Shown piece by piece: positions 1 through 64,000 of a stretch of 64,000 bases of DNA. Under the pieces are notes generated by a model that worked only from the letters and a program-made list of their open reading frames with translations, had not been told where the DNA came from and did not search any database. The stretch covers positions 93,534,488 to 93,598,487 of the forward strand of contig JARFYF010000001.1 of NCBI GenBank assembly GCA_030265395.1, given 5' to 3'. The translations under genes and the position numbers were made by a program. This DNA comes from Rhina ancylostomus. Its lineage: Eukaryota. Position 1 is the first letter of the stretch. Each line of letters starts with the position of its first letter.

Positions 1-320
1 GCAGTACAAGGGAAAACAATAACAGAATGCAGAATAAAGTGTTATAGTTGCAGAGAAAGTGCAGTGCAGGCAGACAATGAGGTGCAAGGTCATAATGAGG
101 TAGATTGTGAGGTCAAGAGTCCATCCTATTGTATCAGGGAACCATTCATAGTCTTATAACAGCAGAACAGAAGCTGTTCTTGAGCCTGGTGGTATGTACT
201 TTCAGGCTCTTGTATCTTCTGCTGGATGGGAGGGGGGAGAAGAGAGAATGCCTGGGGTGGGTAGGGTCTTTGATAATGCTGGCTGCTTTACCGATGCAGC
301 GAGAAGTGGAGATAGACATG
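1..320 (-). mobile_element. Rex-Babar (Rex1-like) LINE, 3' fragment
   Basis: Minus strand encodes KAASIIKDPTHPRHSLFSPLPSSRRYKSLK, typical of the Rex1 ORF C-terminus. Closely matches the longer copy at 61990-62300. Confidence 0.85.
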
Positions 321-396
321 TTTTTGGGAGGTCACAACATATTCTTTGTTGGGCATTTTAAAAATGTGTATTGATTACCCATGACAAGCCTGTATT

Positions 397-497
397 CCTA
401 CTGACCCCATCCCCTTCCTGCCCCTACTGACCCCATCCCCTTCCTGCCCCTACTGATCCCATTCCCCTCCTGCCCCTACTGACCCCATTCCCCTCCT
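397..497. repeat. 26-bp tandem minisatellite (cctactgaccccatccccttcctgcc, about 3.9 copies) running into an N-gap
   Basis: Units are directly visible, with 1-3 substitutions between copies. Confidence 0.95.
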
Positions 498-597
498 NNN
501 NNNNNNNNNNNNNNNNNNNNNNNNNNNNNNNNNNNNNNNNNNNNNNNNNNNNNNNNNNNNNNNNNNNNNNNNNNNNNNNNNNNNNNNNNNNNNNNNN

Positions 598-940
598 CTG
601 CAAACCAACCTTTTGCGATTCATGCACAAGCACTCCCAAGTCCTTCTGCACAATAGTATAATAAATTGCCGTTTTTTACTGGTAAAAGGTTGCCGGTAAA
701 AAACGGCAATCTTTTACCGTTTAAACAATAATCTGATCTTCTATTTTCCCTTCCAAAGTGGATGACCTCACATTTACCAACATTGTACTCCATCTGCCAG
801 ACCCTTGCCCACTCATTTTAACCTACCTACATCTCCCTGCAGACTCTCCGCATCCTCTGCACAATTTGCTTTTCCACTCAATTTAGCGTCATCAGCAAGC
901 TTAGATATGCTTCTCTCGGTCCTTCTTCCAAGTCATTAAT
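598..940 (-). mobile_element. CR1 LINE ORF2 (RT C-terminal region) fragment
   Basis: Minus strand gives SKLADDAKL (FADD-like), RLK*VGKGLADGVQC and QKDLGVLVHESQKVGLQ. Homologous to the + copy at 16940-17200. Confidence 0.9.
665..710. repeat. 21-bp-arm inverted repeat (hairpin) inserted in the CR1 fragment
   Basis: attgccgttttttactggtaa-aagg-ttgccggtaaaaaacggcaat: 19/21 Watson-Crick pairs plus 2 T-G pairs. Confidence 0.9.
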
Positions 941-2029
941 GTTACCAGCAACTTGTGTGTGGGTGTGACAGTGTTGACTTCCTGATTTATTCTGGGCGGT
1001 AATGAGAAGCAAACAACTGGCTGAACTGTTACACGTATGATCCGATTTTTATCTTGGTTGACCTGGGGTTCTTCATCTGGTTGGATATACCAAAATGCAC
1101 TGCCACCTTGTGTTTCTTGTGAAATGAAACACAGAACAGCACTGTGTGTATTGGCTCCAACAATACTGGGGACTACAGAATTGAGTTGGTGGCATGCATT
1201 ATGTTATAGGTGGGCACTTTTACAAGGCCAATGTGAATGCTTCCAGTAACAGCAGTACATCAGGAAAAAATGGGGTTCTGTTCAGCACCGGGTGCATGTA
1301 TGAGGGAGGGCCAGCAGGGGAATATGCTACGTGATGGCAATCATCACAAATTGCATTTGGCTGTGTGTAAGTGTGTATGTTTATGCATAAAAGATAAGCG
1401 ATAAAGGTGCCCCTCCCTGTGCAAGACCCTGAACACACCCTTCTCAGCGACCATATTCTGTGACTCAACTGAACTGTTAGGAAATGCATAAAACCACACA
1501 TACAATCCTATTGAGTCGATTTCCAGTCAGGAATGAGTTCACCTGATGAAGTGGCAACACAATCTTGCAGTAGTGCTGTTGTAACTGTAACTGTTCAAAC
1601 ATTGTAAAACGTGCAGCAGTGTGATGAAGGTCACTTTANNNNNNNNNNNNNNNNNNNNNNNNNNNNNNNNNNNNNNNNNNNNNNNNNNNNNNNNNNNNNN
1701 NNNNNNNNNNNNNNNNNNNNNNNNNNNNNNNNNNNNNNAGGTCACTTTAAACTATAATCTTTCATTTCCAGACGGTTTGGGGGACGGGTAGGGGGGAATA
1801 CTGTAGATGTTTTATTTTTAAGCCACAATGTGCACCATCCATGGATGTGGACTGTGCAAGTGGGATCTTAGCTGCAGAAAGAATCATTTTGCCTTAACAT
1901 AGGAAGTGGAAAACCTAATCTGTTAAGAGCGATGTATTCTCCATCGTCCTAATACATTAGCCCCGAATAACGGTGGCATACTGTTAATGTTGCAATCGTC
2001 AGCACACTGGAAGTTGCAGAAGTGTTGTT

Positions 2030-2240
2030 GTGCCATTCAGAGAAACATGATTAGGCAAAACTTCATACCGGAACATAAGGGGTCTCGTGCTATGTTACCT
2101 AAAGCTTACCCAGATTATAACGAACAACTTAAAAGAGAGCGAGGGGGGGAAGCAGAGAACTTGTCAGTGGAATTCCAAAGCATAGGCTGGAGATTGACTA
2201 CATGCCCACCAGTGGTAGAGTGAAGCAAATTGGGAATGGA
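2030..2240 (-). mobile_element. L2 LINE 3' end, degraded
   Basis: gtggaattccaaagcataggc...catgcccaccagtggtagagtgaagcaaattggga is the reverse complement of the L2 3' ORF end seen at 5500-5660. Confidence 0.6.
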
Positions 2241-2792
2241 TGTGCTGGCAATAAATGATGGAGGATGGTGTCTGGGATCAAAATGGACTAGTTATGGCAT
2301 AGGAAGATAAGCCTGCAATGGGAAGCTGTTGGAATGCGAGGTTGGAGCAAGTTGAATGTGAAAGCTTCTCATAGCTTGACTTGTAGTTAGAAGGGTGGGG
2401 GAGGAGAGTCGTGCTTTGGCTGCTGAATGTGGAGGGGCTACTTGCTGTTATGGAGGGTCTGGAGGAGGCTTGTGCCTTGCAGTTCTTCAGGTGGAATAAT
2501 GTGTGCTGGCTGCAGAGAAAATGGAAGCATGAATCTGTGATACGGTAACAATTTTGGGCAGCTTATTCGCCTTCCATAGTCGATCATTTCTGGGCCCTAA
2601 AATAACTGAGCAGGCAGAGGAAAATGAGGCCAATAAAAGGCCTTTGGAATTGAAACAAATAATTTTGACAACTGCTGAAACTTGTGCCAAAAATAGACGA
2701 ATAGGATGTAAAAAGGGAGCAGTTATACCAGCACCTTTTGTGGCCTGTAGATGTTACAAATTGTTTTTCCAAGCAGTGAACTATGTTTGAAG

Positions 2793-3187
2793 CACAGGTC
2801 CTCCCTGGGTTATGAACACCTGACTTATGGACAGCTTGTACGTATGAATGAGTATTTGGGAGACAGGTGGGATGGATGGGGATGAATTGTTAGCTGCTGC
2901 GGGCTGCAAGCATCTTCTGGGTGGCAAAAGAGCATTTCTGCATGCCACCTCTCGCCACCCTGCCTCCCCCGGGCCACAAGAATTGGGGGCTGGGTTAAGA
3001 TGTGCAAAGCTAGGAGCACTGAGCAAACTCACCCACCCCAGTCAGTGAGGCTGCCTGACAGCTGTTCTTCAAGTGCCTGCTAGGTCTCCCATCACAGCTG
3101 TTTCTGTTCATTTCTGACTGAGGAACAGTTTGGGTTTTGAACAGTGCTCTGTAACTGAACCCTGTTTTAACCTTGGGACAAATTGCA
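2793..3187. mobile_element. Tigger/pogo-like (Tc1/mariner) MITE
   Basis: Left end caggtcctccctgggttatgaacacctgacttatggacag and degenerate inverted right end aaccttgggacaaattg. Internal tcatttctgactgaggaacagtttgggtt is shared with the copy at 63121-63437. Confidence 0.65.
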
Positions 3188-4424
3188 CAGTCACTCCTGT
3201 CGCTTAAGGAAGATGGAAACTTGTTTGGTCAAAGGAAACTCCCATTAATAGGTATGCACTCACGTGCCCTGTCAGCAATCATAATAAATTGGTATTAACA
3301 GGTGAAGTGCTCTACTTGAGAAGGTGAAATAGAAGTTAAGTGTTTACTGTTTGTATAAGGGTTAACTCAAACAGCTGATGCCAGGCAGCACCTGGCTATC
3401 GTTGAAGGTATTTTACAAAAGTAAATGCATGATGAGATTGTTTGGCAGCCATCTGACAGTGCCATAGCATGTAGTGAAAGTTTTGTGACAGTTCTTGGAG
3501 TTTGGCTCTGTTTTGTCAGAACTGTGATCTTAACACTAATAATGATGGGAGCTGCCCTGATTAACCGGAGAAGTTTTATACTGTTTGTTTGCTGCTGTCT
3601 ACGTGGAACAGTGCAAGTATAATTTAATCTGAAAAAGATAGCTGGGGCATTAATTTTTGTGGCTGGCTGCTGCCTGCCTGTCATTGATTTTTCTTGATAT
3701 TTTCTGAGCATTTGGTTTTTCTTTCTTGTACCTCTAAGTACATGGTACTTGCTGTACAAGGTGGGTGCTCTTTTCTAATGAGCAGGCAAGGGAGATAAAA
3801 CTTCATAAAATGAAGCCACTCTTGGTAATTGGCCTCTCCCATGTATCCACAAAGCATTCTCTCTATGTATTTCCAAAGTCAATGGACTGCCTTCCATCTC
3901 ATATGTGCAGACTCAGACTGTTAAGTCTCAGGTATGTGCTAAAGTTCTGCTGGCTGATCTCTTTGCCTGTGAAGTGTGCCTTGCAAGGATACATGTATAA
4001 AGTCAAGATAGCACAGCTGGAAGCTTATTGGCATTGCCCTCCATTCAGTCCCATTTACTTGCTGTTTTTCCCTAGCTCTGGAAACCAGTTTTTTTAATGT
4101 GGCGATCCAGTTCTCTTCCCAAAGCTGCCAGTGAATACTTTAAAGCAATGAACTCCAAATAATAAGAGCTTGATAATAAAATAATCTTTCTTCCATCTGA
4201 CTATTTTTAACCTGTTATTTTAAATTTGCCATTTGTTTGCTGACTCTCTTGGCAACAGAACCATTTTCTGCTTGTGTATATTTTCTATAATTAAAAAGAA
4301 GCCACATCCAATCTTCATGCTCATTTACTGCTGATTTTGATCCTACAGTTACGATGAAGTGAACCAAAATCTGTTTGAGTCAGCTCGGCTTGGCAATCAT
4401 GTCTGAATTGTATCTTCTTTTTCA

Positions 4425-4880
4425 GTTTGCAGCAAGTGGACATCAGTAGTACTGTTAACATTTATTGTCCATTTCTAATTGCCCCTGAACTGAGATGGTA
4501 GTTAAGAGTCAATCACATAATTGGGACTGGTCAGGCCAAGTGAGGATGACCAATTTTCTTCCCTGAAGGGCAGTAGTGAACCAAATGGGTCTTTAAGTGC
4601 GATCCAGTGATTTTATGGAAAAGCTGCGGTTGGTGGATATCTGAAATGTCAACAGAAAATGCTCGGTATTCAGTAGCCCAGTAAGCACCTGCAGAGAAAG
4701 AAAAATAGAATTGATGTTTCAGATCAATGATCTTGCATCAGAACCGTTACTGTTAGTAAGACTTTTTTTTTATGTTCCAGATTATTTCGGTTACTTCAAA
4801 TTCCCTAGCTGTCATGGTGGGATTCAAATTCCTGTCAATGATAGAACCCCAACTGCTGTCCAATAACTCAGCTGTCCTTG
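4425..4880 (-). mobile_element. tRNA-derived SINE sharing its 3' tail with the Zenon/Crack-like LINE, interrupted by a Penelope fragment
   Basis: catttattgtccatttctaattgcccctgaactgag tail, ttccctgaagggcagtagtgaaccaaatgggt body and B-box-like gtgggattcaaa near 4820. Confidence 0.65.
4625..4744 (-). mobile_element. Penelope-derived short element with degenerate hammerhead motif
   Basis: Reverse complement of 4708-4744 reads gtt CTGATGC a agatc att gatct GAAACATC aat. Confidence 0.65.
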
Positions 4881-5379
4881 ATGTAATCGGCATTTCCCAA
4901 TCGGACACATCCCCACCAATTTGTATTGGCTACAAGTGGAGGGACTGTAGAGGGGAGTGTGTGAATGATGAACCAATAGTTCAAGGTAAAAGTAACTCAG
5001 TATGGGGCAGTACTGTGCTCTGGTAAGAAAGTGACCAATGCAATCGGTAGAGAGGGGTTAAATCAGCAATGTTATTGGTGTAAACATTCTGGTTAAAAAA
5101 TTTGCTATTATATCCCTGCGAAGGTTGATACAAAAAATGCCACTGTCTGCAGTTAGTTTCACAATTACTTTGCGCATGTGTTTCTTCAATCTTCTGAACT
5201 ATTGCCCTGCTCACATGGACAAAAAGACAACGACAGTCTCTGCCTCTCCCTCCATTTCTTCTGGAGCCACTCATCCATTCCTTTGTTACCTCTGGAACTG
5301 ACTTTTTTTCACTTCTGGGTGGCATCTCTTTTATGCTTTTGAAAACATACCCAGAATTCTGGTACCTGCATGTTAACTT

Positions 5380-5790
5380 GCTCAAGTCTGGCTCCCCCGT
5401 TGCTCCGTTACTTGCCAAAATATATTGGCTTCCAATAAGCAACGCCTGGGATTTAGAAGTTCTCTCTTGTTTACAGTTAGCTCTTTTTTACATTTGACCT
5501 CCTGATCATTTTGCGATTTAACTGCCCCACAATAAATACACATGCCTTCAAGTACTTCGTCCCTAAGTTCTGGATATCCACTGCAATAACCTCTCCTCTC
5601 TGTGTGTCTCTCTTTTCTCCTTATAAACTCTACTTGAAAGCCAATCTTTTGACTCAGCTTTGGCTCAATAATCCTAATATATCCTTTTGTTGTTTTTATG
5701 GTTAAGTGTAAAATTACGTGGGCTGAAGTTCCTTTGAAGTACCTTGGAATGCTTTGCTTTCTTGGAAATGTTTTGTAAGTTGTTTCTGCA
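5380..5790 (+). mobile_element. L2 LINE 3' end, degraded
   Basis: ...tatattggcttccaataagcaacgcctggg (LHWLP-like), ccctaagttctggatatcc, ccaatcttttgactcagctttgg, and tail cctttgaagtaccttgg. Confidence 0.75.
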
Positions 5791-6149
5791 TTCAAATAAG
5801 TATTATTCTGCTTCCCATTTCACAGCTGCTTAGCCCTGTGTGTTTTTTAAATTGCTATGCCTACACAAGTTTCAATATATATAAGGTGGTCTCTGAGTTC
5901 TCTCTGAAGAGTAAGCGTGAAACTGACCATGAAAGAAAAGAACTGAACGATGAACATGGATGCTTAAAGTGCATGGAAAAGCAGTGGGAATTTGCAGAAT
6001 ACATACAAGGGGAAATTTGTGAGATGGTGGGTTTTTGTCATCTATACTGTGATTTTGGGGGTTGCTGAGAGCGCATGAAGTTGCAAAATCACAGTGCTAA
6101 ACTGCCCTTACTGAGCCAGGGGATGATGGGTTGTCTTGAACTTGTGGTC

Positions 6150-6405
6150 ATAGACTCGCAATTAAAAAGGGTTGGCCATCCAGGACCAAGATGAGAAGAA
6201 ATTATTTCAGAGGGTGGTGAATATTGGGAATTTTCTACCCAAATGGAGACTTGGTTGTTGAGTACATTCAGAATAGAGATCGATAGATGTTAAGTGTTTT
6301 GAGATATTATGGGGTTGGTGCAGGAAAGATCAGCCATTATCTCATTGAATGGCAGAGCAGGCCAGAGGAGCTGAATGGCCTATTCCTACTATTTATGTTC
6401 TTGTG
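6150..6405 (+). mobile_element. CR1 LINE 3' end
   Basis: gagggtggtgaatattgggaattttctaccc ... gatcagccattatctcattgaatggcagagcaggc...gaatggcctattcctact. Confidence 0.8.
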
Positions 6406-7374
6406 TTAACACATCGTCATTAAAAGCAATTAACTGCCAGAAATGTTGAGCAGTTGCAGTAACGACAAAAAAAAACAATAGCATGTCTTACTGAAGTACT
6501 TTGAGGTTTAATTTCTTAAATATTTAGTATTAGGGACTCTATAGTGCTTTCACCGAGAGCAGCTGGATGAGTGCCAAGCAGTTGACATCAACAATGCATT
6601 CACTCTGTATGAAAAGCTCTGCATTCAGTGCATATCAGTTGTCATGGGTTAACTATGCTTATCTTCTTTTCTCTTGCCCTTCTCTGTCAGAATTGGGAAA
6701 TAGTCAGAGAACAAATAAGACTTCTTGTTTTTTTAAAAAAATAATCACCTGCCTCCAACAATCCTTCCTCCTACTAATAACTGCTTTCTAAGATCAGTGT
6801 TTTAACAACTTGTCTGAAACATTTCCATCAGCACCATTAATGAGACTTGGAGAGTATAACTACATATTTAAAGAACTTGCCTGACCGAACTATGAGCACA
6901 ACTGTCTAAATGCAATCCGAGGAATGTTCTACCAAGAACTGTTCAGCTACCGTTTTCTCTGTGACCATGCTATTATGTTCCTTTTGCTGTGGTATACAGG
7001 ATTTCCAATGTGGTGAAGATGCATGTCCTGAAAAGTGTGTTTGACAAACCTTGGCAGTCATTTTTAAACTATCAGTTTGATAAAATCATATTGACACAAC
7101 AGCATATTTTAAGTAATAACTGCAAATAATGCTCTTTGTGTGAAGTGTATTTTAAACACTATATATGGTTTATAACCAACTGTTCTGTTCTCATTTGTCC
7201 CGGACATACATTTTCTGACTCATTTCTTATACTTCAGCAAAATTAAAGATTACCAGTGTGTTCAAGATACTGTGTATTTGTAAATCCCAGCAACACTGAA
7301 TTATAATTTTATAACATTGCCCATTCCTCCATTCCCACTTCTTATCTGAAACTCTCATCCATGTTCCTGGCATG

Positions 7375-7495
7375 TCCGGACAGCACAGTAGTGGATTCTG
7401 AACTGCCTTCCCAGTTCAGGGGGCAGTTGGGAATGGGCATTAAATGGCAGCATCGCCAGTAGCATCCACATCCTGGGAACGAATCAATTAAAATA
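7375..7495 (+). mobile_element. 3' tail of Zenon/Crack-like LINE or its partner SINE
   Basis: cagttcagggggcagttgggaatgggcattaaatggcagcatcgccagtagcatccacatcctgggaacgaatcaatt. Confidence 0.65.
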
Positions 7496-7519
7496 TTCCA
7501 GTGCTGTCTCGGATTCCTT

Positions 7520-7918
7520 GGTGTTTAGGAGAATGAGGGGTGAACTTATTCAAATGTAAGATCCTTAGCAGCCTTGACAGGGTAAATGTTGAGAAGTTTC
7601 CATGACTGAGAGAGTCACAAACACGTGGACACAGCTACAAAATAAGAATCTGGTCATTCAAAACTGAGTTGCATCAAGATTTCATCTCTGAGGGTGGTGA
7701 AATCCAGTTTTCTGCCACTGAGGGTGCTGAAGGCCTGATCACTAGAAATTTCTAAGGTGGCGATAGATAAATATTTGAAAGATTGAGGAATTGAGCAGTA
7801 TGGGCAGCTGGCACAGAAGAGGAGTTGAGACCAGCAAAGATCAACTACGGTCATTTGAATGAGGAACAGGCTTGTGGGGCCTGGTGGCCTATTGCTGTTC
7901 CTATTTTCCTGTATTCCT
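7520..7918 (+). mobile_element. CR1 LINE 3' end
   Basis: tttaggagaatgaggggtgaacttattcaaatgtaagatcctt (RRMRGDLI-like) through to tail ggcctattgctgttcctattttcctgtattc. Confidence 0.85.
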
Positions 7919-9534
7919 GGCAGGTTGGTCTTCAATTCCCCAGCTTCCATTTGTTTTCCATTCCATTGACCCTGTTTCCTTGCAGCCTTCCCATATGATC
8001 ACAAGTTGTATCATTCTTGATCCATGTCCTCCAATTTTGCAATATTTTTCTTCAATACTTCAGCCTCAACTTAAACTGTTTCTTGCACCAAGCTTCAAAC
8101 ACTTACATGTAGAGTGAGCTCATTGATGTATATACTGAGTCTGGCAGTAAGTTCCAGACTTGGTGTGTGCACGGTTATCCTATCTCAGCTAGCAAGATTT
8201 GGCATAGAAGGTTACATTGTATGAGGGACTTTCCAAGAGACCTCATTTTGATAAAAGGAGGCTTGATACTTGTGAACAGATGGCTGGAATTGCATTCTAA
8301 CAGACAGGAGAGATTGTGTACAATTGGGATTATACTCAAAGCACTTTTTTTTTCTCTGCCTCTTAAATCTCTCTGTGTTGGTAATGCTACACAAACATCA
8401 GTTGAAAAGATTGCACATTGAAGCTGTGTGTTTTCCCTTGGTGTTTAATTCAGTTTAATGGAAGGAAAATGAAATTAGTGTTGTCAAAAGCTGAATGACC
8501 AATACCCTTCCTTCCCTGTGCACCGATTAGTTCCGTGTAAGACAAAGAAAGGTAAAGCAATCCATTGTTCAAAATGAGGAGCTCTCTCTTCTGTGACAAA
8601 TAAAATGAAAGTGGCAACTCCTACACACTTGGTTCCTCTGCTTCCTGGTCTATTTCACTTGAGTAAATTAATGGGCTAATTTTCTTTTTGTTTTTCTCAC
8701 GTGCCTCTATGTGAGGGATCAACATTAACTTCCAGGTCGGTCCAATGCTCAGGTTAAATATGAAGTAACCAGGAACAGCTGTCAGGCAGAAATCTGTCTT
8801 GGTTCGGCTATTTCTTATGACAAGAAAGGGGACCAGCCATCGTTCAAACTCAGTGACATTGTCACTGCATGGTGTGGAAGAGATCATAATAATGAATTGC
8901 TCTCCAGCGTCACAATGGAAAGTTGAGGGCAAAGATTGGCAAGGTAAAGGGAAAAGTTGCATCAGATAGTTGGTGTGAATTGACGCTTCAGCTTTTGCCC
9001 TGACTCACTTGGTCTTGCTATTTTATGATCTCTCTCAAAGAAAAAGATGATGCTCCAGGGGATTGCAAAAGCTCATCTTGAATCCACTCTCTTCATACCT
9101 TCAAATTTTCGACGAGCACACAGGTTTTTATTTTAGGATTAATTATTGGAAATATGGCCCCTTGATTTAAAAATGCTGAAATCACGTAGAGGCAACAGAG
9201 GAGATTGCAGCAGTTGCAAGAAATGTGTTCTCTTTCCCAGTGGATTGGCTTTATGATTTTGAGAGTTTGTAGTATTAACACTCTGCATTTGGCCAAGTTT
9301 CATGAACCCACCACCACAATGAAATATTGCACTGTCACTTAGTGTTTAATCCTAGAATATACAGGGAGAAACAAACTTGCTGAGATCTGTTCCATGGATG
9401 CATTTGAGGACTCTTTATTGTGTGATACATTTTGAATCATTTCACTAATTCACAAGAAAATTTACTTCATATGTGCTTTGAAGCAAATTGCAGGGAAAAT
9501 ATTTGCTCTCTGATGAAGGAAGGGTAGTGTTGTT

Positions 9535-10070
9535 TTCTCCTTGGGCAGTCCTTTGGGATCAAGGATGACTTGCTTCCACTTGGGTCTGGTGGGTTCTGAG
9601 GTGACTGATGAAGCCAGTATGGGAACCATGGACTTCTGCACATGGGGCTGGAGGTGCCAGGTGAGGATGCGATTGGGCGGTTGATTGTGTTCTTTATGCC
9701 ATTTACACAAGGCAACTGTGTGCTGCTGCCACACAGACTTGAAGTTCTCAATACTGAGCGTTGCTCATCCACTGACCAGTCATGGACCAAGGATTCCCAA
9801 GAATCAGTGGTGATGTTGCACATCCTTGAATCTTTTCCTCTGTCTACCTGGAAAGTCAACTTTCCTGTCCCTCAGGAACAAGCTCAGAATTGAGCTTCTG
9901 TTTCGGGAGTATAGGATCAGGTGTGTGATCGATGTGGCCTGCCCAATGTAGCCATCTGAGTACAATTAGGGTCTCAATCCTAGGGATGTTGGTCTGGGAG
10001 AGGACACTGATCCTAGGTTATTGTCCAATATAATGTTGCTGTATCCTTTGTGCATCATCTTGCTGGTCCT
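9535..10070 (-). mobile_element. RTE-clade (BovB-like) LINE 3' portion
   Basis: Minus strand encodes SVLSQTNIPRIETLIVLRWLHWAGHIDHTPDPILPKQKLNSE, matching the RTE motif LRWAGHVxRMxxxRLPK. Second copy at 52735-53021. Confidence 0.85.
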
Positions 10071-10199
10071 TTCTGTGCCAACTGCTCCATCTTGACTTCC
10101 TTTCTGGTAACTTTTTCTTGAAGTTGTCATCTTTGCTTCAAGTAGCTTCGTTTCCACTCCTTCTCCCCCCCCCCCCCAAGTCACTGTAACCACTTCTGT

Positions 10200-10520
10200 C
10201 TGGGCAATTACCCCTATGCTCTCATCCCCCTGTCTAAATCTCTTGCATTCCTACATTTCTGGTTTCTAATGTATCTGTGACCCCATTTGACTCACATTTA
10301 GTAGTTTGTCTTCCTCTGTGTGGAACCAAAGCTCAAAAACACTACCTCAAATTTCTACAAATCCCGAAGATGCTCCCTGCAGCCTACCTCCTCTTCAGGC
10401 TTCTTTCATCTACTGAAAAGCTCTCTTGTGTGGCTTGGTGTCAAATTTTGACACTCCTGTGAAGTGCTTTGGAACAGCATGCTGTCTTAAAAGTATTGTA
10501 CAAATATAAATGTTTTTTTT
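10200..10520 (+). mobile_element. L2 LINE 3' end, degraded
   Basis: ctcttgtgtggcttggtgtcaaattttgacactcctgtgaagtgctttgg tail, the same family as 5380-5790. Confidence 0.7.
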
Positions 10521-13500
10521 AAAAATGGGAAATCTTGAAATGTGGAGGTTCCCCAATTTGAATCCTTTTGTTATCAGCATTTTTGATGAAGGCCTAATAG
10601 CCTATCATTTTGCTTGCATGAATGCAGTGTCAGACTTTAAGTAAAACAAAACTCACAATTGGTGTTGTAAAAAAGCAAGTGACAGTGCAACATTGCTTTG
10701 TCTTAAGGTACATCTTAAGTTTCATTTTGTTTTCATAATTATAGGTTTGTATAATTTAAGGAAGTGATTGCAGCTCACTGTTCAGTTGCCCTCCTACAAA
10801 CTGAAGTAAATGAGAACTCTCTGCCATGAAATTTCTGGTGGGACCACTTCATTCAAGTGAAGGTGAGCCTTGATTCCCTCAGGGCAGCATACAGCTGATG
10901 TATGTTGTATTTATAGAAAGATTTAGTATGCTTGAATTACAATTCGGATATCGCCAAATCCAAAGTCACTACTTATCTTTTGTTCCAATTTTTTGAAAAA
11001 TTGTTATTTNNNNNNNNNNNNNNNNNNNNNNNNNNNNNNNNNNNNNNNNNNNNNNNNNNNNNNNNNNNNNNNNNNNNNNNNNNNNNNNNNNNNNNNNNNN
11101 NNNNNNNNNCCTAGATTGTGCATTCTGTTGTGTTTCTGAACACTTTTCGACATCAACCAGAACTTTTTTTAAGAGGATGTTTTCACAATTGCATTTTCTT
11201 AAGTGCGTTGTACTGACTGTTGATTTGATGATTTCAGGGTATTTAAGATGAATGTTTGCAAGTTCTGTTTGTTGTCCCTTGGATTCTGTGTCACCTGAAT
11301 GTAACTCATTCATTTTCACTTAATGCAGGCGGCATTCATTGCTCACCACTACCAACTGAACCGAAACAAAAATTCCTTTCTTGTAATAAAACAAGCATAG
11401 AGTGGAGCCATCATTGAATTGGTGGCAGACTTCTTTTGTAGATGTCTGGACTTGATGTCTGGTGGTAGTGTTGATGTGCTAGTACTGTATTGCTTCTGAA
11501 TTAACAGTTTGTATCACCTTCTTAATTCTGAATTATTGAGGCAGTCTTAGTTTCTTGGACAGGCTGTTCTTTGGACTCGTTCAAGCAGCTACTCAATTTG
11601 CATGTCCTGATGACTCGGGTTGATCAAATGAAATTATCTGAAGAGCGGATGTCCTATCCTACCTTGACGATAAGAGGAGATTATTAACTCGTTGCTTATC
11701 TTGTTGTAATTTCTGGGACTACTTCTGTGTTGGAAATATCTGCCTTGTTCAGCAAGAATAAATGTAGTGATTCAGTCACTTATTCCACATGTTGTTTCTG
11801 AGAGAGAGGGGTTATGTTGATGCAAAAAAGGTTCTTGTATCATTTCCTTATANNNNNNNNNNNNNNNNNNNNNNNNNNNNNNNNNNNNNNNNNNNNNNNN
11901 NNNNNNNNNNNNNNNNNNNNNNNNNNNNNNNNNNNNNNNNNNNNNNNNNNNNCAACATTTCTCTATAAACTGTGTCTTTCTCTACATTTGAGGGAAACTT
12001 GCAAGTACTCTAACTCTTGATTCATGATTTGACACCAAGACCATCCTTGCTTGAATTTGGTAGCATCAACTGTTAAAGAGCTCTGTTGTTAAAAGATTAA
12101 ACTCCTCACAAGTGCTGCCTTCCACGTCTACATACCACATATCTCCTGTGTACTAAAATGATGAATATCAGTTTAGGATGTTCTGTTACAAGATGATGAA
12201 GAATGCTGAACTTTATGGCAATTTTAAAGAGGAACAGATCAAATATTTACTTGGTGTGTTCTAGGTCATTTTTACATATTCACTAATGATTGAGTATGCC
12301 ATCCAGCTTTGTGACATTTAGTTTCCAATTGTGTGCAAGGTCCGTTACTTTTCTCATGGCTCACAGTGCAGTCTGCTTTACACATAATCCAGTCAATGCA
12401 TGATTTTCCTGAGTTGGTGTCTTGAAATATTGATGTTTACTGATGGGGAATCTTGTTGCTCTGATCCTTCCTATATTGAACATATTTTTATATTAATATA
12501 TTTATATATTGAACAAATATATTTTGGAAAACAAATGTTCAATTTTTTTAAATTGTCCTTCCTTAAATCTGGATGGAATTGCACTTTGCTCTATTTCTCT
12601 AATGCTTTTTCAACAAGTGCAAGTCCACACAATGACATGCTGGACTGCACTTTGCAGAGATATGCCAGTAGCTCCACACACAACTGGTAATTTTCTCTGC
12701 TGAAGTGCCAACAAGATTATGATTGCCCTACATGCAAGCTTGAGGGCAGAAGTTCTAAACCTGCTGACGAATACTCACCAGCTTTTCTCCAACTGAATGC
12801 TGAGATTGGACTCCTGGAGTCCAATGTCTTCGGGTGAATCACCATCAGTTCACTGCTGCTCACAGGGGCACTTGCTCAAGGTTGGAGCTAGTATAAGGGT
12901 TTCTTCTCTGGTTTCAATAGAAGGCCAGACCTGCTGGAGATTATGTTTGTTTTTAGATGTTTTTAATTGAGTTTATCTGAATGATTTTTTTCCATCCTCT
13001 ATTAACTATAATTTTTTGTTAGGTTTTTTATTTTTCATGTCCAAATCTTAATTATTTTGGAATGTTTCCAGGTAACAGACTTTCACAATTCTTAACAGCT
13101 GCTGAGCCAAGGGGTGTACCTTAGTACTTTCTTGGGCAGGGCTGTTTTTACCTAGGGTTGATGATGGCTTCCTCTAGCAGATTTCCACCGTGGACTGAGA
13201 ATAAGGAGGGTTCAAACTTAGTACAGACACCAACAGAAGGCTTGGATAATACATGCTTTATTTGCCTGTAAGAAGCTTTGCACCGACAGTTGATTCGGTG
13301 CGTACTTCTTGCCAGAGTTCATGGCTTTTTGGTAAGGAGGGGGACCACAAATTCACTTTTGATCCCCTCTTTGTCCTTTCCAATTATTGCTGATAGTGGC
13401 AGAGAAAGGGCATTTAAAAGTAGTAGGAATTTACGAGGTTCAAATGTAAGGAACAAGGCCATCATTTATCGCTTGCCTCTAGCTGCCCTGGCATTCCCCA

Positions 13501-13814
13501 TTTTAACTGGAACCTTCGTTTTATTTTGAGTTACCTGCGACTTTCTTCAACCCTGTTGTGTGAAGCTCCACATTGAATTTTTAAAGTGTGCCACCTGCAG
13601 TAATTTGTCCTTAGTTCCCTTCTCTAAACTTGCATATACCTTCCTCCCTACCTTTGCATACAGATGGAAATGTAACTCTTCTGTGGTGTGAAAATGCATT
13701 GCTCCATTGTATCAGGTGTACTTGCGAGCCTCAGCAATGCAAATTGTGCTCCAGTGCTTCTAGGTGCTTTTCACACTTGGTTAAGGCTCTGTCAGCTGGG
13801 AGGAATAACTTTGA

Positions 13815-14930
13815 GTTCTGAAATAATAAAAAAACACAAAATGATGATGCTAAGCAGATGTGGCAGAATCTGCAAAGAGGGAGTTAGATTTAATGTTTCA
13901 TCAGAACCAGGAACTTTGAGAAAAGTAGTGTGCTTTAAGTTGCAGAGCAGGAAGAATTGTGGAGAGAACAAGGGAAGGCCAACCATGGGGTGGAGATTGA
14001 ATGATGCAGATGATGCCAGTTCAGAGAGGGTGTTGAAGGCTTGTAAATGATAACTCATCTGCCTGGAAGGGTTGCAAATGAAGGTGAGAGGGGGAAAAAA
14101 GTAGTTGATGCTCGAATTGAGATACAAAATACTGCAATTGCTGGAAATACTCAGCAACTCGGGCAGCATCTGTGGTGAGAGAAAAATGGAAGTTAAAATT
14201 GCAGGTGATAACTTTTCAGCAGAACTAGCCACTCTTGTTGCACATAGGAAAGGCTGGTTATCTGAAACTGTTGCTCAGTGTTGAAATATGACTGCTGTAA
14301 TGTACCTAGTCAAACAATGCAATTCTGTTGCTTGACCTTGCATGGAACAGTGGTTTTCAATGCATGGGGCGCAACTTGCAAAATATTAAAAAGTAGGTGG
14401 CAATCTATGCTCTTTGAAGTAAACACTGGTGTACAGACTGGTGAGCTAATTGGGTTGCAGAGCTGAAGCATTTGGTTCAAGTCATCTGAAAAATGGTTTG
14501 AAAGCTACTGGTTTAGTAAGTTGGAGTGGGAATGGAATGGAGACTAAAGTGATGGGCAAATGAAAGCCTCTCACTCTTTGGACTGAACAGAGATATTCTG
14601 CAAAGTAGTCATTCAATGTGACATTTGGTTTCCTGAAAGATAGAGGAGACCACATTGTGTGTACTGAATGCACACACGAGATTGGAAGAGGTGCAAATGA
14701 ATATCTGCTTCACTTGTAAGGCATGTTTGGGTCCCTTGCCGCTGAAAGGCATGCATTGCATCTCCTGATCTTTAATTTCTCACTTTTTTTCCTTGTTCTG
14801 ATGAAAGGTTATTGACCCAAGCCACTAACTCTCGTTTCTCTAGGTACATTTGATGCCTGACCTGCTGAATGTTTCCAGAATTCCTGGGTTTTTTTCTGGT
14901 TTCCAGCATCTGCAATATTTTACTTCTTTG
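13815..14930 (-). mobile_element. Old Penelope-like element remnant (GIY-YIG region plus inverted terminal arms)
   Basis: Minus strand of 14480-14740 gives HSVHTMWSPLSFRKP...LNDYFAEYLCSV, homologous to the LGDRVAEHLRS region at 50790-50830. Arm sequences lie at 13820-13900 and 14130-14230, with an opposite-orientation arm at 14795-14920. Confidence 0.75.
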
Positions 14931-15974
14931 CGTTTGAGTTCTGCTCTTTAGAGCCTTCCATGTTGACAAGATGGCTATTATTTGCAACTTTTTCTGGTTN
15001 NNNNNNNNNNNNNNNNNNNNNNNNNNNNNNNNNNNNNNNNNNNNNNNNNNNNNNNNNNNNNNNNNNNNNNNNNNNNNNNNNNNNNNNNNNNNNNNNNNNN
15101 NNNNNNNNNNNNNNNNNNNNNNNNNNNNNNNNNNNNNNNNCTTTCCCATTGGGCAAAATAATGATCAAAGCAAGGGCTTCTGGAGCATTGAAATTATTCC
15201 TCCTCCTTTCACCACCCCACATGTTTTTGTTTTACTTTAATATGCTGCTGAAGTTTACATTGGAAATTGAACAGTAAATGTACCATTGGAAGAGCTATAC
15301 ACTATAATTAAGAGTCCCCCCCCCCCCCAGGCCAGTCTTGAAGAAGCAACTTAGAAATTACATTGGCTCTATCTCCAGTTAAAGATGTGATATAATTGTC
15401 TTCTACTTTGGATGTGGCTGTTGCCTGTATAATCAGGTTTGATTGCCAAACTGCTGTTGATCCACCTGACTGGCTTCCCAAACCATATCACTTGGCAGTT
15501 AAAAGTCAAGGACATGAGCACAGGGGCAGAGTGGCACATTGGTCAGACCTGGTAAGAATGGTGGCTCTCATTCTCTACACGGCAAAAATACAAAGTAGAG
15601 ATACAAGAGAGACGGCAGATGTTGGAAAGTAATTGTCAATAGCCTGAGCCACAAAGAGTAGCAGAGATTGAGACCTACTAATTGCTGGCTGCAAAATCTG
15701 CTGGACCACATAAAATTGAAGATAATCATTAGCAAATAATGGAGATAAAGATGATACATGCTTTGTGCCTTTAGAGAACTTGTCCAAAAGTGTTTCATGA
15801 CAAGTACAATTTAACCATAAATAGCAATAATGTTCACTTGATCTGATTTTTAGCATTGTCTAATTGAGTATGAAGTGTTGGCCAGGATGCAGGCAGAACT
15901 GCCTGCAAGTGAAACAGTGTATGGAATGTTTACTGTTTAAAATCAAATATTTACATGGTCCTGATGCATGATCT

Positions 15975-16258
15975 CGATCCAAAACACGTACATGGAAACA
16001 CACAATGAAATGCATCTTTTGCTTAGAGTATTCTGGGGGCAGCCCGCAAGTATCGCCACACTTCTGGCTCCAACACATCATGCCCACAACTTCCTAACCT
16101 GTGCATCTTTGGAATGTGGGAGGAAACCAGAGCACCCAGAGGAAACCCACGTAGACACAGGGAGAACATACAAACTCCTTATAGACAGTGGCCGGAATTG
16201 AACCCAGGTCTCTGGCGCTGTAATAGCATGACGCTAACCGCTACACTACTGTGCCTAC
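15975..16258 (-). mobile_element. HE1-like V-SINE (tRNA-derived head), Rex-like tail type
   Basis: Reverse complement begins ggcacagtagtgtagcggttagcgtcatgctattacagcgccag...gggttcaattccggcc (A/B boxes). V-domain gtgggtttcctctgggtgctctggtttcctcccacattccaaaga. Confidence 0.9.
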
Positions 16259-16354
16259 CCTCAGGAATAGTAAAGGGAAAAAATAACTGGTGGGAGTTGT
16301 CTGTAGGCCACTAAATAATAACATTGCAGTGGTACAGGCAATAACTCAAGAAAT

Positions 16355-17352
16355 AGATGTAGCGGAGGATGCAGAGGGTATACAGAGAGATTTAGATAGG
16401 TTAAATGAGTGGGCAGGGGTCTGGCAGATGGAGTACAATGTTGATAAAGGCAAGGTCATCCACTTTGGAAGGAAAAATAGAAGAGTGGATTATTATTTAA
16501 ATTGTGAAAGATTGCAGCATGNNNNNNNNNNNNNNNNNNNNNNNNNNNNNNNNNNNNNNNNNNNNNNNNNNNNNNNNNNNNNNNNNNNNNNNNNNNNNNN
16601 NNNNNNNNNNNNNNNNNNNNNTCAAGCCCTCAGCCATTTCCACATAACCAATATTAATTGCTCCTTCTCATCTTCCAAGGGACTCAAGTTCACTTTAGCC
16701 ACCCTTTTCCACTTTATAAAATTTTAAAAACTTTTACTATCTATTTTTATATTTTGTGCTACTTTACTTTCATAATCTATCTTCCCTTTCCTTATTGCTT
16801 GCTTAGTGGTTCTTTGTTGCCAAATCTTCCAGTTTCCCACTACTCTTGGTGAGCTGGGTGCCACAGGGGTCAGTGCTGGGCCTGCAACTGTTCACAATAT
16901 ACTTACAATTTTGGAAGAGGGGACAGTGTAGCATATCCAAATTTGCTGTTGACATTAAATTGAGTGGAAAAGCAAATCATGTAGATGATGCAGAGAGACC
17001 TAGACAGGTTAAATGAGTGGGCAAGGGTCTGGCAGATGGAGTACAATGTTGGTAAATATGAGGTCATCTACTTTGGAAGGGAAAAATAGAAGATCAGATT
17101 ATTATTTAAATGGTGAAAGATTGCAGCCTGCTGTTGTGCAGAACGACTCGGGAGTGCTTGTGCATGAATCGCAAAAGGCTGGTTTGCAGGTGCAACAGGT
17201 TATCAAGAAGCCAAATGGAATGTTGGCCTTCATTGCTGGAGGGATTGAATTTAAGAGCATGGAGGTCAAGCTACAACTGTACAGGGGACTGGCGATGCCC
17301 TAGCTACTGTGGGCAGTTCTGGTCTCATTACTTGAGGAAAGATGCCCTGGCT
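16355..17352 (+). mobile_element. Cluster of CR1 ORF2 fragments (+ 16355-16521; - about 16622-16850; + 16855-17352)
   Basis: IQRDLDRLNEWAGVWQMEYNVDK, GVPQGSVLGLQLFTIY at 16856 and GVLVHESQKAGLQVQQVIKKPNGMLAFI. Confidence 0.9.
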
Positions 17353-17484
17353 TTAAAGCTTTTACCACAGAACAGTTTATGGTTTGATGTTCCATCTGAA
17401 CAATGATTACCCCACGGTGTAAAAAAATTTTTATGTGGCTGAGACTGAGGCTCAATCATGACCTTAAGAGCAAGGAAACAATTA

Positions 17485-18330
17485 TCTGTTTATTCTTTGG
17501 GATCTGGGTGTTTCTGCTGAGACCAACAATTATTGCTGATCCCTCATTGCCATTGAGAAGATGCCAATGAGCACTGCTAGAAACCTTCTGGTAAAAATAC
17601 TCCCATAATGATATTGGGGAGGGAGTTCCAGGATTTGGACCCAGTGATAAGGACTGGTTATTTAGTTCCAAGTTGATGGTTTTTGTCTTGGAGGGGAACC
17701 AACAAGTGACAGCATTCTCATGACCTTGTATTTTTGGTGGGAGCAATGGGCTGGAAAGCATTGCCAGTGAGGAACCGCAATGCATTTTGTAGATTGTACA
17801 CTTTGTGGTCATGATGTGGCACTTGTAGATGTAAGGAGTGTTTATGGTGGGACGTAAGTCAAGTGGGCTACATTGTCTTGGATGTTGTTGAAGTTATTGG
17901 AAAGGCATTCATCTAGGAAAGTGAAGAGTATCCCATCTCATTCCTGACCACTGCCTTGTAAACAGTGAAAGACTTTTTGGGGTGTCAGGAGGTGAGTCAC
18001 TTGCCACAGGCTGCTTGGCCTCTGACCTGCTCTTGTGGCTGTTGTATTAATGTAGCTGGTCAGTTTGAGTTTCCAGTATGGCAATCCCCAGAATATTGAT
18101 GGAGGGGAGCCTGGTGATGTTTTGTCATAGGATGTCAAGGGTTGATGGCTAAACTCGATCCTGTTGGAGATGGTTGTTGTCCAGCACTTTTCCAGCATGA
18201 ATGTTATTTGTTTCTTATCACCCCTTGCCTGAATGTTGCCCAGGTCTTGCTCTATGCGGAATCAGACTTCCTCACTGCCAAGATGTTGGGAGTAGAACTG
18301 AACATTGTACATTTATCAACAAACATTACT
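17485..18330 (-). mobile_element. CR1-group (Zenon/Crack-like) LINE 3' portion
   Basis: Minus ORF pieces CTIYKMHCGSSLAML and YINTTATRAGQR..LWQVTHLLTPQ. Same family as 35630-37385. Confidence 0.8.
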
Positions 18331-20374
18331 CTGACCATACTGAAGTGGGGATTATTCACGGCATCTCTTCCATGCTTCGCAATACTTTTGCTTTGGAATT
18401 AGAATTTCAGATCGCTTTGACATTTTCTTGAAAGCATCTTCTGCAATGCCAAGTTAATGATTGCTCTGATTTTACAGCAGGGTGACCAGGTGTCACTGTT
18501 TCTGGAAAAAATGGGTGCAGTTGCTGGAGAATGCAAAGACCGAGTATTTCTATAAAGGTCTTAATTAGGTTGCCTTTGCAGACTTGAATTGTTTAATTAA
18601 AGTTGCATGAGTCATGATTCCCCATAAATACCTGCAAAGGTGACTGTTGATAAGAGTTCTGCCTTCAAAACAAACAGACTTGTACTTGGTAGTTTTCTTG
18701 TTACTTGATTTTCAGAGGATTGCGTCATTCAATTAGCAGAGAAAAGTGTCCCTCCTTTTTAAAATATTGGTATTTATTTTGCATGGTTTTCTCTGAATTT
18801 GAATTCTCCCAACCAGGAACGTCTTTCTTTCAGCCTGATGATCACTGCAGTGTTTTCATCAAAGTTCATTTTTACCATTGAAACTGGGTACATGGACAAA
18901 ATAGAAACTTAGGTGTTTGCAAAAGTCCAGGAGATTTCACTGTGACCTTCGCATCACTGTTATAACACACATTTTCACCTGTTGGACAGCAAAGGAACAA
19001 ATGGACAATACATGATAGTAATATTAGAGAAAGTTTGCCTTGCCTTCACTCTGCTCCTCAATGCTTGGCAACTCGAGATCTTTGGCGAGCAGAATATTAC
19101 ATTTAATTAAGCATTTCCAGCACCTGGCTAACAGTAACATGATTGGCAGAACCAAAAAACACCCAGTAACCTCTCCCAATAACCTTTCCAACAAAACTTC
19201 TGAAAAGCACTGTGTGCTGCAGTGTAAAACAACATGTATTGATAGTGGAGGTCACTTTGGCAAATTGTAGCAATGCTGAATCTCTGAAGTGGTCACAAAC
19301 TTAGTCTCCCAAACTATTTAAAAAAAAAAGTTTGATTAAGTAGTTGTGCTTAGTCTTATAAACTTTGTTAGCTTGAATTGTATTTGCCTTTTGCCAATGG
19401 TATGACAGAGCTTCTGCTGGGCTTGCTGTGGGCAATGTCAATTGAAAAATGGATGGCTTTTTCTAATCTTTATTTAAAAGCCTTAAGATTAAGAAAATAA
19501 TTCCTGGGACTTTAAAGAGTCTTCAAATATATCTACATAGCTTTAATTTTTAATTCTTGATCTATTTGAACATTTTAAAAACAGTTCAAGATCTTCAACA
19601 GGCCATCAGCGGGGTCAGGCAGGGCCTTCCGATTTGCCACAGCGACTCAGTTGTCGCTTGATGACAGCTACCTTGCAGGATGGCCAACTAGGCCCCCAAG
19701 GCATTTGAGGCCCACAGGACTGCAGAAGATAAATAAGGTGGGGTGAGCATGAGTGGCAGTGGAAAAGTCCACAACGTCTGTGGGCAAACATAGGAGTAAT
19801 GTTCAACCAGGGTGGTTTGNNNNNNNNNNNNNNNNNNNNNNNNNNNNNNNNNNNNNNNNNNNNNNNNNNNNNNNNNNNNNNNNNNNNNNNNNNNNNNNNN
19901 NNNNNNNNNNAGTTTTACCAGCCTTCGGCTTTCAAAATTCAATCTAATTTTGGACAACTCCTTCAAAACTTTGTTCCAATGAAAAGAATCCCAGTTTCTT
20001 GGAACCCTTGGATATTTTTCAGCTTGTCAACATAAGATTGAGAGTTGGCAAATTCAACTTGTTGGTCTATTTCAGGCCCCAGACAAATTCCTCCTGTTGA
20101 TCAAAACCTAATTTATGTGGGGCAAAGAAGTACTGCAGCTTAAAACCCATTCAGCACTGCAGATGTATTGTTAACATGCATCTACAGTTTATAAAAAGCA
20201 TATTTATATTGGATATCTAATGGGCCAATTATAGGGAGCAGATATTTAAATTGCTAGTTGTACTTAAATTAGAAATTGGGACTATCTGTGCTGTGGTGAC
20301 TCATCTGGCACTCTTCATCCCAATCTGGTTGTTTCATCGTGCTATTTCAGGTAGCAAGGTCGTCTGTCGTGATG

Positions 20375-20730
20375 TCTGTCCTGGTTCAGTAGTCTGGGCA
20401 TTCACCTCTGAATGCATTGCAAGTTCAAAGCTTTTTCTACAAAGATAAAAGCTTATACTTGAGCATAGCACACAGTGTTTCACTGTGTGAGATATTACCC
20501 TTCCAATCAGATGTTAAGCCAAGCTGCATATGCCCTCCTGGCGAATGGGAAGGATCTGGTGGTACTGCTTTGAAGGAGAAAAGGGAAGGCTATTTATTCC
20601 TCAACCAACATCATTGAAACAAGTCTTTTGGTCATAATTACACTGCTGTTTGTGGAACCTTGCTGTGTACATCTTGGCTGTGCCATTTCTTATTTGTACT
20701 TGTGCTATATAAATGGACGTGTTTCTTTTG
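20375..20730 (+). mobile_element. DeuSINE (SacSINE1/AmnSINE1-like), degraded near full length
   Basis: Deu-domain-like tatttattcctcaaccaacatcattgaaacaagtcttttggtcataattacactgctgtttgtggaaccttgctgtgtacatcttggctg and tail gctatataaatggacgtgtttcttt. Confidence 0.8.
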
Positions 20731-21089
20731 ATGGTGGGATCTTCAGCCTTGGTGGTGACTGTGCAGAGTGTATGTGATCAGTAATTTGAGAGGCTTTAAG
20801 GATGTAAACAATTCCCAGAATGATATTGGTGAGTGAGGACAGGCTGGAGTAATTGAAGAGCTGCTCCTGTGTGATGAGATTTGGTTTCACATTTTTTCCA
20901 CATTAGCATCCATTAACATTATCATGTTAAATTCACATTTATAAAAGAACGACACTGAAAAGGTTAAAGCAGCCACTCTTATTTCTATTCTTTAATGGGC
21001 CTACATCTCTGATCCTGCCAGGAAAATGCCACATTCATTTCTTTTGAACCTCTTCCAGCAGCTCATTGTTTAAACCAATGAAGTGTTGG

Positions 21090-21755
21090 AGTGAGAGTTA
21101 TACAGCACAGAAGCAGGCCCTTTGGCCCAACTCATCCATGCCGACCAAGATGCCTCCCTGAGATGGTGCAATTTGCCTGTGCAGGGCCCATATCCCTCAA
21201 AACCATTCCAATCCGTATCAGTCCAAATGTCTCTCGGGTTGTAATTGTACCCACCTTTACAGCTTCCCCTGGCAGCTCATTCTATATATCCACTACCCTC
21301 TCTGTGGGGGGGAAAATTTGCCCCTTTAGTCCCTTTTAAATCTTCCCTCTTACCTTAAAACCAGGGTAGGATGTACACAGTGAATGGCAGAGCCCTGGGG
21401 AGTATTAAAGAACAAGACCTAGGGTCAAATAGTCAAAGGGGTGACAAGTGCATAGTTCCCTGAAAGACGCATGTAAAAAGAGGTGGTGAGAAAGAATATG
21501 TTTGCCTTCATATGCCAAGGCATTGCACAGAGGAGTTGGAACGTTAATTTTCAGTTGCACCAATCTTCAGTTAGAATTGTATGAAGTTGAAGTATTATAT
21601 GCAGTTCTGGTAACCAGCTACAGGAAGGATGTGATCAAGCTAGAAAGGGTGTAGAAAAGATTTGCAGGAATGTTTCCTGGACTGGAGGGCTTGAGTTGGG
21701 CATCTTGGATGAGGTGGGCTGAGCAGCCTGTTTCTGTGCTGCATGACTTCTATAA
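21090..21755. mobile_element. Rearranged CR1: minus-strand 3' end (21090-21360) fused to a plus-strand, internally deleted 3' portion (21361-21755)
   Basis: Starts atacagcacagaagcaggccctttggcccaactcatcc and ends gggctgagcagcctgtttctgtgctgcatgac, i.e. inverted copies of the same tail. Confidence 0.8.
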
Positions 21756-23199
21756 GCTAAGATAGCCAAAGTAATTTTCAATCAACCAAGTGTTTTGAAG
21801 TGTAGACACTTAAATTAAGATGGGTAGTAGGGTTCAGAAAGATTAGGTTATTGAAGTGAAATGATTGTTGTTACATTGTGATTTACGATTTCACGTAAAA
21901 GAAGTTGGCACTCTGGAACTGGTTGAGGCATGGAGACTGAAAGGATAGCTTTGACTTTTCCAGCTTTAAGCAGTAGCGGGAGTGAGATTTGTGGGAAGTT
22001 TTGTTAACATTTTCTGTATGCCATTTACAATAGTTTACAACACTTCAAAGACTTGGTTAAAAATTTTTCAAGACCACAGCACTTAGTGAAATGACTTGCA
22101 ACTGTTAAGGTAGTTTTAAACCAAGAGGATCAAGTAACTATTGCAGAATGCTGTAAGTTAAACTTGTAATGTAAAAGATTCATGAATTTGGTCACTTTTT
22201 CAGCTGTGTGCAGTGACCTTCAGTCTTTGTCTCCTCCGATTAGTCCTTCTGATTTGCTTACCAAACGCCCACACATTTGCATGTGTGTGAATGAGGCAGA
22301 GGCTGGCAAGTTCATTTGAAGAGAGTGCCACTGTCACGAATTTTTGGACATTGTTACCTTTATGTTCAATACCTGCTATGTAGTGTAGTTTAATGTTTCA
22401 AAGGATTCATCATGAAAAATAATCTGAAATTCATTTCTTGCCTTGAATAGCAATGGTTTCTATTCCCCTCTGTCACTCCCCTCCCCCATCCCAATACAAA
22501 ATTATCCTTGCAATTGGTTATTCATATTTGTATTGTGTCTGATTAAGATATCTTGAGCTCATAATAACCCCTGCTGCTCATTTTCCTTCTGTTAAACAGT
22601 GTAGGAGAAGATGATATTCCCTTGGGTGTAGAAAAATAAGGCATTTGATTTCTTTTTCAAATTCAGTTTGGGACTATATTCTGCATAATGACTCAAAGCA
22701 AATATTTGTTCCAATTCCATTTCATCTCTGAAATGATCATTACCTCAGTGATATGGGGAGATAGTGTTAGTAAAAGTTTTTTCTTTTGCGATACTCATAA
22801 TGATGTTTGAAAGTTTTCTTTATGATATTCCATTTATCTAAAATCAGTGAAGTTCATCAAACATTGAGAGTTCATTGATTTATTGTCTATGTTGCTTGAG
22901 ATAATGGGGTGTATACTTGGTGAATACAGTTTTGAGTCCAGTATTTAGATCAAGCTCTCTTCCCCAGTCGTCCTCATAATTATCACATTGTTGTACCTTT
23001 CTGCTGCATATTCTATTCTCTATCAAAATATCCACACTAGACAAGCTACACAAATCCAATTTCTTTTTCACCGTTCTTTATATCTCTACATCTTTAAACA
23101 GCAACATACAAACCTGAAGAATAATACAATGCCTCTTTGATTTACATGGGTAGAAGTCTTCCAATTTCTGAGAATAATTGAAATAAAATTGCTGGAAAT

Positions 23200-23362
23200 T
23201 TGAAATAAAATGGAAAAATACTGGAAATATTGAGCAGGTCACACAGCATCTGTGAAAAGCGAAGCAGTTAATGCTTCTGATTGACCTTTCGTCAGAACTG
23301 TAACGTTAACTATTTCTCTTTCCACAGATGCTGTGTGACCTGAATGTTTCAAGTATTTTCTG
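23200..23362. mobile_element. Penelope-derived fold-back element (two inverted arms)
   Basis: aggtcacacagcatctgtgaaaag (about 23236-23259) is inverted relative to ctttccacagatgctgtgtgacct (about 23318-23341). A degenerate hammerhead core lies on the minus strand at 23265-23300. Confidence 0.8.
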
Positions 23363-23524
23363 GGGTGGAGGGGGGGTGGTTTCCCCCTCTAGCACATAAT
23401 TGTATGGAAAGATTCTGTTAGGACTGCTTTTGTCAATAATATCAGTTTATTAACTGATGAATTATTTTTCCTTTGGGCTAATGAAATCATTATATCTGTT
23501 CTTTTCACTCATGGCAGTTGGCAG

Positions 23525-24265
23525 TAAGGTCAGGATTTCTTGCCCTTATCTGATTGCCCTTAAATGTGGTGCTGGCTTGCCTTTCTGAACCATTGCAATT
23601 TGCAGTCAAGGTTTTCACATGGTACTGTTAAATGGTGACTTGTAGGATTTTGGTCCAGCAACACTGAAGAAAGAAATGGCAATAAATTAGTCACCAGATG
23701 TGAGAGTTGCAGGCAAACATGGAGATAATATTCCTACATGTCTGCTGTCCTTAATAGATATCATAATTTTTGAAGATGCATTGGCAACTTGCTGCATCTT
23801 GTGGATAGCCCACAGTGCTGTCATGCTGTGCATTGTGGAAAGGTATATTGTTAAACTGGGGATACCAACCAAGTAGATGTTTTGTCCTGGATGGTGTTCA
23901 GCTGCTATGATATTACTGGAGCTGCACACATCCAAGCCACAACATTAACCCAGTTAAATCTCTGGTCAGTTGTTACACCTGGAATGTTGATATGTTGATT
24001 TTTGAATGTTGATAACCTGAATGTTGATTCTTCCATTGACTGCCAAGAGAATGTTGTTCAAAAGCTCCCTTGGAGGAGAGAGTCATTGTTGGGCACTTTT
24101 ATGCCATATTGCTCATCACTGATCAGTCAAAGCCCAAAATATTGTTTAGTGAACTGTGCTTAATTATGTTAGGAGTTGTGAATGGAAGTAGATTCTGCAT
24201 AATCATTTGTGAGCACTGACAGTTCTGGAAGACAGGTGATTGATTAAACAGTTGAAGAAGGTTGC
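23525..24265 (-). mobile_element. CR1-group (Zenon/Crack-like) LINE, degraded with deletions
   Basis: gctgcatcttgtggatagcccacagtgctg...ggggataccaaccaagtagatgttttgtcctggatggtgttcagc, homologous to 17770-17890. Confidence 0.7.
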
Positions 24266-26039
24266 CCCAGTCTTCTAGGGTCACCGGACCTTGCAGCTGA
24301 AATGATTACAAGTGATTTCATTCTGGTGTTTTCCTTTTCTGCGAATGATTCACCATCTCTCAAATCTGGGATGCCGATGTGCTATAATGCACCTCCAGTG
24401 AAATTATTGCACAAAACATGCAGTTACCTTGTGTCAAAACCTGACCATTCTGCAGAGTCAAATTTAATTGGCAAGGCTGGCAGTCATTACTTTAAAATTA
24501 GGTCATGCTTATCTGTTTGACTGAAAGCTAAATGGTAACACTGCAGTAATTTAAAGAAAAGTCGGCAGGAGCATTACATAAGCATGCTTCATCAGTCTAA
24601 CTTTCTGTAAAGTGGGACCTTGTTATATTGGAGTGGTTAAAAAAGAGCCTTGCATTTCCATGGCTCTGTATTGATTTTCAGGATTCATCATGATGCTTCC
24701 CAACGTAGAAGCTCAGAGAAGATTTGAAGTAAACACAGTGTGGCCCCAAAGCACTGAACACTCAAAAGCCACAAAATTTATTGAAGCTTTGTAGATGATC
24801 TGTGAGCCTCACCTTTTCCTCAAGTTTAATTAATCTATTTATAAAGGCAAAGCTGCACAGTTTACAAAATGGAAGAAATCAATAACAAAATGCAATGATA
24901 TAAAATGAATATGTCAGACCTGTGCATCTGTTTAGTATCTTGTCAAAATGAAGCACTGTGGTGTTGGTTTCAAAGGACTGAACTTGGAAGCTGCTGTATT
25001 TTACTTCATTTGAAGTGATTTCTTTCAACTTTAAAATGTTGACTCATGGGGAAGGATGGTGCTGAAGAGCTGAGATCAAAGCCAAAGAATAAAATGTCAC
25101 CATGTGATTGGGCCTGAGATCTGTTTTTAAATTCTATGGCCTTCTGCTTCTAGAAAAAAAGGAATTTTGAGTATCTGGTCCAATCCCAGATGGTTGATGC
25201 ATGGTAATAGACAATAACGAATGCATTGTACAATGGCAACTCAACAAGTAACCACAGGAATAGTGCAAGCCATTGGACCGTCAGCTCATTTTGGAAGTGA
25301 ATGACTTTGATACACATTTAAAATTTTTTTTAATGCTTTACAAAAATGAAAGAATGGTTTATTTTGTCCTTTCTTCTCTTTACTTCTTGTTTGTTTTTAG
25401 CTAGTGGAAGTCTCATGGGATGTACTGACTGGCAACCATATGTCAACTTGTGTATTGCATGTTTGGGTCAGACAGTGTGCATGTTGTGCACCCATGTGTT
25501 TGTATCCACTGTATCATTATGTATGGAATATTACACTGCACAGATTTGAGGTCTCGTGAATGCTGACAGCACAACAATACATTCCGGTTGCAAATCTATT
25601 AAAAATGTAATAATCCATAACACATAATGGAAGTTACTCATCCGGTGAATCTTCCTCAACTTAACATTTGAAAGTTGTTGATCAGCCTTTATTTTAAGAA
25701 GCACCTCATTTTTATTTATTTGCTGGCTATTTGGTCCTGGATTAGTTTTGTTCAGCAGCAACAAGAGGAGGTCACTTGAGAAAGAGAAGCTGAAGATCGG
25801 ATGTTGTTTCTTCTGCTTCATCTCAATTGAGTGCTGAAATATAAGGAGCAATGAGGTTGGCTTCCTCACTGGCGGAATTATCCTTGATATCATGATACTG
25901 TCATGATGCCAGGCCAGTAAACTAAGCCCCACGCAAGGCGGAAATGGCTGGCTAAAGTACAGACAATCCTGCACTCGCATGAATAAATATTATTTCTTCT
26001 TATACAATCAAAAGTATATTCAAAAATCTTGCTGGTTTA

Positions 26040-26262
26040 TGACAAGTCCCAAAGACATGCTGGTAGATTAATTGACTCCTGTAAATCACTCCGTAGTGTT
26101 GAAAAGTAGAAAAAGAATCCAATGGGAGTTGATGGGCACGTGAAAGAGAATTTGATGCAGGGGTACAAGGAAATAAGGAAAGGGGGAATGGGACTGATTA
26201 AATTGCTGTACTGTGAGCTGGTATGGAACTGCTGGCTGAATGCTCTCCATCTGTGATGTAGT
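26040..26262 (+). mobile_element. V-SINE 3' half with CR1-like tail, degraded
   Basis: tcccaaagacatgctggtagattaattgactcctgtaaatcactccgtagtgt ... gagctggtatggaactgctggctgaatgctctccatctgtg. Confidence 0.6.
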
Positions 26263-28544
26263 TCATTGGGGGAAAAAATCAATGTAATCTCTGCTGAAGT
26301 TATGAAAACTCACAGTTGGCAGCACTCAGGAATGTTCAATAACAGTTAATAACTCTGGTATATTTACTGAATAGGGAAGTTCAATATCTAAACTGGTTTG
26401 AAGTGGAATACTTAAACGGGACAAGTGCAGGTTGCATTGTGAAGATCAGAGGAAAAAAAGATTTGCCTTTTCAGCCATCTTTGTATTTCCCTGGAGATGT
26501 GTATTTCCTGTGACTTCTGCGGTCTTATGTACGATTCAAGTCTCGAGCATTTTGTGCTCTTTCCCCCTCCCGAACTCTCACTTTCTTCAATGGAACAAAA
26601 ATAAGTTAATGGCATTCTGTTTTGTTTCCACACCCCAACATGAAGTATGGAGGTCTGGTTATTTTGTTGATAAAACAGGCTTGAGGTTATCCCTAAACAA
26701 TATTTGCAATTCCAAACAACAAATCTGAATCACTGAGGAATCAAAGGGTTGGTAAGCATACCTTGGGTTAAATTGCTATCTGTATCACTTTCCCTGGTGC
26801 ATTTTGTTGCCAACACTATTATTATAAAATTAGGGTATCTGTTGGTATGTGATAAATATTACAAACATATGTAATAAATATTCCAAAGCTAGGAGGTGAA
26901 AGTGGAAATAGAAATGGCACTGTGGGTTGTGTTGGAGGTGGTTTGATATTATTCTGCCATTTGTGTTATTCAGTACCAGCATCTGTAATACTGCTGTGTA
27001 AAGAGTTCCTCCAAGAACTGAGTACTGCTTATTCATGTGAGCTTGGAATGAGGTTTCCTTGTAATTATGGTGGATTTCCATGATCACAAATGGCTTTTTT
27101 TTTACAGTGGCATCCTAAATAATGAGTTAAAGCTGCCTTGTTGAGTTTTAGTTTTGAAGCTGGCACTGAATCCTTGTTTTTTTTTCCCTTCCATAAATCC
27201 TTCCCCATGTGTTGCTACATGCAGAACAGGTGCAGAGATTGTTGTCAAAATGACATTTTGTCCTACTGTGATAAAAGTAGTGGAATGAGGGGATTTCTCT
27301 GTCATTTAACTGCATTGTGATATCTTCGTAAAGTTGCCAGAAAGAAATAGACACCTGAAGGGGAAAAAAACAGGAAAACAGTGAGAACCTGGGGGAAAGT
27401 ATAACTTGATGACTGGCTGGGGTGAAGGGAAGAATGTAGACTGATGACTGAAGGGCTGGGNNNNNNNNNNNNNNNNNNNNNNNNNNNNNNNNNNNNNNNN
27501 NNNNNNNNNNNNNNNNNNNNNNNNNNNNNNNNNNNNNNNNNNNNNNNNNNNNNNNNNNNNNNNNNNNNNNNNNNNNNNNNNNNNNNNNNNNNNNNNNNNN
27601 NNNNNNNNNNNNNNNNNNNNNNNNNNNNNNNNNNNNNNNNNNNNNNNNNNNNNNNNNNNNNNNNNNNNNNNNNNNNNNNNNNNNNNNNNNNNNNNNNNNN
27701 NNNNNNNNNNNNNNNNNNNNNNNNNNNNNNNNNNNNNNNNNNNNNNNNNNNNNNNNNNNNNNNNNNNNNNNNNNNNNNNNNNNNNNNNNNNNNNNNNNNN
27801 NNNNNNNNNNNNNNNNNNNNNNNNNNNNNNNNNNNNNNNNNNNNNNNNNNNNNNNNNNNNNNNNNNNNNNNNNNNNNNNNNNNNNNNNNNNNNNNNNNNN
27901 NNNNNNNNNNNNNNNNNNNNNNNNNNNNNNNNNNNNNNNNNNNNNNNNNNNNNNNNNNNNNNNNNNNNNNNNNNNNNNNNNNNNNNNNNNNNNNNNNNNN
28001 NNNNNNNNNNNNNNNNNNNNNNNNNNNNNNNNNNNNNNNNNNNNNNNNNNNNNNNNNNNNNNNNNNNNNNNNNNNNNNNNNNNNNNNNNNNNNNNNNNNN
28101 NNNNNNNNNNNNNNNNNNNNNNNNNNNNNNNNNNNNNNNNNNNNNNNNNNNNNNNNNNNNNNNNNNNNNNNNNNNNNNNNNNNNNNNNNNNNNNNNNNNN
28201 NNNNNNNNNNNNNNNNNNNNNNNNNNNNNNNNNNNNNNNNNNNNNNNNNNNNNNNNNNNNNNNNNNNNNNNNNNNNNNNNNNNNNNNNNNNNNNNNNNNN
28301 NNNNNNNNNNNNNNNNNNNNNNNNNNNNNNNNNNNNNNNNNNNNNNNNNNNNNNNNNNNNNNNNNNNNNNNNNNNNNNNNNNNNNNNNNNNNNNNNNNNN
28401 NNNNNNNNNNNTGTTACTTTTTTTAAATGAACTTTGTAACTAAATGTCCTCAGTTTTATTAAAACCTTGAAGCCTCCATGTAATAACTACATTGGAAGAA
28501 ATCATAGAAAAAAAAATTGAAAAAAATGCCACCTGTGCATAAAA

Positions 28545-28665
28545 TAAACCAAAAACATTCTCCAGAAGGAACTCCCTGGGTTAGGCAGCATCTGTGAAAG
28601 GAAATGGACGGTCAACATTTTAGGTGGAGACCTGATTGCAGCATCTGCAATCTCTTGGGTCTCCC
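28545..28665. mobile_element. Penelope-derived short element with a strand switch
   Basis: ggaactccctgggttaggcagcatctgtgaaaggaaatggacggtcaacattt (minus arm) followed by cagcatctgcaatctcttgggtctcc (plus tail). Confidence 0.7.
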
Positions 28666-29004
28666 TAAAATCAACGTATTTTGAGTGAAGCAAGCAAATT
28701 TAGCAGTTTTTAAAAGCCACCCAGCTCAATTGTTATTCTTTACCATCACATGTTTAACATATTCCAAGCATAACACTGCTGCCTTCTGTTGAAGACATCT
28801 GTCTGCTGCTTATTGCATAACTACTGTGGCCTTAGCTTTTCAGTGGGGGTGGAGGGGAGCTGAGTTTAAGGGTGGTGTGGCAGACACGGAGGTCCTATTG
28901 GACCATCCATGACTGTTGGAATGATCACTGCCTAATCTGTTGTGTTATCTCAGTCACCCTGCCCCCAAATTATGGTAGCAATGGAAACATTGCCACAAGA
29001 ATGA

Positions 29005-29130
29005 GGCTCTCAGATAGGGACATGAATAAGCAGAGAATGGAGGAATATGGACTTACGGAGGCAGAAGGGACTAGTTCAGTAGTCTTTTAATTAGTAGTTT
29101 AATTTGTTCGGCACAACATTGTGGGCCAAA
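29005..29130 (+). mobile_element. CR1 3' tail fragment
   Basis: agatagggacatgaataagcagagaatggaggaatatggac...ggcacaacattgtgggcc. Confidence 0.7.
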
Positions 29131-29809
29131 TGTGAAATTTCCTCCTGTCTCTATCTGCGGGAGGTGAGGTTGTGAAGCTGTGACTGAAGTTCCTCTCTGA
29201 TAAATTTTAGAATTTCAATGTGGATGCAATCAGTTCCACAGGCCTTGCTGTTCCGCAGTTGGCCTGTGGCTTTTTGTTTCTTGTCACCTTGAGGTGTTAG
29301 CAAGACTGGGCCTGGGAGTTTACTTTGAAAGGAGAAAGAAAGAAAACTATTGAGCTATTCTGGTATTGAGTGCTGGTTCTGTAGGTATCTATATCCATCT
29401 CCCTCCAAGTCTTCCACTTGCACAACTGTGCATTATAGCACAAATGTATAAAATACCCTGGAGGTCCGTTGCTGGCACATCTGACCTCGACTTTTACCAC
29501 AGCACTCACCACTGAGACCAGTAGTAGCTCTGAATCATACAGAGCTGGAGGCACTTAGCTTTACACAGACCATGACTGGCAATAGAGTAACACCTCCATT
29601 CATTTGAATGGGTTTGCCAACTTGAATTAGGAAGGCAACTTGAATGAGCAAAGTTTTTCTAATTCTTTGTGGGATTTAGATTTAATATAAAGTCAGACAT
29701 TAAAACAGTGAAGGAAACCTTAGTCATCAGTGAGCTGATTGCCACACATGGGCCACCCCATCTCCTGCAAGCTTGGCAGAGTGGAGGCCTCCAGTGTTTG
29801 GGTACCGAA

Positions 29810-29975
29810 CATAGACAAAGAACAGAGCAGCACAGGAACAGGCCCTTCGGCCCATCATGTCTGTACCAATCAGGATGCCAATCTAACTTATCCCATCTGC
29901 TTGCACATGGTGTGTATTCCTCTCTGCCTGTTCATGTCTTCCAAATGCCTCTTCAGTGTTGTTGTCATTGAATGA
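29810..29975 (-). mobile_element. CR1 3' tail fragment
   Basis: gaacagagcagcacaggaacaggcccttcggcccatcatgtctgtacc. Same family as 61430-61720. Confidence 0.8.
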
Positions 29976-30224
29976 TGTGGGCAAATATGACTGGGATGAC
30001 TGCAGACATTGGATTGGATTGGATTGAGCATGGTCTGTTACTTGTTTCAGGTTGATGATCTTTGAAACGTTTAACCTGAAACATTAAACCTGTACATACT
30101 TCTCGGGGATGCCGCTTGACTTGAGTACAGCATTCTCATTTCATTTCAGATTTCCACCATTTACATTATTTTGGTTTGAGGACTATTTGCACTTGGGCAG
30201 GATGAATGAAGATTAGTTTTTTGA

Positions 30225-30555
30225 GTTTTTAAGGGTTTTGATGAAGTCAAAATCACTCTTCTTTGATTGAAGAGTCATTGATGGCTTCATCAATTAAAAA
30301 TTATCATGAAGGTGGTGAAGATTGCTGAGGAAACATTTCTTCGCACTGAGTTGTTAAATCATGGAATGTTTTGCCAAAGGCAAAAGCTAATATTGAGAGA
30401 CTTGTGCATGTTTTAAAGGATAACTGATAAATATTTGAAGGAAAGGAGGAAGCACAACTATGGGTAGAGTATGTAGCAATGTGATTAGTTTTGTATTAGT
30501 CTTAAAAACAAGAACACAGGCATAATGAGATGAATGGGTTCAATTTGTGCTTTAA
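30225..30555 (+). mobile_element. CR1 3' end, strongly degraded
   Basis: gaggaaacatttcttcgcactgagttgttaaatcatggaatgttttgcc (RxxFFxxRVVxxWNxLP-like) and ctgataaatatttgaagg. Confidence 0.55.
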
Positions 30556-31119
30556 GCAGCAAAGTAATAGGGCTTATTTCTACTTGAGCAAACATGGTGA
30601 AATTGAGATTAACGGAGATTGTGTCGGTCTCAATAGGTTGAATACTGCTGAGAAAATGGAGTTAAAATGACTTCAGCTCTGCTGTTTCAAACAGGTCATT
30701 GGACCTTTTTATGAAAAATAGGCATGTTGATTAGTGGCCCACTTCTGGCAACCTATTCCTTGCAAAAGCAACTATGGAGTAGGATATTATCAAAATGCCT
30801 GCAAATAGCATTATTTTTGGGAAAAGAGACTTGGTGTTTTGGAAACCTTCCCAATTAATTATTAAATCCCACACATAATTTACTTTCCAGATTTTCAACA
30901 GAGTCCTTTTCAGAATTGCCTTTCTCAGTGTTTTCAAAAGATCATTGTTGGCTGTCGATGGAAAAAATATGCAGGAAGACTGGAGTGGCCTGTCAGCGCT
31001 TATGTATTTATTCTCTGAGACAATGAGATTTCTTCCATTATTTTTTGAGCTTCAGCTTTTCAAATGGGGAGGTTTTTGAGGGGGAGGGGAGAAACAGTGT
31101 GATTCAAGCTTCATTCCAG

Positions 31120-31207
31120 CCTTGGTGGGCACAATGACAGTAGAAGATATCGATCTGACTGATTTCCCCAGTCTTGTATCAGGCCACATTAATGGCCGAG
31201 GATTCAG
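31120..31207 (+). other. Candidate exon of an unidentified gene (MTVEDIDLTDFPSLVSGHINGRGF..)
   Basis: ttcattccAG acceptor, ATG at 31134 with A at -3, open frame to cag|GTattg donor. No homolog recognised. Confidence 0.15.
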
Positions 31208-33289
31208 GTATTGATTGGGTGTGTGGACTACAGTGCCAGGAACAGCACCATGCGATTAATTTTACTGGTATTGACATCCTGTTCTAATGTATTTTCGGGA
31301 TGTTTTAAGTGTTTCGTTGTGTGTGTGTAGCACACGTTTGAATATGTGCATTCAAGAATTCCAGCCATGCTCTACCTATTTATCTTTATCACCCTCGTCA
31401 TTGCATAGAAAAATGCACACCAAAGTACAATGTTTTGTATGAGGAGGTATTTCATGAAAGTTTACCCCCTCCCTTTCTTCTCAGTTGTTAGCCATTGGCT
31501 ATCCTGGCATATTCTCCAGAGGCAAGTGCACACCTTGGTTTGAAACACTGCAATTCTGAACTCACCACTGAGGTATTGATGCTGGCTCTCGGGTGCGCCT
31601 GCTCCTTTGAACTTCCTCATCCTTTTGCTCCATTTTTTCCCCTTGCCTTGGCTGGGAAGCCCCCAATCCCTTTGAAAGTGTATCAAGAGTATGTATTGGC
31701 CACAGGGTTACCAAGTATAACACTGTATCCCTCCACTACAATATGTGCTTCATATGATCAGTAAAATAGTAATTATTGAGGTGGATTGAATGCAAATAAT
31801 GCAGTTAGACCCATTTTAAATCACACATTCTCCTTAAATCCTATTTTTTATAGAATAATGAAGAGAAATAAGTGCACTGCTGATCAAATTAGCTCACTGC
31901 TTGGTCTATCTGTTTTGGTTTGTACCCCTCAACTGAATTTGTTACCTGTCAGTGATCAGATTCAAATATGCTTACATAGTCTAATGAGTGGAATATCATA
32001 ACCCATTCCTTCGGTTGGATGTACTTGGACGTCCTGGAGAAAAGGGTAAAATGATGCAAGAGGAACTCTTACTGACTTTTGGTGCAAAGTTATCCAAGTA
32101 GAACATTAGTAATGAGAGACCTGAATAAATGTTAAAACATTTTATTAATCACCATTGTTGCTATTCAGCTGAATCCACATTAGAATACTACTTCATGCCA
32201 GGTCAGTGCTCTATTTTCCTTCTCCCCAACCTTGCACCACATGCAACTGAGGGGATCTGGGGAAGATGTATTAACACTTTGTCTTGGGTGTGGTCAGTTA
32301 ATTTTGGTTATAGAATTGGTCAAATTCCATTTTTGTTCAGTGTCATTCCAGATTTTGTTTTAAACTTGTGTCTGAGCAATTGACCCTATCCAATTGTAAT
32401 TAGGCACATTTGTAACTTGTTCAAGTCCAGTTCCTTATCAATATCTTGCCATTGTATTTTGTTTACCCAATCATTCCAAATGCTGGGGAGAGGAGAAAGC
32501 AATGAAAATCTGGGAGCTGCTTCCACTCATTCCACATAGGGTTCACTGCAAGGTAATCCATCTGATGAGAAAAATCAGTGCATCCAGCATTGACAAAATG
32601 GTTTATTACTGCATTGATAGAATGGGGTTTGTTCCTGTATGCTGTATTGATGGGCTTTATATGTACTAAATAGCTGGCTTATTAGTCCATCTAGCATTGA
32701 TGTAGTTTGTCACCATTTAGAATATTGACCAAAAAAGGCTTGTTACTTAACAATGTGAAGCTCCTTATTGATCAATTTATTACTGTTTGTTGCAGTGGTG
32801 AAATTTAATTTATGGCTGTGTTGCACACAGTTGGCCAATAAACCTGGAAGAGAGTGTAGTAAGTGGAATGTTTTGATCAGATCTGCCTTTCCTATAGTTA
32901 ATATGGTTCAAACACTGGTTTGAGCTCCTGACAACATTTGTAAATAATTCAGGATTCTGAAGTACAGTGGACCCTTTTTATTTAAATTTCCCAACTGAAC
33001 TTTTTGCAAATAATTAAACTAAAAGCAATAAGATGATGAAATAATAAGAACTAACTGAAATCGATGAAGAGACGAGGGCTATGCAAGTATTGAAATCAGC
33101 TAAAGTGGGATTATGGTTTGAGTGATGGATTTTAGTTGGCTTTTAGAAAGCATCTTTAGAAATTGTTTTGTTCTAGGATTACTGGAAATGAAGATAGGTG
33201 TAAAGAGTAAATTGTGCAACAAATCGTACTGAAAAGGAACTTTTTTTTTGGTTGAGTCATTCAAAGTCTGTGGTGAAAGATTGGCCAAC

Positions 33290-34025
33290 ACTTAAAGCAC
33301 CTTTTCACAACTTCTGGACATCCCAAAGCACTGTACAGCCAATCGGGCAACTTTTAAGGTGTAGACTCTGTTGTAATGAAGGAAACAGAGCAGCTAATTT
33401 GCACCCAGCAACCTCCCACAAGCTTCAGTGCAATAATGACCAAATATGTCCTCAGTAATGTTGGATGATGGGTAATTATTAAACAAGTCACCGATGATGG
33501 GTCCCGTGCTCCGAAAAGCAGAACCATGGTCTGTTTCCACCGATTGAAGTCGAGGGCAGTCTGTTTTAATGTTTTATCTGGTACTACGTACCAGCAACAA
33601 AAGAAACACACCGAGACATGTATAAGTGTTAAAAACTTCATTATTAATAACTACTTATGATNNNNNNNNNNNNNNNNNNNNNNNNNNNNNNNNNNNNNNN
33701 NNNNNNNNNNNNNNNNNNNNNNNNNNNNNNNNNNNNNNNNNNNNNNNNNNNNNNNNNNNNNCTACATCCAGGAATGGTTCTTAAAGTTCAGTTCAGCAAG
33801 CCAGAAGGTAAAACGTGAGTAAAGGCTTCTGCAACAACCACCGTTGTCTGGAGATAAAGCATTGATGCAGAGAGATATCTATTAATATCTTAATATCTAT
33901 AATGGCATGGTGCTCAATGTTTGGCATTGGGTTGTCAGCCTAGATTTTTGTGCTCTGATCCATGCCATGAAATTTAATGCACAAGCATCTAACTAGGAGG
34001 CAGTAGTACTACCAACTGAGCCATT
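33290..34025 (-). mobile_element. DeuSINE (SacSINE1-like), split by a younger insertion at about 33580-33900
   Basis: Tail/Deu domain at 33290-33580 (ggacatcccaaagcactgtacagccaat...cagctaatttgcacccagcaacctcccacaa). Head at 33900-34023 (gtcagcctagatttttgtgctc...ctaccaactgagcca). Confidence 0.8.
33580..33885. mobile_element. Probable LTR-retrotransposon LTR fragment spanning an N-gap
   Basis: CpG-retaining block foreign to the flanking DeuSINE (gtactacgtaccagcaacaaaagaaacacaccgag...). The LTR assignment rests only on recalled resemblance to ray repeats. Confidence 0.4.
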
Positions 34026-34139
34026 GTGGCCTCTTCAACTGACTAAATTTAGGTATGCAAATTTGAATTCGGCCAGAGTGTTTGAAATGAATATTTTAAT
34101 TTAATTCACTGGTGAATTAAAATGGGTTGATAACGCTTA

Positions 34140-34240
34140 ACTAAAAACAGGAAATGATGGATGCACTCAGGAGGTCAGGCAGCATCTAAGGAAGGAGAAA
34201 CAGCCTTAATATTTTGGGTTGAAGACCCTTTGTCAGAATT
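34140..34240 (-). mobile_element. Penelope-derived short element
   Basis: actcaggaggtcaggcagcatctaaggaaggagaaacag...gggttgaagaccctttgtcagaa (decayed hammerhead on the minus strand). Confidence 0.7.
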
Positions 34241-35022
34241 CTATTAGATTTGATTTCTTTCAAGAATGTTCTCAGTCAGATGCTTGTCTGTGGTATGAAG
34301 ATTTTCCCGGCAAGGTGCTCTTGATTTTGCTGGTCTTGTTAGTATGGAAATAGTGAAAATATTTGATTTGTCTGTAACTTGAGTAGAAATGGAACAATTA
34401 GGACTCAAGAAAGTTTTCTGCTGGTCAAGTCCATGCTGACTCCCTTGGATTAGTCAGTACTGTTCTCCTGCTCTTTCTCCAGAGCTCTGCACATTATTTT
34501 TCCTCAATTGTCTTTTAAATTACCTTTTGAAAATGATGATTAACTCTGTTTTNNNNNNNNNNNNNNNNNNNNNNNNNNNNNNNNNNNNNNNNNNNNNNNN
34601 NNNNNNNNNNNNNNNNNNNNNNNNNNNNNNNNNNNNNNNNNNNNNNNNNNNNNNNNNNNNNNNNNNNNNNNNNNNNNNNNNNNNNNNNNNNNNNNNNNNN
34701 NNNNNNNNNNNNNNNNNNNNNNNNNNNNNNNNNNNNNNNNNNNNNNNNNNAATTCTTAGTCATAATCACATTGTGCTTAAAGTTTTTCCTCAAACCCCCA
34801 TTATACCTTTTGCCCAAAAATAAATTCATGTCCTAAGACTTCGAGTCATTTGCTGAAGGGAACAGCTTCTCTCAATTTACCCAACCAGATTTGTGATCTG
34901 GAATATCTCTTCTTTGCTCCATTTTAGATCTCTGGGTATACCAAAATAGTTTGCAGTTCCTGAAGTACTTTTGAATTGTATTCATTCTTACAATGCAGCC
35001 AAAAGTACTGAATAAATAGATT

Positions 35023-35615
35023 CACAAGAGACTGCTGTTGCTGGAATTCAGAGCAAAAAACAAACTGCTGGAGGAACTCAATGGACCAGGCAGCATCGAT
35101 GGAGGGAAATGCAGAGTTGGATCTCAGATGGAGTTTGATAGGAAAGGAAGGTGGAGCAGGGAACCAAATAAGGGATGTGTGGTGGGCCTACACCCCCAGC
35201 CCCCAACAACCAGTCTCTTACTCCTGCACCTACTCCATCTGCCCATCATCCACGTACTTATCCCACCCCTCAATGTTCCCTTTGGCCCACCCCACCTCCT
35301 TTATTTGGATCCATGCTCCACTTTCCTATCCAGTTCTATCATCTGCAGCCCTCCGTCACCTCCATCAATTGCCTTCCAGCTTCATTTGCTATTTCCACAC
35401 TTCTCTCAATCTGCCAAACACCCCTCCTTGCCTGGATCCATTTATCAGTTGCCAGCTCATCCCCACCCTTCCACTCACCTCTTATACTGGCTAACCTGCC
35501 TCTACTCTTTCAGCCCAAATCAAGGGTCATGACCCAAAACATCAACTGTCCATTTTCATCCACAGATGCTACCTGACCCACAGTTCCTCCAGCAGTTTGT
35601 TTCTGATACTGAATC
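35023..35615. mobile_element. Non-autonomous Penelope derivative with inverted terminal arms and a pyrimidine-rich interior
   Basis: aaacaaactgctggaggaact (about 35058-35078) is inverted relative to agttcctccagcagtttgttt (about 35582-35602). Decayed hammerhead at 35511-35548. Confidence 0.8.
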
Positions 35616-36290
35616 TCTGCCTCCTCCTGAAATCCCTGCATCACAATACCAATCGTCAACCAATTTCATTCACTCCACGTGATGTAAATAAAATAGCTGA
35701 CAACATTGGACAGAGCAAATGCCATGGGACCAGACAACATTCCAGCTGTAATACTGAATATCTTTACTTCAGAACTAGCTGCACCTGTAATGAGCTGTTC
35801 GTGAACAATTAATGTGCCCAGGAAAATCCTGTTCACAAAATTCAATCTAATCCAATCCTGCTAATTACCACCCAGTAAAGTGATGGAAGGTGTTAGTGAT
35901 GTCAGGCTGTATTTACTCACCATGATCTCCTCACTGATACCCAGTTCAGGTTTCACCAGGATCACTTAGCTCTGCACCTCATCACAATGCTGGTTCAAAC
36001 ATGGACCAGACAGTGAAATTCCAGCAGTGAGATGAAAGTGACTGCCTTTGACATCATGGCAGCATCTGAGCAAGTGTGGCATCGAGGAAAGCTTGTAAAA
36101 CTGAAGGCAAGGGGACATCAAGAGAAAAATACTCAAGTGGTTGGAGTACGCTGAAAAATACTTGCATAAGGAAGATGATGGTGGTTGTTTCAGGTCAATT
36201 ATCCCGGTCCTGGGACATCACTGAGCAAACACCTTCAAGGCAGTTTTCTGGGATCAACCTGCTTTAACAATGACTTTCCTTCTGCATGCA

Positions 36291-36650
36291 TAGAGTCATA
36301 CAGCATGGAAACAGGCCCTTTAGCTCAATTCGTCCATGCTGACTGTGTTGCCCAGTGAGCTAGTCCCATCTGCCCGTGTTTGGCCCATAGCCCTCTTAAC
36401 CTCTCCTATTCGTGTATGTACCTAGATGGTTTTTAAACATTGCTAATGGCTCTGCCTCAACCACTATTTCTGGTAGCTCATTCCAAATGTGCAGAACCCT
36501 TTGCATGAAGAAGCTGCCCTTAATGTCCCTTTTAAATCTCTTGCCTCTGATCTCAAACCTATGCCCTCTTGTTCTAAGTGCCCCTTCCTGGGGAAAAAGA
36601 CTGTGTGCTTTCACCATGTCTGTGCCCCTCTTGATCTGGTATACCTCTGT
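36291..36650 (-). mobile_element. CR1 3' end nested in the older LINE
   Basis: ORF RTRGHRFEIRGKRFKRDIKGSFFMQRVLHIWNELP and tail tagagtcatacagcatggaaacaggccc. Confidence 0.9.
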
Positions 36651-36741
36651 CATCATAAGGTCAGAAGTGTTCAGTTTGCAACTTCTCAGCCAATGAAGCA
36701 GTCCATACCTGCATGCAGCAAGACCCTGACATTAGGGCATA

Positions 36742-36903
36742 TAACAAACTGCTGGGGGAACTCAGCGGATCAGTCCAGAGGAAGGGACTCGACTTGAAAC
36801 ATCGACTGTCCATTTCCCTGCACAGATGCTGACTGACCTGCTGAGTGTCTTTCAGCAGTTTGTCTTGTTCCAGATTCCAGCGTCTGCAGTCTCTTGTGTT
36901 TCA
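36742..36903 (+). mobile_element. 162-bp Penelope-derived insertion with a 13-bp TSD (acattagggcata)
   Basis: Direct repeat at 36729-36741 and 36904-36916. A short inverted arm precedes the hammerhead-bearing unit. Confidence 0.85.
36771..36808 (+). ncRNA. Minimal type-I hammerhead ribozyme motif, mutated
   Basis: cagtc CAGAGGA agggactcgactt GAAACATC gactg: stem I cagtc/gactg is perfect, core is mutated. Confidence 0.55.
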
Positions 36904-37435
36904 ACATTAGGGCATAGTCTGATAAGTAACTTTCATTTCACAAAGCTGTGGATCAATAGCCATTTCTAACGAGATGGAGTTAAATCACCCATTATTTGAT
37001 GTTCTGTGGCATTACTGTTGCATCCTGGGGGCCACCATTGAACAGAAACAGGTCAGAGGTTGGCTACCTTGTGGCAAGTGACTCATTACTTGAAACCTCA
37101 AAGGCTTTCCATCAATTGCAAGGCACAAGTCAGGAGTAGGAGAGAAGACTCTCCACTTTCTTGGATGAGTGTAGCTTCAACCAGACTCATGAAGCTTGAC
37201 ACTATCCAGAACAAAGCAGCCCATTTGATTGGTTCCCCATCCACTATCCAAACCATTTATTCCCTACACAAATGGAGCAGAATAGCTGCATTATGTACCA
37301 TCCACAAAATGTAGTTCTTCGCCTCAGCTATTTCAACAGTACCTTGCAAACCTGTAAACCTACCATTTAGAAGGACATAGGCACCCGTAGTTTCCTCTCT
37401 GGGATGCGCATGGTCTTGTAGCGGTATGGTTTTGA

Positions 37436-37489
37436 GGCAGCACAGTAGTTTTGCAGTTAGTGTAACGCTATTACAGCGCCAGTGACCTG
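37436..37489 (+). mobile_element. V-SINE head truncated by an assembly gap
   Basis: ggcagcacagtag...gcagttagtgtaacgctattacagcgccagtgacc. Confidence 0.75.
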
Positions 37490-38009
37490 NNNNNNNNNNN
37501 NNNNNNNNNNNNNNNNNNNNNNNNNNNNNNNNNNNNNNNNNNNNNNNNNNNNNNNNNNNNNNNNNNNNNNNNNNNNNNNNNNNNNNNNNNNNNNNNNNNN
37601 NNNNNNNNNNNNNNNNNNNNNNNNNNNNNNNNNNNNNNNNNNNNNNNNNNNNNNNNNNNNNNNNNNNNNNNNNNNNNNNNNNNNNNNNNNNNNNNNNNNN
37701 NNNNNNNNNNNNNNNNNNNNNNNNNNNNNNNNNNNNNNNNNNNNNNNNNNNNNNNNNNNNNNNNNNNNNNNNNNNNNNNNNNNNNNNNNNNNNNNNNNNN
37801 NNNNNNNNNNNNNNNNNNNNNNNNNNNNNNNNNNNNNNNNNNNNNNNNNNNNNNNNNNNNNNNNNNNNNNNNNNNNNNNNNNNNNNNNNNNNNNNNNNNN
37901 NNNNNNNNNNNNNNNNNNNNNNNNNNNNNNNNNNNNNNNNNNNNNNNNNNNNNNNNNNNNNNNNNNNNNNNNNNNNNNNNNNNNNNNNNNNNNNNNNTAT
38001 CTATGTGCT

Positions 38010-38240
38010 GGGTATTGGCAGAGGGATAAGTATTGGCCGGGTTCCAGAGAATACGCTGCTGTCTGAATAATACTCTCTGTTGAGAGGATAGTTGGGGCCT
38101 CAGAATAAAATATGCGAGAGGTGGCTGTCTCGGCTCTGCAGTAGTTGCACAGCACTGCATCCAAGTGCTGATCTGGAATTTGTGTGCAGATTTCTGGAAA
38201 TGGACTTGAGCCCACTTCCTGGGAAGAGAACTAACTGACC
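38010..38240 (-). mobile_element. DeuSINE 5' half, degraded
   Basis: gagggataagtattggccgggttccagagaa ... gcagtagttgcacagcactgcatcc ... tggacttgagcccac. Confidence 0.7.
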
Positions 38241-39299
38241 CATATCTTAATTAGGTACAACTCTAGGGCGTTCAGTTTCAGCCAGTGCTCTCGCTGTACT
38301 CGGTTGTAAGAGACCACAAAGTCTCAGAATATACCACTTACAGCGCTCTTTCCATGTTTACATTTGTTTTGATGAAAATGGTACTGTGGTTGGTCTTAAT
38401 TAAAACCAGACATATCTACAGAATGCGCAATCTCTTTGATGCTGTGGGGTTGTTCTAATTTTCAACAAGATTATGTTATAAACTTCACAACATTGCAGTA
38501 AGTGGACAGAAAGCTGCCTTTCCATCACTGATTCCTGCCATCAGGCTTCTCCCCCACCAGGGAGTGGATAGTGTTTAAAATCAGAAACTGAAGCCTGACC
38601 GCCAGCATCCACATATTTGGACAAATTACGACGAACGTTCTTGTGACTTTAATGCCTTAATATCATTGCCTGCTGTTGATTTGTAACTTTTGCACATGAT
38701 TCAATGATAAAACTTGGCAACAGATATTTTCCAAAGCTATTTCAGGTGGAATAGCACATTGTCAATCCCTCAAGGTAGAACTGATTGAGACATTCATCTG
38801 CTGCAAAATATTTCAGTGAGGCAAATTAATTCATGTAACTAATAGTGATGTGGGAATTTTGAGCTGAAAAAGTTACATTTAATATATATCAGTTGAGCAA
38901 AATTAAATTAAAGAAAATTTTGCATTTATGTATCGCCCCTGATGACCTTGGAACATCTCAAAGCACTTAACTAATGAAGAATCCACTGACTACATTTGTT
39001 CCACCAACTCCTCAGATGATCTGATTTCCCAGATAAGATGTAGCAGCAGATCTCACTGTCATGTCCAATTAATTTGGAGGGAATTAGACAAATTCAAGAA
39101 ACTTTATTTGCGAAGGTTTCCTCGGTGAGGGACTGGCACCTAATAAATGACCAGCAAAATATTGATGTTGATGAAGTCTTCTGAAATGAATGAATACAAT
39201 TAACAACACCATAACCTTCATACTTCCCCTATCCAAGAGTGGACTTTTAACATCCCATTACCCTTGTACTGCTCTATGCTGGCAATATTACCTGTTCCC

Positions 39300-39417
39300 T
39301 CTCAGCGCTAATGCAAGATCTTGACCTGAAACATCAACTTGCATTTTTTGCCTTTGCAGATGCTGCTAGACATGCAGAATTCTTCCAGCGTCTGTTCTTG
39401 TTCTAGATTCCAGCATC
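39300..39417 (+). mobile_element. Penelope-derived short element
   Basis: ctaatgcaagatcttgacctgaaacatcaac...gcagatgctgctagac...tagattccagcatc. Confidence 0.7.
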
Positions 39418-39419
39418 AA

Positions 39420-39675
39420 ATCAGCATCAGCAACCCAGGTTCAAATCTGGCTATTGTCTGTAAGGAGTTTGTACGTTCTCACTGTGTCTGCATGGGTTTC
39501 TTCCAGGTGCTCGGTTTCCTCCTATATTCCAAAAGATGTACAGGTTAGGAAGTTGTGGGCATGCTACGTTGGCACTAGAAGCATGGCAACACTTGCGGGC
39601 TGCCCCCAGAACACTGTGCAAAAGATGTATTTCACTGTGTTTTGATGTACCTGTGACGCAGTAAGATATCTTCTT
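39420..39675 (+). mobile_element. HE1-like V-SINE, 5'-truncated, Rex-like tail type
   Basis: ggttcaaatctggctattgtctgtaaggagtttgtacgttctc...caaaagatgtatttcactgtgttttgatgtac. Confidence 0.9.
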
Positions 39676-40614
39676 TGTCTTGCACCTGTAACTCTTTGCT
39701 GTGCACATATAGCTATGGCTCTAGTTCTGTTGCCTTTCACTCATCTTGCCCCATGCATCCTCTGCAAGCTCTGTCAATATGTGCCCCTGAATCTTTTGTC
39801 CCCCATCTGCGCTTGCATCCCAGGCTCACTGCTCACCATCCCAAAAGCTCTGGTGTGCACACACTCCACCCTGCACAATGTGCAAAGCAAGGGAATAATT
39901 TGAGCTGAAGAAAGAGGGTCCTGATGCATACAGCAATCACTCTAGGTACCATTTCTAGGACATACATTGAATTGCATATCCCCCTTGTACCATGCAACAA
40001 TACTTTCAGTGTTGTTGGTATAATGTAGTCCTGGGAGTAAATGATGTAAGACTGTGCTGAAACAATCTTGCAGACATTGTGAAGACATTGCAGACATACA
40101 TCAATTACCCAAATTCCACTACTTGCCTTCTATCCTTCCTCCACCTCCCTCCTCATTACACTATTGGTGGGCCCATTGGGCCTGTGACTATCAAACTTCT
40201 CTCCTCCGTTCTCTTCATTCCCCCCCCCCCCCCACCCGGCTGCACCCCAACCGGACAAAGTGTAATGACTGTTCAGGCAGTTGAAAGACATCAGTTCGTG
40301 CAGCCCACAGATTTTGAGGCATTTTTGTCTGTTTTGAAGTAAAGCATCCTCCTCTGCTGCCGTGATGGTTGATGCAAATGTTATGGATGTGCTTGGTGAT
40401 CTTGATTGTCCATTATCTCCTGTCAGCTTTTGAGACTTCCAACATCAGCAAAGCAGACTTGATCAAAATCTGTGGCTGCATTGGTGCATTATCCTCTGAA
40501 GTATGGCTGGGCATTCCATCAGCCTGTTCTCTCTCATTTGTCCTCTTCTCAAAAATATTCTTGCCCTTTTATAAACAGATAGCCAGCGTTTCCTGTACTT
40601 CTGTATCTGTCACA

Positions 40615-41230
40615 TGAAGGATCCCTTCAGGATTTCTCCTTGGCTCCCACCTTTTCCTCATTTGTATTATCTTATACTGATAACAGCTTCTCCCATGCCC
40701 GACCCTTCCTCACCTTGTAATGTTCCCCAGCTGCCAGTTTAACCTACTGATATCGGGTGATGGGGGCTCATTGGTGCATGTAGATTCTGCTGCCAGGGGT
40801 GACGTAAGTTCCATGTTATACCTGGGAATTTGTCCTGGAGCTGATGCTAATCTCTTTCAGGGTGTTAAGTTAGTGTGTGATCAGGACTGGAGATTGGGTG
40901 ACCAGAGTTTTCATGAACAAACCTGGAAATCTTCTCTCAGCTTTCTAAGTGCCTGAAGCTCCAGGTCAAACTGGAGTTTCAGATGAGCTGTTGGCTCGCT
41001 CTGAACCTGAGCGCACAAGTTACATCTGCCTCAATCTCATCTGTCACTAGCTGTCATCCACCTCAAACACAACTTGCTCCAGCCTCCATCACACCCTGTC
41101 CACTCTGTAAAACCCTTTATCATTACTGTTCCCTTTGTTAGAATCCAGTCCTCTTACTGTTCTACTTGCCAGCCTTTGCTTCTCCAGCTTCTCTGAATTC
41201 CAACACCCAAAAGGCTATAGTCCTCTGTGC
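40615..41230 (+). mobile_element. L2-like ORF2 remnants, highly degraded
   Basis: ccttcaggatttctccttggctcccaccttttcctcatttgt resembles PQGSxLGPxLFLIY, followed by patchy L2-like pyrimidine-rich sequence. Confidence 0.4.
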
Positions 41231-42689
41231 TTTACTGTAACAGTGGGATTTTGAAATAATTTTTTTTACTGGTCTTGCTCAATCTCTTACTCTTTGATCT
41301 GCAGTTTCTTTTCTCCCTACCCACTCACCCAAAGCTATTATCTATTTGGGGTTTATACAGTTCTGGGCTGAGTCTTTCATTGTGTTATTTTAGATGAGGT
41401 CTGAGCAAAATTAGTTTTTTTGCTTAATGGGACGTTGTATGGTTTGACGTTTTTCCTGACTGCTAAAATTTTGTTAATTCCACCAACTCCATTCTAGTAT
41501 TCAATTAACAAATATCCAGCTTGCCTCTTCCTCTCCCTTTGTTTTCAGGACATCAGAACAGGCCCTTTGGCCCATCAGTTGTTGGGATAATTTTAATGGT
41601 TAACAGTTCTGAGTTTATGCCACCAGCTGTACTTAATAACTCTTTCCTGGGGCAAAGAGCTCTGAACCTGTTAAATGAAGTTCTGGATCATTAAGCCCAC
41701 TGACTTGCAAGTCTCTTGAACGACGAATTATTCTGATCCATGTCCTTGTCGAGTCTGACAGAGAACATGCTTTATTTCCCAACAGATTGTTAAAGTTTTC
41801 ATTCAGAATTGACACTCAAAGCTTGTTTAATTTGTGACTAATAATAAGTTTGTTGTGGACCATATGTGGCTGTTGTGAACCACTTCATGAATTGAGCAAT
41901 GATGCTTGGCCTTTGATAGATTTTTAACATTGCCACTTCAGCTGAAAGGAGTTCCACATTTGGATAGCACCTGTCATGATCTCAGCACAACCCAAAGACC
42001 TTTAAGGATAATGAAGGTACTTGGTATGCACTTCCTTCTGGTTATGAAGTGCATACCCTGCTTGTTTTTAGAACATAGTCCAATTTATTAAGGAAAACAA
42101 AGAACTATTTAAAATCAACTTCAGTGTTTAAATTGCTATGGGGACTGCTTTATTTCCATTCCCTCTCTGCTGTATTAGTGTGCCATTGGTTTTCTCACCA
42201 CAACGTTTTTGTGGCTTACAAGATGCAACATCACAGGAAATGATAGCTGTTCTGTTTATTCTTTGCATTTGATTAGAGTAGATGTGGGTTCCATTCTAAG
42301 CTCAACAAAAGCCGTTCCATTGATCAGACTTAAAGATTAGATGTTCCAGTATAGTTATGTGTGTGTTTTTCTTACCTGATTATAGCGAGTGATGTTACTG
42401 CACAGAAATCGAATAATTGCCTGTATTTTGCATTGAGTGTGATGGTGAGGCTGTTGATAGTTTTGGAGATTACAGAATAAGTTCTGCAGTCTGCACTGAT
42501 CAATTGAAACAAGGATGCCTCGAGTTGCCATGTCCTTGGTGAGAGACTTGTCATTAAAATGTGTGCAGTGGCACATGCTTTGGGAGAATGCCATAAGCAG
42601 ATAGGTGTGTGGCAAATATTACTCGCCTGTCAACAGCTCAAGGCTGAACATTGGCTGGGACTTGCGATAACCTCTGAAATTTAAATCAC

Positions 42690-43215
42690 TGGGAATTTAA
42701 CACAAAGTGTTCCACAGGCTGGACTCCTACCTGGAACAAAGCAAGGAGAGACTTGTGATTGTTGGAGACCAATTATCTCAGCCCCAGGATATTCCAACGA
42801 CAGTTCCTCAGTACAATGTCTTTGGTCAAAATATTTATAATCACTTCCTCAATAAACGTCTGTCCATCAAAAGGATCCGAAGTTGGGATGTTTGATGCTT
42901 AGACAATTTGTAACATGTGAAAAAATGAAATAGTCTGTCTTTGCATGCAGAGAGGTCTGGGCAATGTTAGGACATAGTGTGTTAAATGACAAGTAATATT
43001 TATGCTGTACAGGTGCCAGACAATGGCCATCTTGACCAAGAGAGAGTTCAACAACTTTAACATTTGGTGGTTTCAGTAATGGTAAAACCATAAATGTCAA
43101 TATTCCAAGCTTGTCATTGATCAGTTTAACCAGATCATTCACCTCCACATAGCAGTTACAACAGCAGGCATTCTGCAATGAGTTAGTCACCATCAACTCA
43201 TGAAAGAATTTCCAC
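42690..43215 (+). mobile_element. CR1-group (Zenon/Crack-like) LINE RT fragment
   Basis: SYLEQSKERLVIVGDQLSQPQDIPTTVPQYNVFG, homologous to 36140-36280 and 36690-37110. Confidence 0.75.
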
Positions 43216-44272
43216 CATCTACAATGCATCATTGAGGTGTATGTTAAAATCATCTCTGTTTGCCTGGGTGAATAGAGCTCCAATCGCACATGTGAAGCTT
43301 GGTCTCAGCCAGAACAAGTCTGTCAGGACTATGGTAAACATTAAGGGCCACAGTTTGTGGTCAGCAGTGATCCATTCACACTCACTGCAGACTGATGAAA
43401 AGAGAATGCACTTGACTGCCTTTGGTTTTCCCGGCAGGAATTTTCTGGGAGAAACCAGCTTATTTCTCAGCACTGAGGACCTGAATATCTATTAAGTTTT
43501 ACAGCATGTACTGCATCAGGTGGGTGGGGCAAAACTAACTCCATCCACAAAACAGCTGAAGAAGTCTTTGGAAATTTCTGATATTCTGAAGCATTATGAA
43601 ATGATTTTTTAAAAATTAAAAATCAAACTTAATTTAAAAGGTTTCAAACTTTTTTGAAAATGAAATTAAATACTCAAATGTTTAAAAAAAATACCAACAC
43701 TAAAGACACAAATATTATTTTTACCTTGGTCCTTCCTCCTGAGGTAGTCATTCTGGGCACGGGCGACTTGCTGTCACTGGAGTAAGAGAGTGGAAGGTGG
43801 TTATGTGTGATTCCTTTTAACATGAGGTTGCCGTAACACACATCTTGAAAGAATCAGGTCTGGGTCCAATGGTACGTGGACCTAACGTGCACGTGTATAC
43901 ACACACTTGCTCACACATACACAGGAGTGTACATTTGCTCCTCCACCCTGGCCCATCTAGCCCCAAATCCTTCATTTCCGACCTCCCTCCCTCCCTCCCT
44001 CCATGCTCCTCTCTCCCTCTCTTCTTCAGCTCAATCATTACGTACCTACTCTCCCCCTCTCCCATCTGTTCCCCTGCACAGCTGTCAATGCAGAGGAACT
44101 CCCTGCATTAAGTGCAACCTAGTCCTGGTTGTTTGAGCAGATTTTCCATCAGAAGCATTGGGAATTTTGCATGGCCAGATAAATGCCAGTGGGTAGCTAC
44201 GATTGGGCTTGGAAGTTCTGCATTTAAGCAGAAATTGACAGGTATTTACATGGTGAAATGCTGTCAATCACA

Positions 44273-44395
44273 TTCAAGTTCAAGTTTGTTATAATGGGCA
44301 TATACCCAGGATATAAATGCCATGAAAAGTAGTTTTTTTTGCAGCTGTAGCACAGTGCATTATATTACATAGAAATGCTGTTAATTACATGTAGA
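44273..44395 (-). mobile_element. Probable Rex-Babar-type 3' tail fragment
   Basis: (caagtt)2 terminal microrepeat followed by atgaaaagtagttttttttgcagctgtagcacagtgc. Confidence 0.4.
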
Positions 44396-45396
44396 ATTAC
44401 CAGTACTTCATATCAAGTACAGGCGCCAGCTGATGAATGTTGAACTTCTGAAGCACCTCTGCTCTGCATCACCTGAGGCCTTGGCACACACTAAGGAATT
44501 AGTTGGCACCTTTCCAGGTGCAGCACACCTCCTAACTCATCCATTGTGTTTTGTTTTAACCATGCCAAGCATTTCTTATCCTTGATTTGAGATCCAGATT
44601 TAATGAGCAGGTCATTCCCCAGCAACGCATTTTAGACATCTGTAAGCTGGCTTGAGATAATGAATAACATAGCAATAAACTGTGAAAGCCAAATAGGAGC
44701 AATAATAATTATCTATTGGCACTTTGAAAGCCTTTCTAATAAATAATTATACAAGTAAATGTTCTTGTTGAGCTTGGAAAGATCCTTCTGTCTTGCAATG
44801 CAGGCCAGCTTCAGAGCCAGGAAACTGAGAATTAAATTAATATCTTCTGACCGAGAAATGCTGTGAAAGCTATGTTTACATTAAGTAGTCAAGGTGAGAA
44901 CTGTAATGTCACTGGTTCATTGATGATGCAAATAGGCATGAAACAGCAAACTTATAGACGTCACTGTCTTCAGGGAATTGTATGTTGAATATATTTCTCA
45001 GCCTGCTGGCTCACGTTTTGAAGCTCTTTCTTTCCTGTGCAGCCGAGTCAATGGTGAAGCCACTCAAGTGCAGCAGCTGTGTGTGATGCTGCACCAGCTG
45101 GCTCTTGAAGCAAGCCCAGGTTATGATTTATTTTTTCTGCTGGTGTCTTGTTTGATGGCCGTGGAAGGTATTGGATTGGTTCTGTTGGCAGGATTTGCTA
45201 TTTGCTGCACTGACAATATCCATTGGCTGACTTCCAGCGTACCCTACAGCATGATAAGGCATCCATTTGATTTATTAATCCAGTGTAATTTATTACATTG
45301 TTTATGTGCTGTTCAGTCAGGCCCATCCATTAGATAAAGGGTCAGGTGGTTTGAACTCTTTCATTGGGTGGCTAAGCTAGGCTTTGGAAATGGGGC

Positions 45397-45575
45397 AGAG
45401 ACGCAAAGGACTGCAGATGCTGGAATCTAGGTGAAAAACACTGTGGTGCTGGAGGAACTAAGCAGGCCAGGCGTCATCCATGGACAAAAGCAGGCAGTCA
45501 ACATTTCGAGTTGGGACCCTTCTTCAGGACTGAAGATAGGAAAGGGGGAAGCTCATATATAGGAGGAAAAGCAGG
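45397..45575 (-). mobile_element. Penelope-derived short element
   Basis: ggactgcagatgctggaatc...gctggaggaactaagcaggccaggc...hammerhead...purine-rich flank. Confidence 0.85.
45495..45532 (-). ncRNA. Minimal type-I hammerhead ribozyme motif
   Basis: Reverse complement reads cagtc CTGAAGA a gggt ccca actc GAAATGTT gactg. Stem I (5 bp), stem II (4 bp with one G-U) and the CUGANGA/GAAA core are intact. ACGTC has decayed to ATGTT by two CpG transitions. Confidence 0.65.
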
Positions 45576-45950
45576 GAAATGGGGCACATGGCTTAAGTGC
45601 TTAAGCCATCTTATCCCTGGGAGATGAGGCTAAAAATGGAGCGTAATGTGGTTGGATGTGCCATTGATATGATTGAAGAGAAGATCATAGGGCTCAAACC
45701 AAACTATTATTCAGCCCCAGGCCAACACGACAGAACAGTTGTTTAAAAGCATAAAAATGAGTACTGTAAATCTGCTTTTTAAAACAAAAATCATTGGAAA
45801 TAATCAACAGTACAGGCAGCAATCTGCCTGTTCAGACTGATAAACAGATCATCAATTCTATTAGAAGGCTATTGATCAGAAACATTTACACCATTTCTCT
45901 CTCCAGAAGCTGCCTGACTTGTGAATATTTGCAGAATTGTCAGTACATTC

Positions 45951-46240
45951 AGGGCAGCACAGTGGCTCAGCCAGTGGAGCCACTGCCTTAGAGTGACCTG
46001 GATTCCATACTGACTTCGGATGCTAACGATGTGGAGTTTGCATGTTCTCCCTGTCACTGCGTGTGTTTCCTCTAGGTGCTCCGGTTTCCTCCCACTTCCT
46101 GAAGGCATGCGAGTCTGTAGGCAAATTGATCATCACAAATTTCCTGTGCTGTGGGCAAGAGGTCGAATCTGGGGAAGAGTTAAAAATTTGGTGAGGAAAA
46201 AATGAGGATCAGTGAAAATGGGTGTTTGATGGTCGGTGCT
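45951..46240 (+). mobile_element. V-SINE (older subfamily)
   Basis: gggcagcacagtggctcagccagtggagccactgcc...tgtggagtttgcatgttctccctgtcactgcgtgtgtttcctctaggtgctccggtttcctcccac. Confidence 0.85.
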
Positions 46241-46249
46241 AAAACAGGT

Positions 46250-46975
46250 TTTTTTTTCTCTTTCCCTCTCCTCCCTTTCCTTCCTCACTTCCCCCCACCC
46301 AATCTACTGGTCCTCCCATTTTTGTCCCCCTTTCCACCCTTCTCCCCTGACAGTCCTCCTCCATCCATCTTGGTCCCTTGCCCTCTCCTGGCTCCATCCA
46401 GCCAGCACACACAGGTTTCCCCACCCCCACCCCCCCCAATCTGGTTCCATCTGTCGTTCACTTTTCCCCTAATGGTTCCCATTCTCTCCTCCTTATCCAG
46501 AACTGGTAGGGCTTTGTGATCCTGCTGATCTCCCTCGTATCTTTACACTCTCCTCCCTCCACCTTGCTCAATCTATTGTTTTTCCTTTTATCTACTCGAC
46601 TCCTTTAATAGTCTGCCTCCATCTATCATTCACCTGCCACAGTCTTCCAATTCCACCCCCACTCCCCTCCCTGGCACTGCCTACCTGTTATCTGATACCC
46701 CTCCTCTGTCTNNNNNNNNNNNNNNNNNNNNNNNNNNNNNNNNNNNNNNNNNNNNNNNNNNNNNNNNNNNNNNNNNNNNNNNNNNNNNNNNNNNNNNNNN
46801 NNNNNNNNNNNNNNNNNNNNNNNNNNNNNNNNNNNNNNNNNNNNNNNNNNNNNNNNNNNNNNNNNNNNNNACTGTCAGTCCTGATGCAGGGCTTTCACCT
46901 GAAACGTCGACAATTTCTTTCCTCCCACAGATGCTGCACGACCTGCTGAGTTCCTCCAGCACATTGTTCTTCCCA
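46250..46975 (+). mobile_element. Penelope 3'/pLTR region: C/T-rich tract, gap, then hammerhead-bearing unit
   Basis: Pyrimidine-rich tract like 35200-35510, ending ...cacagatgctgcacgacctgctgagttcctccagcacattgtt. Confidence 0.75.
46878..46911 (+). ncRNA. Minimal type-I hammerhead ribozyme motif (CUGAUGC variant)
   Basis: gtc CTGATGC agg gctttca cct GAAACGTC gac: retains the palindromic ACGT stem III and the GUC cleavage triplet. Confidence 0.6.
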
Positions 46976-47429
46976 GAAGGATAATTGAGGTGCCAGAGGA
47001 GAATGAGATGGTCCATTGAGTCAAAGGCTGCAGCACGTGAAGTGGGGCAACAAAAATGTAATGAAGCAGGATTGCAGTAACAGTGGACATCAGTCGTTTC
47101 GAGTCACATGATGAGATGGAAACTTGAGGGAACTGCAGGGAATAGTGGGTGGAGAAGAGGCACAAATTTGGAAAAGAACAATTGACAGTGGATCTGTTTG
47201 TGAGGAATGAGGTCGGGGTGAAAGTGGCAGGGACAGCACAGGAGGAAAGCCTTTGAGAAATGCCAGCTGAAATGCAAACAAGGAAAAGAAACTTATTGGT
47301 TGGTACTTATTGGCAAGCAGTGAAAGGGAACTGAAAGTGGATCACATAATTATATTTTAAAAAAAAGTGACATTCAGGAACCAGATACAAGAGGAGAGTC
47401 AAAATTGAGAAAGCAACATTGCACCGGAT

Positions 47430-48260
47430 CAAACCGTAGTGTATTATCTTAGGGGCTGCTTTACACCTGGAAGAAGATTTTGCACGTGCGGGCGTGGTTA
47501 CTGGTTCGAATACTTAAACTCCAAGAATTGACTTGCATGGACGAGATATGCTGGTGAAGATGCACAGAGGTGTCCAGCAAGGGCAGCAAGCTCCAAAGCA
47601 GGCAAGGATTCAATCATTGTCAACAGGCTCAAGACAGGTCACTTCAATTTGCAGACTGGTCCAAAAATAAAATTATAATGAAGACCAAGCAATTTTCAGC
47701 AAGGAAAAAAAGGAGATAGAGAGGCCAATGGATATTTTTGCAAAGGAAGCATTTCCACCCTGGGGAAAGTCAATTTACATCTCTGAGGGTGCATGGGAGC
47801 TATCCTGGTAGAAACGTGGTTTCTAGGGGAAGCTCTAAAGCTAGAAGCCACACTCTAATGTTGAGGATAGAGTGAATGGAATTTCCTTGCATTGTCCAGT
47901 AAATATTGCTCTGCGAAGGAAACTAGCCAGATACTTTGATCGAGTCAAGTGGAACTTTGGTTTAGTAATCCAGTATTTCACTGCAGCCAGAAAATACAGG
48001 ATTAAAAAACACTATCCATATTGGCTCAATGACATCTGTGAGGCAGTATGCTTGGTTTCCAAAGACTGAAAGAACTACAACATGTTTTCATGTTGACCCA
48101 TCTCAAATTAGAGTCCAGCTGGAGGATTAACAGGTGAACTAAACAAGCGGCATGCATTGGCTGAGTTAAAGTCAAGAATAACATTTTGTGCTTGCTTACA
48201 TAACATTATTGTGACACAGCCAGAGCTGTAAGTATGAATGAGGCAACATTAACCCCTCCA
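47430..48260 (+). mobile_element. Possible ancient PIF/Harbinger transposase fossil
   Basis: Ordered motif echoes across frameshifts: VTGS; IFLQRKHFHP..Q..LRVHGSYPGR (47732-47812); YP..WL/MT; YN; GELNKR; ITFCACLHNII (48178-48210). Confidence 0.4.
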
Positions 48261-48454
48261 GCAACATGAAGATGATCTGAGCAAATGTTTTCCCCCTTGT
48301 GGCAGGCAGTGCACATTCGATGAGAATCAAGGAGAGATGCTGGTTTCTGCAAGCTGACGATTGATTCTAGTAAAAAAGCAAGCCAAGTATTGAACCTTGT
48401 AACAAACCAGCAAACAGGATTTAAGGACCTAAAGATAGAAAGAACCTTTCCCCT

Positions 48455-48580
48455 CCCTGTCACTAAAAACAAATCATCTGATCAGTATTTCACTGATGCT
48501 TGTGTGACCTTGCTCTGTGCAATCTGATTACTGCATTTCTTATATTGATACAGTAATGATACTATGCAAAATGCTGTAAC
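48455..48580 (+). mobile_element. DeuSINE Deu-domain fragment
   Basis: tcactaaaaacaaatcatctgatcagtatttcactgatgcttgtgtgaccttgctctgtgcaatctgattactgcatttcttatatt. Confidence 0.7.
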
Positions 48581-49429
48581 GACGCCCAACATAACACAAT
48601 GTCTGTAATTATGCTGGATGAATGCAAATTCATTCTTTCTCTACAACAACCTAATAGTCCACCCCACCCCCATATACAATTACATCATGACTGGGAGATT
48701 GCCATGTCAGGAGATAATCTGCAGTGTTTGCACAGCTCTACAACTGTTGTGCTCCTGCTAACTGATTTTACCAGAGCTCTCAATTTCACCCTGCCAAGCC
48801 ATCAATATGATTTNNNNNNNNNNNNNNNNNCAAACAATTATATTAGAAGTTGGTAAGGAACTCAAACAAAAACAATTCTCTTGATCAGATGATTAAATTG
48901 TGTCTGTTGCACAATCGTCCACAGATCAGGATTCAGCCCAGTGACAGGTCCCTGATATTTTCCTTCTCAACTGTACCAGATTTTCAACCACCAACCAAGC
49001 ATCACACTCAGTCCTGCTGAGGTTCATCTGGACTGAGAACGTCATATCCATGTCTAATTTTAGGACTCCTTGCTGAAGTGGAACTGAACATTCCTGTTTC
49101 CTGTCACTTGCCACCAAGTGACAAAGGGCCCAATGCAATTCAAGGTGAGGATCAGTTCAGGGAGCTGTAACTTGTGCATGACATGGCCCATTGAAGTTGT
49201 TGTGAACCATTCAGATTAAAAAAGTGCACATTGCTGCAAGCAAGTGACAATTTATTGGCCAAAATTTATGACTATTAATCCAACACTCTCACAAGAAAAC
49301 AGACAGACTAATCTCTGGTTAACTCATTACAAAAAGAATCTCCATTACATAGTTATTTTATGCAAATATAATCAGAAGGTAATACAAAGCCAACTAGTTT
49401 TACCACAATGCAGAATATCATGTTTCAAT

Positions 49430-51060
49430 AAAAAAGAGCACAGGACCTCAACCCCGCACTTCCTGTTTCTATCCCTTGCCCAAGATCCACAAACAGAACT
49501 GTCCTGGGAGGCTTATTGTTCCTGCCTGCTCTTGCCTCCACCAAAGTTATCTCCTCGTACCTCAACTCCATCTTGTCCCCGCCCCCCCCCACCCCACCTT
49601 GTCCCATCCCTTACCACCTATATCTGGGACACCTCCACCATTTAGACAACTTATAATTCCCTGGCCCCCAATGCCTTATCTTCACTATGGAGCCCAGTCT
49701 TTTTGCACCTTCATCCCCTATCAGGAAGGTCTAAAAGCCCTCTGCTTCTCTCTACAACAAAGATCCAACCAGTTTCCCTCCTCCAACACTCTCATCTGCT
49801 TGGCTGAACAACTTCTTGCCTTAAACAACTTCTCTTTTGACTCCTTCCACTTGTGACAAATCAAAGGTGTAGCCATGGGCCCCCCCCCCCATGGGTCCCA
49901 ACTCTGCCTGTCTTTCTGTTGGCTCTGTCCAACAGTCCCAACAGTTCCAAATCTTCTCCAGTACAACTTCCCAACTCTTCCTCTGTTACATTGATGACTG
50001 CACTGGTGCTGCTTTCTGTACCTGTGCAGAACTCATCAATTATATCACTTTCATTACCAACTTCCACCCTGCTCTCAAACTTATGTTGACCATTTCTGCC
50101 ACTACTCCCCTTTTTCTCGATCTCTCTGCCTCCATCTCAGGAGAAAAACTATCCACTGATATTTACTATAAACCCACTGACTCTCACAGCTGCTAAGATG
50201 ACATCTCTTTTCATCCTGTCTCTTGTAAGGATGCCATTCTTCATCTCTGCCACATCTGCTCTTAAAATGAGGCTTTCTGTTCCAGGGCAACTGAAATGTC
50301 CTTTTTCAGGAAGTGTGGCTTCCCTTCTGCTGTGGTTGATGGAACGTGATCTTGTATCTCTTCTGTTTCTCGTACTTCTGCTCTCATCCCGCCTCCCCCC
50401 ATACAAAACAGAGATAGAGTTCCCCTGGTCTTTCACCCTATGAGTCACTGCATCCAACATATCAATCTTCATCATTTCCACCAGCTGCAACAAGATTGCA
50501 CTACCAGCCACATCTTCTCCTCCCCACCCTTTTCTGCCTTCCCCAGCGACCACTCCCACTGTGACTCCCTAGACCGCTCATCCGTCTCCACCCACCCCTC
50601 CATTTCCCCGGCACTTTCCCCTGCCATCTCAGTAAATGGAACACTTGAACTTTCACCTCCTCCCTCACCATCATCCAGGGTCCAAACAGTCCTTCCAGGT
50701 GAGGCAAAGGTTCACACACACCTCCTCCAACCTTGTCCACTGCATTCAGTGTTTTCAACGTGGCCTCCTCTACATCAGCAAGACCAAGTGTAGACTCGGT
50801 GACCGTGTCGCAGAACACCTACGCTCACTCCACAATGGCCATTCCGAGCTCCCAGTTGCAGACCATTTCAACTCCCCTTCCCATTCTCACACGGACCTGT
50901 CCGTTCTTGGTCTTCTCTACTCCCAGGATGAATCCTAATGCAAACTGGAGGAGCAACACCTTGTATTCTGCCTGGCGAGTCTGCAACCCAATGGCATTGA
51001 CTATTGACTTTTTCCAATTTTAGGTAACAACCCTCACATTTCCACGCCACCCCCACCAAC
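49430..51060 (+). mobile_element. Penelope-like retroelement: RT plus GIY-YIG endonuclease ORF, pseudogenised
   Basis: PKIHKQNCPGRLIVPACSC; LALNNFSFDSFH; KGVAMG; MGPNSACLSVG; FLCYIDDC; LFLDLSASISGEKLSTDIYYKPTDSH; FTHTSSNLVHCIQCFQRGLLYISKTKCRLGDRVAEHLRS. Multiple stops and frameshifts. Confidence 0.95.
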
Positions 51061-51654
51061 CCACCAAAAGCTCCTCTGCTGCATTTCTTGTCTTAAAGCT
51101 TGTTTGACTAGTGATAGGAAAACCAGTTAAACATTGAGACATTAAACACAGAGACTGTGTGCAAGCCTCTTTTGTCTCCTGTTTAAACTTTAAGCCCTCA
51201 GTGACCAGACCATTCTCTCACAGGCTGAGTCACGCTATTTGTCATCTCTGCATTCTCTTCTGCCTCCATTTTGTCTTCTGACATTATCTGTGTGTTCTTT
51301 TGAAAGGGAGTTTCTTTCCAAGTCTGATCCTTGCTGCTGAATGGTGCTTGATTCTGGTCAGTTGTGCAGCTGGTTGGTCATTAACCCAATTAGGTTCAGC
51401 GATGTCTCAGAACCCTCCCACAAACTATCAGTGGTGGTCACCGTGTTGAAGGCAGCACTTTCCTCAGCAGGTTCTCTGCATTTTGATGACGTTGGAGTCT
51501 CCCATACTGTCACTCCCTCTGGGATGTTCTGTTGGTTACATGAAACTTTATTTGTTACAGATTTGAGCACTGCTCCAAAACCCATTATAATGTTTGTTTT
51601 GCATGCATTTGAGGTCAATAATCTCTGACAGTAAGTTCAGTTACAAGCTAAATG

Positions 51655-52240
51655 AAGAGGCTCATCAGCTCTTTGGAACACTGCCATGGGATCATATGAC
51701 CAGCTGAAAGTTGGGAAGTATTGCCACAGCTGTAGAGAGCATTGCTGAGACCACATCTGGAGCATGGTGTAGAGTTTTGGTTTCCTTATTTAAAGAGGGA
51801 TACATTTACATTGGAGGCTGTTGAGATGAGGTGTATTCATCAGATAACCAGAATGAATCTGTTGTCTTATAGCACGTTGGGCTCAAGAATGTGAGGTGAT
51901 CTGGTTGAAATATAAATTTCGTCTGGGACTTGGTAAAGCACATGCTGAGAGAATGTTTCCCCTTGTTGGGGGGATCTATACCTAGGAGACAACTGGAAAA
52001 TAAAGGGTTGCCCATTTCGTGGCAAGATGTGATGGATTTCCCTCTTTGTTATGAAGCTTTGGAATTGTCTACCCCCAGAGGACTGCAGAGGCTGAGCAAT
52101 TGAATGTATTTGAAGCTGGGAGGAAGTGATTTTAGAACTTCATGAAGTTAGGGGTCATGGAGAATAGGCAGGAAAATAGAACTGAGTTTAAGGTAAGATT
52201 AACCATGACCTTGCTGAATTTCAGAGCCCTATTTCTTGCA
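51655..52240 (+). mobile_element. CR1 3' portion, degraded
   Basis: ctgtagagagcattgctgagaccacatctggagcatggtgtagagttttggtttccttat (LYRALLRPHLEHGVEFWFPY). Confidence 0.85.
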
Positions 52241-52734
52241 TCCTGACAGAAGGGAACCTAGGCTCAGTTTTACACATCATCCCACAGATTTCACATCCTA
52301 CAATGCTCCGTTCTGTCCCTGAGTATCATTCTTGATGTGTACTCTCATGTTGTAGTGATTCATAAATAAATTCCCTCTCAGAAGTGATAAATCTGGAATG
52401 ATTGGTATTCCTCCACCATCTTGTCCGCCATTGATCTCAACAACTGTGCACATATTTGAAGCTGGTGGTGGTGAAGGCTCCATTGCAGTGTATTTTATCC
52501 CAGCCTCCATCCTCTTCATGAGATTAAATTATTGGTGATTCCCTCTTGGGTCACACTTTAAAGGAGCAATTAAAGCCCTGCTAAAAACTAAATTATGTTT
52601 GTCTCATGATAATCACAAATGTAGATATTGAAGTTTAGTGACTTGACCTTCCTTAAAATCATGTTATTTTTGAATATGGGTGAGATTGATAAGAGTCCTG
52701 TGCCCTTGTCACAATAATTGCAATCACCCATCTT

Positions 52735-53021
52735 TTTTGGCAGACTCTTGGAATTTAGGATGACTTACTTGCACTCTGGTTTTGTGGATTCTGAGGTGAT
52801 TTATCAGGCCATTGTGGATTTTTCCACAGATAGAGCAGGTGATGCCTGACTGGGCAGCTGGGTGTGCAGTTCCTCCCTTTTACAGAGGGTTTTTATGTAT
52901 TCCTGATATGCAGACTGAAGATTATCAGTGCAGTCCTAAAAGTCCTGCCTCACTTTGAACAGTCACAGGCCAGGGACGTTAAGGTTTGGTGGTGATGTTG
53001 CGTTTTCTTTGAGGACAGTTT
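52735..53021 (-). mobile_element. RTE-clade LINE 3' end
   Basis: ggatgacttacttgcactctggttttgtggattctgaggtgatt matches 9562-9610. Confidence 0.75.
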
Positions 53022-54311
53022 NNNNNNNNNNNNNNNNNNNNNNNNNNNNNNNNNNNNNNNNNNNNNNNNNNNNNNNNNNNNNNNNNNNNNNNNNNNNNNN
53101 NNNNNNNNNNNNNNNNNNNNNCCTCATGAGTTTCTGCGTCAGATTTTGTCCTCTTTCATTGCTGTGTATAATTAGAAGCTGATATTATCCCTTTTGTCAT
53201 TTGTAACTGCTCACTCTCATAGGTGGTTGCAAGGACTTCTATTTGAGCAGTGATACACGAGAGAATGTCCTGGAGAGTTCAAAACATTGGACTGGTCAGC
53301 TTGTCAATCAATATGCTGGGCTGATGGGCTCCTTATTTTGAAAGTTCTGGTGTTCAATGTAATTGTACTCAGATGACAGATTTATCAAACTTGATTCTAC
53401 AGCTTTTTGTGTTGAGGGTTAAATTTGGAATCTCTGGGTGTCAAATCCCATGAGATAATCACTGCTCTAAAGTATCTATTTTGAAATCTGTCATTGCCAT
53501 TTATGGTACTAAAGCATTTTTGATGTGCTCTTTAATCTCTCAATTTCATTTTAAATTTCACAGTGGAATAACGAATACATTGAACAAATGATCCTACTGA
53601 TAGTGTTAAAGTTCACACCCAATGCCAGTTTTATTCAGTACAAGGCAGTAAATGAGTCTTCCAGCTGTGCTGTCCTGATACTATGTAGAACTGCATGTTT
53701 TCACATGCAAATTTACCTCTCTTATCACTTACAAGCTGATGAGGTGCTTCCAAGCTGCATGATTGCAGTTCTACTGTCTGGCAAAGTGATGCCTAGTAAT
53801 TCCAGATAAGGAGGCAGACTTAAAGTCTTTGAGCACCCGTCCACTTACTTTGGCTGTACATTTAATGCATCAAACAGTTACAACTTATTTGGATTTGGCT
53901 TGTTTTGACTATCTTCCTCCTTGGTCTCGTGCACCTGCAATACTGACGTTTATCTTTCTGAAGTGTGGAATACTGTTGTATGCAACTTGGCACATCTTCA
54001 CTGGCAGCCCTCCTTGATCTTGGGACCGCCACCATGAATAAGGGGTGCATTCTCACTATTCTGCCTTGCACTTGATCTGGATTGGAATTTATCTTTCTTG
54101 GATTTTAGGCACTGAGAATTAGCTTCAACCAATGATTTATTTTTTCTTGTGGGAAATTGTTGTTTAAAATTATTTTCAACTCTCAACTCAGACATAAGTC
54201 ATGACACAGGTCCAGAAATATGGAACACAGTGGTACTGAGATAACCTTCCCTTGTTCCTGATCTTCTAATTCATCTAGATACGAGTAGTGCAGTGCTGAT
54301 GTTTCCTGCAG

Positions 54312-54407
54312 AACTTTCCCATTGACCTTTCAGTCCACCAGCCCTTGCTGCTTGGCCAGCTGGGAGACCATTCGCAAATTGGAGGAGTTCCATTTCGCTC
54401 GAAGTGA
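54312..54407 (+). other. Candidate terminal or alternative exon of an unidentified gene (NFPIDLSVHQPLLLGQLGDHSQIGGVPFRSK*)
   Basis: ctgatgtttcctgcAG acceptor, 31 open codons, GC-richer than its flanks with 3 retained CpGs. No homolog recognised. Confidence 0.2.
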
Positions 54408-55104
54408 GGGAAGCATTTGCCATTTCTATGCAATGGCATCAGAGCCACTTTTGTCACAAATGAAGTCAAGTTTAAAATTGCCTGTCAAAGAATCATGGCC
54501 AATTGGAATAAGTGGTAGGAAACGTGTGGGGATATGGTATAGGGATATCATTATGTTGCCGGACTACCATCCAGAGGAGTGTGGTGTTGATCTGGGGTCA
54601 TTTAACCACAGCAGAAGAGGCATTTGAACCCAACTAATTTTTCAATGAAATCTGGAACTGGAAAGTAAATTTAGACGAGACTAAGAAAACATGTTTTTAT
54701 ATTTTAAAAAATCTTTCAAGAAGTGGAGGTAAATATAAGACTAGTTAAGAAATATTAAAAACGCAATACAAATTGGTGCGCACAAACGGATTGGACCTTT
54801 CTGTCACCCCAGTGGTAAAGGAGTCTTTGTGTTCATTATAGTTTCAGGTCTCACCTGCTCAACACTCTGATTTCATTTTTTTTCTACGTGTCCTTGCATT
54901 CAATATTCATTTAACACCTGTGCTGTGCACCATTCTCAGCCTCCTTTGCAAATGAGCTGCATAATGTCACGAATGTCAGGACTTCACCTTTGTGTGGAAG
55001 AACCTCTGACAGTTATGGAAAGTATCAGCACCAAAATAAACCTCGAACTCAAAAGTTGAAAATGGTCTAAGTCTGGCCTGATCCATTCTTCCACAAGAAA
55101 AAGT

Positions 55105-55440
55105 GGGCAGTATTGCAGCACAGCATGCAATGCTGCTGCATTATATCTCTGGTGACATGTGTTTGATCTTGACCTCAAGTGCTGCAGATGTGAAGTTTGC
55201 ACAATCTCCCTGTGACTCTGTGGGTTTTCCTGGGCGCTCCTGTTTGCTCCATGTCCCATAGACATGCTGGATGATAGATTTGCAGTTAGCTGTTGTAAGT
55301 TTCCTGTGGTAGGTGGGTTGTATGAGAATAAAGGAATGGAGGGATGTATGCTATGCAGGGATATATACATATGTGTGTGTGTATATATAATCATGGTTGG
55401 CACGGACATTATGGGACAAAGGGCTTGTTCCTGTGCCGTA
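55105..55440 (+). mobile_element. V-SINE, old and degraded
   Basis: gtgaagtttgcacaatctccctgtgactctgtgggttttcctgggcgctcctgtttgctcc and CR1-like tail atgggacaaagggcttgttcctgtgccgta. Confidence 0.75.
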
Positions 55441-55448
55441 CAGCTTCA

Positions 55449-55762
55449 GGGCGGCACAGTAGTGTAGCGGTTAGCGTGACACTATTACAGCGCCAGCAAT
55501 CGGTTCGATTCCCATTGCTGCCTGTAAGGAGTTTGTACGTTCTCCTGTGTCTGCGTGGGTTTCCTCCGGGTGATCCAGTTTCCTCCCACATTCNNNNNNN
55601 NNNNNNNNNNNNNNNNNNNNNNNNNNNNNNNNNNNNNNNNNNNNNNNNNNNNNNNNNNNNNNNNNNNNNNNNNNNNNNNNNNNNNNNNNNNNNGTTTAAA
55701 ATGGGTGGCGTGGACTTGTTGGGCCGGAAGGGCCTGTTACCACGCTGTAAATAAAATTTAAT
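55449..55762 (+). mobile_element. HE1-like V-SINE, young, CR1-like tail type (gap inside)
   Basis: gggcggcacagtagtgtagcggttagcgtgacactattacagcgccagc...gttgggccggaagggcctgttaccacgctgtaaataaaattt. Confidence 0.9.
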
Positions 55763-56014
55763 TTACATTAGGTGGAGCTGGTGGGCTGCAAGAGAGAATG
55801 GATAAAAGGGTATGCGATTAATGGGACTGCTCAAAGAGCCAGCAAGGACTCGATGGACCCAATGGCTTCCTATGTTGCAAGAAAATATGAAAAATTAGAA
55901 ATATAAAACTGACCAAAAATCTAAGAAGTGCATTTAAATGTGGCGTTCCTTAAACTGGTTGGGACCCTTCTGTAACCTCGGTGGTAAAAGGATCTTTTGT
56001 TTAGGCACCTTCAG

Positions 56015-57718
56015 ATGGATCAAAGGACGATGCTCTTTAAATATACAAAGAGTGCCTTTGTACTAGACTGGGGTAAAATAACACTCCTTATTCAAAGAGC
56101 AAGCATTCACCTGGGAACCATAAGACAACTCTATCAATACTCTGCATGGGGAGACATGACAAATATCCCAATTATACCTGAAGGACTAGTTTCAAATAGG
56201 ATGAAAGAACTGGTAATAATCTCTTTCACCAGGGCCAAGATATGGAGCAGACTAATGGTTCTAAAGGCAGAAAAGTCTGTGGGACCCAATGTCTTGCACC
56301 CCACAATATTAAAAAGGATGCAGTTATAGGGTGGTGGAATCTTGTTTGAAATTTTTCAAAAACTCAGCAAATTCTAGGAGGGTATCAACAGAATGGAAAA
56401 TCACAAAAATGATACCCTTGTTTAAGAAAGGAGGAAGACAAACAGTAGATAACTATGGGCCGGATAGATTAACATCTGTTATAGCAAGGTTGCTTGTGTC
56501 TATAATATGGGAAGAATTGCTTGTCATTTAAAGAAGCTTAATGCAACCAAACCAACTCAACAGTGTTTAATGAAAGTAACTGATGTTTGACAAATTTGCT
56601 GGGGTTCTTTGAAAGTGCAGCAAGCAGGGTCAATAGAGGGGAACCTGCAAATGTCATGCATTTGGATTTCCAGAAAGTGTTTGACAAGGTGTCACCTAAA
56701 AGGCAGGTGCACAACGCATCAGGGAAGTGTGTTGAAGATTGCTTCTCACAAAGAAGACAGAGCTAGAATAACTGGGTCCTTTCAAGCTTGAAAGATGTAG
56801 CTGGTGGAGTGCCCCAAGGATCAGGTCTTGCCCTTAAATAGTAAATAATTGATATTAATAACTTGGACAAGGGGCAGAGTGTAAGATATCCAAGTTTGCT
56901 AATGACACAAAAATAGGTGAGAGGGTATGTTGCAGTGAGGATATTTGAACTCTGTAAATAGGATGTGAATAGATTGAGTGGGTGGATGACAACTTTGCAA
57001 ATGGAGTTTCATGTGGGGAAAGTGTGAGGACATGCACTTCAGTAAGAAGAATTTAAACGCAGATGATTATTTGAACAGAGAAAGGTCGCGGATGAACCAA
57101 GTGCAAAGGGATCCCCGTGTACTGTTGCACAAATCTCAACACATTAGAAGGCGGGTGCAGCATGTGGTTCGGAGGGCAACATGCATATTGGCCTTCATTG
57201 TAAGAGGGTTGGAGCTCAGAAAAAGGAATGTATTGTTACATTCGTACAGGGTATTGGTGAGACCACAGCTGGAGCACTGTGCATGGCTTTGGTGTCCTCA
57301 CTTAAGCATTTTGGAAGAACGAGGTGATGTTGTTGAATCATGTAAGACTTCTAAGGGAACTTGACAGGGTAAATGTTGAGATGTGTCCACCAGTCGGAGA
57401 ACCTCTAGATCCCCCTTCATTAACTTTTTAATTCAGAGGAACGGAGTTGACGACATAATATTGCNNNNNNNNNNNNNNNNNNNNNNNNNNNNNNNNNNNN
57501 NNNNNNNNNNNNNNNNNNNNNNNNNNNNNNNNNNNNNNNNNNNNNNNNNNNNNNNNNNNNNNNNNNNNNNNNNNNNNNNNNNNAGGGCAATGGGGAACCA
57601 GCACAGAAGAGGAGTTGAGGCCTGAGGATGAACAACCATGATCATGTCAAATGGTGGCACAGGCCTGAGGGATCGAGTGACCACCTCCTGCCATTTTCTT
57701 AAATTCTAATGTTCTTGC
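56015..57718 (+). mobile_element. CR1 LINE ORF2 (RT) to 3' tail, about 1.7 kb, pseudogenised
   Basis: LKAEKSVGPNVLHPTILK; EWKITKMIPLFKKGGRQTVDNYGPDRLTSV; LDFQKVFDKV; GVPQGS; SKFANDTKIG; YRVLVRPQLEHC. Confidence 0.95.
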
Positions 57719-58677
57719 ATAGCTCATCTAACTTGGTTTGGAAAGCAATTAGAATGGACAGCAAATGTATGCTGAGTCAGTGACATTCACATGCTGTGAA
57801 TGAACGAGAAAAACTTTTCGCTGTTGCAACAGTATAGTTTTTGAATTGTTTGCAAAGCAAAGGATTTGAAAGTCTGAAGGAAACCTGTTGAAATGTTAAT
57901 GGAGTCTTTTATGACTGCTTTGTTCGATGTCAAAGGCAAAATTCAACATGCTGGGATTAGGCAATGGCAGCTTCAGTAAATGCAATTGGAAGTGTTGGGG
58001 AGTCTGACCAAGATATTTGGACAGCAGGGAGAAGCATGATGCTAATAACCACTTAAAACTCTGATGTTAATTATGTTTATGTTGTACATTTGGCCTTGTA
58101 TTTCCCATAAAATCACTAAACTGTGTTTCAGAGAAACTATGTCTGGTTCAAACAGGATTTCAGTAAAAAGGATTATTGCTTGTACTGCTCACGGCTACGA
58201 GTTATGTTCAGAAGGAATATTCCCTCTTTATGTGCTTTCCCAACTCTGTTCCCAAGTGGTTTCAGACTTATTTGGCAGTGATGAAATTCAGCATCAGTTG
58301 TCGCATATAATTAAGCCTTTTGTTGGTCTGGAATTGCACAGCATTGATCGTTGGTTGCCATTTCAGGGGGCACGGCAGGGCNNNNNNNNNNNNNNNNNNN
58401 NNNNNNNNNNNNNNNNNNNNNNNNNNNNNNNNNNNNNNNNNNNNNNNNNNNNNNNNNNNNNNNNNNNNNNNNNNNNNNNNNCAATCTGTTCCAAGAAGCT
58501 GAAGACATAACAGTGCTTTAACTATCACAGGAGAATGAGCAAGTGATGATTTCCCACCTCTTTTGTCCCCCTGCTTTCCCTGAGGTTGAGGGGGGTTCAA
58601 TGACATGAGAAATTCAGCCTGTTGGTGATTCTACTGCATGCTTGTGCCTCAGGACACATCAGAAACCTTCTTCTCCA

Positions 58678-58809
58678 CTGATGAAGGGTCTTGGCCTGAA
58701 ACATCGACTGTTTATTTTCCTCCATGGATGCTGCCTGACCTGGTGAGTTCCTCCAGCACTTTTTCTGTATTGCTCCAGATTCCCGCATCTGGTGACATTC
58801 TTGTGTCTC
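58678..58809 (+). mobile_element. About 130-bp Penelope-derived insertion with a 14-bp TSD (ccttcttctccact), starting at the hammerhead core
   Basis: Direct repeat at 58666-58679 and 58810-58823. CTGATGA a gggtcttggcct GAAACATC gactg at 58678-58710. Confidence 0.85.
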
Positions 58810-59104
58810 CCTTCTTCTCCACTATACTGATTTTATGTGCCAGGAATCAAAGGATACATGGGGAAAATGGTCCTTTCGGATCATCGTGACTTCATCCTAT
58901 TTCAGAATGACTTAATCTTTATCGTACTCTCTTTTGGCAATTGTCTTTTGCATTATCTTTCCTGATGTAACTTGTATTCTTCAGGTGTTCTTTAAATATT
59001 GCAAATCCACCAAAGGCTAATGACTTCTTTAAAATTGAAAGTTGGACTTAAAAAAAACAAAAATACCAGAATGGACATATCAAGTTAAATGGTGTCACAA
59101 GCTT

Positions 59105-59185
59105 GTTTCGGCTTGACATGTAGACTTTCCATTTCCCTCCATGGATGCTGCCTAACCCACTCAGTTCCTCCAGCTTTTTGTGTGA
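59105..59185 (+). mobile_element. Penelope-derived fragment
   Basis: ccatttccctccatggatgctgcctaacccactcagttcctccagctttttgtgtg. Confidence 0.7.
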
Positions 59186-59529
59186 AGCTAAATGGTATAT
59201 TTTCAGTGGGTTTAATCTATTTGCTCATTTGATTTAATAGCTTGACCTTTTCAAAAATCTTTGCATGATCTGTGGCTGTCTGCTATATTTTTTGTCAGAT
59301 CTGTCCAAATATTTGCATTGATGACTTGTGCAACTGACTTTTATTTTCTGTTGTTTTGGTGGACAACACAGTCTGATAGACATGGATCTTCCTGAAAGAG
59401 CCAACTGCTGCAAATAATGAGATAATGAGGGATTCCTTCCAAATTGTTAGCTCAAATTTTAAATGAATAGGTCTGTTTCGTACATCGAGCTAGGAGCAGG
59501 ATCAAGTTACTGGATAAATAATCCGAAAG

Positions 59530-59695
59530 TGTGGATTAATGACCCAGAGACACACAAATTCAGATCCCACTGCAATATCAAGGGGATTTAACTTATGAAT
59601 CAAATATCTCAAGTAAACTGCCTGTAACAGATGCCACCTGATTATTGTGAATTCCAAGTGTGAATACAACTCAAAAATGTGACTCTTAATTGCCC
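59530..59695 (+). mobile_element. tRNA-derived SINE (same family as 4425-4880), degraded
   Basis: ggattaatgacccagagacacacaaattcagatcccactgc...gattattgtgaa...aatgtgactcttaattgccc. Confidence 0.55.
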
Positions 59696-59954
59696 NNNNN
59701 NNNNNNNNNNNNNNNNNNNNNNNNNNNNNNNNNNNNNNNNNNNNNNNNNNNNNNNNNNNNNNNNNNNNNNNNNNNNNNNNNNNNNNNNNNNNNNNCAGGA
59801 TCACATCAAACATGTTAGTGCTTGTCAATAGTAGCTTTTATTTATTTTTAGTATTTTAATTAAAAAAAGGTTCAGAAGAAAATAAAGTTGAATGTAAATT
59901 TGGAGAAAGGATATGAAAATAATTCTTTTACTACTAGCAGAGCAATAAAAGAAT

Positions 59955-60305
59955 AAACACATGCATATATATTTGTATATCATGAGCATGCACATGTACA
60001 AATATACGCCTACACACACATGCACAAAGACACACTATGGCCATGTATACATATAAATATGTATCCCTATACCTACATGTATACATACAACTTTGTGTGC
60101 ATATACCTATATATCTGTACATATACACTTGCTGTACATATTCACTTACTTACACACACATTTATGCATTTGAACACAAATGCAAACATACACAAGCATA
60201 TACATGCAGAATTATATGCCATATGTCCCCAGGTGAACATGCATACAGATCCAGACATATAAAACTCTATATATACATAAACACAAGCTCACACACATAC
60301 ACATG
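59955..60305. repeat. Degenerate (CA/TA)n low-complexity tract
   Basis: Alternating purine-pyrimidine sequence is directly visible. Confidence 0.85.
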
Positions 60306-60599
60306 AGAGAAGAAACAAAATAGCTTGTAAAGTGTTTAAGTGAAAAAGTAAGGCCTGAAGTGATAATAAGGGGCAGATTGGGATAAAGATATTTATGAAA
60401 CAGACAACATGTGAGAAACATAGGCCATGGGGAATAAGCAAGACAAAAATAGAAACAAGGAAAACTGGCAAAACCACAAAAGCAAAAAGCCATGAGAGAA
60501 GAAAAAAAACAACCTAGTTACTGTCAAAATACCACTTCTGTCATGTAACCATTGCCTGTTTCCAATTTAAAAAAAAGTACAGGCTGTTCTTTTATTTCT

Positions 60600-60987
60600 T
60601 GTGTATGTCTGTGTGTGTGTATGTGAATGAATGTGTATGTATGTGTGTTACACGTGTGTCTTTCATGCTGTGCATATGTGAATGTGTGTGATTACCTATG
60701 TGATTATCTGTATGTGAATCTCTGATTGTGTATGCATGTGTGTGAGTGTGCACCTATGTGTGTGAATGTGTGTGCGCTTAAATCAGTGAGTGCCCATGCA
60801 TGTGTGTGTTTGTCATGTGTTAAGTGTATTGCATGTTATGTGTGGGTGTGTTACATGTTTTGTGTATTATGTGCTTTGCATGTTCTGTGCTATGCTTATG
60901 TGGTGTTATGTGCATCACATGCTGTGTTTGTGCATGTTACTTATTTTGTCTGTTAGGTATTATGTGTATTGCATGCTGTGTGTGTTC
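60600..60987. repeat. Degenerate (TG/TA)n low-complexity tract
   Basis: Alternating purine-pyrimidine sequence is directly visible. Confidence 0.85.
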
Positions 60988-61299
60988 TCTCCTCTCCCCA
61001 TCTCTGTTTCTGTGGCTTTTTAATACACTGTTCACCTGCAGCTTCTTTGAGTCCCAGTGCATGATTAACATCTGAAATATCTCCTCTTTCCAAATTTATT
61101 TTTGGATTTCTGGCAGCTACATCATTTTTGTTTATTGTTTATCAGGAAGTAGGTACTGTGAGTCTACCAAAAAAAAGAAAACCTGCAGGCCCAACAGTTT
61201 ATGTTTGTTTGGAGGTGGATGCTTAGGACTGGGGAGAGCAATCACCAAACATTGTTGGACAGTCAAAGAAGATTCAAGTTTAAAAACATCTTACACTCA

Positions 61300-61722
61300 C
61301 TAATGACACTAGAACAGAGGAACACAATCATCCCCTCAAATCTATCCTACCATTTAATGAAATCATGGCAGATTTTGACCTCACTCTACATACCCACCTC
61401 TGCTTCAAATCCCTTAATACAGTTACACAGAACATAGAATAGTACAACACAGGAACAGGCCCTTCAGCCTACAATGTCTGTGCTAGCCATGATGCCAGTT
61501 TAAACCTGATATTTGCCTGCACATGGTCTATTTATGTCCATTCTCTTCCTGTTCATGTGTCTGTCTAAATGCCTTTTAAACATTGTTATTTAATCTACTT
61601 CCACCATTTCCCCTGACAGTAAGTTCCAGGCACTTATCACCCTCTGTATAAAAAAAACTTGCCTCTTAAATCTCCTTTAAATTCCCCCCCCCACCTTAAA
61701 TCTATACCCTCTGGTATTTGAC
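61300..61722 (-). mobile_element. CR1 3' ends (younger copy 61427-61722 adjacent to or inside an older one)
   Basis: agaacatagaatagtacaacacaggaacaggcccttcagcctacaatgtctgtg...aagttccaggcacttatcaccctctgtataaaaaaaaacttgcc. Confidence 0.85.
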
Positions 61723-61889
61723 AACAAAAACCAATATATTTCATATCTTAAATTAACACTTGGTTTAGGGCCCTGATTAGAGGGCACTTAGAATATTGTA
61801 TTGGTCTTCCTAGCAAGGAAATGACATCCTTGCAATAGAGGGAATATATTTGTTAGATTGATTTCTAGAAGTGGGGTTATTTGTCCAAT

Positions 61890-62795
61890 GGTAAGTTGGG
61901 TTATTATCACCATATGTACTGAGGTACAGTGAAAAACTATGTTTTGCATGCCATCTTATACAGATGATTTCATCACATCAGTACATCGAGGTAGAACAAG
62001 GGAAAAGCAGTAACAGAATGCAGAATAAAGTGTTACAGTGAAAGTGCTGTGCAGGCAGACAATAAGAAGCAAGGCCATGATGAGGTAGATTGTGATGTCA
62101 AGAGTCCATCTTGTCATACAAGAGGTCTGTTCAATAGTCTTATAACAGCGGGATAGAAGCTGTCCTTGAACCTGGTGGCATGTGCTTTCAGGCTTTTGTA
62201 TCTTCTACCTGATGGGAGAGGAGAGAAAAGAGAATGTCTGGGGTGGGTGGGGTCTTTGATTATGTTGGCTGCTTTACCGAGGCAGCGAGAAATGTAGACA
62301 GAGTCCATGGAGGGGGACGGGGGGTTGGAGCGGTGCTGGCTTTAACTGTGTCCACAGCTATTTGCAGTTTCTTATGGTCCCAGGCAGAGCAGTTGCCATA
62401 CCAAGCCCCGATGCATCAGGATTGGATGCTTTCTATGGTGCATCTATAAAAACTGGTGAGGGTCAACGAGGATATGCCAAATTTCTTTAGCCTTCTGAGG
62501 AAGTCGAGGTACTGGTGAGCTTTCGTGGCTATGATGTCTTTGTGATTGGACCAGGACAGGTTATTGGTGATGTTTACTTCTAGGAACTTGAAGCTCTCAA
62601 CCCTTTCAACCTCAGCACTGTTGATGTGCACCGCTCCCTTTCCTGAAGTCAATGACCAACTCTTGTTTTACTGACATTGAGGGAAAGGTTGTTGCCATGA
62701 CACCTTCCCATACTCCGACTCATTGTTATTTGAGATACAGTCCACTACGCTGGTGTCATCTACAAACTTGTAGATGGAGTTAGAGCAGAGTCTAC
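61890..62795 (-). mobile_element. Rex-Babar (Rex1-like) LINE, 5'-truncated
   Basis: Minus strand: IYKFVDDTSVVGL, VERVESFKFLEVNITNNLSWS, FLRRLKKFG..FYRCTIESI, SRCLGKAANIIKDPTHP..FKDSFYPAVIRLLN. Confidence 0.95.
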
Positions 62796-63120
62796 TTACA
62801 GCTCAGGGATAAGTGGACTGGATGATAATTTATTGAGTTAAGAAGAATGACAAGTGATCTCAAAGAAACAGACAAAATTCCTATGGAGTCTGACAGGTAG
62901 GATGTTTGAATGATGCTTCATGTGGCTGGGTATCTAAAACCAGCCTCAAAGTAAAGGGGTTGTCCATTCAGGATGAAAATAAGAAGACATTCTTCCATCC
63001 ATAAGGTAGTGAATCTCAGACACTTTCCGCATAAACAGGTTGTGGATGCTCAGTCACTGACCATATTCAATACCTAGATTCATAGGTTTTTGGATATTGT
63101 GGGAGGCAAGAGATAGGGAG

Positions 63121-63437
63121 TACAAGTCCTCCCCAGCTTGTGAACACCTGATTTATGTACAGCTCAGAGGCACAAAAGACTGCAGATGCTGGAATCTGGA
63201 GCAACAAACAATGTACTGGTGGAACTTGGTGGATCAAGCAGCATCTGTGGGAGGAAAGGAATTAACAGCCCATACATCTGAACAAGTTTGAGAGACCCGG
63301 GAGCATGGATTTGCTGGCTTCCTTAGAGCTGCAGGCAAATTCTGCCACCTGGGAACCTCATTTCTGACTTGGGAACTGTTTGGGTTCAGAGAAGTTCATA
63401 GGAACGGATCCCTGTAATAACCTGGGGAGCACCTGGA
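63121..63437. mobile_element. Tigger/pogo-like MITE interrupted by a Penelope fragment
   Basis: Left TAcaagtcctccccagcttgt versus right-end reverse complement tccaggtgctccccaggttat. Interior shared with 2793-3187. Confidence 0.7.
63168..63263 (-). mobile_element. Penelope-derived fragment with a degenerate TSD (acagctca / acagccca)
   Basis: gactgcagatgctggaatctggagcaacaaacaatg...gcagcatctgtgggaggaaaggaatt. Confidence 0.8.
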
Positions 63438-63518
63438 CAGGAAAGTGGAAAGGAGATACAAAATTAGTCATGATCTTGTTGAATGGGTCAGCAAACACAA
63501 AGGGCCTAATTCTGTTGC

Positions 63519-63808
63519 AGGCACAGTAGTGTAGCAGTTAGTGCAACGTTATTACAGTACCAGTGACCCGGGTTCAATTCCGGCCGCAGTCTGTAAGGAG
63601 TTTTTACATCCTCCCGTGTCTGCATGGGTTTCCTCTGGGTGCTCTGTTTTCCTCCCACATTCCAAGGATGTCTGGGTTAGAAAGTTGTGGGCATGCTATG
63701 TTGGAGCCAGAAATGTAGCGACACTTGTGGGCTACCCCCACAACACTCTTCACAAAGATGTATTTCACTGTGTGTTTCAATGTACATGTGACTAATAAAG
63801 ACATCTTA
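63519..63808 (+). mobile_element. HE1-like V-SINE, Rex-like tail type
   Basis: ggcacagtagtgtagcagttagtgcaacgttattacagtaccagtgacccgggttcaattccggccgc...atttcactgtgtgtttcaatgtacatgtgactaataaag. Confidence 0.9.
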
Positions 63809-64000
63809 AATAAAAATGCAAGTGTATTCCCTCACCAGTAGGGTATAGGAAGTACCTTGCAAATACTTCAAGTTAATTTGCTGTCTGTTTGATTACCAGG
63901 AGGAGACTTTTTTTCTCCAGGAGGAGACCAGCCAAGGAATGTTTTTGTGGGGAAAAATGGGAGCAAGCTGTAGGTTACATAGTTATTCACGGTCACACAA

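What the first reader, a model, noticed from the sequence alone, without database searches (positions are those of the whole stretch)
45495..45532. Family of short Penelope-derived elements carrying a minimal (dimer-type) hammerhead ribozyme
Seen: about ten dispersed copies (4708, 14795, 23265, 34200, 35511, 36771, 39305, 45495, 46878, 58678) share stem I / CTGANG(A/C) / extra A / short stem II / GAAACGTC / stem I'. Stems co-vary between subfamilies: stem I is cagtc/gactg or cagtt/aactg, and stem II is gggt..actc or agatc..gatct. Stem III is only the palindrome ACGT, fully retained at 46904-46907. Established: Penelope-like elements carry minimal type-I hammerheads with palindromic stem III proposed to act as dimers. 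Inference: these 100-600 bp units are a retrozyme/SINE-like non-autonomous family mobilised by the Penelope RT/GIY-YIG element whose fossil lies at 49430-51060. No copy here is perfect, and most damage is CpG decay.
Basis: partly seen in the sequence, partly recalled or inferred. Interest (0 to 1): 0.7.

Follow-up and report, generated by a model that had tools for sequence, protein, structure and literature searches.

The report
Penelope retrotransposon stubs carrying minimal hammerheads
These short repeats are real and very abundant, but they are decayed end-stubs of a known kind of jumping gene (Penelope-like) with its already described self-cutting RNA motif; many start exactly at the motif's first letters, likely because the element's RNA begins there.

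Summary
Observation real: all 10 named sites hold a decayed minimal type-I hammerhead. The window has 18 profile hits, a random 0.94 Mb has 199 (control 0), and the genome has 3,606 intact cores (control 97). They are not retrozymes: of 42 adjacent pairs 3 are tandem and 35 head-to-head. They are the terminal repeat/5'UTR of several Neptune-type Penelope-like (PLE) lineages: the unit follows the GIY-YIG gene in 17 of 26 loci and precedes an open ORF in L101. The focal copy is a 177-bp truncated insertion with a 12-bp target duplication, from another lineage than the fossil at 49430. Covariation is weak (one stem-I pair). Extra detail: 5' ends pile up at the ribozyme's first base (2.9% junction rate vs 0.16% control), not at its cleavage site (0.19%). 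This fits run-off copying of uncleaved RNA to a transcript start (inferred, untested). Minimal PLE hammerheads, inverted ends and tails are published, and this scan already noted the same stubs and pile-up in this genome and others. Low interest.

The parts
45398..45574 (-). Focal insertion: 177-bp 5'-truncated PLE 3' end (subfamily C): 42 nt of 3'UTR, hammerhead, long tail
   Evidence: bounded by a 12-bp direct repeat
45495..45532 (-). Minimal type-I hammerhead, decayed (C15.2 to T, one stem II change); predicted cut after GUU between 45500 and 45499
   Evidence: folds into stems I and II, z -0.31
45386..45397 (.). Target-site duplication, 3' side of the element
   Evidence: identical 12-mer at 45575-45586
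45575..45586 (.). Target-site duplication, 5' side of the element
45398..45494 (-). Post-cleavage 'tail' reaching the distal of the two 3' end sites (equals PLE 5'UTR)
45533..45574 (-). Pyrimidine-rich 3'UTR remnant of PLE subfamily C
   Evidence: like the upstream of L102/L103
46873..46971 (+). Best-kept core in the window (subfamily D, CUGAUGC variant, ACGT intact at 46904-46907), next to an assembly gap
49439..51032 (+). Fossil PLE RT/GIY-YIG fragment with frameshifts and stops; D lineage; no hammerhead unit after it
   Evidence: tblastn E 2e-69 to an RT/EN relative; 66-67% to L101; tree
14107..14925 (.).
23190..23364 (.). Head-to-head pair; the long arm starts at the hammerhead 5' edge
35009..35624 (.). 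Head-to-head pair with 3'UTR remnants between the arms
36734..36902 (.). Head-to-head pair; the + arm starts at the hammerhead 5' edge
45734..45944 (.). Older head-to-head pair beside the focal copy
4618..4746 (-). Decayed unit (the agatc..gatct copy)
28540..28632 (-). Unit truncated inside stem II
34139..34240 (-). Decayed unit starting near the hammerhead 5' edge
39271..39417 (+). Decayed unit with 3'UTR remnant
58667..58809 (+). Unit of subfamily A1 with long tail
59105..59187 (+). Unit truncated inside the ribozyme
63164..63262 (-). Tail-only unit

Best explanation
The repeats are decayed insertion stubs of several Neptune-type Penelope-like retrotransposon lineages, each made of the element's own terminal repeat (minimal hammerhead plus about 65 or 100 nt of tail), and they likely arise when the element's enzyme starts copying inside the tail of an uncleaved RNA and either stops early or runs off a 5' end predicted to lie at the first base of the hammerhead. 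Shown here: identity with the PLE terminal repeat and 5'UTR, two 3' end sites about 35 nt apart, a sharp 5' end at stem I, no excess of ends at the cleavage site, and head-to-head pairs whose arms usually differ in tail length. From the literature: internal initiation at two sites, extension of both DNA strands, and a protein-assisted ribozyme that is dispensable in vitro (PMC11167929, Poseidon clade). Inferred: that the fixed 5' end is the transcription start (about 55%), that pairs come from both cut strands being primed (about 65%), and that the genomic stubs are dead on arrival.
For: The unit lies 75-1,001 nt downstream of the endonuclease in the same orientation in 17 of 26 EN-seeded loci and in the opposite orientation in 1 (3 short contigs skipped). 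L101 is a 3,210-nt monomer: EN - 3'UTR - hammerhead - tail - ATG 171 nt after stem I - frame open for 730 aa to the contig end, with weak Pfam hits to RVT_1 and GIY-YIG (both under the curated cut-offs) and relatives to E 1e-254. L099, on a large scaffold, has the same hammerhead-tail-ATG order. Hammerhead subfamilies sort with four well-supported endonuclease clades. Random 0.94 Mb: 35 head-to-head, 4 tail-to-tail and 3 tandem pairs; the longer arm starts at -42..-27 from the cleavage site in 26 of 35 pairs and further upstream in 1. Genome-wide junction rate: 210 of 7,345 at the 5' edge, 51 of 31,729 at a control site, 10 of 5,371 at the cleavage site (edge vs control p 6e-104, cleavage vs control p 0.71). 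In 39 of 40 fetched edge loci the profile match starts at -34..-32. 3' ends are bimodal: 75 and 49 of 171 scored copies in the two modes. In 21 of 24 scorable pairs the arms differ in tail length by more than 12 nt, the 5'-shorter arm having the longer tail in 12. The sequence around the edge reads YYAGTYC in all five subfamilies, which fits the initiator consensus YYANWYY (recalled).
Against: No transcript start was measured. A cap-derived extra G at the edge was not found (G:A 23:19 vs 8:9 in the control, p 0.77). YYAGTYC is also a 3' splice-site look-alike in a pyrimidine tract, and in D. virilis Penelope an intron ends at helix I (PMC4209133) while the start lies 46 bp before a 75-bp intron (PMC2377424). 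In the unselected sample the peak is milder: 28 of 85 vs 58 of 298 in simulation (p 0.012), and untruncated copies are mis-called there in 9 of 150 simulations and 1 of 16 real controls. The genome-wide rates rest on exact 16-mers of mostly subfamily A and on a purine-triplet proxy. Tail calls in pairs are noisy (several alignments end early). Automatic subfamily labels were wrong or spurious for about 6 of 27 rows of the EN tree. L101 is a small unplaced contig; I did not test whether it belongs to the host.
Confidence: 0.8

Rival explanations
1. The short unit is a true non-autonomous SINE-like element: stubs that begin at the start site keep an internal promoter and the enzyme's binding tail, are re-transcribed and seed their own copies.
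For: Fixed 5' and 3' ends; short copies outnumber long ones (16 or so of 100 reach 42 nt or more upstream of the cleavage site and beyond stem I); target duplications in 4 of 20 solo copies vs 11 of 380 controls; the Penelope promoter is internal (PMC2377424 abstract and passages).
Against: Each subfamily has both long and short copies, and no short-only subfamily appeared among the 103 copies scored; subfamilies track endonuclease clades. A deep tree of short copies was not built.
Confidence: 0.12
2. The fixed 5' end is not a transcript start but a processing or stalling point: a splice acceptor at the AG of stem I, 5'-3' exonuclease trimming that stops at the folded ribozyme, or a template jump favoured by stem I complementarity.
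For: Polypyrimidine tract plus AG before the core in all subfamilies; the D. virilis intron ends at helix I (PMC4209133); 5 of 40 edge loci join two arms through the shared stem I sequence; no cap G.
Against: No shared upstream exon was seen among the 40 edge loci; 21 of those 40 have no adjoining inverted arm; those stem-I junctions are over-sampled about eight-fold by the purine filter; simple fold-back cannot give the second arm a longer tail, as seen in 12 of 24 pairs.
Confidence: 0.3
3. They are retrozymes: tandem units that self-cleave as dimers, circularise and are copied as circles.
For: Intact cores exist (65 exact copies of one 38-mer; 3,606 intact cores); two exact copies lie 170 nt apart across an assembly gap; a preprint reports retrozymes in one chondrichthyan (bioRxiv 2026.07.22.740005 part 2).
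Against: 3 tandem vs 35 head-to-head pairs; no excess of copies beginning at the cleavage site; copies are not permuted around the cut but run from stem I to the tail; retrozyme hammerheads are described as canonical and in tandem repeats (PMC7229834 passages). Caveat: the assembly has many gaps beside these repeats and could hide arrays.
Confidence: 0.05

Closest known systems
Minimal hammerheads (min-HHR) in pLTRs of metazoan PLEs (Cervera and de la Pena 2014, PMC4209133; parts 1-2 of 4 read)
   Same: Type I fold, 4-5 bp stem I, extra nucleotide before stem II, palindromic 15.2-16.2 with no loop 3, thousands of mostly single copies ascribed to truncated PLEs, and opposite-strand pairs 100-700 bp apart.
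   Different: Stem II here is 4-5 bp (7-8 bp in the schistosome families). Subfamily D has C at position 9. The parts I read do not map copy ends.
Neptune/Nematis-type EN+ Penelope-like elements (Craig et al. 2021, PMC8557442; Arkhipova et al. 2013, PMC3846280; passages read)
   Same: Single RT + C-terminal GIY-YIG ORF, CX2-5CxxC linker, partial tandems, inverted 5'-truncated copies, optional 30-40 bp tail on one end, occasional target duplications.
   Different: Here most inserts are the bare 100-140-nt hammerhead-plus-tail end, with a sharp 5' boundary at stem I.
PAc (Poseidon, green anole) in vitro system (Frangieh et al. 2024, PMC11167929; parts 1-2 of 4 read)
   Same: Two internal initiation sites downstream of the hammerhead that define the tail; both strands extended; unprocessed RNA is the main template; no RNA ends found at the cut site.
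   Different: In PAc the ORF starts inside the ribozyme; in L101 the ATG is 171 nt after stem I, so the tail is untranslated. Different clade.
Non-LTR retrozymes (PMC7229834 passages; bioRxiv 2026.07.22.740005 parts 1-3 of 5)
   Same: Short, protein-free, type I hammerhead, related to PLE pLTRs, dispersed monomers exist.
   Different: Defined by tandem repeats with a ribozyme in each unit and by circular RNAs; here tandems are rare and pairs are inverted.

Membership tests
Minimal type-I hammerhead of PLEs | CUGANGA and GAAA cores with NUH, closed by stem I | tested here: met
   3,606 intact cores vs 97 control; window copies each damaged; subfamily D has CUGAUGC (25 of 141)
Minimal type-I hammerhead of PLEs | Extra nucleotide before stem II; palindromic zero-loop stem III | tested here: met
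   extra A in 136 of 141; A15.1-U16.1 in 36 of 37
Minimal type-I hammerhead of PLEs | Stem covariation | tested here: inconclusive
   82% of cells paired vs 15-38% when slid, but covariation score not above shuffles; one clearly compensatory pair
Minimal type-I hammerhead of PLEs | Located in the pLTR of an RT/GIY-YIG element | tested here: met
Minimal type-I hammerhead of PLEs | Self-cleavage as dimer or with protein help | not testable with these tools
   needs an in vitro assay
Neptune/Nematis-type EN+ PLE | One ORF with RT and C-terminal GIY-YIG | tested here: met
   L101 frames, weak Pfam hits, relatives annotated PF00078 + PF01541
Neptune/Nematis-type EN+ PLE | CX2-5CxxC linker between RT and EN | tested here: met
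   C-X4-C-X2-C before the endonuclease in L101; feature taken from PMC8557442
Neptune/Nematis-type EN+ PLE | RT phylogeny places it in Neptune rather than Nematis | not tested
Neptune/Nematis-type EN+ PLE | Partial tandems, inverted 5'-truncated copies, optional 30-40 bp tail | tested here: met
Non-LTR retrozyme | Tandem repeats with a hammerhead in each unit | tested here: not met
   3 tandem among 42 adjacent pairs, 199 hits; gapped assembly is a caveat
Non-LTR retrozyme | Unit-length linear and circular RNAs | not testable with these tools
   no raw RNA reads were served
Independent non-autonomous (SINE-like) family | Discrete ends | tested here: met
Independent non-autonomous (SINE-like) family | Own master lineage separate from autonomous copies | tested here: inconclusive
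   long and short copies share all subfamilies in 103 scored copies; no deep tree of short copies

The most novel reading that the evidence does not exclude
The roughly 400,000 stubs are a fossil read-out of PLE biology in vivo: transcription starts on the first base of the hammerhead, the enzyme primes both cut DNA strands from two sites in the 5'UTR and runs off that start, and the ribozyme does not cut the RNAs that get copied, so that even a lineage with a changed core base (CUGAUGC) spread widely.
Probability: 0.45. Interest if true: 0.5.

Novelty: new member of a known kind. Interest (0 to 1): 0.25.

Why it matters
As a ribozyme find it is ordinary: these motifs and their link to truncated PLEs were published in 2014. 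Its value is as a large natural sample of PLE insertion products (about 212 per Mb; by extrapolation some 4 x 10^5 copies). The mapped ends give testable coordinates for the transcript start and the two initiation sites in a Neptune-type element, and in vivo support for the in vitro result that ribozyme cleavage is not needed for insertion. I did not find the 5' pile-up at stem I in print, but this scan's own earlier notes report it.

Tried and rejected
Rfam at E<=10: no hammerhead family. Pfam on the window's fossil fragments and on P0001: no hit. Idea that copies begin at the cleavage site (fossil proof of cleavage): rejected. Cap-derived extra G: not found. Simple fold-back as the general origin of pairs: fits 5 of 40 enriched loci but not the 12 of 24 pairs whose second arm has the longer tail. 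A 3' splice site just before the tail's GATGCTG motif: dropped, because the CAG alternates with CGG, TGG and TAG among copies. The first degenerate genome pattern lacked one position and gave only 18 deletion variants (redone). RNA: no RNA holder listed for L101; four runs guessed to be RNA gave contigs only, with no interpretable splice joint or end; no evidence either way. Single-copy folding z-scores were unremarkable (-0.3 to -1.8). Lunse et al. (PMC5785218) was not held; I know it only from its title in a reference list. No supplements were opened; the alignments in the supplement of PMC4209133 may already include a cartilaginous-fish motif.

Full report
Observation. The motif at 45495-45532 is on the minus strand and has the layout described, with a damaged stem III. 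All 10 named sites hold a copy. A profile built from 41 natural copies finds 18 hits in the window and 199 in 936,667 non-N bases (five 200-kb blocks plus the window), with 0 in the reversed control. Genome-wide, 3,606 places keep both catalytic boxes against 97 for the reversed pattern. Rfam does not detect the motif. The host looks like a cartilaginous fish: the closest named protein relatives are from a stingray, a bamboo shark and a devil ray.

Covariation is weaker than claimed. On 37 copies 82% of cells pair (15-38% when partners are slid), but the covariation score is reached by 190 of 500 shuffles. Stem I pair 2.1-1.1 is C-G in one group of lineages and U-A or U-G in another.

What the unit is. 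Searching the genome with the fossil's endonuclease fragment gave loci in which the hammerhead-plus-tail unit follows the gene in the same orientation in 17 of 26 cases and in the opposite one in 1 (three short contigs left out). Contig L101 is a collapsed 3,210-nt monomer: endonuclease end, 3'UTR, hammerhead, tail, ATG, and a frame open for 730 aa to the contig end. It has a C-X4-C-X2-C linker, the mark of Neptune and Nematis elements (PMC8557442). L099 shows the same order on a large scaffold. So the unit is the pLTR and 5'UTR of autonomous PLEs. Five hammerhead subfamilies were visible by eye. They sort with four starred endonuclease clades; about 6 of 27 automatic labels were spurious or wrong. 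The window fossil lies in the D clade. The focal copy is subfamily C, a 177-bp insertion with 42 nt of 3'UTR and a 12-bp target duplication. At 14107-14925 the window itself shows unit, endonuclease remnants and inverted unit in one insert.

Arrangement. Of 42 neighbouring pairs closer than 150 nt, 35 are head-to-head, 4 tail-to-tail and 3 tandem. This is the inverted-end layout of PLE insertions (PMC3846280 and PMC8557442 passages; PMC4209133 notes opposite-strand pairs), not the tandem layout that defines retrozymes (PMC7229834 passages). The assembly has gaps beside many copies, so arrays could be under-counted.

Ends. 3' ends have two modes about 35 nt apart (75 and 49 of 171 scored; 28 of 199 hits could not be anchored). 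This matches the optional tail and the two initiation sites shown for PAc (PMC11167929). In 21 of 24 scorable pairs the arms differ by more than 12 nt, and the 5'-shorter arm has the longer tail in 12. That argues against simple fold-back and fits priming on both cut strands; several of these calls are noisy. 5' ends: 28 of 100 tail-anchored copies end at -35..-27 from the cleavage site, the first bases of stem I (22 of 125 hits failed the score or anchor filter and 3 next to gaps were dropped). Simulation shows a mild artefact, and the excess remains at p 0.012. In pairs the longer arm starts at -42..-27 in 26 of 35. A genome-wide proxy (three purines where the element has pyrimidines) gives 2.9% at the 5' edge, 0.16% at a control site and 0.19% at the cleavage site. 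I fetched 40 of the 210 edge loci (the first 20 with and the first 20 without C at -33 among the 100 listed): in 39 the profile match starts at -34..-32, 19 adjoin an inverted arm, and 5 join through the shared stem I sequence.

Mechanism. Most likely the PLE enzyme nicks DNA, starts reverse transcription at one of two sites in the tail, and copies an uncleaved RNA. Starting at the 3' copy of the tail gives ordinary truncated inserts such as the focal one. Starting at the 5' copy gives a 100-140-nt run-off product if the RNA begins at stem I. Both strands primed give head-to-head pairs. The start-site step is inferred from the sharp edge and an initiator-like sequence (consensus recalled). Against it, no cap G was found, and the same letters read as a splice acceptor, as in D. 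virilis (PMC4209133, PMC2377424). Whether stubs re-mobilise is open. Window copies are very likely inactive as ribozymes, since each has core or stem damage (judgement from recalled hammerhead requirements).

Comparison and novelty. It is a member of the PLE minimal-hammerhead kind on every feature I could test except covariation (inconclusive) and activity (untestable). It fails the retrozyme test. The pile-up at stem I was not found in six literature searches. I reached it before opening the scan's notes (note), which then showed the same reading on other DNA: 596 findings in at least 38 genomes hold the search words, and 6 notes in this genome fit. The two-strand priming idea came from those notes together with PMC11167929, and I tested it.

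Papers seen. PMC4209133 parts 1-2 of 4; PMC11167929 parts 1-2 of 4; bioRxiv 2026.07.22.740005 parts 1-3 of 5; passages only of PMC8557442, PMC3846280, PMC2377424, PMC7229834 and PMC6765202; Lunse et al. title only. No supplements were read.

Verdict. Real, abundant, known kind. Interest 0.25.

Noticed in passing
L101 (G000:C2762:1-3287): An intact-looking 3,210-nt PLE monomer. Contigs of 4 of 4 runs laid (four coded organisms, four studies) match it at about 99% or more over pieces up to 1,989 nt, and two runs join 3210 to 1 (tandem or circle). Points to a very young or horizontally shared family, or to a non-host contig.
   Followed up: partly
subfamily D, e.g. window 46881-46887 and L034, L036, L051: A whole lineage has C at hammerhead position 9 (25 of 141 copies) and a shortened stem I, yet spread widely with its own endonuclease clade.
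   Followed up: partly
L101:1075-1098 and L099:150-171: A pyrimidine tract and AG sit just before the ATG in two lineages, which looks like a splice acceptor for a 5'UTR intron. No spliced read was seen.
   Followed up: partly
L101:975-1050: The tail folds into one long hairpin (z -1.8) whose loop region and base lie near the two 3' end sites; a candidate binding and initiation element.
   Followed up: partly
L004/L005 (G000:C7:74622926-74623133) and L259: Two exact hammerheads 170 nt apart, and two edge motifs 131 nt apart, in the same orientation but separated by assembly gaps; may be scaffolding duplicates rather than tandems.
   Followed up: no
window 16018-16256, 37421-37489, 39422-39623, 46033-46104, 55435-55593, 63502-63756: A second abundant repeat family that looks like a tRNA-derived SINE (identification recalled, not tested).
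   Followed up: no
window 47-316 / 62032-62302 and 598-916 / 16380-17189: Pairs of 80-97% similar repeats that look like LINE fragments (not tested).
   Followed up: no
window 59950-61000: Long (TG/TA)-rich low-complexity tract that gives spurious microRNA matches below the Rfam cut-offs.
   Followed up: no
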